From NCBI RefSeq assembly GCF_030684315.1, contig NC_081363.1, positions 15,998,116-16,062,115 on the forward strand: 64,000 nucleotides of DNA, in the 5' to 3' direction. The notes beneath the pieces were generated by a model, which saw only the letters and a program-made list of their open reading frames with translations, had not been told where the DNA came from and did not search any database. Each line of letters opens with the position of its first letter. Position 1 is the stretch's first letter. Source of the DNA: Stegostoma tigrinum (lineage: Eukaryota). The position numbers were made by a program, and so were the translations under genes. Shown here one piece after another: positions 1 to 64,000 of the stretch.

Positions 1-289
1 ATGGAGAGAAAGCGGTAAAATGGCTTTGAGACAGGGTGTCAGTCATTATCGTACTGAATGGCAAAGCAGGCTCAGAGGACTCAGTAACCTACCTTTGTTC
101 CTAATTTTCATTTTTTACAGCTTCTATAATCTGATTCTACTGAATTATAGGGATAAATTTTACAACTCATCATGGACTCAAAAACATTTTGCTTTATAAT
201 GTTTAGGTTATTGGCTAAATTAGCATCGGCAGGCTCTCCTTTTAATCGCTATCCTTCCCCCTTTCTTGTAGGAGGTCTCACTCATTAGA

Positions 290-611
290 GGCTGGTTTGT
301 GGTCTCGAGTGGCAGCCAACTCTAGGGTTACCTGTATGCAGAATGCCACCAATATCGACTGTGAAGGGGATCATAAGTATCCCAGTACCTTCTAGGTTGG
401 CGTATTGGTTTAAACAACAAAGACACCATAAAAATGGAAGCTGTTAATGTACTTATAATTACCTTGATATTCTTTAAACCAGTGCATGAACCTGGAAGGT
501 AACAACATATGCGTGAGAACGTCCCCTTCACAGAAACATTGTACATTGGTGACACTCTTGCACATAAGTAACCTTGGAGTTGGCTGCCATCTACTGGACA
601 AACACCAGGCA
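290..611. repeat. Long imperfect palindrome (fold-back or MITE-like relic)
   Basis: Colinear inverted matches: 311-322/577-588, 359-370/522-533, 386-398/489-501, 406-414/473-481. Confidence 0.8.
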
Positions 612-1840
612 GCAGAAATGAGCCTTTGGTGAGTGAAACCAACTCCAAAAAGGGAAGGATAGAATGTAGAATGGTAATTTGTTGTCATTTGTAATTTTAC
701 AAAAAAATGCAGTGAAAAGTGTTCAAGTTGTGTGAACGATTAAAAGGAGAATGTGCCATTGCCAATTCAGCCTATAACCTAAACATCATAAAAGAATCAT
801 CTTAATAAATGTTTTTGAGACCATATGTTGTAAAATTTATCCCAATTATGCAGCAGAATCAATTTATAGAAACTAAAAAAAACAGAAATTAGAAACAAGA
901 GTGGGCCATTCAATATGATAAAGACCGACACCCTATCCCAAAGCCATATTCCCACTTTCTCTCCATATGCCTTGTACAACCTAAAAATGTAACTACCTCT
1001 TCCTTGAATACATTCAGTAAGTTGGTCTCTGTGGTTGAAATATCCACAGTTTCACTATCCTTTGAGTAATGTTTCCGCATCTCAGTTCTAATAAGAATTT
1101 GGTCATCAGTAAAGCAGTCAAAATGGAGGAAGTGAGGTGGGCCCAGTGGTAAAAGAGATGGCACCTACAGGCAACCCCAATAATGGTGGGTCCGATGCAG
1201 ATGGCAACAAATTGGTGGAGGGGTTTTGATGCATGTGTTACCACTGAGTCAGCTCAGGGCTCATGGTGGAGGCAGTGGAATGAAGATAGGCTCTCTGTCA
1301 GCTATTCAAAGTGGCACCAGATTGCAGTGACTGTTGAAGATTTTCTCAGTTTTTTTTACTGTATAATTCACAGTAAAATGCAAGTGACAATGAATTATTC
1401 AAAAAGGAAATGTGTAGTAGAGACATAGAGATCAAAGCGTACAAACTTTTTCAGTTCATTCACAGGGTGAGGGAGAGGCTGGCCAGGCCAGTATTTATTG
1501 CCCATCCCTCATTACCCAGAGGATGGTTAAGAGCCAATCACATTGTTGTGGGTCTGAAGTCGCGTGTGGGCCAGGCCAGGTAAGGATGGCAATTTCCTTC
1601 CTGAAAGGACAGTAGTGAACCAGATGGGGTTTCCCCCAACAATCGGTAATGGATTTGTGGTCATCATTAGACTCTTAATTCCACTTTTTTTAAAAAACTG
1701 AATTCAAATTCGAACCTGGGTCCCCAGAACATTACCTGGATCTCTGGATTAACAGTCCAGCAATAGTACCACGAGGCCATCATCTCACCCTAAGCAAGTG
1801 AAACATGAGAAGTCTAATAAGCAGGCAGTCTGAACAAATG

Positions 1841-2068
1841 ATAGTAAAGTGTGGAACTCGATGAACACAGCAGGCCAAGCAGAATCTTAGGAGCAGAAAA
1901 GCTGACGTTTCAGGCCTAGACAGGAGCACAAAAGCTGACGTTTCGGTTCTAGAGAGGGGTCTAGGCCCGAAACCGTCAGCTTTTGTGCCCCTAAGATGCT
2001 GCTTTGCCTGCTGTATTCATCCAGCTCCACACTTTGTTATCTCGGATTCTCCAGCATCTGCAGTTCCT
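1841..2068. mobile_element. Short palindromic Penelope-pLTR element
   Basis: Inverted arms; 12-bp TSD TCTGAACAAATG at 1829-1840 / 2069-2080. Confidence 0.85.
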
Positions 2069-3310
2069 TCTGAACAAATGCACTTCCATATTACAGCTCC
2101 CTGCTACCAGATGGAAACATTCTCAATGAGATAACTATATAGACCTGGGAGGTAAAGAGGGTGTTGATCTCTCCTCCTCCACCTGGATGTTTGATCAGTA
2201 TAAATGATTCTCAGGTTACAGATCAAGGAGTCCAAACATGTTAAGGCCCAGCAATTCAGGGGTACCTAATTTTAATGAGGTCAAAAGCTCCCCTGGTAAT
2301 CGCTGTTCAGAGCTCATTGTAACAGAGTTGGGCACAATTCAACATTCACCTGGCAAAGACTAATTCGGCTGCAGTTTGCTTTCAATCTAGGGCTGTATTC
2401 GAAGTTCACTTTTTCTCTGTTCTTCCAAATATCTTAACTTCCCTTATCAGATTTACACTGTGACATTCTAGGCTCAGAAGTTTATACTTTTCTCCAGACT
2501 TTCAACGCTCTGACATCAGTTCTTGTTTATTTCAGCACTGTCTCCAGCTCAGACTCTTCTTTCTTGGTAATCACAATGCAACATTCAAGATGTGGTCTGG
2601 CCAGAACACTGTTCCCTACCTCCTTTAATCCATACTCTATACCACAAGCTTTAGAATAGAAGTTTATAAAATAATGACAGGTATGGATACAGTTAATGGT
2701 AGTTGTCCTTTCCCTAGGATGGCAGATTTAAAGACAAGGGGCACATTTTTAACATGAGAGAGGCATTCAAAAAAGACATGAGAGGCTTTTCTTTAAAGAG
2801 GGTGGTTTGCATGTGGAATGAACTTCATGAGAAAGCAGTTGATGTGGGTAACAATTACAATGTTTTAAAGAAATTTGGATGAGTACATGAATAGGAAAGG
2901 TTTAGAGGATATGGGCCAAGAACTGGCAAGTGGGACCAGTTTACTTTGGGACTATGTTCGACATGGACTAGTTGGATCTGTGTTGTATGACCCTGTGCTG
3001 CTGAGCAGTAGTGGGGTTTGGTGAGCACCATATTAACATAAATTAGCAAAAAGATCCCACAGTCTTTCTCAGGTTCTTCCTGTTATTTCAACACCATTCA
3101 TGGACTGTGGATGCCATTTTTTCTTCTGATGTTCAGCACATTACATTCACTCACATTAAATTGTGTCCTTCGCTGTTCTGTCAATTCGTGCATCTTGTCC
3201 AAGGTACTCTATACATTATGGGTTGCCCTTTTTGATTTGACTACCTTATGAATTTGGTATCCTCTGCAGATGTTACCACTTTACACTGATTTATTGAAAT
3301 CCAAACCACA

Positions 3311-3558
3311 GGGGCTGTTGTAGCACAGTGGTAGAGTCTATACTTCCAAGACAGGAGGCCAGGGTTTGAGTCCCACCTGCTCCTGAAGTGAGTAATAGCA
3401 TCTCCAAAAAGGTTGGTCAGAAAAGACCTAAACCCAAATCATTGGGGGTTTTATGTGGCATGGGGGTCATATCCCTACCTTTGCCCCTGAAGGTCTAGGT
3501 TCAGGTCCTACCGGCTCCAGATGGTCATAACATGCCTAAACAAGATGCTTAAAAATAT
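3311..3558 (+). mobile_element. Two tandem copies of a short (~120 bp) tRNA-derived SINE (also ~19866-19978)
   Basis: A/B-box-like heads followed by CCCACCTGCTCC and an A-rich end. Confidence 0.6.
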
Positions 3559-6500
3559 TGAAATCTAAGTCACTGAGCCCTAAGACCTCTGCACTACTTC
3601 CCCGCACTCTGACTTAATTAAATATTCATTGTTCCTTACTCCTCAGTCATGTTCCTGCCATTCCCAATGTTTAATCTGAATCTCCGATGGTTTGTTTAAC
3701 TATTATCCTTTTACTTGGAACTTCACTGAAAGTCTTTTGGAAGTCGAGACCTAGGGTTACCTGGACTCCACTGGAGCCTTTGCCAAGGGTGATCAGGGGT
3801 TTGTCAGGATTGGAATTATTGGTCCACAAAATTGTAAGTCCATGAGTAAGTCATGACTTTGATGCTCTCTGTTTTACAGATTAAAAATAAGGATTTTTGT
3901 CTATGTACTGCCTCTCATTGCATGTCAATGACAATGTTGCACCAATGCTAATATCTAGAAGTCAGAGGACAGTCCAATTCATTTGGCAAAAACAACAGTC
4001 CTAAGGATAAAATGAGCAACAGCTATCAGAGTTAATTTCAGAGCATTCAGAAGATATATTGTTATGGACTCTCTCTCTCCAAGAAAATTCAATCAGCAAA
4101 CATTTAGATGAACAATTACATGGTCCAAAAATCTCTCAGAATGGCCGTCTCTCATTTCAATATTCAGATATAACAAACAATTTAGGTCTGTCATCAATAA
4201 AGGAACCATGTAAGAGATTAGTATGTTTTCTTTCTTTTGTCTTCACATATACATGGGCTGCCAGAGAGCATTATATTCAAAGGCTTTGCATTATAACTGG
4301 TGTGATCATGGCCAGATCTTTCTTTGTGAGTTCTTTTAAACTGTGAAGTGTATTGCTGAAGTTAAAATTAAATGATAAATAAATAATATTGACAATTAAG
4401 TATCTGCCAGAGAAAACCTCTCGGGGCTACTGAGAACACAGCCTGTAAACAGAATGTAATAGGAAGCAGCTTCTCTCCTCTAAAGAAAGCTTGTCTCTTC
4501 ATGGAACATAAGAGCAGGAGTAGCCCATTCAGTCCTGCCTGTTCACCATTCAATGAGATCATGGCTGATTTGTGGCCTAACTCCACATACCTGCCTTTGA
4601 CCTATATCCTTTAACATCTTTGCTACACAAAATAAATCTCAGATTTAAAACTAACAACTGACACTCCATTCACTGCAGTTTGTGGGAGACAGTTCCAAAT
4701 ACCTACCACCCTTTGTGGGTCAAAGTGCTTCCTAACATCTCTCCTGAATAATCTGGTGCCAATTCTCAGACTATACTCCAAGTTCCAGAATCTCCAACAA
4801 CTGGAAATAGTTTCTCTCTATCAGTCCTGTCTTTTCCAGTTAATAACCTGAAAACTTCCATCAGATCACCCCTTAACCTTCTAAGTTCAGAATTTCCATG
4901 CTGGCATTTCTGTAGTAACCAAGGGAAAATGCAGGAGGCAATGCTTTTCATAGTCCTTTCAGATTCTTGGAGCTTCAGTACGTTATTGTTAGCACATTAA
5001 CTCTGAATTCCAATTAATTATTTCTAAATATTAGTTTTAATTTTTAACCCTTTCTTTGTTCACATTGGGGGATATCAATGTTTTATAATCAACTTGTTCA
5101 GAGGTGTTTGTACATACATCTGGGACTTGAACCCAAGGCTCCTGCCTCAGAGTAACAGCATGACCTGGACGTGCATGCTTTAATGCCCTTTTGGCTTTCT
5201 CCCTTTCTGATTCTGATCCCTTGACAGAAGATAAAATCTTAAATCAAGACGTCCAGTTGGGTGATCTGATTCTAGCTAATGTGGTCATTTCTTGATGCCA
5301 TTCAGAGTTGTGTCTAAGTACATGCCAGCTATGGAAGCAATAATATAGCTGCAGCTTGAAAGACAAGGAGAAAGCAGGCCATTGTCCAGCTCAATTGCTG
5401 TAGGCAGGGTGCATGCTGGCTGGACATTATGTCCTGGGATGTTTTGTGTGCCTGAATCTGCTTAGTCACTGGAATTGTCTTATTTAAAAAAAAGCAATGA
5501 GAGTCCCTGCGAAAATTCTCTTTCCTGTAATCCATGTTCCTGCTCTCTGATTTTGACCTTAGATGTTAGCCCACTTCAGCTGGCTACATTTTAACATAAG
5601 TATAAATAAAAGTCATGTTTTAAAAGCAAGACAAAGGTCTTATAGGAAGATAGAAAGACACACAATATCAAAAGTACCTTCCTGGGAGTTGCTGTGGGAG
5701 ACCACAATATTAATTCCTGAACCCACAAAATCTCGTGTCAAACATCGGTATAACCTGAGATTTAAAACCACAGGCAGCCCAAAGTTCACAAAGCTAAAAT
5801 TCTTTATTTCACTGGTGTCAGGCTACTAGAAACATGAAGAAAATAATAATTTTAAACAAGGAAGATGCAATCACTTTCCCACCATTATTAGGTCAGAAGT
5901 TAGGATGTCTGCTGATGATCGTACAATGTTCAGCACCATTAGCGGCTTCTCAGAAACTGAACCAGCCCACTTTCAAATGTAGAGATAGTAAAAACTGCTG
6001 GAGTCAGATAACACAGTGTAGAGCTGAAGGAACAAAGCAGGCCAGGCAGCATCAAAGGAGCAGGAAAGTTGACGTTTTGGGTCAGGACCCTTTTCCCACT
6101 AACAAAGGAAGTAATGTCTCTGCCATATAAGTACCATAAAATGACCATCAAGAACACAGAATCTAGTTTCAGAGAGCACCTAACTTAATATTCAATAGCA
6201 CTGCCATCACTGAATCTACCATGATAAACATCCCGAAAGTTATCACCGACTAAAATGGAGCAACCACATAAACGTTGTGCCTAGAATAGCAGTTAGGGCC
6301 AGGATTTTCTAATGGTGGGTAATTCTCCTTCTGTCTCCTAAGTCCAAAACACTCATGGAATACTCTCCACTAGCCTGAATGAGCGCAGGTCTGACAAAAC
6401 CTCACATCATCCAGGACAAAGCATCCATTTGATTAATAATTACCACTATCAACATTTACTCCTACCACTACAAGGTACACTGCAGCAACTCACACATGTT

Positions 6501-6867
6501 CCTTAGACCACATCTTTCAAGCCGACAGAGAAATACTTATGCAACAGATGCATTGGAACACCACCATTTGCAAGCTTCTCCCAAAGTCAGACACCATCCT
6601 GTCTTGCAGGTATATTGCTGTTCCTCACCACTGTCAGTCAAAATCCTGGAACTTGTTCCCTAACAGTTCTGTGGGTGTTCCTACACCCCCATTGGTTCAA
6701 GGAGGCAGCAGACCAACCGCCTCTCTAGGAATGGGAAGTAAATGGCCAAATCATTACTGTCAACATCGCCTGAATTTAACAAATAGGTAAAATGCTACTC
6801 ATAAACCAGCTGTTTGACAAAAAAATAGTGGAGCCTTAAAGTAAAACTATAACAATTAAAAGTATAG

Positions 6868-7215
6868 AAATCACAGAATCCCTGCTGTGTGGAGGTAGGC
6901 CATTTGGCCCATCAAGTTCATGCTGATCCTCTGATGAGCATTCTACCCAGACCGAACCCCCACACCCAATCCCTGCAATTCCCATGGCTAATCCACCAAG
7001 GCTACACATTCCTGGTTATTACAGAGCGATACAGCCCATCCAGCTGATCCACCTAACCTGCACATCTTTGGACTGTGGGAAGAAATTAGAGCACCCGGAG
7101 GAAATCCATGCAGGTATAAGGAGAATGTGCAAACTCCACACAGTCGTCCAAGACTGGAATCAAAGCCAGGTCCTTGGCGCTGTGAGGTAGCAGTGCTAAC
7201 TACTGAGCCACCATG
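6868..7215 (-). mobile_element. tRNA-derived V-domain SINE (HE1-like)
   Basis: Same head, body and tail as the copies at 52.3 and 60.8 kb. Confidence 0.82.
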
Positions 7216-10200
7216 GGGTTAACGTTTTTGAAACAAAAAGGATCAATACTGAGGGACTGCCACACTGTCTTAAATCAACACATTAACAACTTCTTCCAAG
7301 CTGAATATTGATAATTCAACTAATTGGTTAAAGAGATACTAGTTACTTGCCCTGTTTACACAGGCTTCACGCTGATAGCCCACGTACACTGACATAAGAA
7401 AAGAGTCAAGCCTAAGGAATTCTTGCCCACTGCTTTATCTGCTTTGACACTTCACTGTGTAATGCTCTCATGCTACTACACTGACCCTTAGCCCAGATCA
7501 TGCACTTAAGGCTAAGAACAGGGCTTGATCAAATAATACTGCTGCAGCAAAAGCTGTTGTCAAATAAAATGAATGCAGGAGCAGAGTGTGCCTATTTCGC
7601 TATTTTAAAAATTATTTAATTTTGATAAAAAAAACACGCAAACACAAACATTTCAATGTCCCACGACATGAATTGCACATTATACGTCTTGCTAAGAGTG
7701 CAGAAGCTACTACCCCACAACCAGCTGGCATTCTCGATACATATTAAAATAAGTCTGAAGTGCACATTCCATTAGCCTTTACTATTGATCACAAAAAGTA
7801 TATACAATTTTACAACTTGTTATTATGACAACCACAAAAAAACTTTGTCTTTTTGTCTGGAACATTAAAACACAAATGTTGAACTCTGTCATGGCTTATT
7901 TTTCTGTTTCTGAGATAAAAAGACAGGGAAGTAAAGTCCGACTCCCCAAAATCTTAGACATTAATTTTATTTGAACAAGGTTTTGCTTTCTGAAACACTA
8001 CAGGCTGTTGAGGGAATAACAAGCCTGATTTCAAAGTCTGAATGTACCTATTTGTAATACAAGCCAGATGAATAGAACAGAGCATTGCAGGGATGGAAAG
8101 CTCCGTATTATCTGCCTGATAGTGAGGTAACTGCAAAAAAATAAGAACGATGCCAAAAATAAAGTACAGCACTTTTCCCTTTTCACCACTTTTCTATATT
8201 GGACCTTTGAGAGTAGGACCTTTATTATCTCGCTGCATTACATTTATATTTTCTGTATATTTCACTATTAACTAGCTCCTCAACAGACATGCTTTCGTGT
8301 AGCTCTTTTTACCTTCCCATCCTTCTTATGTCCTTTTACTTAGTATATCTCATAGCATAGCTGAACTAACACCATGCCTGCTTTTCCTACTATTAAAGGC
8401 AAAATAGTCTAAACTTATAACATTTACCAACTTGCTGTATCAGAAAGCAAGGATGCTTCAAAGCAAGAGTAGAAAATGTTGGAACTAACCGGTGGGATGC
8501 AACAGAATCTCTGCCAAATTGGCTTCCACTATCCACATTTGCTGTTTGATGTATTCAGAATTTCTGAGATTTTCATTTTTTATTTCATATTGTCATGCAG
8601 TATTTCACTTTTAAATCAGTGCTGAAGCTCACCAGATGTCTTTAAAAATGATGGACTAATTGTTAAATATTTTTGACTTTTTTTAAGTAAGAAACTGCAG
8701 GACATTTCATGAATTTCCTATTTTGTACAGCTAACCCTAATGGGCAAAGAAATCAAGGTAAGGGAGAGTAAATCGACACTCCACCTGTGACATTTTGTTG
8801 ACACCATTTGATGTCAGATCCTGAGTCTCTGGCAAGGTTAAATCAAATACTTCACAAGTACATTTGCTTTTCTCACTAATGTATTTAAATATAACAATAG
8901 AAGTTACATGCTACTCTATCCTTTAAACAATCCTTGAAACTTCCTTCTTTGGCCAGGTTTTTGCTCATATATCCCAACATCGTCTTATCTGGCAGGATGT
9001 CAATTTCTTTAGGACTCCTATGAAACAACTTTGAACATTTGAATGTGTTGAAGGGTGATATATAAATGCAAGTTGATACATCACATGCCATTCTAGGTTG
9101 AGGAAAAACTATAGATAGATTCAATGAACAATTCCACCTACACAACCTGGTCAGCACTTCAAGGGCAACAGTAATGTTAAGAATGAAATATGACCAAGCT
9201 GGGAAATCAGACAGTGAAGGGGGTTTAAAGTGATGTCAAGTTGAAAGATTAATAAAAGCACAAGGAAACTAGGCTTGAAATTTATAAATATAAATACTAT
9301 AATTTGTTCATTTCTTTTATGCCAGAAACTATTCCTAATTTATTTTCAATTAACACTGGCAGTAGTTTAGGTCTTTAAGATTGAAACCAAATCTTTCATC
9401 TGCTATTGTCATCTATTGTCAGACAAAAATAATCACAAGAATAAAGGCAAGTTTTCCACAAAAGGCACTTCCTTTGTGACGAACACTGCTGGCGTCAGGA
9501 CAGAAATCCAAGCTTCATGTTCTTCATTCTGTGCCGACTAGCCTCATGCGAGTTTCTGATAATGGCACAACCATACTGGACAAATCAGTTCAGCATCCTT
9601 TTTGCTTTGTTGCAAATTAACAAAGACAAATTTAAAAAGTAACAATGAAGTTCATTATACTATCATGATAATATTCATTTGGACTTTATCAACTTCAAGT
9701 CCAAATACAATTTTGCAATAGCGTGATTTTTCTAGTGCATGTGAGTAATTTGTGATTAGAGTCACTACCTTAAAACAGGAGGCAAGTAGTCAGAAGGCTT
9801 AACAGATTCTAACACACAAGTTGAAACTAAGAAAGCTGATTGTTGCTCATAGAGAGAAAATATGGTGGATGGGGGCAAACAGAAAGAGATCCAACAAGTG
9901 TTCAAAATTATGAAGGGTTTTGATAGAGCCAACAGGCACAGTAACAAATTCCATTGGCAAGAGGGTTGATAACCAGAGGCCCAGAAGGTAATTCACAAAA
10001 GAATCAGAAGGGAACTACAAAGAAATTTCTTTTGCAGCTAGTTGCCAAGATGTGGCATTCTTTGTCTGAAAGGATGAAAACAAACTTAGTGGGTCATTTT
10101 CAAATTAAGGTGTTAGAAAATGATAAAGTTCCTACAACATTCCAATATTAGTAAGAGAACAGAGTGGTCAAGTGAAACTGAGGAGTACGACCTAACTTCA

Positions 10201-10742
10201 AAGATAGTTATCTGTGTTGGGGAAAAATGCCAATACATGTTCAAGCAGTTAAAGATCAGTGCAAGTTAGAGAAGGACTAAAATTTGACAGGTCATTTCCA
10301 CCCACATCAGGTCACCAGGAAGCAGCCAGGCACCATGGTAGATACTCCTCTTCAAACAAGTGTTAATAAAATATATACTATGCTGTTTTTTTCGGGTGTG
10401 GTGAGACAATTTAGACTCAATTATTTAATCTGTTCACTGCCCTTCACATTATTATTTAATTTAGAAGAGTCAAAGGGATATCGTGTTAAGAAAAAAATAT
10501 TTGTACAACTTTTGCTATTACTAGAACATTCAGTTTCAAAATATTTGACAGTATCAATGCAAGGCATAAATAACGCAAACTGCAGTGTTCTCTCAGCATT
10601 TGTCATCTCTGCAATATTTAACAAGGACACAACATTGTGTTTTAAGCACAGCAATGTCTTTTCCTGGCCAGGTTATTGCAGATTTCATGAGCAACCTTTT
10701 AAATAGAAGATCAGAGAAAAACTGAAACACAAAGGTCTCACT

Positions 10743-10917
10743 TTACAACTTGATGGAAAAGGAACTCCCACAAGAACATCCATGTTCTGCCTGTGGATTG
10801 TTGATCACTTGAAATGAGCTTCGGATTAGTTCCTCACTGTAATCCACTGTCCCTCCCTTCAAGTACTCCATACTGTCAGAATCAACGACAAGTGAAACTC
10901 CATCCTGTTCAAAGACC
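10743..10917 (-). CDS. ISCA2: ISCA2 coding exon 4 (RVFEQDG...[12 protein letters not shown])
   Basis: TAG acceptor at 10918-10920, TAA stop at 10743-10745, CxC motif. Confidence 0.95.
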
Positions 10918-13900
10918 CTAATTTGTAGAGGCAACCATAAAATTAATTTTCAGATAGTAAAAATTACTATATTTTAACATTCTTCATGTTAGACTAATTT
11001 TTTTACTATTTAATCATGGGAAAACTGCAGTGTAGCAGTAATAGAACTGGTCTGGTAATCTATAGGTGCAAGCTGATTCTCTGAGGACATGGGTTCAAAT
11101 CCCTGCACAGCAGATGGTGAAGTTTTAATTCAAATCATATATCAGCAATTAAAAAGTAGTGCAATGGTGACCATGAAACCATCGGAAAACCAATCTAGGG
11201 AGGAAATCTGCCGTTCTGACCTGGTCAGGCCTAATTAAGGCTCCAGGCCCTCAACAACGTGGCTGATTCTTAAAAGCCCTCCCAAATGATCTAACAACCC
11301 ACTCAGCTGCATCATTCCTGCTGGAATGAATTCAATCATGATCTATTCTGCTGCAGGTTTTACACATTTTAGAGTACATACTGTCTTTTTGGACAATTTT
11401 ACAAAAATCCAGAGTATATCACTGGTACAATAATGTTGCTTTTAAATTACGCAATAGTCAGATAACATTGTGGTTGCAGCTTGGCGCTACAACAATGCTG
11501 TAAACTGAATTATCATTTTTTTGCATTTATGATGATTTAAGGCATTTAGTTTTGGAATGTCGACTTTACCAGCCATGAAGCGTGAGAGGAGTGTAAGACT
11601 GCTTACTTATCTTTATTTGCCACAAAAGAATGATTCACAATTCTGGAACATACTTTAGCTGGACCAGGATTGTGGTTGGAATATATGGAAGCTGGGACCG
11701 GGGTCATTGGCAGCTTTCAAAAAATTGAGATAAAAAAACATTCCAAATTGAAATCTAATGTTAGGAATTAAGGAGTAAAATTAGCTCAGCGAACTGATTT
11801 TAAACCTTGCTGGCAATCTCTCACTAAACTTAATGAGACTTAATATTCTTTAGATATTTGAAATTCAGAGCATGGTCAAATGTCGACTGAATTTCCACTG
11901 AATGACAGATCCGCAAGATTCACACAAATGCAGTTTCCTTCGCAAAAGAATTCAAATAGGAATTAGTAAATTAACTTGCTGATTTTAAAATCACACCGAT
12001 TGTAATTTCATAGGTGCTCCTTAGATGATAATTGATAGTGTTCCCTCAAATGTCCTATACAAGACTGGTGGTCAACTTATTCCAGAACTGGAAACAAAAA
12101 CTATTATCCATTTCACTAGCAGGTGATAGAAAATAATACAAAAAGCTTGTAATCTACATAGTCCTTTTAGCATAACGTAGTGTGAAGGCCCTTCACAAGT
12201 ACATCTAACAATAAAAATAAACCACTGGCACAAAGCCACATCAGCAGCTATTAGGACAGATGACCAAATGCTTCAAAGAGGTAGGTTTCATGGAGCATCT
12301 TACAAAGCGGAAAGAGAGGAAGAAAGGAAAGGTAAATTTGGGAGAGAATTCCAGAACTTAGACCTTCACTTGCTGGAGAGACATTGCCAAAACTGCCACA
12401 TCAAAATTTGGGATACACTGGGGAGGGCAGAGTTGAAGGAACATAGATATCTGGAAGGGATGTGGTGCTGGAGAAGATTAAAAAATGTAGGGGCACAGAG
12501 GATTTTAAAATCAAAGCAACCAGTGTCAGTCAAAGAGCACAGGGGGATAGGAAAATAGGTCCAGCTGCAAATTAAGCCATGGTAATTGTTGAGCAAGAAC
12601 AGTTCTTGTTGTATTCAAATTCATGGAGGGCTGAAATATCGGATGTCAGACAATCAATTCGATCATTCAGAGACAGTGGACAAGGCAAGACAGGTGGTGA
12701 TGAGGAGGAGCTCAGTTTTATCAGCACAAATGGAAGCTGGATGACAAATCTCAGACTTAAGTAACCCCAGTAGTAATAGTGTACAGTGAGAAAAAAAGCT
12801 GTAGGTATTTCTGAGATAATGGGAACTGCAGATGCTGGAGAATCCAAGATAACAAAGTGTGGAGCTGGATGAACACAGCAGGCCAAGCAGCATCTCAGGA
12901 GCACAAAAGCCGACATTTCGAGCCTCGACCCTTCATCAGAGCGCTGATGTGGCCTGCTGTGTTCATCCTGCTCCACATTTTGTTATCTTATGTAGGTATT
13001 TCTCAAGTTTATGAATATATACGTAAGAATGGTACCCAGGCTGATGCAGTGCTAACGAGCTGGATGACTATAGAGGAATGGTGCGTTCAACTGTGTTAAA
13101 GCCTACCGACAGATCAAGGAGGGATAACCTTATTCAGGACAGTATTAATGTAGATAGCGAAACAAAATTACCAGGCTAGCAGGGTGATTTATTAGAACAT
13201 TCACAAGCACGGAATAGCAGGTCACAAACAAACATCTCCACTCTTGTGCAATGCCTCCCATTGGAAAGTTTGTAACTACATTAAAAGAATGAACAAACAG
13301 GAATAATGTTGGTGGGTCATTGGTTATTCTGGAGTTACCTTTTGTATGTGGGACAGTTCTATAAAACTATAAGACACCAGTAAACACAACAAGATTTTTC
13401 TATACCTGTCATCTGGGTCTACTGTCTTATCCACAGTGAATTTGTACTGGAATCCTGAGCAGCCTCCTCCTTCAACTTGTACCCTCAGGGCCTCACCTTT
13501 TTCCAAAATCTGTCGTAAGCGCTGTAACACATTTTTAAAGAGGACTTCAAGTAGTAATAATTTATAAACTTCATAAAGTTACTAGAAAATACATCGAAAT
13601 CATGTAATATCTTGATAATTCATACAGAATACATCACATTACATTGTGGGAAATTGCTCGTGCTGCCGTTTAGATCATTACATGGAACCAAGGCTAGAAT
13701 CCAGAGCAGACTGGTTGAAATAACAACATGATGCTATGAGATTGTGAGGGTTGCAAACAAGTTACTAAATATCAAGCACAGCAGAAAATTGCTCATATAT
13801 CTGTACTAATTGGCAATGTCACACAGAGATACTACAAACAATATTACGACAATTCAGACTAACAATCCTCTCCTTACCAATCTGGAAGATTGATTTCCCA

Positions 13901-16900
13901 CACAAGTCAAGCATGATAATGAGCAAGTACTGGAATACTCAACATTTCCTTATCTTTCCAAGTCAAATTGTAATCAACATTGGTTACTACTAATGAAACA
14001 AAATCAAACAAAGGTATTTTGACCAGAATTAGAACTATCTGATTTTGACCTTGAAATCTGAAGACAAAACTTTTTTTTGTCTGAATTAGGTGTTTCAACC
14101 AGATCTCACTATTTTACTGTCTTTACCTTAACACAGCTATCACTGAGGAACACAGTGTCCTGGGGTGTGATAGTCTTTGATTCTTGACCAACTGAAAACC
14201 ACCTTTCAGCTACTCGGAATCGCCGGGGGGGTAAGATATGAATTTTGTCAGCCAATAACACAGAACGGCTCTGTAAAGGAATAGCCAAGCATGGCACCCT
14301 GTTAAAAATGTAAAAAAAGGAGAAAAGATCAGTTGGCAGAAAAATGTGCAAAATGAAACACCAATCTTTGGATAACACGGTGTGAAGCTGGATGAACACA
14401 GCAGGCCAAGCAGCATCAGAGGAGCAGGAAAGCTTGACATTTCAGGTTGGGACCCTTCTTCAGAAATGGGGAGGGGAAGGGGATTCTGAAATAAATAGGG
14501 AGACGAGGGAGGCGGATAGAAGATGGATCCATCCTGGGCCTCCTGCATTGCCACAATGACGCCACCCGAAAGATGCAGGAACAGCAACTCATATTTCGCT
14601 TGGGAACTCTACAGCCCAAGGATATCAATGTGGACTTCACAAGCATTCAAAATCCCCCCCTCCCCCGACCACATCCCAAAACCAGCCGAGCTAGTCCCAG
14701 CCTCCTTAACCATTCCTCCCACCTCAGGCCCCAACCCCATTCCCTACCCACTAACCTCATCCCACCCGCACCCCCCCCCCCGACCTGTCCGTCCTCAATG
14801 GACTGACCTATACCCCCCGCAACTCCCCATCTACATTCACCTTCAATGCCTCTAACCCCGCCTCTTTAACCTGTCTGTCTCCTCTCACCCTATCTTCTCC
14901 TTTATCCATCTTCTATTTGCCTCCCCGTCTCCCTATTTATTTCAAAATCCCCTCCCCCTCCCCCATTTCTGAAGATGGATCCCAACCCAAAACGTCAAGC
15001 TTTCCTGCTCCTCTGATGCTGCTTGGCCTGCTGTGTTCATCCAGCTTCACACCGTGTTATCTCAGATTCTCCAGCATCGGCAGTTCCTATTATATCTGCA
15101 CCAATTCGTCGACATGGCTCAATAAGAATAAAAAAGGAATGCTATGACTACAACTACACTTCAAAAATATTTAGTTGATTGCAAGATGCCTCAGGATGTT
15201 CAGTCAACATGCAAAGAAGTCATTAAGTCAAACTCCACTATATTACAGGCCAAATTCTTGTCAACACTGATGGTGGCACTCAGGGCAGTGTCAGAGCTAC
15301 CGCTCTGGATTTGGGCATAATGTAGGGAATTGGGCAGGGAGAAACACATTTCCTCATCTAATTGAAACATTACCAGATCCGAGATTCGCCATATCCACTG
15401 GACTTTGAAAGTGGTAATAATTCACCTGTGATCATCAAGCACTGAAAATCATAATTAAAATTTACACCATCTCATCGATTGTTTAAACACCAAAAACTGA
15501 CAGCCCTAAGAAATGGCATAATGTGTATTAACCTGCCAGTAATCACACCAGCAACCTGATAACTTTGCCTATCTGTACCTATTAACTTAGCTCCCTAAAC
15601 ATTAGGCTCAAAGTAACCTCACAACATTTCACTTAAGGAATTGAATTGGGAGCTGCATAATATCATTGGGTAAGGAGTTTATTCCATCTGAGAGTTAGAC
15701 CTTGATATCTGTTATCTTATCAGGTTAGTTAGAGGTGAATAAGGAAAGATTTGTATGTAGTGCCTTTGAAAACACTTTGCAAGGAGAATAAAAATATTTC
15801 CAAAAGTGCAGTCAAAATGTTTTGTAAGTAGCAATCAAGTTATATCCAGGTGCGAAACAGAGTTCATCTGATTCAGTGCTAAGGTTTAAGATAAACTTAG
15901 CCTGCATAATAAAGAGAACTGCCCCACTCTTTATCAATTAATGTGACCAAATACTTTACAACCACATGAAGCAGGTAGGAGCTCATCTGAAAGATAAAGT
16001 GACTTTGTCTTTTTACAATACTGAGTTTCAGATTATGGTGAAATGCAAACGTAAAAGACGAATGTCGGCTGGATGAATAAGTAATAAATGTGCAATAAAT
16101 TTACAATCACTTTTAAGAAGTTCCTTTACCATAAATTTTTCAGAATTAATGAATGATGAATTTTATTCCTGTGCGGCTACACTAAAAAAAGTTCAAACTG
16201 AAACAAATCACAGGTCCTCATGGAAACCAATGGGTTCAGAAACAGAAAAGTCTGGATGTAACAACTGATACTACACAGCAAGAGGGAGACAGTTTGCCAA
16301 GCGGAATCATTGGGATGTAAAAACAAACCTTAAAATTAAAAATTAAAATTGTTCTGAAGGAACAAAAATTACTTTTGCTCCCCTTTCACACTATGCAACC
16401 ACTTAATTGCTTTGGCTTTCACTATCAATACCATTCAGAACATTCTGTTTTGGGTTTTCTAGTACACAGCAACATTTGAATTCTCAAAAAGTAAAGTGTA
16501 ACTGTAAGTTGGAGGCATAGAGAATACATGACCTTCCAACCTACGTCATTACAACGTTATCTACTTGTTTCATTTCCTATATTACACAACTGGGAAGAAT
16601 ATTCTATCAGTTTTCAATGGTTTTGGAACATCTTAAGTTGGTGAAAGGCACTACAACAATTTCATTTTTTAAAAATCTTTTAATGTCTTTTTCCTTTGTA
16701 TCCATTTTAAGACTTTGGCCACCAAAAGTGAAAACTAGTTGCACTAGAGGTTTGGATTTTGAAAGAAGTGTTGCTGCTTTAATGGTTAATTATGTAGGTG
16801 TAAATTGATAACCCTAGACTAAAATTTCCCAAATAGTAATTAATCTGTATGTCATACATCTAAGATGTCTAACTTTGAAGCACTCTTTCAACATTCAGAA

Positions 16901-19900
16901 AGTGCACCCAAGGTGAATCCTACCCACAAAACACAGAACAATGGTTGACATTTTAAAATCATTTGTGAGATGTGGCCTTTGTTAGGCCATTTTTATTGTC
17001 CATCCTGACTGCCCTTGAAAAGGTGGTACTGACAAAGTTTCTGGAACCAGTGCATATCAATGTGGTATTGTTGTACACCCACAGTGCTGTTAGGATGGTC
17101 CATCTAGAAATGGGTATCCGTTTGGGTTTATGACAAAATACAAATACAAACACCAATTTTCTTTCCACAGCATCTTATTATCTGTGCCCTACAATAAGGC
17201 CACAAGTATCTTTCTTCATTCAATTGCTACTTAGACAATATCTTTTCACATTTCACAATACCATCTAACAGCTGCTAAGCTATCATCGGTAGCTCTATCC
17301 TGATGAATTTCTTCAATTCTTACAAGCCTACTGCAAATCATCGTGGGCCGAAGGGCCTGTACTGTGCTGTAATGTTCTATGTTCTATAAATGATTCTTTT
17401 CAACTCAAACAGAATTCCCACAAACTTCTCTCTACTCCAGGCCCCACAAGGGGCAATTAGTGCTGCTTTGCCAATGCTGGTTACATCCAAGAAGGAACAA
17501 CTAAACTAGCTTATTTCCTCTTTACTGGTATAAATTTTCCTTTAACAACTTGTAAAAGCCCAAATCTTGCCAAGGCTTGAGCACTGGAAATCAATTTTGT
17601 TACTCTCACGTATTTCTAAAAAAAGAGTAAGACTTAGATTTGTATGATGTCTTTCACAAAACCAGTCAGTGAAGTACAATACATTTAAAATAATTTGTAA
17701 TGAAGGAAACAAAGATAATACACCAGAAAAAGGAAGTCTCCTGATCCCATCACCCATTGACCAGTGCTGGCCAATTTTAAACAAAATATTATCCAGTGTT
17801 TGAACACTTCTGAGCTTTATTTTTGCTATCTAAATTGAGTCCTAAAATCTAGACTCTCCTTTCTAAATATTTTTTTTAAAAGGTTCTTTTTGGGTGTACA
17901 CAACATTAGCAAGGCAGTTTCCCCAGCACATGCAGGGCTGCTGTGGCATTTCAGGCAGACTGGATACCAACATGACATTAGCAAACCAAATGGATCCACG
18001 ATACAAAACTTGCTGATAAGTTGGAATTTGAAGTCACGATCTTTGTACACAGTATAGTTGCTAGACAACTGTAAACACTGCTTTAAATTTTCCAAGAAAT
18101 CAAAGCATTGAAACTGTTTATTTTCATGGTCATTTCTCAATGTACACGTGACTTTAAAACTTAACTTAAGTTTAGTACCTATCGGTTATCTCTTTTAGTT
18201 TACACACCCTTTCTCCTATTCATTTTATCCTTCGTCATATTCTATTCTGTAGGCAATTGTCCTTTACCTTGGCTTCTCAGATTTTAAAAGTTGCTGACTA
18301 GTGAGAGATAGCAGAAATCCTGGAGTATTAAACATTAACCTTTAACTCAATGAACATTCACTCAAATAAAAACTCGTGGTTAGCAGGTTCAGTGCAATAA
18401 CCTACAAATTTTCAAACTCAAAAAATGTTAAGAACACAAGAACTAGGAGCAGGAGTAGGCAATTCAGCCTTATGAGCCTGCTACACCATTTAATGCGCTT
18501 ATGGTTGATCTCATCGCTCAGCCTCAACTCAACTTTCCTGCCTACTCCTTATAATCATTTAACCTGTTAATGAAAAATCTGTCCACCTCCTCTTTAATTT
18601 TAGTGTCTCAGCATCCACCTCACTTCAGAGTAGGGAATTCTGTAAATTCCCAGCCTTTTGAGAGAGATGTAATTCCTTCTCATCTGTTTTAAATGTACCA
18701 CCTCTCAGCCTAAAACTTGATCCCTCATTCTGGATTGTTCCACAAGGGGAAATATCCACTCTATGTCTACTTTATCAAGCTCCTTTAGCAATTTACGAAA
18801 CTTCATTAGATCTGTTCTCATCATTCTAAACTCTAGTAAGTACATTGCTAAACTGCTCAACTTTGCCTAAGATAAGTTTTTCATGTCACAATTAACCCAG
18901 TAAAACATCCCTGAATTTTTTTCAATGCAATTATATCCTTTCTCTAGTATGGGAACCAAAACTGTACTCTACTCCAGATGTGATCTCACCAATGCCTTGT
19001 ACAGCCGCAAAGGCATTCCTCTACTTTAACACTCCATCCCTTTCGCCATAAATGCCAAAATTCCACGTGCCCTTCTTATTCCTGCTGTACCTGTATACTA
19101 GCTTTCTGTTACTCACGTACGAAGACATCAAGATCCCTCTGTTCTGAAAGACTCTGAAGTTTCTCTCTATTTAAGTAACAAGTTGCCTGTTTGTTCTTCT
19201 GACCAAAGTGGAAAACCTCACACATATATAAATTAAAATTCTTCTGGCAAGTATCAGCCTACTCACTAACCTATCCATATTCATTTGTAAATTTTTTATT
19301 TTTTCCATTGCAATTTACTTTTCCACTATTTTAGTATCATTTATAAGGGGAGGCAATGGCCTAGTGGCGTCAACTAGACTGTTAATCCAGACACCCAGAC
19401 AATGTTCTTAGGACCCTGGTTCAAATCCCACAAAGGCAGATGATGGAATTTGAATTCAATAAATATCTAGAATTAAGAATTTAATGATGACTGCGAATCC
19501 ATTGTCAGAAAAACCTATCTGGTTCGCTCATGTCCTCTAGGGAAGGAAACTGCCATCCTCACCGAGTCTAGCCTACATGTGATTCCAGGCCTACAGCAAC
19601 ATGGTTGATTCTTAACTGCCCTATGGGAAATTAGGAATGGGCAATAAATGCTGCCTGGCCCATGAATGAGTAAAGAAAAATAACATTTGCAAATTTGGCT
19701 AGAGTACATTCTATCCCTGCATCCAAGTCTCCATTGTAAGCAGTTGAATCCCAAGGACTCAACTATAGCACCAACTAGTTACTGTATGCAATCAGAAAAA
19801 GACCCATTTATTCTGACACTCTCTTTTCTGTTGAATAGCCAATCCTCCATCTAAGCTAATAAATTCTTGTGGCACATTGGTAGCGTCTCTACTTTTTCAC

Positions 19901-22900
19901 CAGGACACCTGAATTCAAGTCACACCTGCTCCAGGAGGTGTGTCAGAACATCTCTGAGCAGGATGTTGCGAAAGTAAATAAATTACCTCCAATCATATGT
20001 GATTTTACCTTCTGTATTAAGCTTTCATGTGGCACCTTATCAAATGCCTTCTGGAAGTCCAGATATAGTAAATCTCCAGGACCCACATTATCTACTTTGC
20101 CTGTTACATCTTCAAAGAACTCTAGAAAATTAGGCAAACATGATTTACCCTTCATAAAACGGTACTAAGTTTGATGGATCGTGTTATGCTGTTAATACTT
20201 CCAGGAAAATTGATTCCAATAGTTTAACATCTGTCTTTGGGAAATTAACTGGTCAAGAGTTTCCTACTTTGTGCCACCTTCCCTTTCTAAATAAAGGCAT
20301 TACATTGGTACTTTTCCAATCCATTGAAAGTTTTCTATAATCCAGACAATTTTGGAATATTATAACTAATGCATCCACTACCTCTGCTGCCAATTCTTTA
20401 AGACCTATCAATTCATACATTTCTGCACTTTAAACAGCATAATCAGATAAAAACCAAATTAAGTGAAATGCAATAATAAGAATTTAATTTTACACACTCC
20501 CAACCTCTCACAGAGAAACAGATGTACAAACTGCAATACTGCTTCATTTTCTTCTTTACAACAATATTAAACCTATGGGCAGTGGTACAGTTTGGGTTGT
20601 GACACTGCATGGAAGCATAACTAGATTGATTTCAAATCCAGGAGCAAACTACTGCAAATGCTGGAATCTGTACTAGAAAGAAAAAAATTGCTAGAGATCT
20701 AGACTCAAAACATTAGCTTGCTTTCTTTCCATGGACGCTGCCTGACCCGCTGTGATCTCCAGCATTTTTTGTTTTCAGTGAAACAAATCTGCTTCAAACA
20801 ATGTACAAGGTATCCTGAGAGGCAGAACTAATTTAGATGCAAATATTAACTATGCGCAAGGATAAATGTAAATAAGCACTCCAGTAGAAAGACTGCTCCT
20901 GGTCAGAACTCTGGTTAAAATCTTGCAGCTTGGTCGGAGCCTCAACAGTGCACATTTTTAATGCATTTGAAGTGAGTTCTTGGAGATTTTAAAATATCTC
21001 ATCACTTTCGACTGCATTATGGTGAAAGCAGTTCTTTTAAAACTCAATTTTTTTCAGCAACTGCAAGACTCAACAAACAGCATTAAACATTCAAGTTTGC
21101 ATTCTGGCATTTGTAGCATTGAAGGTCGCGTGAGAAAACTATATTGAATGTTAACCAAGGACAATTTTGTGACTGATTGCCAAGGAGGCCACTTCAGTGG
21201 CTCCAATCCAGAATAAAGTTTCTAATATGTATCATTTTATTAATGCCAATAAACACTGTGACTCCCTATAGTTAACTGAATGACTTATAAGGCTAAATCA
21301 TTTTCCAAAAAATTAAAACATCTCAGTTTTAGTACAAATTGGTTTAAAAAGGTGTTTTTCAATTCAATTGTAAAATGATCACACAATATGCACAAAAAAA
21401 AACTCACATCGCATACATGCATCATTACTAACACTTGCCATAATGGCTTTATTTTAACAAAAACATACCAACTATCGTTAAAGCTCCATCAAACAGGCAC
21501 ATTCGATAGTGACAGAATTGGCCAGACAGATGACTCGTCAGTCACAATATCAGTTTAATTAAAGGTGCATGGTATTGGCAATATTACTGTGATGGCTTCA
21601 ACCAGATAATGTAGAAACAAAAACACAAGTTCCTGAAGTGTTTGAAGGATTTGGATCCACATAGAGATTTGAAGTTCTGATTTGATTCTCTTTTACCAAT
21701 GATAGCCCATTAAAAATGTTCCATGGGAGGAGGAGGCATGGAGGACTTTTGCTTAAAGGCAGAGATCGAAAACATTTGACAGAATCTTGTTGGGGGTTAG
21801 TGAGGTTCTCTCTAGTCAGCCAGAGAGCTGATGAAAGCCTTGTGTTGTCTCCTTCAGGAAGCCCTTCTGAACCATATGATCAGGCAGTGGTGAGGCCACC
21901 AATAGATGTCACCTGGAAACAAGACCTTGGAGATCAGAAATCCCAGATAACAAAAGTGTGGAGCTGGATGAACACAGCAGGCCAAGCAGCATCTCAGGAG
22001 CACAAAAGCTGACGTTTTGGGCCTAGACCCTTCACCAGAGAGCCTCTGATGAAGGGTCTAGGCCCGAAACATCAGCTTTTGTGCTCCTGAGATGCTGCTT
22101 GGCCTGCTGTGTTCATCCAGATCCACATTTTGTTGTCTTGGATTCTCCAGCATCTGCAGTTCCCATTATCACAGATCAGAAATCCCACCCAGTGAGACCT
22201 ATTCACTAAATATAAGCAACTCTTGACTTCAGCAGTTTCATGGAAGAGGCTGCAGGTGCTGGTGGAAGACCAACCTCCTCCTAGTATGTCAGGGCTATGT
22301 AGTACGCCGGCCACAGCAAACTTGGGGATAAGGTTTTCAGTTGGAAGTCATGGGAAAAGAGAGCAAGTAAAGTCAAAAGCAAGGTTGGAGAGGATTGGCT
22401 CCCAGCAGCTCGCAGACAGAATGCAACAGCGAGGTTCTGGTGGATTTAATGGGAGAAAGGGCCAGAGTCAACAGGCACATTGAACAATTCATTCAAGCAC
22501 TGCTAACAGTTCTCTTTTGCCTTTATTTTTATTCACTCTTGGGATTTGGGCATTGTTGGCCAGCTAGCATTTATTACCAGTCCCTACTTGCCCATGAGAA
22601 GGTGCTGAGCTGCCTTCTTGAACCACTGTAGCCCATGTGCTGCATAGTGGCCCACAATGCACTTAGGGAAGAAACTACTGGATTTTGATGCAACGACAGT
22701 GAAGGAATAGCGATATATTTCCACGTCATGACAGCGAGTGGCTTGGTGAGGAACTTGCACGTGGTGGTGTTTCCTAGTATTTGCTGCCCTTTCTTCCTTG
22801 TTGGAAATTGTCGTGGGTTTAAGGCACAGACTAAAGACGTTTGTTTAATGTCTCCCTACACTCCTTTGTTAATGTGACATTGTTGATCCTTCTGTTTATT

Positions 22901-25900
22901 TTGACACTGTGCTCTGTCCTCACGTGACTGTGAGGATTTTCATCAAGTCATTCAGAAGTTGATTTTGACAGCATGAAAACAGGCCCTTCAGCTTATCTGT
23001 CCAGACTGTTCATCAAACACCTATCTACTCTAGTCCCATTTTCTAGCACTTTTTCTTTAAATTAATTCATAGGCCAGGGCAACATTTAGTGTCCATTCCG
23101 GAAGACAGTTAAGGATTGACCAGACAAGTGCGTATCTGGAATCACATGTAGACCAGGTAATGATGGCAGCTGCCAGATCGGCTGGGCTTTTCCAGCAATT
23201 TTGTTTTTGTTCCTAATTTACAGCATCTGCACTTCTTTAGGTTTTTATTAAAGATGGCGGTTTCCTGAAAGGAAGTACAAGTGAACCAGGTGGGTTTTTT
23301 TCCCCCAACAATCAACAATGGATTCATGGTCATCATTAGACTCTTAACGTCAGATTTTTTTTATTGAATTCAAATTCCACTACTTGCCACGGTGGGATTC
23401 AAACCTGGATCTCCAGAACATTGCCTGGGTCTCTGGATTGATTGTCCAGTGATAATACAATTAAGCCATCGCCTACCCTGTACTTGGCCCATAACCTTGC
23501 ACGTAATAATGCTTTAAGCTATCATCTAAATACTTCTGTAATGTTGTGATAGTTCCCACTTCTATCATCCTTTTAGACAATGAGTTCCAGATTCTCTCCA
23601 ACTTTTGGATGAAAACAAAACTTCCCCCAAATCCACTCTAAACTTGTTGCCCTTTATCTTAAATCTATGCCCACTTGTTATTGATCCTTTGACAGAGGAG
23701 AAATGTTTCTTCCTACCTATGCCACTCAATTTTGTATACCTTAATCACATCTCCCTGTCAGTCTTCTCTGCTTTGAAAAAAGCAACCCCAACCTATTTAG
23801 ACTTTCTTCACAGCTTCAATCAGGGTAACATCCTGGTGAATCCCCTCAACTTTCTCTGTAGTGCAACTACAGTCTTTCTACAGTGCGGTGACCGTGTTTC
23901 ACACAATCCTCCATCGGTGCCTCGACTAGCATCGTATACTACTCCATCACAAGTTCTCTGCTCTTGTATTCAATGCCTTGGCTAACCGCAAGTATTCCAC
24001 ACGCCCTCTTAACCTCCTAATCTACCAATATTGCTGCCCTCAACAATCTACAGGTGCACACCGAGGTACCTTTGGATCCCCTGTTTTATTAGGCCACACA
24101 AAAATCCATCATTTCACGCTTTTTATAGTCAAATTCTATTTGTAATTATTCCACCATTCTGAGCAGACCATCCAAATCATCCTGTAGTCTCTTTCCTTCT
24201 TGCTAGTTACCACACTACCAATTTTCATGTCATCTGCAAACATACTGATCAAATCTCTCAAATTCATGTCTAGATCATTAATCTATACCATAAATAGAAA
24301 GATTTGTTACTTGTCACAGGCTTCCAGTCACACACAAAAAAAAAACCGTTGACCACTGTCCCCTGCCTCTGTCAATTCTGGATCTAGGCTGTCCTGGATT
24401 TATGGGCTTTCCTTGACTAGTCTCTCATGTGAGACCTCATCAAAATCCATACTGAAGTTCATGTGGAATGCACTAGCTTCGTCCACACATCTAGTCACCT
24501 CCTTGGAAAACTCTTACCAGACTATTTTTGTCAAAACTTGAATGGATAGAAACGTTCCAGCACAGTTTCCTCTTCTGGTCATTGATTCTTGAGCTGCATT
24601 AAGTTGGTGAGTAGTTTTTCAACATGGCATTCAAACAATTACAGCATGTCAGCCTTATCCACTTCAACACAGCCAGCCTGCTTTGCCAGTGATTTCATGG
24701 ACAACTTTCTGAACAACATCATGAGATACTTCCTGGCCAATGACACACTCACCAATCATCTTTCCAATAAGTTACCTTTACATCACGAAGTCAGTGATAC
24801 TGATGATACCCTGATGAATGATGTTACAATACCAATCCTTGACTGATGGCACATTCTTGCCAACCTTTGCACTGATGAATTAGGGAAGATATGATGAAGG
24901 CAATTGGCCATGAATTTTGACACGGACAAAGCTGATTGGTTCAGTGAGCAATGAAGTTAACAGGAAAAGCAACTTCTCATTTTCAGAGACTTCAACATGG
25001 TTGATGACATGACCTAGGCAGTTAGTTTACAGGACGAATACTTTTAAGGTAATATATTCTCTGGAACAACATGCCGTCCATGAGGGATGCATACAAAGAA
25101 CTGTTCCTGAAAGAATCCCCCATCATCCATGCTTTCTCATTTGATTGCCAAGTGACATGCACTCTCTCCTTGGAGTTGCCTCTCAATGTCTGTGATGTCC
25201 TGGATTGGTACAGCACTAATGGTTGACATTTAACATCACCTGCAGCATACCCACCAAGCAAAATAGTCAGCTAACAGTTGGCAGCTTTGAATCCTGACAC
25301 TTTTATCTCCTTTTGCCATATGTACATTCATTTCATCACATATTTCCAAATTTAATTAATGCTGAAAATTTGTTTTGCTCTAAGCATTTTCTTCATTGAT
25401 TCAAAGGGGAAAGACATACATATGCTGCTCCCGTATCAGCACCAGCTGCCTCACTAGGCATGTTAATATTTGCAGTCTTCCTGAAACTGTTGAAGCATTC
25501 AAGATTAGCACTGAAACTCTGACTGAACTCGTACATTGCTCATTGTGTGAGGTCCCGTACAGGTGCTGTTTTCTTTTCCTTTGACTACCATAGAGTCATA
25601 GTTTCTATGTACAACATAGAAACAGATCCTTCAGTCCAACTTGTCCATGCCAACCAGATACCCTAAATAAAACCATCCCTATTTGCCAACATTTGGCCCA
25701 TATCCCTCTAAACCCTTCCTATCCAAATGTCTTCTAAATGTTGCAATTGTACCAGCCTCCAACACTTCCTCTGGCAGCTCATTTCATACATAAGCCACGC
25801 TCTGTGTGAAAATATTGCCCCTTCGATGCCTTTTAAATCTTTCCCCATTCATCTTAAACTTATGCCCTCCGGCTTTGGACTTCCTACCCTGGGAAAAAGA

Positions 25901-28900
25901 CCTTGTCTATTCACCCTATCGTTGCCCCCCCTGATTTTATAAACTCTATGAGGCCACCTTTCAACCGCCAGCACTCCAGGAAAAATAACCCCAGCCCATT
26001 ACAGCCTCTCCCTATAGCGCAAACCCTCCAGACCTGCTAGCATCCTTGTTTATCTTTTCTGAACTCTTTCAAATTTCACAACATTCCTCTACAGCAGGGT
26101 GACCAAAATTGCACGCGGTATTCCAACAGTAGCCCAAATAATGTCCTGTACGGCCGCAAATGACCTCCCAACTCCTAAGAGACATCTTGAGGTTGGTTGG
26201 CTCGCTGAGCTGGTTTGTTGTTCCGCAGACATTTCGTTACCGTGCTTGGTAACATCCTCAGTGCAGCCTCTAATGAAGCATCAGTGTGTTTTCCTGCCTG
26301 GTTTTTAAACTCTGGGGTCCATTGCGATGGATTGCCTCACTTCTGGGTTTCCTCCGTAGTGGAACGTATGTGGGGTCGAGTTCAATGTGTTTATCGATAG
26401 CGTACTTTGTGGAGTGCCATGCTTCCAGGAATTCTCGTGCTTGTCTCTGCCCAGCCTGTCCCAGGATCTTGGTGTTGTCCCAGTCAAAGCCGTGGTTCCC
26501 CTTATCTATGTGGATTGAGATGAGTGAGTATTGGTCCTGACTTTTTGTAGCCGGTTGGTGTTCATGAACTCTTGTCATTAGTTTCCTTCCTCTTTGTCCA
26601 ATATAGTGTTTCATGTAGTCTCTGCAGGGGATCTTGTAGATGACACAGGTGCTGTCCATGGCGGGGAGTGGGTCTTTAGTTCAGTTGAGTACTTTTCGTA
26701 GTGTTGATGTGGGTTTGAGTGCCACTCTGATGTCCAGCGGTCTTGTGATGAGTTCTGATAAGTTCCTGATGTAGGGTAGTGTGATGAGTGTGTCGGGGCG
26801 TGTAGAATCTTTCTGATGCTGTTCCTGTAGGCATCTCCTGACCCAGTTCTTTGGATATCCATTATCCTTGAACATTTAGAAGAGGTATTCCTCCACCCCT
26901 TGGCGTGGGTCCATGGTGCTGCAGTGCGTTGTCACCCTTTTAAATAGTGTCTGCATGCACATGCACGAGAATTTCTAGAAGCATGGCATTCCCTCCGGAA
27001 CTCCATCAACAAACATTGATTTGGAGCCAATCTACCATCCCCTGAGAAAAAGAACAGGAAATGACATCACCAACCCAAGGAAACCTAACCAGATAAATAG
27101 AAAGCGGGACATAACACCAGCGCTTTGTCAGAGGCTCACTGATGAGGTTACCTAGAATGGTGATGAAACGTCTGAAAACTAACCTTCCAGCTCAGCGAGC
27201 AAACTCACATCCAGTGTCTGCATGCAGCTTCATTTGTATGTGCTGGGATGGTTACTGTTGAAGTTCAATATCTGGTCTATGTGAGTGGCTTTTCAGTGTA
27301 CTTTGTTTTGCAGTTTCCCATTTGTCTTGTGCTCTACCATGACGTTGAGGAATGGGAGTTGTTTGCTCTTCTCCTCCTCTCTGGTGAATTTTATTCCAGT
27401 GAGGGTGTTGTTTATGAGTTTGTGTGTCTCTTCTAATTTGGTCCATTTAATGATGACAAAGGTGTCGTCTAGTGATGTTCATACTATGGAAACCACCCTG
27501 TGGTTTTTCCAAAGAGAAATGGGACCTAGACACAAACCAATGTCAAAATGAAACCAGGCAACTTCAAAACTACCTGCACACACTGGAACAAATATTTCCT
27601 GGCACTTCCACAAGTTCTTTTGAAAGACAACTGATGTCAGGCTGCTGTCTCCTTTTCTCCCTCTGAAGAGTTGGCAATGGGTTGGCACAGAAACAGCCGC
27701 AGTAAGAAATCAATAACTGTAATATACAGTTGGATTGCAGCCATTTAAGAATGAGGACCAACATCACCTGCTCGAGGGAAACTACTGATGGGCAACAAAT
27801 GCTAGTCAAGTCAGAGATGCCCACACCCCATGAGTGAATTTATAATAAAGCACCGTGACTGCAACAAGAAACAAACCAATCTCACTGCTCAATGACAACC
27901 AAAGAACTCTAAACGATATATTATTTTATCATAAAATAAAACATTGAACTGCAGCTGTTGGAAATCTGAAACAAAAACAAAACTGCTGAAGAAACTCAAC
28001 AGATCTGGCAGCATCTGTGGCGAGAAATCACAGTTACCATTTCAGGTCCAGTGACCATCCTTCAGTTCTGAAAGATCACTGGACCTGAAATGTCAACTTT
28101 GTTTTCCCTCCACAAATGCTGCCAGAGCTACTGAATTGCTCCAGCAATTTTTGTTTTGGTATTATTTTTATCCTCCTTTGCCTTGGACCTTATTCGCGTC
28201 TAATTTTATACTTGCTTGAGTACAAGTGTCTGCACGAACCGTACATGCACGATGTAGAAATTAGTCTTTAACTCTGGTAACAGTTCATAAATTTGCTTTG
28301 CTTGACTCAAGAAAAGCTTGATTATTTGCTCATTAAATCACATTTTAATTGGCAAGTTCTGACTGCTAAAAGGAATCAAAGGGCAAGGGGAGAAATTAGG
28401 AGCAGGGTACTTAGCTGAGCGATCCAGAGATGAGCAGCTAAAGTGGATTGGCCAAGCTAAATTGTCTGTAATGTCCAGGCAGTTACAAGGATAGGGTGGG
28501 AAGCCAACTCACTCCTACTCAGATAATAGGAACTGCAGATACTGGAGAATCTGAGATAACAAAGTGTAAAGCTGGATGAACACAGCAGGCCAAACAGCAT
28601 CTTAAGAGCAGAACACCCCTCATTAAGTTGTAACAGCACAGGCCCACTTACAGCTGGGCGAATATACATGGTGGCAGGCCGAGGCCTTTAAGAATACCAC
28701 GTACAATTCTGGTCACCTTTCGAGATAAAGGATATTGTTAAACTTGAGAGGGTGTGGATGTTGCGAGGGCTGGAGGGCTTGAGCTGTAGGGAAAGGCTGA
28801 ATAAGCTGGGGTATTTCTTCCCTGAAATGGAGTCTGAGGAGTGACCCTTATAGAGGTTTATAAAATTATGAGGTGCATGGGTAGGGTGAATAGCCAAGGA

Positions 28901-29787
28901 TTTTTTTTAAAAGCCTAGAGTAGGGGAGTCCAAAACTAACTAGCATAGGTTTAAGGTGAGAGGGGAAACATTTAAGGGAACCCAATGGGCAAGTTTTTCA
29001 TGCAGAGGACGGTGTGTTTATGGAATCAGCTGCCACAGAAAGAGGTGGAGGTGGGTGTAAATACAACATTTAGAAGGCATATGAATAGGATTAGTATGTG
29101 GGGGTGGGGGGAGAGGATATGGGCCAAACGCTAGCAAACAGGACTAGGTCAGATTGGGACGCCTGGCCAGCATCAAAAGGGTCCGTTTCAGTCATGCGTG
29201 GCAATGTTGCAGACCTCAGGCGGAAGGATGCCTGGCAAGAAAGTTGCATACAGGAACCGAGGCGGCAGTAGAGGAGGGGTTGAAGTTTAGACATGTTACT
29301 GGACCCAACGGATTTGGTTTTTTTTTCAGATCCATCAATTCCACTCCCCAGCATAGGGAGTTTCTCTTGCGTTGTTTTTTTTAAATTTCCACTACCCTCT
29401 CTGCGGGTACTCGACGGCCGTCGAAGGTATGCACCTAGACGTTCACGGAAATGAAAGCCTACCGCCAGGTAATGTATTTCTCAGGTTCCTAGTGACAGGC
29501 CGTGCCTCCCTAGTGAATGTAACCCTTAAGGTGGGGGAAGGCCCTTCGCTGACAACGACAGCCCGCTTCTGGCGAGCAGTGAGTGGACTAACGGTCACAT
29601 CAAACTAACAACAGAAATTGCGAACACTTTTTTTTAAACCCAGTCAATGTCCCTACGACTTGCTTCAGAACTTATAATAATCGACAAATAACCTCGCATT
29701 TTTCACGGTTACTGCGGCTCACCTCCTCCGACAAAGGCAAACGGCAGCTGAAAGCAGGGCTTTTCGCAATGGCCCCGTCGCTATCAT
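10743..29787 (-). CDS. ISCA2: Iron-sulfur cluster assembly 2 homolog, mitochondrial (whole gene; 4 coding exons)
   Basis: complement(join(10743..10917,13406..13521,14127..14298,29723..29787)) = 528 nt, 175 aa plus stop. All introns are GT-AG with compatible phases (2,0,2). The protein has an Arg-rich N-terminal presequence, [17 protein letters not shown] and the C-terminal HGCSCGSSF motif of A-type Fe-S carriers. Head-to-head with NPC2, as in human. Confidence 0.95.
12813..12990. mobile_element. Short palindromic Penelope-pLTR element (ISCA2 intron 3)
   Basis: 13-bp TSD TGTAGGTATTTCT at 12800-12812 / 12991-13003. Confidence 0.85.
13406..13521 (-). CDS. ISCA2: ISCA2 coding exon 3 (RLRQI...[11 protein letters not shown]...DD)
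   Basis: TTACAG acceptor, AG|GTATAG donor, 116 nt, contains the first Fe-S ligand Cys. Confidence 0.95.
14127..14298 (-). CDS. ISCA2: ISCA2 coding exon 2 (RVPCL...VFLSDSCVK)
   Basis: Polypyrimidine tract plus AACAG acceptor; donor AAG|GTAAAG; 172 nt; ends in the conserved LSDSCVK. Confidence 0.88.
14371..15090. mobile_element. Penelope 3' fragment with inverted pLTR in ISCA2 intron 1
   Basis: 14371-14530 is the reverse complement of ~14905-15062; the central part encodes [23 protein letters not shown] (endonuclease C-terminus). Confidence 0.88.
18425..20400 (-). mobile_element. CR1-clade LINE remnant interrupted by SINEs
   Basis: RT motif [17 protein letters not shown]...[13 protein letters not shown] at 19943-20155; CR1 3' end near 18430. 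Confidence 0.88.
19347..19672 (+). mobile_element. Second tRNA-derived SINE family (other copies ~1455-1790 minus, ~11020-11310 plus, ~23060-23478 minus)
   Basis: TGGCCTAGTGG A-box, GGTTCAAATCC B-box, shared body, tail GGGAAATTAGGAATGGGCAATAAATGCTG shared with the second LINE family. Confidence 0.8.
21946..22172. mobile_element. Short palindromic Penelope-pLTR element (ISCA2 intron 1)
   Basis: About 90-bp near-perfect inverted arms; 15-bp TSD AGATCAGAAATCCCA at 21931-21945 / 22173-22187. Confidence 0.88.
23480..24515 (-). mobile_element. CR1-clade LINE remnant
   Basis: Degenerate similarity to the other CR1 copies in the window. Confidence 0.7.
24520..25570 (-). mobile_element. Decayed pogo/Tigger-type DNA transposase fragment
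   Basis: Minus-strand translation [29 protein letters not shown]...[11 protein letters not shown] resembles Tigger DDE transposases; stops and frameshifts; termini not located. Confidence 0.75.
25585..26175 (-). mobile_element. CR1-clade LINE 3' remnant
   Basis: Reverse-complement similarity to 35570-36097 and 28690-29190. Confidence 0.8.
26225..26264 (-). ncRNA. Minimal hammerhead ribozyme motif (third Penelope family)
   Basis: GCA-CUGAGGA-U-GUUACC-AAGCAC-GGUAAC-GAAAU-GUC-UGC; perfect 6-bp stem II; the ACGU palindrome is altered by probable CpG decay. Confidence 0.65.
26960..27212 (+). mobile_element. Second-family Penelope 3' fragment nested in the element above
   Basis: 14-bp TSD AGTGTCTGCATGCA (26946-26959 / 27213-27226); near-identical to the reverse complement of 40820-41065. 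Confidence 0.88.
27136..27175 (+). ncRNA. Minimal hammerhead ribozyme motif (second Penelope family)
   Basis: UCA-CUGAUGA-G-GUUACC-UAGAAU-GGUGAU-GAAAC-GUC-UGA; stem I UCA/UGA, 6-bp stem II. Confidence 0.72.
27945..28158. mobile_element. Palindromic pLTR element of another Penelope subfamily (related copies near 20640, 23170, 31580, 31790, 36135-36380, 49570, 54520)
   Basis: Inverted arms of the AAACAGAAATTGCTGGA...CAGCAGGTCTGGCAGCATCTG type around a GGGTCACCGGACCCGAAACGTT-like core. Confidence 0.75.
28690..29190 (+). mobile_element. CR1-clade LINE 3' remnant
   Basis: CAATTCTGGTCACC...GAGGTTTATAAAATTATGAG...CR1 tail. Similar remnants at ~2650-2990, 4500-4890, 38010-38610, 41340-42960, 43380-47350 (interrupted), 51090-51430, 56380-57330, 57740-58490 and 61160-61420. 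Confidence 0.78.
29723..29787 (-). CDS. ISCA2: ISCA2 coding exon 1 ([21 protein letters not shown])
   Basis: ATG at 29787 in a CpG island with A at -3; donor AG|GTGAG at 29722; 65 nt, phase 2 fits exon 2; transit-peptide-like sequence. Confidence 0.8.
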
Positions 29788-31179
29788 TTTAGCCTCGGTA
29801 ACCACGACGCCCCTCAACCGTCTCACCGCGTACCGCCCCTGTGCACTCCCATTGGTCCGGATTGCCGCACGCCCTCACGGTCCGTCACTCCCATTGGTCA
29901 GATGGTACGTCCGTCAAAACAAGCGGCGCCTCACCCACCTCCGCTGACCCCCATTGCGATTGGTGCATAATGAGACTGCGTCACAGGCGGCTGGTTCATC
30001 CTGCAGCCGTGATTGGCTCCCTCCAGTGTCAATCACATCGACCCCCGGGCGAGAGTCGGATGAAAATTCAGGGAAAAGTTCTGATTTTTTTTTTAGGACC
30101 AAGTGATATAAAGGCTCGGATGTCGGAATGGGTTTGGGTTCACAAGGTGGCCTTGTGACCGTCGTGAGGCGCGCCTCCAGCTCACCGACGCACGACGGCA
30201 GCTGGAAGGGAGGGAGGGAGGGAGGTGGATGGGTGAAGGGCCCCGCCTCAGGGCGGGATCTTTTCCACTACATCATTCCGCCCCCCTCCCCCACCTTTCC
30301 AATTCCCGTCTGCTGGCAGCCAGGTTATTGGTACCCAGCTGTCTGCCTTCCCCGGGCGTGGGCAACATCTCCCCCCCCCCACCCCCCATAAGGGTATCCT
30401 TTTCTCAAAGTCATCCTGGATGAGGGAGGTCATTCCTCCCCTTAGGGTACCCTCTTCTCAATGAGTCCTGGGGGCGGGGGTACAGTCAGTGATAATATCT
30501 CCCATCAGCGTGTCCTCTCTCCAATGTCCCTTGGATAGAGGGGCGGTCATTAATAACGCACACAGCCCTTCACATAACCTCTTTTCACTGTCTCCTGGAT
30601 TGGATGGGGGAGAGGCAGTTATTAATAACACCCTCTCCCCTTAATGTCTCGGGGGTAGGGGTAGGGGTGGGGGTGGTCATTAATAACTCCCTCTCCCCTT
30701 CGGGTATCCTCTTCTCAATGTCTCTTGGGAGGGGTACGAGGAGTCATTGATAACATCTGCTCAGTGTCTCCTAGCAGAGGGGGAGTCAATGATATCACTT
30801 CATCCACTCCCCTAAGGGTGTTTCCTCTATGCCGCAAGCTGGGGTATCATTGACAACACCCCCATCCCTCAGGGTGTCTTGTCCTCACACTCCTCCGGGG
30901 TGGTGGAGTTCGGAGGTGACATTGGGTCCCGCCAACTTTGCTGACCCATTGGTGCGTTGGGAGTCATTAACAGCATTCCTCTCCCCAACCTCCTGGTGAG
31001 GGTGGGAGGGATTTGATGAGTCCGCCCCCAGTGAGGGGATAGGGATGGTGACCGTGTCCGTGTGCTGCTGCCTTTAAAGCAGGTTGGCCGGCCGGAGCTC
31101 TCTGTCCAGCGTCTGTACTCCGCCCCTCCGGCTCAGCTTATCCTCACAGCCCCTTTTTCGCCTCTCTCGACCCGGCAGG
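29788..31179. promoter_or_regulatory. CpG-island bidirectional promoter shared by ISCA2 and NPC2-A
   Basis: The two ATGs diverge about 1.39 kb apart. CpG-rich flanks; several CCAAT boxes (ATTGG near 29851, 29893, 29959, 30012); GC boxes near 30240-30285 and 31020. Confidence 0.8.
30360..30995. repeat. Degenerate ~60-bp minisatellite (~10 units) inside the bidirectional promoter
   Basis: Recurring GTCATTRATAAC...CTCCCCTTAGGGTATCCTCTTCTCAATGTCTCCTGG...GGGG, with anchors near 30429, 30485, 30546, 30618, 30676, 30743, 30785, 30846 and 30963. Confidence 0.8.
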
Positions 31180-31264
31180 ATGGAGATCGTGTGTCGGCTG
31201 TTGGCAGCCCTCATAACCCTGGGGACTCTGTGCGGTGCTGAGACCGTGAAGTTTCACGAGTGCG
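31180..31264 (+). CDS. NPC2: NPC2-A exon 1 (signal peptide; MEIVCRLL...VKFHEC)
   Basis: AGGATGG start context; G|GTGAGT donor; 85 nt. Confidence 0.93.
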
Positions 31265-34200
31265 GTGAGTGAAAAAACATCGTTTCTTTCTCAGGGAGGA
31301 GAAATATTAGACTTAGACTTAGAATCCCTACAGTGTGGATTTATTTTTTAAAACGTGTTAGAAAATGTTAATTTTCCCAAAAAACCAAACTATTCCGAAG
31401 ATCTAAAGGGAATTAAAAAAAACTTCTTGAACTTTTTATTTTACAAATTCCAAGTGACCTGATGCGAAAACTCTTCAGCTTCAACTCTTAATCTGATGCC
31501 CTTTACAGGCTATAGGTTTTTTTTAATAAAGAGTTTGATTTCAGACGATCGGAAGAGCTTTTCCATAAAAACTGAAAGCTCTAAGGGTCGGTCACCAGAC
31601 CCGAAACGTTAACTCTGATTTCTCTGCACAAACGCTACCAGACGTGCTGAGTTTTTCCAGCAATTTCTGCGTTTGTTCCAGGAGAATTTCTCATCCTTGA
31701 GGTAACGGGACCGGCAGAAATGCTAATCGAAAAAGTAAATGGGACATTTCCTTTTTATTAACAGAACGTATCAGAGTAAGTAATGCTCGTACAACAAAGA
31801 ACTGCAGGTGCTGAAAAATCTGAAACAAAAATTGCTGGAGAAACCCAGCAGGTTCTGACAGCATCTTACGAGAAAGCTTTGTTAACCCTTGAGGGTTACT
31901 GGACTCAAAGTCTTAACTTTGGATCCAGCAGTTTCTGGTTTTGTTTGACTGTAGCTAGGAGTAGCATGTATAGCTCGGGAACGGGTATTGCACGGAGGAT
32001 GTGATTACCCTAGAAAATGTGTAAAGGAAACTTTATGATTTTGCCAAGCATATGAAATCATACAATCCAACTAAAGGTTGGACAGTCGGGGTTTGTTTTC
32101 TTATGATGAGGGGCTGAAGGGACATTTTAAAGGAGGTGTCAACACTAATGGATAGCAAGTGTGAAGAGCCTATTTCTAAAAGCAGAAATGTCAAAGAGAA
32201 GATTCAAATTAATTGACGATAGAAATTATTCATTCAGGATTATGAAGATCTTAAGCTCACTACCTGAAATAATGAGAAAGAAACCCTCGAACATTTTTTT
32301 AAAAATTGAATGGAGATGCACTTGATGCCATGTAATCTAGAGTAATCGATGTGGAAGATGAAATGAGGTGAAACTTAAGCTTTTGAAAGTGTATTTAAAA
32401 ATTGAGCTTTGTGAGGAAGAATAATGTGATGTTATTATTTCTACTTAACATCATATGCTTAGCTGCACTGGCATAATATTTCCAGCATTTTACATTTTGA
32501 CATTTCACTGCTTCATTGTTTTTTTAATGATTTGAACAATTCTGTGGCACCTGTATTGCCCTGTTATGAGTAAGTTATATGATGTGACTACTTCTGCGGT
32601 TATGTATTGTGTCCATCATTGACTCTGTCGGGGAAGATAATGTTTCTATGTAGGATTGCATATTGTTTCTACAGATGATATGGGTTTTACTCTCTAACCT
32701 CAAAATATTGTCTATTTGTGACTGAGTCCTCTAACAACAAAAGTCAAAGATACCATTGCACTAGCTGCACACTTTGACTCAGAATGTCTGAACTTCTTGT
32801 TAAATTACTATGATTAGAATATTAGCCTTACTTTCACTTATCAGCACTTATTTTCCACCCCTAATTGCCCAGAACTTAACATTCAACTGTTGCAGCCCAT
32901 GTATTGTAGGCATACCCAAAGTGGTGTTGTGGAGTTTGTTTTTTGACTCAGTCACATGAAGAAACTGTATTTGAAATCTTTAAATAAGACAGTGATTGTT
33001 CCAAGTCAGGATGGTGTGTGGCTTGGAGTGGAAACTGCAGATAATGTGTTCTATGTATCTGTTACTCTTGTTTTTCTTGGTCATAGATGTCGCTGGTTTG
33101 GAACATACTGTCTAAATGGCATGCCGTGTTGATTGTACACACTGCTGTGTGTTGGTGGTGGAGAGAGGGATTGTTAGTTCGGGTGCCAATCAAGCAAGTG
33201 CTTTGTTCTGGATTGTCGCATCAGAACTGAGCAAATCTAGGCAAGTGGGAAATCATCCAGGAAGATGAGTTACTTGCTGCAGGATTCCTAACCTCTGGCC
33301 CACTTGATCTACATTCTGTGTTCTCATAGCCACCAGTGTTCAAATGGCTAACCCAGTCCAGCTTCTGATCAGTAGTTAACCCAGGATGTTGATAGGTGAT
33401 TCGCAATGGTAATGCCGAGGGGTGGTGATAGGATTCTTTCTTCTTGGTTATCCTCATTCCCAGACACTTGTGTGCTGCAGATGTTACTTACCTGTAATCG
33501 CCCAAAGCCTCTGTCGTCCTTGTCTTACTGCATGCAGACATATACTCTTCAGTTTCTGAGGTGTTACAAATGTTACTAATCATTTGTGCAACCATCAACA
33601 AACCTCTCCACCTCTGACTCCATAATGGCGGGAAGGTCAGTGAAGAGGGTTGGGCCTAGGGCACTACCTGGAGGACCTCCTGCAGTGTTGACCTGTAGCT
33701 GAGCTGATGCATCTCTGCCAATCACGACCTTCTTTTGCACTAGGTACAACTCCCACAGCAAAGAGTTTTACTCCGGTCCCATTCACTCCAGTTTTGCAAG
33801 GGGTCCTTGATGTCACATTCAGTTAAGTGTTATCTTAATGTTCAAGACAGTCACTCTTACTTTCCCCCAGAGTTCTACACTTTTGTTCATGTTTTGACCA
33901 AGGCTGTAAAAAGCCAGGAGTCAAGTAAGCCTGACAGATTCAAACTGAGTAACAATGAGCAGGTTAATGTTGAATAAGTGGCACTTGTTAGCATTATTGA
34001 TGACATCTCATCATTTCTGTCAATGCATTATAGTATATTTTAAGCTATTTTCTTCTCTCCTATTCCAGCACCCATATTTTCCATAAGACTTGTGGAGATA
34101 ATCACTTATGTTGAGCATTGTATTATGGATTCTTTGTATTAGATAACCACAAACAGCTTGTACAAATGCTAGATTGCTGTGCTCTGTTTAAACAGACTGT

Positions 34201-37200
34201 GATTGTTATTAATGAAGTGGCTGCATTGAAAGTCTTCATGTATGCTTGGCAGAACTTTAATTTGAAAATATGTCCAACCACAAAGCTAAATCCTTTTTTT
34301 TCCCCACCCCTCTCCTATTTTCATAAAAGCTTAATCTTCAGATTGTTTTTTTTTGCTGATGTACCTAAACAGAAAAAAGATCTACCAGCCATCTGATTTA
34401 ACAAAAAGCTGATGGACTTTGAACACTGGTATTTTGCTAGTAAGCACAACATTTGTTTCACACTGATTATAGTCCACTAAGCAATGGCACTGAAATTGTT
34501 CTAGATTTTGAAAAGATTTAAAAACCAGAAGTTTCCTGTATTCCTGTCTGCTCAGAACTCTTAGCACCCCCTGTGTGAAAGGGTGCCCATTGTCAAGAAT
34601 CTCCAGTTTATCTACTCGAAACCTTGTGAAATATTGAATATGAATTACCTGGAGCTGACTTTGTGGATTTTACTAGTTACTAGCTCCTGGAAAAGGCCTA
34701 TTTTGATTAAATCAGATGTCTAAACTATTAGTTCCTGTATCTCATGTTACACCATGACCTATATGTTGATGCGCTAAGCATTTTTTCCATACAACTTATG
34801 ACATTGACTCACCCTTGTATTATAGGATCTACAGTTGGAAAAATTCTGACAGTGGAAATAACGCCCTGCCCCACTCTCCCATGTATACTTCGCAAAGGAC
34901 AGACATCTGCTGTGAATGTCACCTTCATCAGCAGTAAGTGTTTTTCTAAATTTAACATTGCAAAAGAAAATTTCCAGTGTATAGGTTCTTGCTTTGTTGG
35001 AAAAGTTATCTTGAAATGCCTGGTAAAAGTGTTCAACAAGTTGCGTGGAGAAACTTTGGCCAATTGGATATAAAATTGGCTTTGACGGTAGGAGACAGAC
35101 GGTGGTGGTAGAGGGTTGTTGTTCAGCTGGAGACCTTTGACCAGCGATGTGATACACTGGGTCCGTTGTTGTTTGTCAATTTATATAAATTGATTTGAAT
35201 GAGAATACAAGAAGTATAGCTCGTAAGATTGCAGATGACACCAAAATTCATGGTATGATGGACAATGAAACAGATTGTCTGAATATACCATGTGATCTTC
35301 ATCAGCTGGACTAATGGGCTGATGAATGACACATGGAGTGTAATTTAGATAAATGTGAGGCATTGCATTTTGGTAATATAAACCAGGGCAAGACATGCTT
35401 AGTTAGTGATAGGGCCGGGGTTGAGGGATGCCTGTTGTCAACAAAGAGACCTAGGGTGCGGGTACATAGCTTCTTGAAAGTGGTGTCACAGGTAGACAGT
35501 TTGTAAAGAAGGTGTTTGGCACGTTTGCCTTCGTTGGACAGACCATTAAGTATCAGAGTTGGAAAATCATGTTGCAGCTGTACAAGATATTGGTGAGGTC
35601 ACGTTTGGATTAGTGCAGTTCTGGTTGACCCATCATAGGAAGGATGTTATTAAATTGGAAAGGGTGCAGAAAGAATACCACTAAGACTAGAAGGTTTAAG
35701 TTATCAGGAAAGGCTGGGACTATTGTCCCTGGAGCATTGGAGGTTGAGGGGTGACGTTACAGAGGTTTACAAAATCATGAGACATAAATGAAGTGAATAG
35801 CCAACGTCTTTTCCCCAGGGTAGGGGAGTCCAAAACTAGAGGGCATAAGTTTTTAAGGTGAGAGAGGAAAGATTTTAAAGTGGAGGTGGGGACCAGCTTT
35901 TTAACACAAGATATATGGATTGAACTGCCAGAGGAAGTGATAGGTACAATTAAAGCATTTAAAAAAATATTTGGATATGTCCATGCATAGGAAAGTTCTA
36001 GAAGGATATGGGCCAAATGCAGGCAAATGGGACTAGTTAAGTTTAGCAAACATGAACGAGATGGACCGAAGGGTCTGTTTCCATGCTGTATGACTTCATG
36101 CCAAATATTTAAATGAACGTATCTTACATAGTAAATAAAAACCAAAAGAACTCTGGATGCTGGAAATCAGGAGTGAAAACAGAAATTGCTGGAAATGCTC
36201 AGCAGGTCTGGTAGCATCTGTAAAGAAAAAAAAGTCAGTTAACGTTATGGGTCCGATGACCCTCCCTAATAACCCTTCTGAAAATGGGTCACCGGACCTG
36301 AAACGTTAACTCTGACTTTTTTTTCTTCACAGATGCTGCCAGACATGCTGACCGTTTCCAGCAATTTGTTTTCATTCCTGATGTATTATATAGTAATCTG
36401 CTATTTTTGCTTTGAAGTTTACTTCCATAATGTGGAAGGATTATGCAAGTTCCACAAGGATTTCTAATTTAAATTTTCCCATTTGAGAACCACTCGCTAG
36501 ATTTGTAGATTTTGTCAAAGAAACTGGAAATGCTTCAAATAACTAATGTATTAAATTGTTTTCTTTACTGAAGAGCCTTTTATAATACCTTTAGTACATG
36601 AACCACATAAGTAAATTTCAGATTTAACACTTACAAAATGCATGTGGTTATTCAGATTTGACAAAATTCTGAACACGTTGCGCATAATATTTATTCTACA
36701 CACAATATGACCCTGAATGTGTCAAGGAAAATACAACTCCCATTCATATACCAGCTATAGAGATGTAGGAGAAGCTTCTGGAATATGCAAGCACCTCAAA
36801 ATTTAGAAGTAAGACAAAAATAAGTAATTATCTGAAAAATACTGGAGAAAGAAGTCAGTATGCAACGTTTTATAATTAAATTAATTGATGATACTGGATT
36901 GAATGAACCCCTAAGTTTAAGCTCTAAGGGTCCAAATAATACACCCCTGATAAATGGTGAATATTGCCTAGAGCGAGAATGGTTGTTCTTATTTTTGAAA
37001 GCAAGGAATTTTGATCTGCATCTAGACTCTGCTGGAGCAAACTTTTTTGTGGTTCTTAATTTTAAAGCACTGGGAAGTGCAAGACACTGACTCATGCTTT
37101 TCCTGATGTCTTTGTTTTGTGTGTTTCCTTCAAGATTCCAAAATGGCAAAGAATGAGATGATAGGTGTGATCCTGCTCCTAAATTGTTCAGAGGATCATA

Positions 37201-40200
37201 GGTGAAGTCTTGAGAATACAAGGACTAACTATTGCAATTTTTTTTCAGAAACCTCAACTAAAACAAGCACAGCTGTAGTTCATGGGATCTTGAATAAAGT
37301 TCCAATTCCTTTTCATATCCCTAATGCTGATGGCTGCAAATCTGGAATTCGGTGCCCCATCCAGAGCAATCAAACCTACCACTACATCAATTCGTTACCA
37401 GTAAAAAGCGAATACCCATCAGTACGTATTTTCATTGTTTCCTGACAAGTATAGTAACATACCTTACAGGTTAATTAGTCATTCTGGCTATTCCATTCAA
37501 CGTAACTGTATTAAAACAAATTTTTATGGCAGCTGGTTGCAAAGAGATTGGTATGTGTTGTATTGAGTAGTTTTTATTTCAGACATTGTGTGTACTTGAA
37601 CATTTTTTACAATTTTCAATTAACTGTAGGATATTTGATTCAAAGACCTGTCATCCAGTTCAACCAAAGCAGTGTTTTGACCATCACATCGATAATTGTT
37701 CTTACTTATGACTGATCTTCTGTATTAGTATCTTTCACATGAACAATGGTTTGAACTAAATAGAAACTGCAACAGTACTGTAATACTACAACTGGCACCA
37801 ACCAGATCGTTGTCTCCTTCAGATTGATGTGAAAGAGAGCTCCACTTTTCTGAACCAAACCGCCTGAATGCCCAATTTCCATCTTTATTTTATATCTGTC
37901 TGGCAAGGGCAATGGGCATTTTCCATTCCTAACTGCCCTTGAAAGTGGTAGTGAGCTGTTTTACTGAACTATCTGGTGTAGATACACTCAGTGCTACTAG
38001 AATTATAATTAGCTTTATAAGACCTTGTCTGGGCTACACTTGGCGTATTGCAATCAGTTCTGGTCACCACAATACAGGAAGGACGTAGAGACTTTTGAGA
38101 TGGTGCAGTAAAGGTTTACTGGGATGCTGCCTGGATTAGAGGATATGAGCTACAAGGAGAGGCTAGAAAAACCCAGGTTGTTTTCTCTTGAGTGGCAGAG
38201 GCTGAGGGGAGACTTCATAGTTGATAAAATTTGAGATGCATAGAAAGGTTGACAACCAAAATCCTTGGTCCCCAAGATGAAATGCCTAATGCTAGGGAGC
38301 ATGCATTTAAGGTGGGGGGGGGGGGAGAGAGAGAGAGAGAGAGAGAGAATCGGGGAGGAAGGTAGGATCAAAGATGATGTGAGGGGCAATTTGTTTTTAC
38401 ATAGTGGTAGGAAACTGGAACACACTGCCTGTGGTGTGGCCCAGGCATATATGATAGTGACATTTAAGGGACTTTTAAATAAGCACATGCATATGGAAGG
38501 ATATGAATCAAAGGCTGGCAGAAGGAATTAGTTTAATTTGGTGTCATGTTCGGCACAACATCTTGGGCTGAAGAGCCCGTTCCTGTGCTGTGCAGTTCTG
38601 TGTTCTATGATCCACCAAAGAAGGATGATACAGTTTCCCAAATATTTCCCTGTGCCTTCTGTCCTTGGTCTCAGTGACAGAGATAATATGATGGAAAACG
38701 CTGTTAAAGGATGCTTGAAAATTTACTGCAGTGTATTTTGAATAAGGTTACGTGCTGGTGATGGATGTGATGCCAATCAAACAGGCTCTTTTCTCGTGAA
38801 TAATGTTGAGTTTCTGGAGTGCTATCGAAGCTGCATCCTCTCCAGCATGTGGAGAATCATGTTATACACCTTACTCAATGTTTGCAAATGATAGACAGGC
38901 TTTGAGGAGTCTGTAGGTGTTGCTCTGGACTAAATTCCCAACCGCTGACCTGCTGTTGTCACCACCTACGCTGGAGGACAGAGTTCAAGATCTGAAGTTG
39001 AGGAAATCCATGTTGAGTACAGAAAGCTGTGATGGACACAATTTTAAAAAGTGAAATGGTGATCTTTCAGCTTGTGTTGGGTTTTACTGAAGCATTGCAG
39101 CAGACCTAGGTCAGAAATCTGAACATGGAAGTGAGATGGTACATTGAAATGGCATTTGACTGGAAGGTACTGTCATGATTGCAGACCATGTAGGATTGTG
39201 TTTGTAAGTCATCTCCACACTGCAGAGGTGACTGTATTGTGAGTAGCAAGCTCCTGCTTCAGTGTTGCGGGTTTTGAACAGTGAAGAATAAGGAGGGAAA
39301 AGGGCAAATGTTATACGTCCTGCAATTGCATTGGAAGGTGCTATGGCAGGGGAAATGAGGTCATGAAGTGGAGCAGCTTGTCATGGAATGAATGGTTCCT
39401 CTGCAAGGCTGACAGGGGAGAGAAAACCTGTTTGGTTGTGGCACTAAGCTGAAAGTTGTGGAAATGGCAGAAGATAGCCTTTGAATATAGAAGGTGGAGG
39501 TGTGGAAATTGGCAAGGAGAACTCTGTTTGGTTCCATGAGGCAGGAGAGTAGGGGTCGGGCCTGAAATGTGGGAAATGGGTCCAACATGATTAATGGTTC
39601 TGTCGATCTCAGTAGCTGGAATCGAGATAAGGAAAAGAGGGCATGTTGGAGGAGCCATTATTGAAAGTAGCATCTAGGCAGTTGTGATGGCATGGTATCC
39701 TCGTCGGAAGTGCAATTGAGATAGCTGTGGGAGTCTATGGGTTTGTGATGAAAGTTAGGCAGCCTGTTCCTGGAAATGGAGACTGAAGCAAAGGACCAGT
39801 CTAGTGGACCAGATGAAAGTGAAGAAAATAAATCAAGGGGGGAGAAAAATAATTGATTCTGTGAGAGAGCAGGAAACTACACTGATACAGCCATTGATTT
39901 TACTGGAAAAAGACATGTGTGAGAAACTCAGTAAGACTAGACAGTTATAACTAAGTCCCGTACAGGTACCCACAACCACATATGTATTTGCCTGTGTATG
40001 TTTAGATTTGAGATTTACAACATATTGGAACTTCCAGTTTGGTCACCACTGATAACGGACAGCACGTGACTGGTAATTTGGCAGCAATAAATGAATGTCT
40101 AAATTGTAATTATTTCACTCAAACAGCTCTGACATGCTATGACACATTCTCATGGCAGATGAGTCTTGAACCCAGCCCTTATGGCTCAGAAGGGAGGGAC

Positions 40201-40452
40201 AGTACTACTGACATAAGAACCTCAGTTTACAATTAGAAATGCTATAATACAGTGACTAATAACTTCATGGTTGAACTTGCACTCTCAGATGCACATGTGA
40301 TTACATTTGTTTATGGCAGTGATATTAACATCTGATTTTCTTTTTCAACTTTTAACACTTCCCAGATTAAATTGGTGGTTTCATGGGAACTGAAGGATGA
40401 AAATGACCGCAGTCTTTTCTGCTGGAGAATCCCTGTCCAGATTACCGATTAA
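31180..40452 (+). CDS. NPC2: NPC intracellular cholesterol transporter 2, copy A (ML domain; whole gene)
   Basis: join(31180..31264,34826..34933,37249..37421,40366..40452) = 453 nt, 150 aa. Signal peptide, six mature-domain Cys, motifs PCPxxPC, VNVTF, DGCKSGIxCPI, [14 protein letters not shown] and FCWxIPVQI. GT-AG introns, phases 1,1,0. Confidence 0.96.
34826..34933 (+). CDS. NPC2: NPC2-A exon 2
   Basis: TATAG acceptor, A|GTAAGT donor, 108 nt, [36 protein letters not shown]. Confidence 0.95.
34990..36097 (+). mobile_element. CR1-clade LINE 3' remnant in NPC2-A intron 2
   Basis: Degenerate RT ([19 protein letters not shown]) and typical CR1 3' tail. Confidence 0.85.
37249..37421 (+). CDS. 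NPC2: NPC2-A exon 3
   Basis: T-rich CAG acceptor, GTACGT donor, 173 nt, [14 protein letters not shown]...[11 protein letters not shown]...LPVKSEYPS. Confidence 0.95.
38314..38348 (+). repeat. G-run followed by a (GA)n microsatellite
   Basis: About 12 G, then about 11-12 AG dinucleotides. Confidence 0.9.
38975..39950 (-). mobile_element. Old, degraded Neptune-type Penelope fragment in NPC2-A intron 3
   Basis: The translation [33 protein letters not shown] aligns with LRHFRHLQSDPTTQDIFPSPPLSAFRRDHSLRDSL of the 44-kb element. Confidence 0.65.
40366..40452 (+). CDS. NPC2: NPC2-A exon 4
   Basis: CCCAG acceptor; [28 protein letters not shown]; TAA at 40450-40452. Confidence 0.94.
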
Positions 40453-40649
40453 ACAAGATCACCAATTGCCAGCTTCTTAACAACAGTACTCACAATGGAC
40501 TAATCCAGAGAACAGTTTCTAGATCGTGCATATTCAGGAAGTTGGGAATGACTTCAATTTTGCTTTAAGCATAGTGTTGTTATTTCCACTCAGTTTTTGA
40601 ACGTAGATGTCTAGACTATAATCTATCCTATCTTTAAAACAAGTGGATC

Positions 40650-40655
40650 AATAAA
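40650..40655 (+). terminator. Likely polyadenylation signal of NPC2-A
   Basis: AATAAA about 200 nt after the stop codon, followed by GT-rich sequence. Confidence 0.7.
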
Positions 40656-40777
40656 GATGTGAATTACAGTGTTTACATTGTTTCTAAAACAAGTGTTTGG
40701 CAGCTACATAATTCAAATAATTGTGGTGAAGCTGTACTGACTTGTCTCATACTTACCAATTTATATATGCTAACTAG

Positions 40778-41336
40778 CGAGTTTTGAGAAGATTTGTAGC
40801 TCAGGTTGAGGTTCAGGATGTGAGTTTGCTCGCTGACCTGGAGGGTTAGTTTTCAGACGTTTCATCACCATTCTAGGTAACATCATCAGAGAGCCTCCGA
40901 TGAAGCGCTGGTATTATGTCCCACTTTCTATTTATCTGGTTAGGTTTCCTTGGGTTGGTGATGTCATTTCCTGTTCTTTTTCTCAGAGGATGGTAGATTG
41001 ATTTGGAGCCAATGTGTTTGATGGAGTTCCGGTTGGAATGCCGTGCTTCTAGGAATTCTCGTGCGTGTCTCTGTTTGGCTTGTCCTAGGATGGATGTGTT
41101 GTCCCAATCAAAGTGGTGACCTTCCTCATCTGTATGTAAGGATACGAGTGATAGTGGGTCATGTCGTTTTGTGGCTAGTTGATGTTCATGTATCCTGGTG
41201 GCTAGCTTTCTGCCTGTTTGTCCAATGTAGTGTTTGTCACAGCTCTTGCAAGGTATTTTGTAGATGATGTTCGTTTTGCCTTCAACCGGCATTCCAACCA
41301 GAACTCCATCAACAAACACATTGATTTGGAGCCAGT
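40778..41336 (-). mobile_element. Penelope-like (Poseidon-type) 3' fragment with GIY-YIG domain and short 5' inversion
   Basis: ORF 40873-41343: IIYKIPCKSCDKHYIGQTGRKLATRIHEH...REFLEA. About 41288-41334 is an inverted copy of 41003-41042. Confidence 0.88.
40853..40892 (-). ncRNA. Minimal hammerhead ribozyme motif (second Penelope family)
   Basis: CUGAUGA-U-GUUACC-UAGAAU-GGUGAU-GAAAC-GUC-UGA on the minus strand, just after the endonuclease ORF; stem I has a mismatch. Confidence 0.62.
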
Positions 41337-42077
41337 GTTCCAAAGCAAAATTCCGTTTGCCTTCCCTATTACCTTCTAAACATGGATACTAGCTTTTTCT
41401 GATTAATGTTTGAGGACTCTCAATTCCTTCCTTTGTAGCTTTCAGCAGTCATTTTCCATTTAAATAATATTCAGCTCCTCTCTTCCTGTTAAACTGCATA
41501 ATCTCATTTTTCATATTTTCCATCTTTATATTCCATAACCAGGTTTTCATCCACTCCCTTAACTTGTCTGTATTCCTCTGAAACTGTTATCCTCACCGTC
41601 TGCCTTTTCACCTATTTCTGCATCCTCTCTGAACTTGGCAAAAGTACTTTCCTCATTCAAGCCATCAAAATACAGTTTCAATAGTTTTGGCCCTGGCACT
41701 TATCCTTGTGACACTCCATTATTTATAGGTTGCCATTCTGAAAATGCCCCATTATTCTCTTCTGCACATGAGCCAGTCCTCCAACGATGATAATATCCTA
41801 CCTGCGACCTATGGAATCTTATTTAGTAGACTGATTTGTGGTGCTTTATCAAATGCCAGTTCTGAATTTGGTCACTTAGCTGATGATTGACGGGCAAGAC
41901 TAGGTTATGCCTGTACTTAATGGATTTTAAAAGAATGACCGGTAAGCTTATTGAAATGTACAATAGTCTTAGGGCACTTGACAGTGTAGATGTGGAGAGT
42001 TTATTTCCTCACAAAGAAGACCCTAGGATCAAAAGGTATGATCTGAGAATAAAGGGTTGGCTGTTTAAGATAGATGT

Positions 42078-42725
42078 TGTTATGGGCCAGACCAGAGCGC
42101 CTCAAACTATTTTGAGACGGTAGCCTAGACCCTAACTTTTTCTTACTTCAATGGCAAAAGTGAAGGGTCTGTTGCAGTTACAATGCTATTGGTCAAACTA
42201 CTCGATGTTAAACAAAACACAATTTATTTAAACAGTATGATTAAAATACAGCAAAAGAAAGAGAAATTGAGGATAACAATGTTATTGGAAAACTTAACAG
42301 AACTATTACCAATTTACTGTTCTAATAGTAGCATCCCATAAACACAGCCCTAGGCAAAAAGGAAAAGTCAGAAATCAGATTGTCTCACATGCAATACAAC
42401 AGCACAGAGAAAAAGTATCAAGTGAAAACTCAGAGTAGCAACCAGGAGACCTTTACTACAGCTTCCAACCCTGTTGAGACTCCAACAACAGCAACACGTT
42501 CTGAATCTTGAAGCTTAAGATGCTAAAAACTAGAAATTCTGGTCTGAGAGTGGTGCCATTCCCATTCAGGCTGTTTCTATTGTTGCAACCTTTTTTTAAA
42601 AAAAGATCAAGGACTGTCAGCTATTTACTGGGATTCCAACTCGGCAGCTCGGTATCTCTGCATTAAAAATTCCTTTTAAAAAAGGCCAGGACAAAATAAC
42701 CTCTTAAAACCACAGCATTGTCACA
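42078..42725. mobile_element. Solo LTR (648 bp) inserted in a CR1 fragment
   Basis: TGT...ACA termini; 4-bp TSD ATGT (42074-42077 / 42726-42729); CR1 sequence resumes across it; AATAAA on the minus strand near 42225. Confidence 0.8.
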
Positions 42726-43553
42726 ATGTGGAGGAATTTCTTTGAGGATAGTTATTCTGTGGATTTCTTTACTGCAGACCGCAGTTTAGCCTGGGTCATT
42801 AACTATATTCAAGGAGCCAGATTTTTTTGTCTGAAAAGGAACCAGGGATTATGGGGAAAAGACAGAAAAGTGGAGTTTTAGGATTATCACTTTTATCATT
42901 GAATGGTGGAGCAGACTCCATGAGCTGAATGGCCTACTTTTGCTTCTATGCATTGTGGTATTAAGATTTCAGGGAGTTAGCTCCCGCTGTCGAACACAGG
43001 GATGGAAATTGAAAATGTACTCTCAATGTTTGATCCAATTTCAGTCATAGTTCAATTTTATAGCACTTCAAAACAAATCCCAAGATACCATTTGCTTAAT
43101 TAGCTGCTCTCTTCACCTTAGCTGTCACTGTAAAATATCTAGGCAGGCATCTACACTAAGTCCCTCTGCTCCTGACCCACCTTTTTTAAAATTGTTTTTC
43201 CATGTTCTTCCTACCAAAATGCATGTCCTTATACTTCTATTTTGGCCCATTCCACCAACTAGCCTCTGTCCGTTTGGAATTATACTGTGTTTAGCTGGTT
43301 CAACGATGCTTCCAAGTGTTATAACATCTGAAAGTTGTGAAATTGTCCCATAGATACCAGGATCTACATCATTGTGTTGATGTACACAGGGAATTGGTTA
43401 TCCTTGTATATAAATAATTGAAAGCAAGTATGCAGGGCCAACAAGCTGTTAGGAAGACAAGTAGTATATTGGCTAAGAAAGTTTGAGCACAGGAGGAAGG
43501 GCATCTTTTCTACAGTGGCATAGGCTTTAGAGAGACCACATCTGAAGTATTGT

Positions 43554-45980
43554 AAGATAATAAAATGTGAGGCTGGATGAACACAGCAGGCCAAGCAGCA
43601 TCTCGGGAGCACAAAAGCTGACGTTTCGGGCCTAGACCCTTCATCAGAGAGGGGGATGGGGAGAGGGAACTGGAATAAATAGGGAGAGAGGGGGAGGCGG
43701 ACCGAAGATGGAGAGAAAAGAAGATAGGTGGAGAGGAGAGTATAGGTAGGGAGGGGATAGGTCAGTCCAAAGAAGACGGACAGGTCAAGGAGGTGGGATG
43801 AGGTTAGTAGGTAGCTGGGGGTGCAGCTTGGGGTGGGAGGAAGGGATGGGTGAGAGGAAGAACCGGTTAGGGAGGCAGAGATAGGTTGGACTGGTTTTGG
43901 GATGCAGTGGGTGGGGGGGAAGAGCTGGGCTGGTTGTGTGGTGCGGTGGGGGGAGGGGACGAACTGGGCTGGTTTAGGGATGCAGTAGGGGAAGGGGAGA
44001 TTTTGAAACTGGTGAAGTCCACATTGATACCACATGGCTGCAGGGTTCACAGGCGGAATATGAGTTGCTGTTCCTGCAACCTTCGGGTGGCATCATTGTG
44101 GCAGTGCAGGAGGCCCATGATGGACATGTCATCTAGAGAATGGGAGGGGGAGTGGAAATGGTTTGCGACTGGGAGGTGCAGTTGTTTGTTGCGAACTGAG
44201 TGGAGGTGTTCTGCAAAGCGGTCCCCAAGCCTCCGCTTGGTTTCCCCAATGTAGAGGAAGCCGCACCGGGTACAGTGGATGCAGTATACCACATTGGCAG
44301 ATGTGCAGGTGAACCTCTGCTTAATGTGGAATGTCATCTTGGGGCTTGGGATAGGGGTGAGGGAGAAGGTGTGGGGACAAGTGTAGCATTTCCTGCAGTT
44401 GCAGGGGAAGGTGCCAGGTGTGGTGGGGTTGGAGGGCAGTGTGGAGCGAACAAGGGAGTCACGGAGAGAGTGGTCTCTCCGGAAAGCAGACAGGGGAGGG
44501 GATGGAAAAATGTCTTGGGTGGTGGGGTCGGATTGTAAATGGCGGAAGTGTCGGAGGATGATGCGTTGTATCCGGAGGTTGGTAGGGTGGTGTGTGAGAA
44601 CGAGGGGGATCCTCTTAGGGCGGTTGTGGCGGGGGCGGGGTGTGAGGGATGTGTTGCGGGAAATACGGGAGACGCGGTCAAGGGTGTTCTCGATCACTGT
44701 GGGGGGAAAGTTGCGGTCCTTAAAGAACTTGGACATCTGGGATGTGTGGGAGTGGAATGTCTTGTCGTGGGAGCAGATGCGGCGGAGGCGGATGAATTGG
44801 GAATAGGGGATGGAATTTTTGCAGGAGGGTGGGTGGGAGGAGGTGTATTCTAGGTAGCTGTGGGAGTCGGTGGGCTTGAAATGGACATCAGTTACAAGCT
44901 GGTTGCCTGAGATGGAGACTGAAGGGTCCAGGAAGGTGAGGGATGTGCTGGAGATGGCCCAGGTGAACTGAAGGTTGGGGTGGAAGGTGTTGGTGAAGTG
45001 GATGAACTGTTCGAGCTCCTCTGGGGAGCAAGAGGCGGTGCCGATACAGTCATCAATGTACCGGAGGAAGAGGTGGGGTTTGGGGCCTGTGTAGGTGCGG
45101 GAGAGGGACTGTTCCACGTAACCTACAAAGAGGCTGGCATAGCTGGGGCCCATGCGGGTGCCCATGGCCACCCCCATAGTCTGTAGGAAGTGGGAGGAGT
45201 CAAAAGAGAAGTTGTTGAGTGTGAGGACGAGTTCAGCTAGGCGGATGAGAGTGTCGGTGGAGGGGGACTGGTCGGGCCTGCGGGACAGGAAGAAGTGGAG
45301 GGCCTTGAGGCCATCTTCATGCGGAATGCAGCTGTACAGGGACTGGACGTCCATGGTGAATATGAGGTGTTGGGGGCCAGGGAATTGGAAGTCCTGGAGG
45401 AGGTGGAGGGTGTGGGTGGTGTCACGGACGTAGGTGGGGAGTTCCTGGACCAAAGGGGAGAAAATGGAGTCCAGATAGGTGGAGATGAGTTCGGTGGGGC
45501 AGGAGCAGGCTGAGACGATGGGTCGACCAGGGCAGGCAGGTTTGTGGATTTTGGGAAGGAGATAGAAACGGGCCGTGCGGGGTTGGGGAACAATGAGGTT
45601 GGAGGCTGTGGGTGGGAGGTCCCCTGAGGTGATGAGGTCGTGAATGGTGTTGGAGATGATGGTTTGGTGCTCGGGTGTGGGGTCATGATCGAGGAGGCGG
45701 TAGGAGGTGGTGTCGGAGAGTTGGCGTCTGGCCTCGGCGATGTAGAGGTCACTGCGCCACCCTTGTCTGCGGGTTTGATGGTGAGGTTGGGGTTGGAGCG
45801 GAGGGCTGCCCGTTCTGCGGGGGAGAAGGTGGAGAGGTTGAGGCGGTTAATGTCTCAACGGCAGTTGGAGATGAAGTGGTCGAGGGAGGGTAGGAGGCCT
45901 AGGGGTGGTGTCCAGGAGCAGGACTTGTGTTGGAGGCGGGTGAAGGGGTCAGTGGAAGGAGGGTTAGGTTCCCGGTTGAA
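43554..45980 (-). mobile_element. Penelope-like retroelement (Neptune-type), 5'-truncated: RT + GIY-YIG endonuclease + pLTR
   Basis: Open frame from ~45750 to 44047 with TMDVQSLY, GVAMGTRMGPSYA, RYIDD, Cys-rich linker CNCRKCYTC and VVYCIHC...LYIGET..RL.DRFAEH. Premature TGA near the C-terminus; deletion/frameshift near 45750. Flanked by the duplication GAAGTATTGT (43544-43553 / 45981-45990). Confidence 0.93.
43618..43649 (-). ncRNA. Minimal type-I hammerhead ribozyme motif in the pLTR of the Neptune-type element
   Basis: Reverse complement reads CUCUGAUGAAGGGUCUAGGCCCGAAACGUCAG; same strand as the RT ORF. Confidence 0.7.
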
Positions 45981-46042
45981 GAAGTATTGTGTGCAGCTTT
46001 GGTCACCTTACCAAAGAAAAAAAATACTTTCCTTAGAGGGAG

Positions 46043-46757
46043 AGATAATGGGAATTGCAGATGCTGGAGAATTCCAAGATAATAAAATGTGAGGCTGGAT
46101 GAACACAGCAGGCCAAGCAGCATCTCAGGAGCACAAAAGCTGACGTTTCGGGCCTAGACCCTTCCACAGAGAGGGGGATGGGGAGAGGGAACTGGAATAA
46201 ATCGGGAGAGAGGGGGAGGCGGACCGAAGATGGAGAGTAAAGAAGATAGGTGGAGAGAGTATATTACAAGAGAGTTGCAATGGGAGAGAGATTCCCTGAG
46301 GTTGGTCCGGAGGGAGGAGGGTAACTTCTTCAGGTTAGGCATTCCTGAAACGTCAGCTTTTGTGCTCCTGAGATGCTGCTTGGCCTGTTGTGTTCATCCA
46401 GCCTCACATTTTATTATCTTGGAATTCTCCAGCATCTGCAGTTCCCATTATCTCTGATACTATTTTAACCTCACTGCGAAGCCTCTTCCAGGGATGTCTA
46501 ACCTGAAGAAGGTACCCTCCTCCCTCCGGACCAACCTCAGGGAATCTCTCTCCCATTGCAACTCTCTTGTAATATACTCTCTCCACCTATCTTCTTTACT
46601 CTCCATCTTCGGTCCGCCTCCCCCTCTCTCCCTATTTATTCCAGTTCCCTCTCCCCATCCCCCTCTCTGATGAAGGGTCTAGGCCCGAAACGTCAGCTTT
46701 TGTGCTTCTGAGATGCTGCTTGGCCTGCTGTGTTCATCCAGCCTCACGTTTTATTAT
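46043..46757. mobile_element. Non-coding Penelope pLTR insertion made of inverted copies
   Basis: 46043-46345 is the reverse complement of sequence within 46346-46757; 16-bp TSD CTTTCCTTAGAGGGAG at 46027-46042 and 46758-46773. Confidence 0.9.
46665..46696 (+). ncRNA. Minimal type-I hammerhead ribozyme motif (Penelope pLTR)
   Basis: CU-CUGAUGA-A-GGGUC-UAG-GCCC-GAAAC-GUC-AG: intact core, stem II and palindromic ACGU in place of stem III; stem I only about 2 bp. Confidence 0.7.
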
Positions 46758-47175
46758 CTTTCCTTAGAGGGAGTGCTGTTTTAGGTTCATGAGACTGACT
46801 CCTGGGATAGAGGTTTATGGAAGATATGAGCAGAGATTGGGTTAACTAGATTTACATTTAGTAGACTTTATAAGAATGAGACTATCTCCTTGAGGCATCA
46901 AATTTTGGTAGGACTGAACAGATTGACTGCACAGCAATGTTTCCCTTGGTTGGGGTCTCTGGATCAAGTTGTCATGGTTTCAGGATGTGTGGGAGGCCAT
47001 TTCAGACTGGGATGAGAAGAAATTTCTTTGCTGAGTATTTGATCTGAACCTGCCAAGAAAATAGACATTTTCAGAAATAAATAAATTTTCAGTGACAAAA
47101 ACATGTTAGTGTTGATTGTATTAGTGATAATGGGAACTGCAGATGCTGGAGAATCCAAGATAATAAAAGAGAGCT

Positions 47176-47207
47176 CTCTGATGAAGGGTCTAGGCCCGAA
47201 ACGTCAG
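47176..47207 (+). ncRNA. Minimal type-I hammerhead ribozyme motif (Penelope pLTR)
   Basis: Identical core to 46667-46694. Confidence 0.7.
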
Positions 47208-47529
47208 CTTTTGTGCTCCTGAGAGGCTGCTGGGCCTGCTGTGTTCATCCAGTCTCACATTTTAGTATCTCATGTTAGGGTTGAGGTGGGATACAGAATC
47301 GTATGGCCATCTAGGATGGAAGAATCTCAGTGACCTGAATGGTCTCATGCTAATTCTGAGACAGTAGAAACTGCCAATGCTAGAGTCCAAGATAACAAGG
47401 TGTAGAGCTGGATGAACACAGCAGGCCAAGCAGGAAAGCGGCCTGAACCGTGTTCGTCCAGTGCTACACCTAGTTTCAGGTCTGGACACTTGCCCACACC
47501 TTGTTACGTCCGGCTGGTTGCGTTGTTGG

Positions 47530-48312
47530 TATGATTGACAGGGATGGGGGCGGGTTTAACATGTGATTGACAAGGTGGCGCGGAGCAGGACGTGACAGGC
47601 AGAGTCGGGACAGGGCGGGATGTGATTGATTGATGGGAAAGGGGCGGGCTTCACGCGTGACCGAGCAGAACGGAGCGGGGTGAGATGTGATTGGCAGGGA
47701 GGTGCCGGAAGCGAGTTGATCGGCAGGGAGTGGGCGGGGCGGGGATGCAGTCGGCATGGAGGGGGCGGTGCGTGATTTGATTGGGAATTGGGTGAGCGGG
47801 GCGGGCATGTGATTGACAGTAAAATGAGGCGTGTGCGAACTGTGATTGGCAGGCGGGGAGAGGATGTGAATTACAAGTAGGGGGCGGGAAGAGATTTGAT
47901 TGGCAAGGTTAGGGCGGGGCGGCACGTAATTGGCACAAGGCGGTGGGGGTAGGGACGTGATTTGCACGTGAACACGACAGGCCAAGCAGCATCTTAGGAG
48001 CACAAAAGCTGACATTTCGGGCCTCGACCCTTCATCAGAAAACTGATTTGCACATGGGGATGGGGCGAGATTTGATTGGCAAGGTATGGGCGGGGCGTGG
48101 ATGCGATTGGCAGGAAGACGGCGGGGGCGAGACAGACTGTGATTGGCAGGATGTGGGCGGGGCGTGGGTGTGATTGGCAGGAAGCTGGCAGGGGCGGGGC
48201 GAGGTGTGATTGGCAAGGTGTGGGCGGGGCGTGGAAGCGATTGGCAGGAACACGGCGGGGGCGGGACAGAATGTGATTGGCAAGGTGTGGGCGGGGCGGG
48301 GATGTGATTGGT
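47530..48312. promoter_or_regulatory. NPC2-B promoter: tandem array of ~24 CCAAT/TALE-box + GC-box units (30-36 bp)
   Basis: Unit approximately TGTGATTGGCARGNNNNGGGCGGGGCG; CpG-rich; ends about 235 bp upstream of the NPC2-B ATG. Confidence 0.85.
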
Positions 48313-48547
48313 TGGAAGTAGCGGCCCGGAAACATGTTGAAGTGAGAGCGGGAAGTGGTGTGGGCCCGCGCCCGGCGCTGCTGACGCCGAACGGGCGGGG
48401 TTTGGTGGTGTCGGTGTTGTAGCTGTACCAATCCTGCGGAGCTGCTGAAGTGAATCCTGTGGACAGGGCCCCGGAAGGCCTTCCGGCAGAGTTTATCAAA
48501 CCACACCCACAGTAGGCTGTCCTTTTAACTCTCCTGGCCTTGGCGCT

Positions 48548-48632
48548 ATGGAGGTTCTGTGTCGCCTGTTGGTCGCTCTCCTGTCCCTGGGGGCCCTGTG
48601 TGGGGCTGAGCCTGTGAAGTTCGTGGAGTGCG
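48548..48632 (+). CDS. NPC2: NPC2-B exon 1 (MEVLCRLL...EPVKFVEC)
   Basis: GCTATGG start context, G|GTGAGT donor, 85 nt, signal peptide. Confidence 0.93.
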
Positions 48633-51600
48633 GTGAGTGACGAGGGGCAGAGGAACAGGGCTTTGTGTGTTCAAGAGGTTCAATTCCTTTATCTTCCCTA
48701 ATATCTGCTGTTAAAACCCCTCACTGATTCAGTTATACAAAACTCCACACCCTGCTGCAACTTTTTTAATGCACTTCTGCCTCTTTTAAGTAAATTTCAA
48801 TGATACAAAACATTGAGGTATCTAATAAGCAGTTCCACTGTAACGTAATGGAATTTAAGAGAACTATTTGGCTGCCTCCACTGTTTGTCAAGATATTGTA
48901 TTGAAGATAGTTAGTTGTGGTGTGACTAATGTTCATGCTGCAATGTTTTTCAAAAGCATGTGATCCTTTTGAACGGTAGACAAGTAGGAGGCTGGAAGCT
49001 GGACTGAAGAAGGGTAATTCCAAAATGTTGACTTCTACTTTCCTCCGGACGCTGCCCTGCTTGCTGTGTTCTTCCAGCTTCCTGTTTGTCTCCCTTCCAA
49101 AGGATCACACGCTTTTAAAAAGTGATACAGTATGAAGACAGTCAATTCTCGGAGCAAGTAAGATGAACTGACACTTGATGTAATCACAGTCCACACCAAC
49201 ATTAGCTACATCACAGTCAGCAGTTTTCTTTTGTCTCTGATCCTTTGAAAGATATTTCCAGGTGATGGTGCCAACTAAGTGCTCTCTGAGTAACTTCAAT
49301 TTTCTCTCGAGTTTAGCCAACTGAATAAACTCTGGAAAGTTTGAACATGAATTATAAGGAATAGCTAGACTGTCAAAACTTGACATTTTGCTTAAAGCTG
49401 TTTTACATTCTGTGGGCAGACAACAAAGTTACCCAGAGTTTCCTGCAGTGAAAGAGAATTTCAACCTGACTCCCCCCTATTGTTAAACTTCTGCATGGAC
49501 ATCTCAAGTTGTAAATTTAATGCTCATCTTGCCCTCTGTGCTCGTTTTGCAACCATGGCCTTGTATTCTTCTGAGGAAGGGCCATCAGACTTGATACATT
49601 AACTTTTTTTTCCTTCTCCATTGCTCCCAGACCTGCTGAGCTTTTCCAGTAACTTTCTTTTTGTTCCTGATTTACAGCACCTGCAGTTCTTTCCATTATT
49701 ACAATGTATTCTTTGCTCTGCTCTGTTATGCTAATGCATCTTGTATAGTATAGTCTGGCTGTGCTGCACTCGAAACAAATCTTTTCACTATCTAGGTATG
49801 TGATAACAATAAGTCAAGTCCTTTAGTCTCCACACTGCTAAAGCTATTGATTAAATTCACTTTATTACTTTTACACTTGAATACTATCACTTTATGGGAC
49901 GAATTTATTCCATTGCTTATCTCGTGAGGAAAAAGTGACTTTACCTATAAAAGTCCACAATCAACCTGATAACAGCACTGTTGCTTTGGATCCATTCTAG
50001 AACTTTTCTGCTGATAGCTTCTCTGATCCTTACGGTGAAGTATTTACAAGGTTTTGCGTTGTACAGATGGGAGCTGTTGGATTAAATGTTAAACGAAGGT
50101 GGATGTCGAAGATTTTGTGACATAACTTGAAAGGGGCAGGCAGTTACATAGCATATACATCATGAAAAACTGTCACTTTTGTCCAATGGCGGTGTTTGTT
50201 CTCCACTTTACTGACTCAACCCCAATGACTTCTATTCTCTCAACTGCACCAGTGCAATTTCTCCAACAGCTCCTTGCGGTAGCAAGTTGAGTGAGTTATT
50301 TGTGACACATCTAGGATACAGTGAAGTGTTTTACCGCCACAATCCAGCATCATTGCGTTCCAAAAAGAATGGAAAGAAATTACATAAGTAGTTAATTTTC
50401 TGTACAAGGGGTCTTCAGATACTGTTCTGCAATGTGTCCCAAGAGTTCCCACTTCGGGTACAGGAAGCAATGACCTGTCAAGAGCCCATGTTTCAGGCCT
50501 ACCACAGCCAGGGCATCCTGCATCAGACACCATCACCACAGCCAAAGACCTGCTGAGCCCAGACTTGGGGCCTACTGCAGCCAGGACTCTTTGTTTCAGG
50601 CAACACCACCACTACCTGCTGCAGTTGACATCCTGCCAACACCACCACTCCTGACTTTCCTGTGACGCCAGAAGATGAAGAAAAGGTGGTGGGCGGGGGG
50701 TTAGGGAGGAGGGAAAGAAGGAAGGAAGGATATGGCTGGCCTGGAGCAGACAGGCTCAGGAGCTGTTACCATGCCGGCACTGCCATATTGACGTCTTTTC
50801 TTCGTTATTCTCCCCATTCTTGGGCTAACACAATTTCTGATTTCAGTCCTTGATTTACAGACTGTTTGTTTATTTTGGCTTCTGATTTTGCTGCATGCTC
50901 TTTATAATCTTCCATGACTTTAACAAACTCTATTAGGTCACTCCTTTCAATCCGATCACTCCTGACATTATCTGAATCTTCTGTTATCTGGGCAATATTC
51001 ACTAGTTGGAGAAAAATGCCAAAATAGATTATTTTCAAGCAAAACAGGAAACAAAAATGGACTTTTTTGATTGGAGAAAAGGAGGAGGAGAGGGGACCTA
51101 ATTGAGGTATACAAGATAATGAGAGGCAGAGATAGTTGATAGCCAGAGACTATTTCCCAGGGCAGAAATGGCTAACACGAGGGGTCATAGTTTTAAGCTG
51201 GTTGGAGGAAAGTATAGAGGGGATATCAGAGGTGGGTTCTTTACACAGTTGAGAGAGCATGGAATGCGTTGAGCAGTTGTGGAAGCAAGGTCATTGGGGT
51301 CATTTAGGAGACTGCTGGACATGCATATGGTCACAGAAATTTGAGGGTGCATACATGAGGATCAATGGTCGGCACAACATCGTGGGCTGAAGGGCCTGTT
51401 CTGTGCTGTACTGTTCTATGTTCTATGTTTCAGGCTTGTCTCTTCCTTGGGATTGGAAGGAAGACTGACAGAACTGAGACACCTTGAGAACTCGTCAGAC
51501 TTGGTGTGTTAACTGACTTTTGTCTGTCCATAGATACTGCCCAACTTGAATGTTTCCAACTTTTCAGTTTTTGTTTTCAGATGTCTGTTGTTTGTCTTTA

Positions 51601-54600
51601 TTTGTTGTTTGTGAAACATGGTGTGAAATTTACCTGCTTCACTTCAAGCATGTAATGACAACACTTGACAAACAAGCCATTTAAATGGAAGTACTTCTTG
51701 TGCTTTTGTCATTTACAGAAAGTGTAGTCACATCAGTGTTTGTGTGCATTTGCTTATTGCACAGTTGTCTTTGTTATACACTTACTGTTAATTTGGGTTT
51801 GCTATAATATATTGTACAAAGTTTCAAACTTGCAAAAGTGAGATGAATCAGCCATGCAAGTGGAATCCAATTCTTTTTGTGGTCTTGTTTTAGTTTCTCT
51901 TCCTTATTTCTCTCTGTTCTCACTTTCTGGGCAGAATAGTGCACTGTACACTTGCCATGTATTTGTTGTTATAATGTGGACTATAGTAATGTAAAACTTC
52001 CTCAGGTGATTTTGAACTGTAAAGTATGCGTTTCTGTGCTTTTCTGTGATGCCAATCTGCTGAGGGAAGCAACTAAGGAAGATTGTTTTTTGACATCAGA
52101 CAAACTCCAGAAGACTTTCGTAATGGTGATAAGTTACATTTTGCTTCTAACAGCTTTCTGTCACCAAGGTGTCCTTGATTCTAAAGAAGCCATCCAATTA
52201 TCTTTAAAGTACAACAAATTTGTATATGATGTGTGTTTGGAAGGTGGTGATCATTCTATTTGTGGGCAGCATGGTGGCTCATTGGTTAGCACCAGGGACC
52301 CAGGTATGCTTCCAGCCTCAGGCAACTATCTGTGTGGAGTTTGCACATTCTGCCTGTGTCTGTGTGGGTTTCCTCCAGGTGCTGCAGTTTCCTCCCGAAG
52401 TCCGAAGATGTGCAGGTTAGGTGGATTGCCCATAGTGTCCAGAGGCATGCAGGCTAGACAGATTGACCATGCGAAATGCGAGGTTGCAGGAATAGGGTAG
52501 GAGGGTGGGTCAGGGGGGAGTGGGGGCGGGGTGCGGTGGCGGGGTGCACTGTGCTTTTTGGAGGGTCGGTGTGGACTCAATGGACTGAATGACCTGCTTC
52601 ACGCTAGGGATTCTGATTCTATTTCAAACCATCCGGCACTCTGCCTGGAGCTACTTGTTAATGTCATCAGTTTCTATTATTTTCTTTATTCAACACAGCC
52701 CCCTTTTTCACCTTGGTCATCATGTTGATTGGGACCACTTAGCTTATCCTCGACCCTAAGCACCCCTCACCTACAGCACTGCAGGCATTTCAGACTTCCT
52801 GATCTTCTCGTAGATCAACGTTTTCTGACTCAAATCACGAGTTAGTTTCCGGCACTGCTAAAGTCACAAGTTTATTTTTAGACAATGCAGATAAGTGTTT
52901 CACATGTATATTTACTTAAACCTACTGTTATATGGCACCGAACTTTGTGCTGTTCCTCTTCGTTTTAGATGAGCTTGTGAAAATACCATGTACTGATGTT
53001 TAATGGAGCTTCAGTGCTTTGGTTTAGAAGTTATAAGAGGTACTTTTACTTTGTCTGCTGAGAATATTGATTGGGACCATCCACAATATGGTTGGCTGCT
53101 GTTTGCCTGTTGCTGTGATGCTCTTCATTGGAATTACTTAATGTCGATTAGACTTATTAGCCTTCTATTGACCTGGATGAGTATTCTAGCTGGATTAGTT
53201 AACTCTGAGCAACGTCACAATTGGTGAGCCAATGGATGTTGAGAATTTCATGGTTTCACAGTCACCTTTTATTGACAATACCTTTTTTATTTCATTTCCT
53301 CTTTGTACTCAATTCAATTTCTAGGACAACGATGGTGTAATTTGAATTTACACTATCTGCATTATTAATCTGGGTAACTGGTGAAAAGCAGGTATTGTTC
53401 TAATCTCTGCAATTAGTCACATCTCCATTCTTGAACTAACTAGCTACTGGCTTGTCATTATTCAGATGTACATCTGTAATGTTAGTGTGGAATCATCAGC
53501 AAACAATGTTTGGCACCATTCGGTGTCCAAGGAGTCAAATGCTGACAGTCCATTGTCTAGCAAGACTTGGACAACATGCAGCCAGGGCTGATAAGTGGCA
53601 AATAATGTTTGGGAGACACAGTTGCCAGGCAACTACCATCTGCAACAAGAGAATCTATACATCTTCTACTGACAATAATGCCGTTTATATCAGATTTCTG
53701 GGATTTAACCTCGACCAGAAGCTGAACTGAACTAGCTAGATAAATTGGCTACAACAGCAAGTCAGAGGCTAGGAATCCTGCAATGAATAACTCTTCCCTT
53801 GATTGCCATAAACCTTTCCAATATCTATATGACACAAGAGTGGGTTGAATACTCTTCACTTGCCTGTATGAGTCCAACTGCAACAATGTCCAGGATAAAG
53901 TCATGTTTGGCACCCCACCTTCAACATTCCCACCTCTACCTCCTGTGTTGGCAATATGTATGAGCTATAATACGTACTACCATGACTCAGAGCCTCCTCC
54001 AACAGCACCTTCCAAACTCAAGACCTCTAGAACCACCTAGAAGAGCTTTTTAATTTAAGTGCTTTAGTCTATTTTTAATCAACCAATTATTTTACTTGTC
54101 ACCCTGAGCTGCAGTTCATAACTTTAAATTTCTTCTGCTTCGAGGATAACTTTCTAGCTTTTGTGGTTGCATTTTCCTGTTACCAGCTACTTTTATGCCT
54201 GGAATTGTTGATAATGTTGATCTCCTCCAAATGACCCCAGACTGTTGAAACCAACCTAGGCTCTGATGCTGTGGCATGTTGGTTTACGCTGTGGTTGTCA
54301 TTTGTGCTAAACATTGCTCAAGATCCCCAGTAGGGATCAAAACAGTAATTTTGATTGTATTCCTGCAATATATTAGTTTCTAATTCAACTTTAAGTACAG
54401 CTGTCTGTTGTGTTTCTTGCCACACTACAGTGGTTCTTCAGAATCCTTTGGCTTTGCATAGCATGCAAGTCAGGTTTATGTGCAACTGGGTGTGGTTAAC
54501 AGGATGGCTTTTTTCTAAATAAAAACTACAGATGCTGTAAAACAGTTCTGAGGAACGGTCACCGGACCCAAAACGCTGACTCTGTTTTCTCCTTCACAGA

Positions 54601-57600
54601 TGCTGCCAGATCTCTTGAGCTTTTTCAGCAACTTTGTTTTTGTGGCTTATCTCTAAACTGTGAAACTGCCCTAGGTTGAATAGATTTCTAAGACTCATCC
54701 ACAGTTTCCAAAGTTAATCAGGAATATCATAGTTTTTTTATAATATGAAGAGTCAGCATGCCCATTTATGCGGTGAACTATCAATGTCCTGAACCTCTAG
54801 CAGTGGCATTATGTTATAAATACATTGTTCTTTTGCAATGAGGGTAACATTGCTTTCCTTAACATACTCGGTTCCTAAGTTTGCTGACTTTACTACTTTT
54901 ATACCTCATCTGCAAATGTCCCCAAAGGGTTGTCTTTGGTTACTTCACCTCAAAATCGTCACACTGAGCATCACTCACCTCACCTATGTCTATAATAGTT
55001 TGTGTTTTCTGTGCAAGGTTATGATAAAGTAGTTTAGAACCCAGTTACTGTTTAATATTTCCACATGGCAATTTCATGTGTTGTGAAACTGCTATTATGA
55101 AAACAGTCATGCGATTAATCAGTAATCGTGTTGCTGCAGATTACATGGAAAAAAATAACTTAAAATCTTTCATTCTAGATGTAATCTCTTGCTTTGAATA
55201 ATTTTCTGTTACATCACTGCATGTAGTTTATCCATCCAATGCATCCAACTTCTGTTAATTGCCTGTGTGTCTACCTGAGATAAGTGGTATTAACTTTCCG
55301 TTGTTATTACAGAGTCTACAGCAGAGCAAATCGTAGTGGATATCACTCCCTGCCCTCTTCAACCATGTCAACTTCGCAGAGGGCACATGTACAGTGTGAA
55401 TGTCACCTTCACTAGCAGTAAGTGAAATGATAAAAACAAATCTGGATTTGAAAGGAAACTTTTACATTGAATTCACCTGACGTATTATCCTAATCAGTGG
55501 GGCCTAGCCTCACTATATACGTTATTATGTATGTAAGCACCTCTCAAACATGAGTTAACAGCTTACACTTACACAGTAAGAAGGTAAAACGTAATTGACC
55601 TCCTTACCAGCCTGCTGGCTCCAGGGACACTGGACACTGCAAAGGCCACGGGCCCTGATGACATTCCAGCAATAGTACTGAAGATTTGTGCTCCAGAACC
55701 TGTTGGTCCCCTAGCCAAACTGTCTAGTACAGTTATAATACTGGTATCTATCCAGCAATGGGGAAAATTGCCCAAGTATGTCCTGTACATACACAGCAGG
55801 ACAAATCCAACCCAGCCAATTACCTCCCATCAGTCTACTCTCCATCAGTAAAGTGATGGAAGCTGTCATCAACAGTACTATCAAGCAGCACCTGCGCAGT
55901 GGTCCCTAGTGTGGTGAATACTCTCCATTTGCTAGGATGCGTGCAGCTCCAACAACACTCAAGCTTGACATCTAGGACAAAGCAGCCAGCTTGACTGGCA
56001 GCATATCCACAAGCATTCACTCTATTTCCCCCCCCCCCCCCCAACCCGAAGTAGCAGCAGTGCATACTGTCTATAAGATGCACTGCAGAAATTCACCAAA
56101 GGTCCTCAAACAGCACCTTCTAAACCCATGACTACTTCTATCTAGAAGGACAAGGGTAGCAGATACATGTGAATACCACCATCTTCAACTTCCCCTCCAA
56201 GCCACTCACCATCCTGACTTGGAAGTACGTCCCTGCTCTTTCAGTCACACGGCCAAAATCCTGGAATTCCTTCCCTAATGGCATTGTGGGTCAACTCACA
56301 GTAGGTGGCCTGCAACAGTTCAAGAATGCAGCTCACCACCACGGGCCCAGCTAGTGACATCCACATCTCATTCCTAGTTCTTACGGTCTTGTGAAAATAC
56401 TTAATGACCCAGCCTCGGCAATGGCCTGTCTTAAAGAATTCCACAGATTCACTACACTTTGTGAAAAGAAATTCTTTCTTATCTCTATCTTAACAGATCA
56501 ACCTCTTACTCTGAGATTATGCCCCCAGGTCCTGCACTTACCCATTGTGGGGAAGCAGCCCCTCTGTGCCTGCTCTATCAATTCCCTGGGAATCTTTTGT
56601 GATTTAATAAGGTCTCCAATGAAAGTAGGCTCAACCTCTCCTAATAAGACAATCCTCCCACGTGCAGGATCAACTAGGTGAACCTTCTCTGGACTGCCTG
56701 CAATGACAGTTCGATCTTTCTCACTTAAGGGGGAAATGTTGTTTCTGATGTTTCAAGCGTGCAGTAAAAATTTACAGGAATGTTGCTGGGACGAGTGGGT
56801 TTGGGTTGTCAGGAGAGGCTTTTTACCACTTGGAGACTCTGAGGCTGAAGGGTGGCCTTGTAGAAGTTTTATAAAATTATGAGGAGCGTAGGTAAGTTGA
56901 ATAGTTATGGTCTTTTTCCCAAGGCAGGGGAGTCTAAAACTAGATGGCACTGTTTTAAGTTGAGTAATCTGAACCCCTACAAGGCACCAGATAGACCGTA
57001 CTTGTAGAGTCATATGTTAACGAAATAGACCCTGGTTTGTCCAACTCGTCCACGTGGATCAGGTTTCCTAAACTGAACTAGTCCCAATTGGCCCATGTCC
57101 CTCTTAAACCCTTCCTATTGATATACCAATCCAGAAACACTTTAAATGTTGTAATCGCACCAGTCCCCATCACTTCCTGTGGAGCTTGTTCCATGCACGC
57201 ACTACCCTCTGTGTGAAAATTTGCCCCTTAGGCCCCTTTTAAATCTTTCTTCTCTTTAAACCTATGGCCTCTAGTTTTGGACTTCCGTACCCTGGAGAAA
57301 AAGGCCTTGGCTATTCGCTGTATCCAAGTCCCTCGTTGATGTATAATGTGAATAGTTGCGAACACAGTGATGATCTCTAGAGTACCTCAGGTTGGTGGCT
57401 GCCATTGTGAAAAAGAACTCTTTATCCCCATGCTCTTTTTTTTTGTCAGTCAGACAATCTTCTGTCCCTGCTGACACCTTGCCTGTGATTTTTTTTTAAT
57501 GTCAGTGGTGTCCCACACTTAAGTCTTTTGTTTGTCATGAAGCTTTGTAAATAATTAATTGGACTGTGATTACATTCAACCTTTTACTCTCTGCAGCATT

Positions 57601-60600
57601 ACCCTTAACAATCTGTGGGAGTTTTTGAAAGTCACGTTCGGACACTAATTGTGGATTTTAGGATAAAACAGAAATATCTGCCCAGAAGATCAGAATGTAA
57701 AAGTTTTGGAAAAGACTGAAAGCAAATTATTGCATTGTCTCATGTGATCATCCACACTTTCATTTTATATAATTAAAGAAACTTTTGCTACCTATATTGA
57801 TAATAGTTGCAAGCGTACCCTCAAGTTTGTTTCCTCCCATTTGGCCATCATTTGTTGACTTTTAAACACTTTCCCAATCATTTACACAATATATGTTTTT
57901 ACTTTCAACTTTACCTTGTCCTTAATTTGCCTGGCTAGCCATGCTTGGCTAAACCATTTCCTAGTATCTTCCTCTCTCGTTGGGATATATCCATGTTTTG
58001 AATCATGAGCTATTTTCTGAAATGTCTGCTCATTCCTTAAGCATCTTTTCTGCTAAACTCTTCTCAGTCCATTCCAGCAAACTCTACCCTCATTCATTTA
58101 TCATTACCCTTATTAAAGCTTAACATTGTTGTTTCAGACTAACGTTTCACCCTGTGAAACTGAATGCTAAATGAAAATCATGAGCTTTGATAATGTGAAC
58201 AGCCAAAGTCTTTTCCTAAGGACAGGAGAGTCTAAAAGTGGAAGGAATAGGCTTAAGGTGACAGGGGAAAGATTGAAAAGGGAACTGAGGGACAACTTTT
58301 TCCAGAGTGTGGTGCGTGTATGCCAGAGGAACTGGTAGAGCTGGGTCCAGTTACAACATTAGAAAACATTTGGACAAGTACATGAAAGGAAGGGTTTAGA
58401 GGGATGTGCTGGCAAATGGGACTAGTTTAGTTTTGGATACCTAGTTGACATTTTAGAGTTGGATTGAAGGCCCTGTTTCCATGCTGTGACTCTAATTGAA
58501 CAGAGGAAACAGATTTACACCTCCATGGTTGGCAAATATCAAACAAATGAGATATTAAAATTTAACATTTTTTAATTTGTTGCAGAGCCAATTCAATACA
58601 GTCTGCTTGATTGACAGATTTAACTGGTTGTAGTTAGTAGCCCCTTGGATAGTATATCTCATTGATAACTTTTGTGTTTCTATTCTAGTAGAGATCTAAA
58701 AAGCCAATTGACCAGCAGAAATTAGGACTCAACAATAAAAACAAACTGAAAGTTTGATCTTGATATCAAGAATCTGGCAGCGCAAGTTCAGTATTTGACA
58801 AAAGGAGTTAATATTAGGGCACAGAAGATATATTGTTAATACCCAAAAGTCAGGTGGTGGAAAGTGGATTATGTAAATAGGTATACATTTTTTTAAAAAG
58901 TTGCAAGAATCCTTTGAAGACCATGAGATCAACAGCAAAAAGAGAAGTAAACTTTGAGAAAATGCTTGATTGTATTTGCAACTTGGAGGAAGCTGTGGAG
59001 GGACACAATTCTTTGAGAACTCCATGCAGTCATTGGAAGTACAGAAATGGAGAAAGTGCTGACGGTGTTTGATATGAATCACCTGAATCAGAAATGTAGT
59101 TTACTGCTAGATTTCGAACCAGAACCGAACTGAACAGTATAATTTAAAGCAGTATGTTTTGATTAAAAAATAATTTGGAAAGATCTTGTTAACACTTCTG
59201 TTATAGCAGATGAACAGATGAGATTGAATATGGAAAAGTTCATGGTCACCATCCTGGAATAATGTTGCAGGGATATGTTGAGCACGATAAAGTCTAATTG
59301 CTCCAAATAATTTTATCAATGCTGTAATCATTGGAACATCGAAACAGAGCATGTTGTGATTTTCCTGCATCAGATTAGTGTGTTTCAATTGTTGCTGTCC
59401 CTGAGGAACTCTCTTTGGCCTCATTTTGACCAGTGCCTTCAGCTCAAGTTGTAGAGATGAGGAAAATAGCCAATTCTGCAATCCAAAGAAAATCAAAAGT
59501 TAATTTCCTAGTAATTTAGGACTAGAATTTAAGGAAAAGGATAAGGAAAAGCTTTGACTTTTAAATGTTGATAGGAAATAGCAAGGAGGAGGTAATTGCT
59601 GCATTGAGTGAGCTGTATAGTTGCATAGCTTAACATGTTGAACTGAATGATGTTTGTGACATCAGTCATCCAGATTCTTTTAGCTATTAAGTACATTTGT
59701 CTTTCTAGCATTAGTTTTAGAAGTACTTCATATTGTGTGGCCTTAGAAATGGGGCTAGACTAGAGGCGAACCAACTGAAGTTTATTCATTTTCACTTATT
59801 GCTAAGTTTTTAATATTTACTTGTAGCTTATTAAAAACTGTAACACTGTTTTGCCTTGGGTATGATTTGGATTGCCATCACCAAAAAAATTTGTACAATT
59901 GTATTGCTATTCTGTCTTGTTCTCTTTAATCCCTAAAGTAGAATTTAATCTCAGCTCTAGTTGACGGCAGAATGCCCCCTTGCTGTGCTGTTGCCAACTG
60001 AAATTTAGTTTCAGGTTGAATTCCAATTGTCACAACACAAATAATGACCAAGATTTGAAAGATATCCATGGTGTCAGGAGATTAGTTCATGGACAGTGGC
60101 AATTCAGCTGTTTATTCTGGTAGAATGCAGCATCTGACTTTTGCTTAAGTGTGAAGTGTTTCTAAACTAACTTCCTTAAATTTTCATTACTGCTGATGTG
60201 TCAATTGAAATGTATTCAAATGCCAGAGTGGATCTGAGTCTTCCTATCTTTTTATGCTTTTATCTCAAACCAAGTGATAGATCTGGAAATTGCAGGCAAG
60301 ATTGTGTATCTTGGATGTAACTTTTTTTCTTGTAATCTGATTTTCAGCAATCTCGAGTAGTACCAGCAAGGCTGAGATTTATGGTATCTTATCTGGAATT
60401 CCAATTCCATTTCATATTCCTAATTCTGATGGTTGTAAATCTGGGATTAAATGCCCCATCCAAAAGAATGCGAGGTACAGCTACGTGACTTCATTACCAG
60501 TAAAAGACGCATACCCAACAGTAAGTGTTTAATGAAGTGTTAAAATGCAGAATAATATCCCTTGTGCTTGATCATTCTGTGGCCTATTTGCTCAGCAAGG

Positions 60601-62150
60601 CCAGAAAAAACTTTGTTGGTCAAACAGTGTGCTTTATTCTGTGAATAAGTGAAACCATTTGGAACAGATTTGATGGTCAAAACCCCTGGCCTGTATTGAG
60701 GGGACTGTCATTCTAACTCTATCTGGTGATCCTTGGCTCAGTGAGAATGATTTGTGAGGTAATTTTGATTGGTCTGTTGATTAGATTAGATTCCCTACAG
60801 TGTGGAAACAGTCTCTTCGGCCCAACAAGTCCACACCGCCCCTTGGAGCATCCCACCCAGACCCATCCCCCTTTAACCCTCACACTCCTGAACACTACAG
60901 GCAATTTAGCATGGTCAATCCACCTGGCCTGCACATCTTTGGACTGTGGGAGGAAACCGGAGCAACAGGAGCACCCGGAGGAAATCCATGCAGACATGGG
61001 GAGAATGTGCAAACTCCGCACAGTCGCCCGAGGCTGGAACCAAACCCAGGTCCCTGGCGCTATGAGGCTGCAGTGCTAACCGCTGAGCCACCGTGCTGCC
61101 AATGTTTCAAATTTTTTCACCTGGATGAGATCAAAATCACATGGCTTACCAAATATGCCATTCAGGACTGAAATGAGGAAGCATTTCTTAACTGAGTTGT
61201 GAACCTGTGGAATTCTCTGCAACAGGAAGCTGTTGGGACCAGTTCATTACATATATTCAAGAGGGAGCTGGACGTGGCCCTTGTGGCTAAAGGGATCAAG
61301 GTGTATGGAGAGAGGAAGGGAATGGGATACTGAGATTGCATGATCAGCCATGAATGTAGTGAATGCTAATTTAGGGTCGACGGGCCAAACGGCCACCTCC
61401 TGTACACATTTTCTGTTTGTTTTTTAAACAAACCTTGAACTAGAGGACTGCATTAGCTGAATGACCAGTTTGAGAGAGTGCAGTGGCTTCAGAGGCCTAA
61501 GCATCAAAAGGTGTAGATGAGGTTGCAGATTAGCATTTCCACAGCTGCAAAGGTGCATGAAGGGCCAAAAGATTGACAAGTCGTGTTTTAAAGTGAGTTT
61601 TCTTGCTAAACACAGTTGGGAGGAGAGCAGTAGCAAGGAGTGATAGCAGCTGGCCTGTGGTTGACTTGAGATAATGGGAACTGCAGATGCTGGAGAATCT
61701 GAGATGATAACGTGTGGAGCTGGATGAACACAGCAGGCAAAACAGCATCTTAGGTGTACAGAAGCTGATGTTTCAGGCCTAGACCCTTGCGCAAGTGATA
61801 CCATGTGATTGGAGAGAAATATCTTTTAAATGAATCCGACCAATTTATACATAGTTTTGGGTAAGATGCTATTTCTACTTCTCAATGCACCTGACTTGTG
61901 GATGCCACTGCTGCAGTGAAACCGGTGCCTGAGAATGTGCTTTGCATGTTAGATTTTAAATTACTGTTGAGAAATGTAGGGGATGTAGTGAGGTTTTTCT
62001 AAGATTTTAAACCTCTTCTGCTTTTAATGTTCCCTCATTCCTTCTCACCGCCACCCTACCCAGGTTAAGTTGGAGGTTAAATGGGAACTGAAGGATGACG
62101 ATGACAAAGATATCTTCTGCTGGAAGATTCCAGTCCAGATTATTGTCTAA
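48548..62150 (+). CDS. NPC2: NPC2-like paralogue, copy B (ML domain; whole gene)
   Basis: join(48548..48632,55313..55417,60348..60520,62064..62150) = 450 nt, 149 aa, with no stops or frameshifts. Same intron positions and phases as copy A; six Cys retained; one codon shorter in exon 2. Confidence 0.94.
52265..52620 (+). mobile_element. tRNA-derived V-domain SINE (HE1-like)
   Basis: tRNA-like head with A-box (TGGCTCATTGG), V-domain TGTGTGGAGTTTGCACATTCT...GGTTTCCTCC, CR1-like tail ending GGGATTCT. Confidence 0.85.
55313..55417 (+). CDS. NPC2: NPC2-B exon 2
   Basis: TTACAG acceptor, A|GTAAGT donor, 105 nt, [35 protein letters not shown]. Confidence 0.94.
55600..56372 (+). mobile_element. Second LINE family (CR1/L2 group) remnant
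   Basis: [23 protein letters not shown] and [17 protein letters not shown] (RT upstream motifs). Related remnants at ~5860-6770, 22540-22830, 32840-34010, 53470-54040 and 62840-64000. Confidence 0.8.
60348..60520 (+). CDS. NPC2: NPC2-B exon 3
   Basis: TTTTCAG acceptor, GTAAGT donor, 173 nt, [15 protein letters not shown]...[11 protein letters not shown]...LPVKDAYPT. Confidence 0.95.
60783..61100 (-). mobile_element. tRNA-derived V-domain SINE (HE1-like)
   Basis: Reverse complement starts GGCAGCACGGTGGCTCAGCGGTTAGCACTG; same body as 52265-52620. Confidence 0.88.
62064..62150 (+). CDS. NPC2: NPC2-B exon 4
   Basis: CCCAG acceptor; [28 protein letters not shown]; TAA at 62148-62150. Confidence 0.94.
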   Translation, partial: VKLEVKWELKDDDDKDIFCWKIPVQIIV

Positions 62151-62373
62151 ACCAGATCACCGGAATACTAACCCCAGCAAGTGCTTCTTGTTCTCGGACA
62201 CTGTGGTCAGCTGCGCTATGGAAAATTAAGCCAAACTTCTTTTGAAGAGATTTTTTGATATTTTTACAAAGTCTTATGCTTGTTAACTTTGGAGCATAGT
62301 TTTTAAAGATTTAATTATGAATTGTCCAAGGCTTGAATACTAAACATTTCTTGTAAATTAACTTGTTTAAGCC

Positions 62374-62379
62374 AATAAA
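62374..62379 (+). terminator. Likely polyadenylation signal of NPC2-B
   Basis: AATAAA about 225 nt after the stop, at a position equivalent to that of copy A (both read CAATAAAGA). Confidence 0.7.
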
Positions 62380-64000
62380 GACATTTAACTACAAGGTGTA
62401 TGCGGTGTTGCTTTAAATTGAGAGACTGTAAATGGAGAAAAAGAGCTAGTTGGATGATTCCGGATCTCTTCTCTCTTCTCCTCGCGCGCCCCCCCCCCCC
62501 CCCCCTGGTTTTCTAAGAGAAGTGGACCAAGGCAGTGGGGGAGATTTTTTATTCCTGCTGTAGTGTTTGGAAATAACTCTGGCTTGGCCCATCTCTCAAC
62601 TTCCCATTTGCATTGAGTTCTTTCAAACACGTTGGGCAACTCTCTAACTCTCTTTCTTTCCAGTTCCCCTCCCCAGGCTGTTTTTGACTGTGGCAGCTTT
62701 CTGTATTCACTCATGTCATATAGGCTTCTGAGTGAACTAGGGTTTGCCCACCCTTGGATTCCTAGATTTTTGTCACTGGTCATGATAATTGCCTGTCACT
62801 TGTCACCCTGGCCTGGGTACGGTCCAGGTCTTGCTTGACTGTTTCAGTATTGAAACAAATCAATATGAACACTCAACCTTTATTTGGTGGGGTGGGGGAA
62901 GAGTGTCATTAATGAAGCAGGGTGATGGGTGGGCTAAGGACCCTGACCTAAGGGTACTCATGCAGGAGTGCCCTAGAGCCACTATGATGAGCAGCAATCG
63001 CAACCGTATTCTTTTGAGCTAGATATGACTCCAACCAGCGGAGGTTTCCCCTGATTCCCATTGACAGTAGTGCTAGGACTGCTTGACTCCACTCTTGGTC
63101 AGTTGTGGAGTTAACTCCTGTCTGAAGTTTGAATCAAGACTGGACAAAGGAACTGAGTGCCCCTAGTGGAATGTAACTGAGTGACAGTGAATAATTGTGA
63201 AGTAAATGCTGCTTGACAGCTCTGCTGATGCCCCCTTGATCACTTTACTGATGATCAGTTGTAGACTGAGCAGTAAATGGGCAGGTTGGATTTGCTTTGC
63301 ATCTGTGTGCAGGACATGCCTGGGCAATTTTTGACATTTCTGGGTGGATATATTGGAACAACTTTGTCAGAGGAGCAGTAAGTTTTGGAATGCAAACCTT
63401 TAGTACTATTCACAGAACATTGTCATGACCCATAGCCTTGGCTGTATCAAAGGCCCTCGGTCATTTTTCTTATCACTTGGAATGAATAAAATTGGCTGCA
63501 GAAGGCAGGTCCCTTGCATCCCAGACTGCAAAGGAGATTAAAATGGGTTATCTACTCTGTCTGGTTGAAGATGGTTCAGCCTTGATTTGTGCTAAGCACC
63601 TCCATCAATGAGTATGGGAATATTTGTGGAGCTGCCTCCTCTCCTGAGTTATTTAATTGACTCCCATCATTCAGCAGGACTGCAAACCTTGGATCTGATC
63701 AGTTTGTTTAGATTGCTTTTTCCTGTATGTCACTTGCTGCTTTGGCATGCAAGCAGTCCTGTGTTGGGATATAGCAGATTGATGACTGACTTTTAGGTAT
63801 GCTTACTGCTGCTCCTGGCAAGCACTCCTGTACTCCATTGAACCACAGTTGATCGTAACGTTTGCAGAATACACTAGGCCATGCAGTTGCAGGTTGTCTG
63901 CCTGTCTACAGTTCTGATGGCCCACAATGTCATGCGTGCCCAATTATGAGCTGCTAGATCTATTTGAAATCTATCCCATTAAGTGGTCAAACCACATAAC

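Follow-up and report, generated by a model that had tools for sequence, protein, structure and literature searches.

A minisatellite of CCAAT and GC-box modules as a putative part of the promoter of a duplicated NPC2 gene in the zebra shark

One of the two NPC2 genes of the zebra shark Stegostoma tigrinum, the duplicate NPC2-B, whose function is cholesterol transport, is preceded by an old, G-rich minisatellite that, judging from its sequence, is probably a part of the promoter of the gene. The window that we analyzed, a stretch of 64,000 nucleotides, also includes NPC2-A and ISCA2 (Table 1). The array shows a gradient of age, from decayed distal units, through the insertion of a mobile element, to a younger 31+36-bp dimer that was doubled beside the gene, and its CCAAT and GC-box columns have changed less than its linkers. 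The pattern of CpG and motifs fits what may be an unmethylated and moderately constrained promoter with multiple CCAAT and GC boxes. We propose that a single module of ~30 bp, duplicated locally again and again just upstream of NPC2-B, gave rise to the minisatellite, which would now form the upstream part of a TATA-less CpG-island promoter. The eight proximal units would be CCAAT sites of moderate affinity (for NF-Y, or for NFI on the overlapping TTGGCA) alternating with GC boxes for Sp/KLF factors. They may keep the region unmethylated and poor in nucleosomes, and feed a start site in 48340-48480 with the help of the ETS sites of the unique segment. The outcome would be a broad, housekeeping-type expression of NPC2-B.

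The preliminary description of the locus had reported about 24 tandem units of 30-36 bp. The tandem array was recovered, but it has 23 original units of 24-36 bp, and 24 cores were counted because one of them was duplicated around an insertion. The final ATTGG ends 237 bp upstream of the ATG of NPC2-B, close to the earlier estimate of ~235 bp. All eight gene-proximal ATTGG were confirmed, at 48075, 48106, 48142, 48173, 48209, 48240, 48276, and 48307 (the positions first given were those of the preceding G), and their spacing alternates strictly, at exactly 31/36/31/36/31/36/31 bp. The 67-bp dimer and the 134-bp higher-order repeat were also found by TRF, with periods of 31, 36, 67 (82% matches), and 134 bp (89%) over 48062-48318; the distal part of the array went undetected by this program. 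Being a head-to-tail minisatellite in a putative promoter, the array has the structure of a promoter VNTR.

Table 1. Features of the locus, in positions of the window
Feature	Position	Strand	Description
ISCA2	ATG 29787	-	two conserved peptide motifs, at 13467 and 10778
Second GAnnGAC-11bp-CCAAT composite	29893..29915	-	ISCA2 promoter; full NF-Y flanks
DECA-11bp-CCAAT composite	30012..30034	-	ISCA2 promoter; full NF-Y flanks; includes the proposed seed
Degenerate ~60-bp tandem array	30380..31000	.	between ISCA2 promoter and NPC2-A exon 1; CpG o/e 0.29; internal control
NPC2-A	31180..40452	+	four coding exons, GT-AG introns, 150 aa
Young Penelope-like retroelement	43563-46282	-	open frame, RVT_1 match, terminal repeats with CUGAUGA-stem-GAAA hammerhead-like core
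CpG island	47391..48580	.	array, proximal segment, and start of exon 1; 200-bp criterion
Whole minisatellite	47532..48313	+	23 units, 24-36 bp; each a TGATTG(G/A)CA-type core, then a G-rich/GC-box segment
Distal older part	47532..47967	+	units 1-14 and core of unit 15; two exact PBX-PREP decamers (47532, 47810)
10-bp target-site duplication	47958..47967 (left), 48044..48053 (right)	+	direct repeat around the 76-bp fragment
Dispersed-repeat fragment	47968..48043	-	76 bp, inserted into unit 15
Proximal higher-order repeat	48062..48318	+	31+36-bp dimer duplicated as 134-bp block
Last core	48305..48313	-	only full RRCCAATSR NF-Y consensus in array
Unique proximal segment	48314..48547	+	234 bp; probable TSS and 5' UTR; GGGCGG 48393, CCAAT 48428
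NPC2-B	48548..62150	+	four coding exons 48548-48632, 55313-55417, 60348-60520, 62064-62150; GT-AG introns; 149 aa

The motifs are unevenly distributed along the array. An exact ATTGG core is found in only 13 of the 23 units and an exact GGGCGG in 14. The proximal repeat has ATTGG in 8/8 cores and six of the seven full GC-box matches of the array, and its two 134-bp copies are identical at 110 of 123 aligned bases (13 mismatches). The distal units are more degenerate, as had been noted: units 1-15 have a mean pairwise identity of 64%, and five of these 15 carry the exact ATTGG. The exact decamer TGATTGACAG is present in two distal units, also in agreement with the earlier reading, and a third copy lies inside an intron, at 58608. 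When the region 47530-48312 was shuffled with preservation of dinucleotides, none of 1000 shuffles reached the observed counts of TGATTG (15 vs a mean of 0.9), GGGCGG (17 vs 3.1), or GATTGGCA (10 vs 0.13). The count of ATTGG/CCAAT (14 vs ~3.6) was reached in 1/1000 shuffles and, in a separate run, in 0/5000. At core positions 8-9, 19 units retain a CA (20 if a shift of one base is allowed), more than retain the ATTGG itself; this CA is not predicted by the NF-Y consensus and is common to the NFI and TALE motifs.

Between the array and the ATG, the unique segment has ETS-like sites at 48326, 48351, and 48471/48486, and no match to a TATA box. An upstream ATG at 48334-48345 opens an ORF of three codons, which a start site 3' of that ATG would avoid. 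No Rfam family matched the 64-kb window at the gathering score; the four weak matches in 47100-48600 are far below it, and none lies within the array.

The insertion in unit 15 and its 10-bp duplication were absent from the preliminary description. The core variant in the duplication occurs nowhere else within the array than at its two copies. The 76-bp fragment has 17 further matches in the window, at 78-96% identity, and its family corresponds to the terminal repeats (174/179 identical) of a nearby element, which has an open frame of 599 codons with a weak match to the reverse transcriptase profile RVT_1 (E=1.6e-6, just under the cut-off). We infer that the fragment is a piece of the terminal repeat of a Penelope-like element. 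The term hammerhead-like comes from the visible core motif and from PMC4209133; the fold was not recovered in any of four folded copies of the inserted fragment (z between -0.6 and 0.6), and Rfam lent it no support. Fragments of the same family also form inverted pairs at 47394-47475, 21969-22115, and 1862-2019. Between the two NPC2 genes, at 42078-42725, lies an element that resembles a solo LTR: its ends are TG...CA, and a direct repeat of 4 bp flanks it.

The GC box has a footprint of 10 bp, and its columns were fixed accordingly for the comparison of motifs with linkers. The NF-Y site was fixed at the 9 bp reported in PMC11802806. Between the two copies of the 134-bp block, 3 of the 13 mismatches fall in the 66 motif columns among 123 (P=0.020, or 0.031 when stratified by base type). 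An earlier mask built from hexamers gave 2/13 mismatches in 64 columns (P=0.005), and the ATTGG columns alone gave P=0.087. Among nine related units, we counted 5 changes in 38 motif columns and 20 in 29 linker columns (P=2e-4), and the invariant columns cluster together (P=0.0012 with free placement of the window). These smaller values are inflated, because the units have not changed independently of one another (unit 19, for example, resembles a 31/36 hybrid), and the cleanest test remains the one with P of about 0.02-0.03.

These differences have to be weighed against the idea that the array is a largely neutral passenger. The working promoter would then be the unique 234-bp segment with the last one or two units, and a module prone to form G-quadruplexes would have expanded by slippage and unequal exchange in DNA that was already unmethylated, so that its CpGs would persist without selection on the array. 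Several observations agree with such a history, which we nevertheless regard as unlikely. G4Hunter scores are at least 1.2 in 40% of the 25-nt windows of the array vs 2.7% window-wide, a second array free of these motifs sits upstream of NPC2-A, the distal units have decayed, and the sole full NF-Y consensus is in the last unit. The 76-bp insertion was tolerated, which counts against a role of the array as a promoter, and the unique segment, with its own ETS, GC, and CCAAT motifs, might be sufficient as one. Furthermore, 12 of the 13 mismatches between the blocks involve A or T, so a mutation bias could protect the G/C columns. However, the contrast between motifs and linkers holds within the A/T columns (P=0.035-0.046), within the G/C columns (P=0.003-0.012), and in the stratified test, which counts against the passenger reading. 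In favor of the array acting in the promoter, NPC2-B is intact, with a dN of 0.25 vs a dS of 0.65.

CpG islands span at least 500 bp, with a GC content of at least 55% and a CpG o/e of at least 0.65, and overlap the 5' end of a gene. With the 500-bp criterion, the island of NPC2-B extends over 47261-48740, reaches exon 1, and passes these thresholds; the array makes up most of it. The young retroelement passes them likewise (44181-46070), and high CpG alone is therefore insufficient for a promoter reading. The CpG o/e of the array is 1.14, and still 0.92 when the GC boxes are masked, vs 0.21-0.22 in both flanks and 0.31 in the window. The early observation that CpGs are retained here and decayed in other repeats was corroborated: the two 134-bp copies both retain 9/9 CpG columns, vs 25/92 in 32 repeat pairs from outside the array with 87-93% identity (P=2.5e-5, an optimistic value since these pairs overlap in family and are not independent). 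At the older 67-bp offset, two comparisons each show a transition at 4/7 CpG columns, which counts against the promoter reading. The retention extends to 1 kb upstream of the ATG of NPC2-B and stops at the edge of the array, an extent that speaks against a mere passenger. Yet, it could result from adjoining a promoter rather than from being one. In the zebra shark, methylation is reported to fall near TSSs (PMC13047888); the main text of that study does not mention NPC2, and its searchable supplements mention neither NPC2 nor ISCA2.

How old is the array? No two units are identical; the best pair shares 94% of its bases and adjacent units 51-78%. The youngest pair of blocks is separated by 0.11 (all sites) to 0.20 (linkers) substitutions, around a sixth to a third of the dS between the paralogues. 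A mutation rate of 7e-10 per generation has been reported for callable non-repeat DNA in the epaulette shark (PMC10587355). The divergence of the blocks, together with this low rate, suggests that the youngest duplication is an old event and that there is no ongoing expansion, with the caveat that repeat DNA may mutate faster. The distal units, at 64% identity, may date from about the time of the gene duplication. Since no two units are identical in the one haplotype at hand, the promoter tunable by copy number that had been proposed is doubtful as a present-day property. The array resembles the VNTR upstream of MAOA (reviewed in PMC12776774) as a minisatellite in a putative promoter, where it can determine how many factor sites and CpGs are present. 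Unlike such VNTRs, its neighboring units are only 51-78% identical and its youngest blocks differ by 11%, making high variation in copy number unlikely. It looks like an array that is slowly turning over, not a hypervariable one.

The layout of the array, with CCAAT boxes in the same orientation and GC boxes between them, is that of multi-CCAAT promoters. Direct CCAAT repeats separated by GC boxes are a described NF-Y arrangement, with spacing peaks at 24-28/35-37 bp (PMC4889920) or, for double CCAAT boxes, at 31 bp edge-to-edge (PMC4982600). The 31/36 bp from start to start correspond to gaps of 26/31 bp; the two papers measure differently, and at least one of the spacings fits the convention of either. 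Like the NF-Y/Sp1/Sp2 promoters described in these papers, the array has CCAAT boxes about three helical turns apart in a TATA-less CpG island. Unlike them, it has eight to thirteen boxes that arose by visible tandem duplication, instead of two to five unrelated ones, and most of its boxes, putative sites known from their sequence, lack a purine of the consensus and share bases with an NFI half-site. The NF-Y consensus is given as RRCCAATSR (PMC11802806). Its full flanks are present in just 1 of the 13 ATTGG cores, and 10 of the 13 miss the first purine only, with a T in its place; for comparison, 3/4 CCAAT boxes of the ISCA2 promoter have full flanks. TTGGCA, the NFI half-site, is contained in 11 cores. 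As a monomer of NFIA is reported to bind TGGCA half-sites with an affinity similar to that of full sites (PMC12830966), NFI is a real candidate competitor of NF-Y for these cores. The full NFI palindrome does not occur in the 64-kb window.

The sequence does not support a part of TALE proteins, invoked from the decamer: its exact form occurs in two distal units and in none of the eight proximal ones. A CLEAR/E-box reading was rejected: there is no exact TCACGTGA near NPC2-B. CATGTG occurs in two distal units and once more by the insertion, whose junction also created the sole CACGTG.

The gene upstream of NPC2-A is presumably ISCA2, a label taken from two peptide motifs on the minus strand rather than from a family search. 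The preliminary description had suggested that the array was seeded by a 12-mer of the ISCA2 promoter, which is indeed found inverted at 30027-30038. Exact matches of at least 12 bases are nevertheless shared in 75/500 and 40/500 shuffles and in 6/40 real tiles of the window (the promoter tile included), and the 12-mer is explained as the DECA half of a composite whose geometry is absent from the array. The PBX/PREP-NF-Y-Sp2 composite, GAnnGAC-11bp-CCAAT, has been reported in mammals and zebrafish (bioRxiv 10.64898/2026.02.16.706105). The whole window has two of them, both within the ISCA2 promoter and oriented like ISCA2 itself, where ~0.013 were expected; none is in the array, and spacers of 9, 10, 12, and 13 bp gave none. 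This suggests that the geometry may be in use in sharks as well. The array shares the vocabulary of factors with these neighboring composites, but never their 11-bp geometry: its decamer and CCAAT are alternatives that differ by one base, at the same position and on opposite strands.

The array might still descend from a piece of the ISCA2/NPC2-A promoter that was carried along in the duplication and amplified, keeping a TALE and NF-Y logic, sterol control by SREBP, and tuning by copy number. We hold this to be highly improbable. The composite at 30008-30038 has one core variant of the array on one strand and the other variant on the opposite strand, and the unit profile has no better match outside the array (E=0.23). 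This likeness could equally well come from the convergent use of common motifs; the divergence of the distal units would make the timing possible. Against this origin stand the 12-mer within chance expectation, the lack of composites in the array and of identical units, and the lack of consensus SREBP sites, as two SRE consensus patterns have no exact match in the whole window, the array included (degenerate SREs, which exact patterns do not cover, are possible). Human NPC2 is, for its part, reported as a target of SREBP-1 (PMC10528745). The claim that the duplicate left a promoter shared with ISCA2 holds in one part, as we found no homology of the array to the DNA upstream of ISCA2 and NPC2-A. 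The sharing itself is conjectural: the ATG of NPC2-A is 1164 bp from the last CCAAT box of ISCA2, with a CpG-poor repeat between them, and has its own small CpG island. When the DNA upstream of NPC2-B was aligned locally with that upstream of NPC2-A and ISCA2, nine of the ten strand-wise alignments were unremarkable (at least 21/200 shuffles as good). The tenth (score 37; 0/200 shuffles) was rejected, for it runs over an AGGG microsatellite, and 7/410 real tiles, its own among them, score as high or higher.

The repeat between ISCA2 and NPC2-A serves as a control within the locus. It has eight anchors, 42-72 bp apart with one double gap, and its halves align with a score of 81, vs a maximum of 37 in 300 shuffles; TRF at a score of 30 did not detect it. 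It has no CCAAT or GC-box motifs, has lost its CpGs, and is unrelated to the NPC2-B array.

Could the array come from a mobile element? NF-Y sites and G-rich motifs are found in the 5-17 repeats, each of ~41 nt, of the U3 of human LTR12, which drives host genes (PMC11853044), and a similar enhancer repeat of an LTR or of another mobile element might have been co-opted as the promoter of the duplicate. The array has in common with LTR12/ERV9 its position upstream of a host gene, its tandem units of 30-40 bp that each combine a CCAAT with a G-rich motif, and the existence of unit subtypes. The TGTTACG at 47502 also resembles the start of the LTR-like element at 42078. Unlike these elements, the array has no matching terminus with a target-site duplication before exon 1, no polyadenylation signal (AATAAA/ATTAAA) in 47450-48550, and no GATA element that we noted. 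Neither blastn nor the unit profile found a second copy in the 64-kb window, the best outside match having E=0.23. A mobile origin is quite improbable. It is possible, although we would sooner doubt it than assert it, that the promoter of an ancient duplicate was built from scratch out of a minisatellite of host and not retroviral origin, which was then renewed from its gene-proximal end while selection kept the CCAAT/NFI and GC-box columns, linkers drifted, and distal units decayed.

The ingredients of this locus are already known from promoter repeats, multi-CCAAT arrays, and LTR12, and the array offers a clean natural case that is open to test, not a new mechanism. Among the literature matches listed, from a collection that covers few subscription papers, there was no shark NPC2 promoter and no CCAAT/GC-box promoter of a duplicate gene born from a minisatellite. 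Where the promoters of tandem duplicates come from, and how promoters with regularly spaced CCAAT and GC boxes are born, are questions still debated, mostly on the basis of end states. This locus offers a legible genealogy of units, with an insertion to mark time, and, for comparison, the neighboring paralogue and a control array that decayed. If the promoter was indeed built from scratch, it would be a frozen time series of the birth of the NF-Y/Sp spacing grammar, readable across shark genomes. A whole-genome methylation dataset of the zebra shark is published (PMC13047888) and B-type NPC2 genes are annotated in at least 10 shark species, which makes the key tests cheap.

Both NPC2 genes have intact ORFs of four exons. 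The protein of NPC2-B is a 100% match to the S. tigrinum RefSeq entry XP_048394311.1, and the ML domain (PF02221) scores above the cut-off for exon 3 in both copies (two of the four exon pieces scanned). NPC2-A and NPC2-B have 63% protein identity, with a dS of ~0.65 and a dN of ~0.25, and their similarity by blastn is confined to exons and interspersed repeats. We built a tree of 31 rows with named references, leaving out unnamed matches and most matches from bony vertebrates. NPC2-A clusters with the 150-aa proteins of Carcharodon, Cetorhinus, Mustelus, Scyliorhinus, Heptranchias, and Pristiophorus (support 85/95), and NPC2-B with 149-aa proteins (85/94); the second protein of Heptranchias has no placement in this tree. 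Several species have consecutive accessions for A-type and B-type NPC2. This best tree and the paired genes in other sharks point to a duplication that would date to early shark evolution, although a formal test did not reject one restricted to carpet sharks (p-AU 0.075). The stem branch of the B-type proteins of carpet sharks is long (0.2, where most shark branches measure 0.01-0.1), possibly reflecting accelerated change after duplication. Neither shark type includes the three ray NPC2 proteins, which group together.
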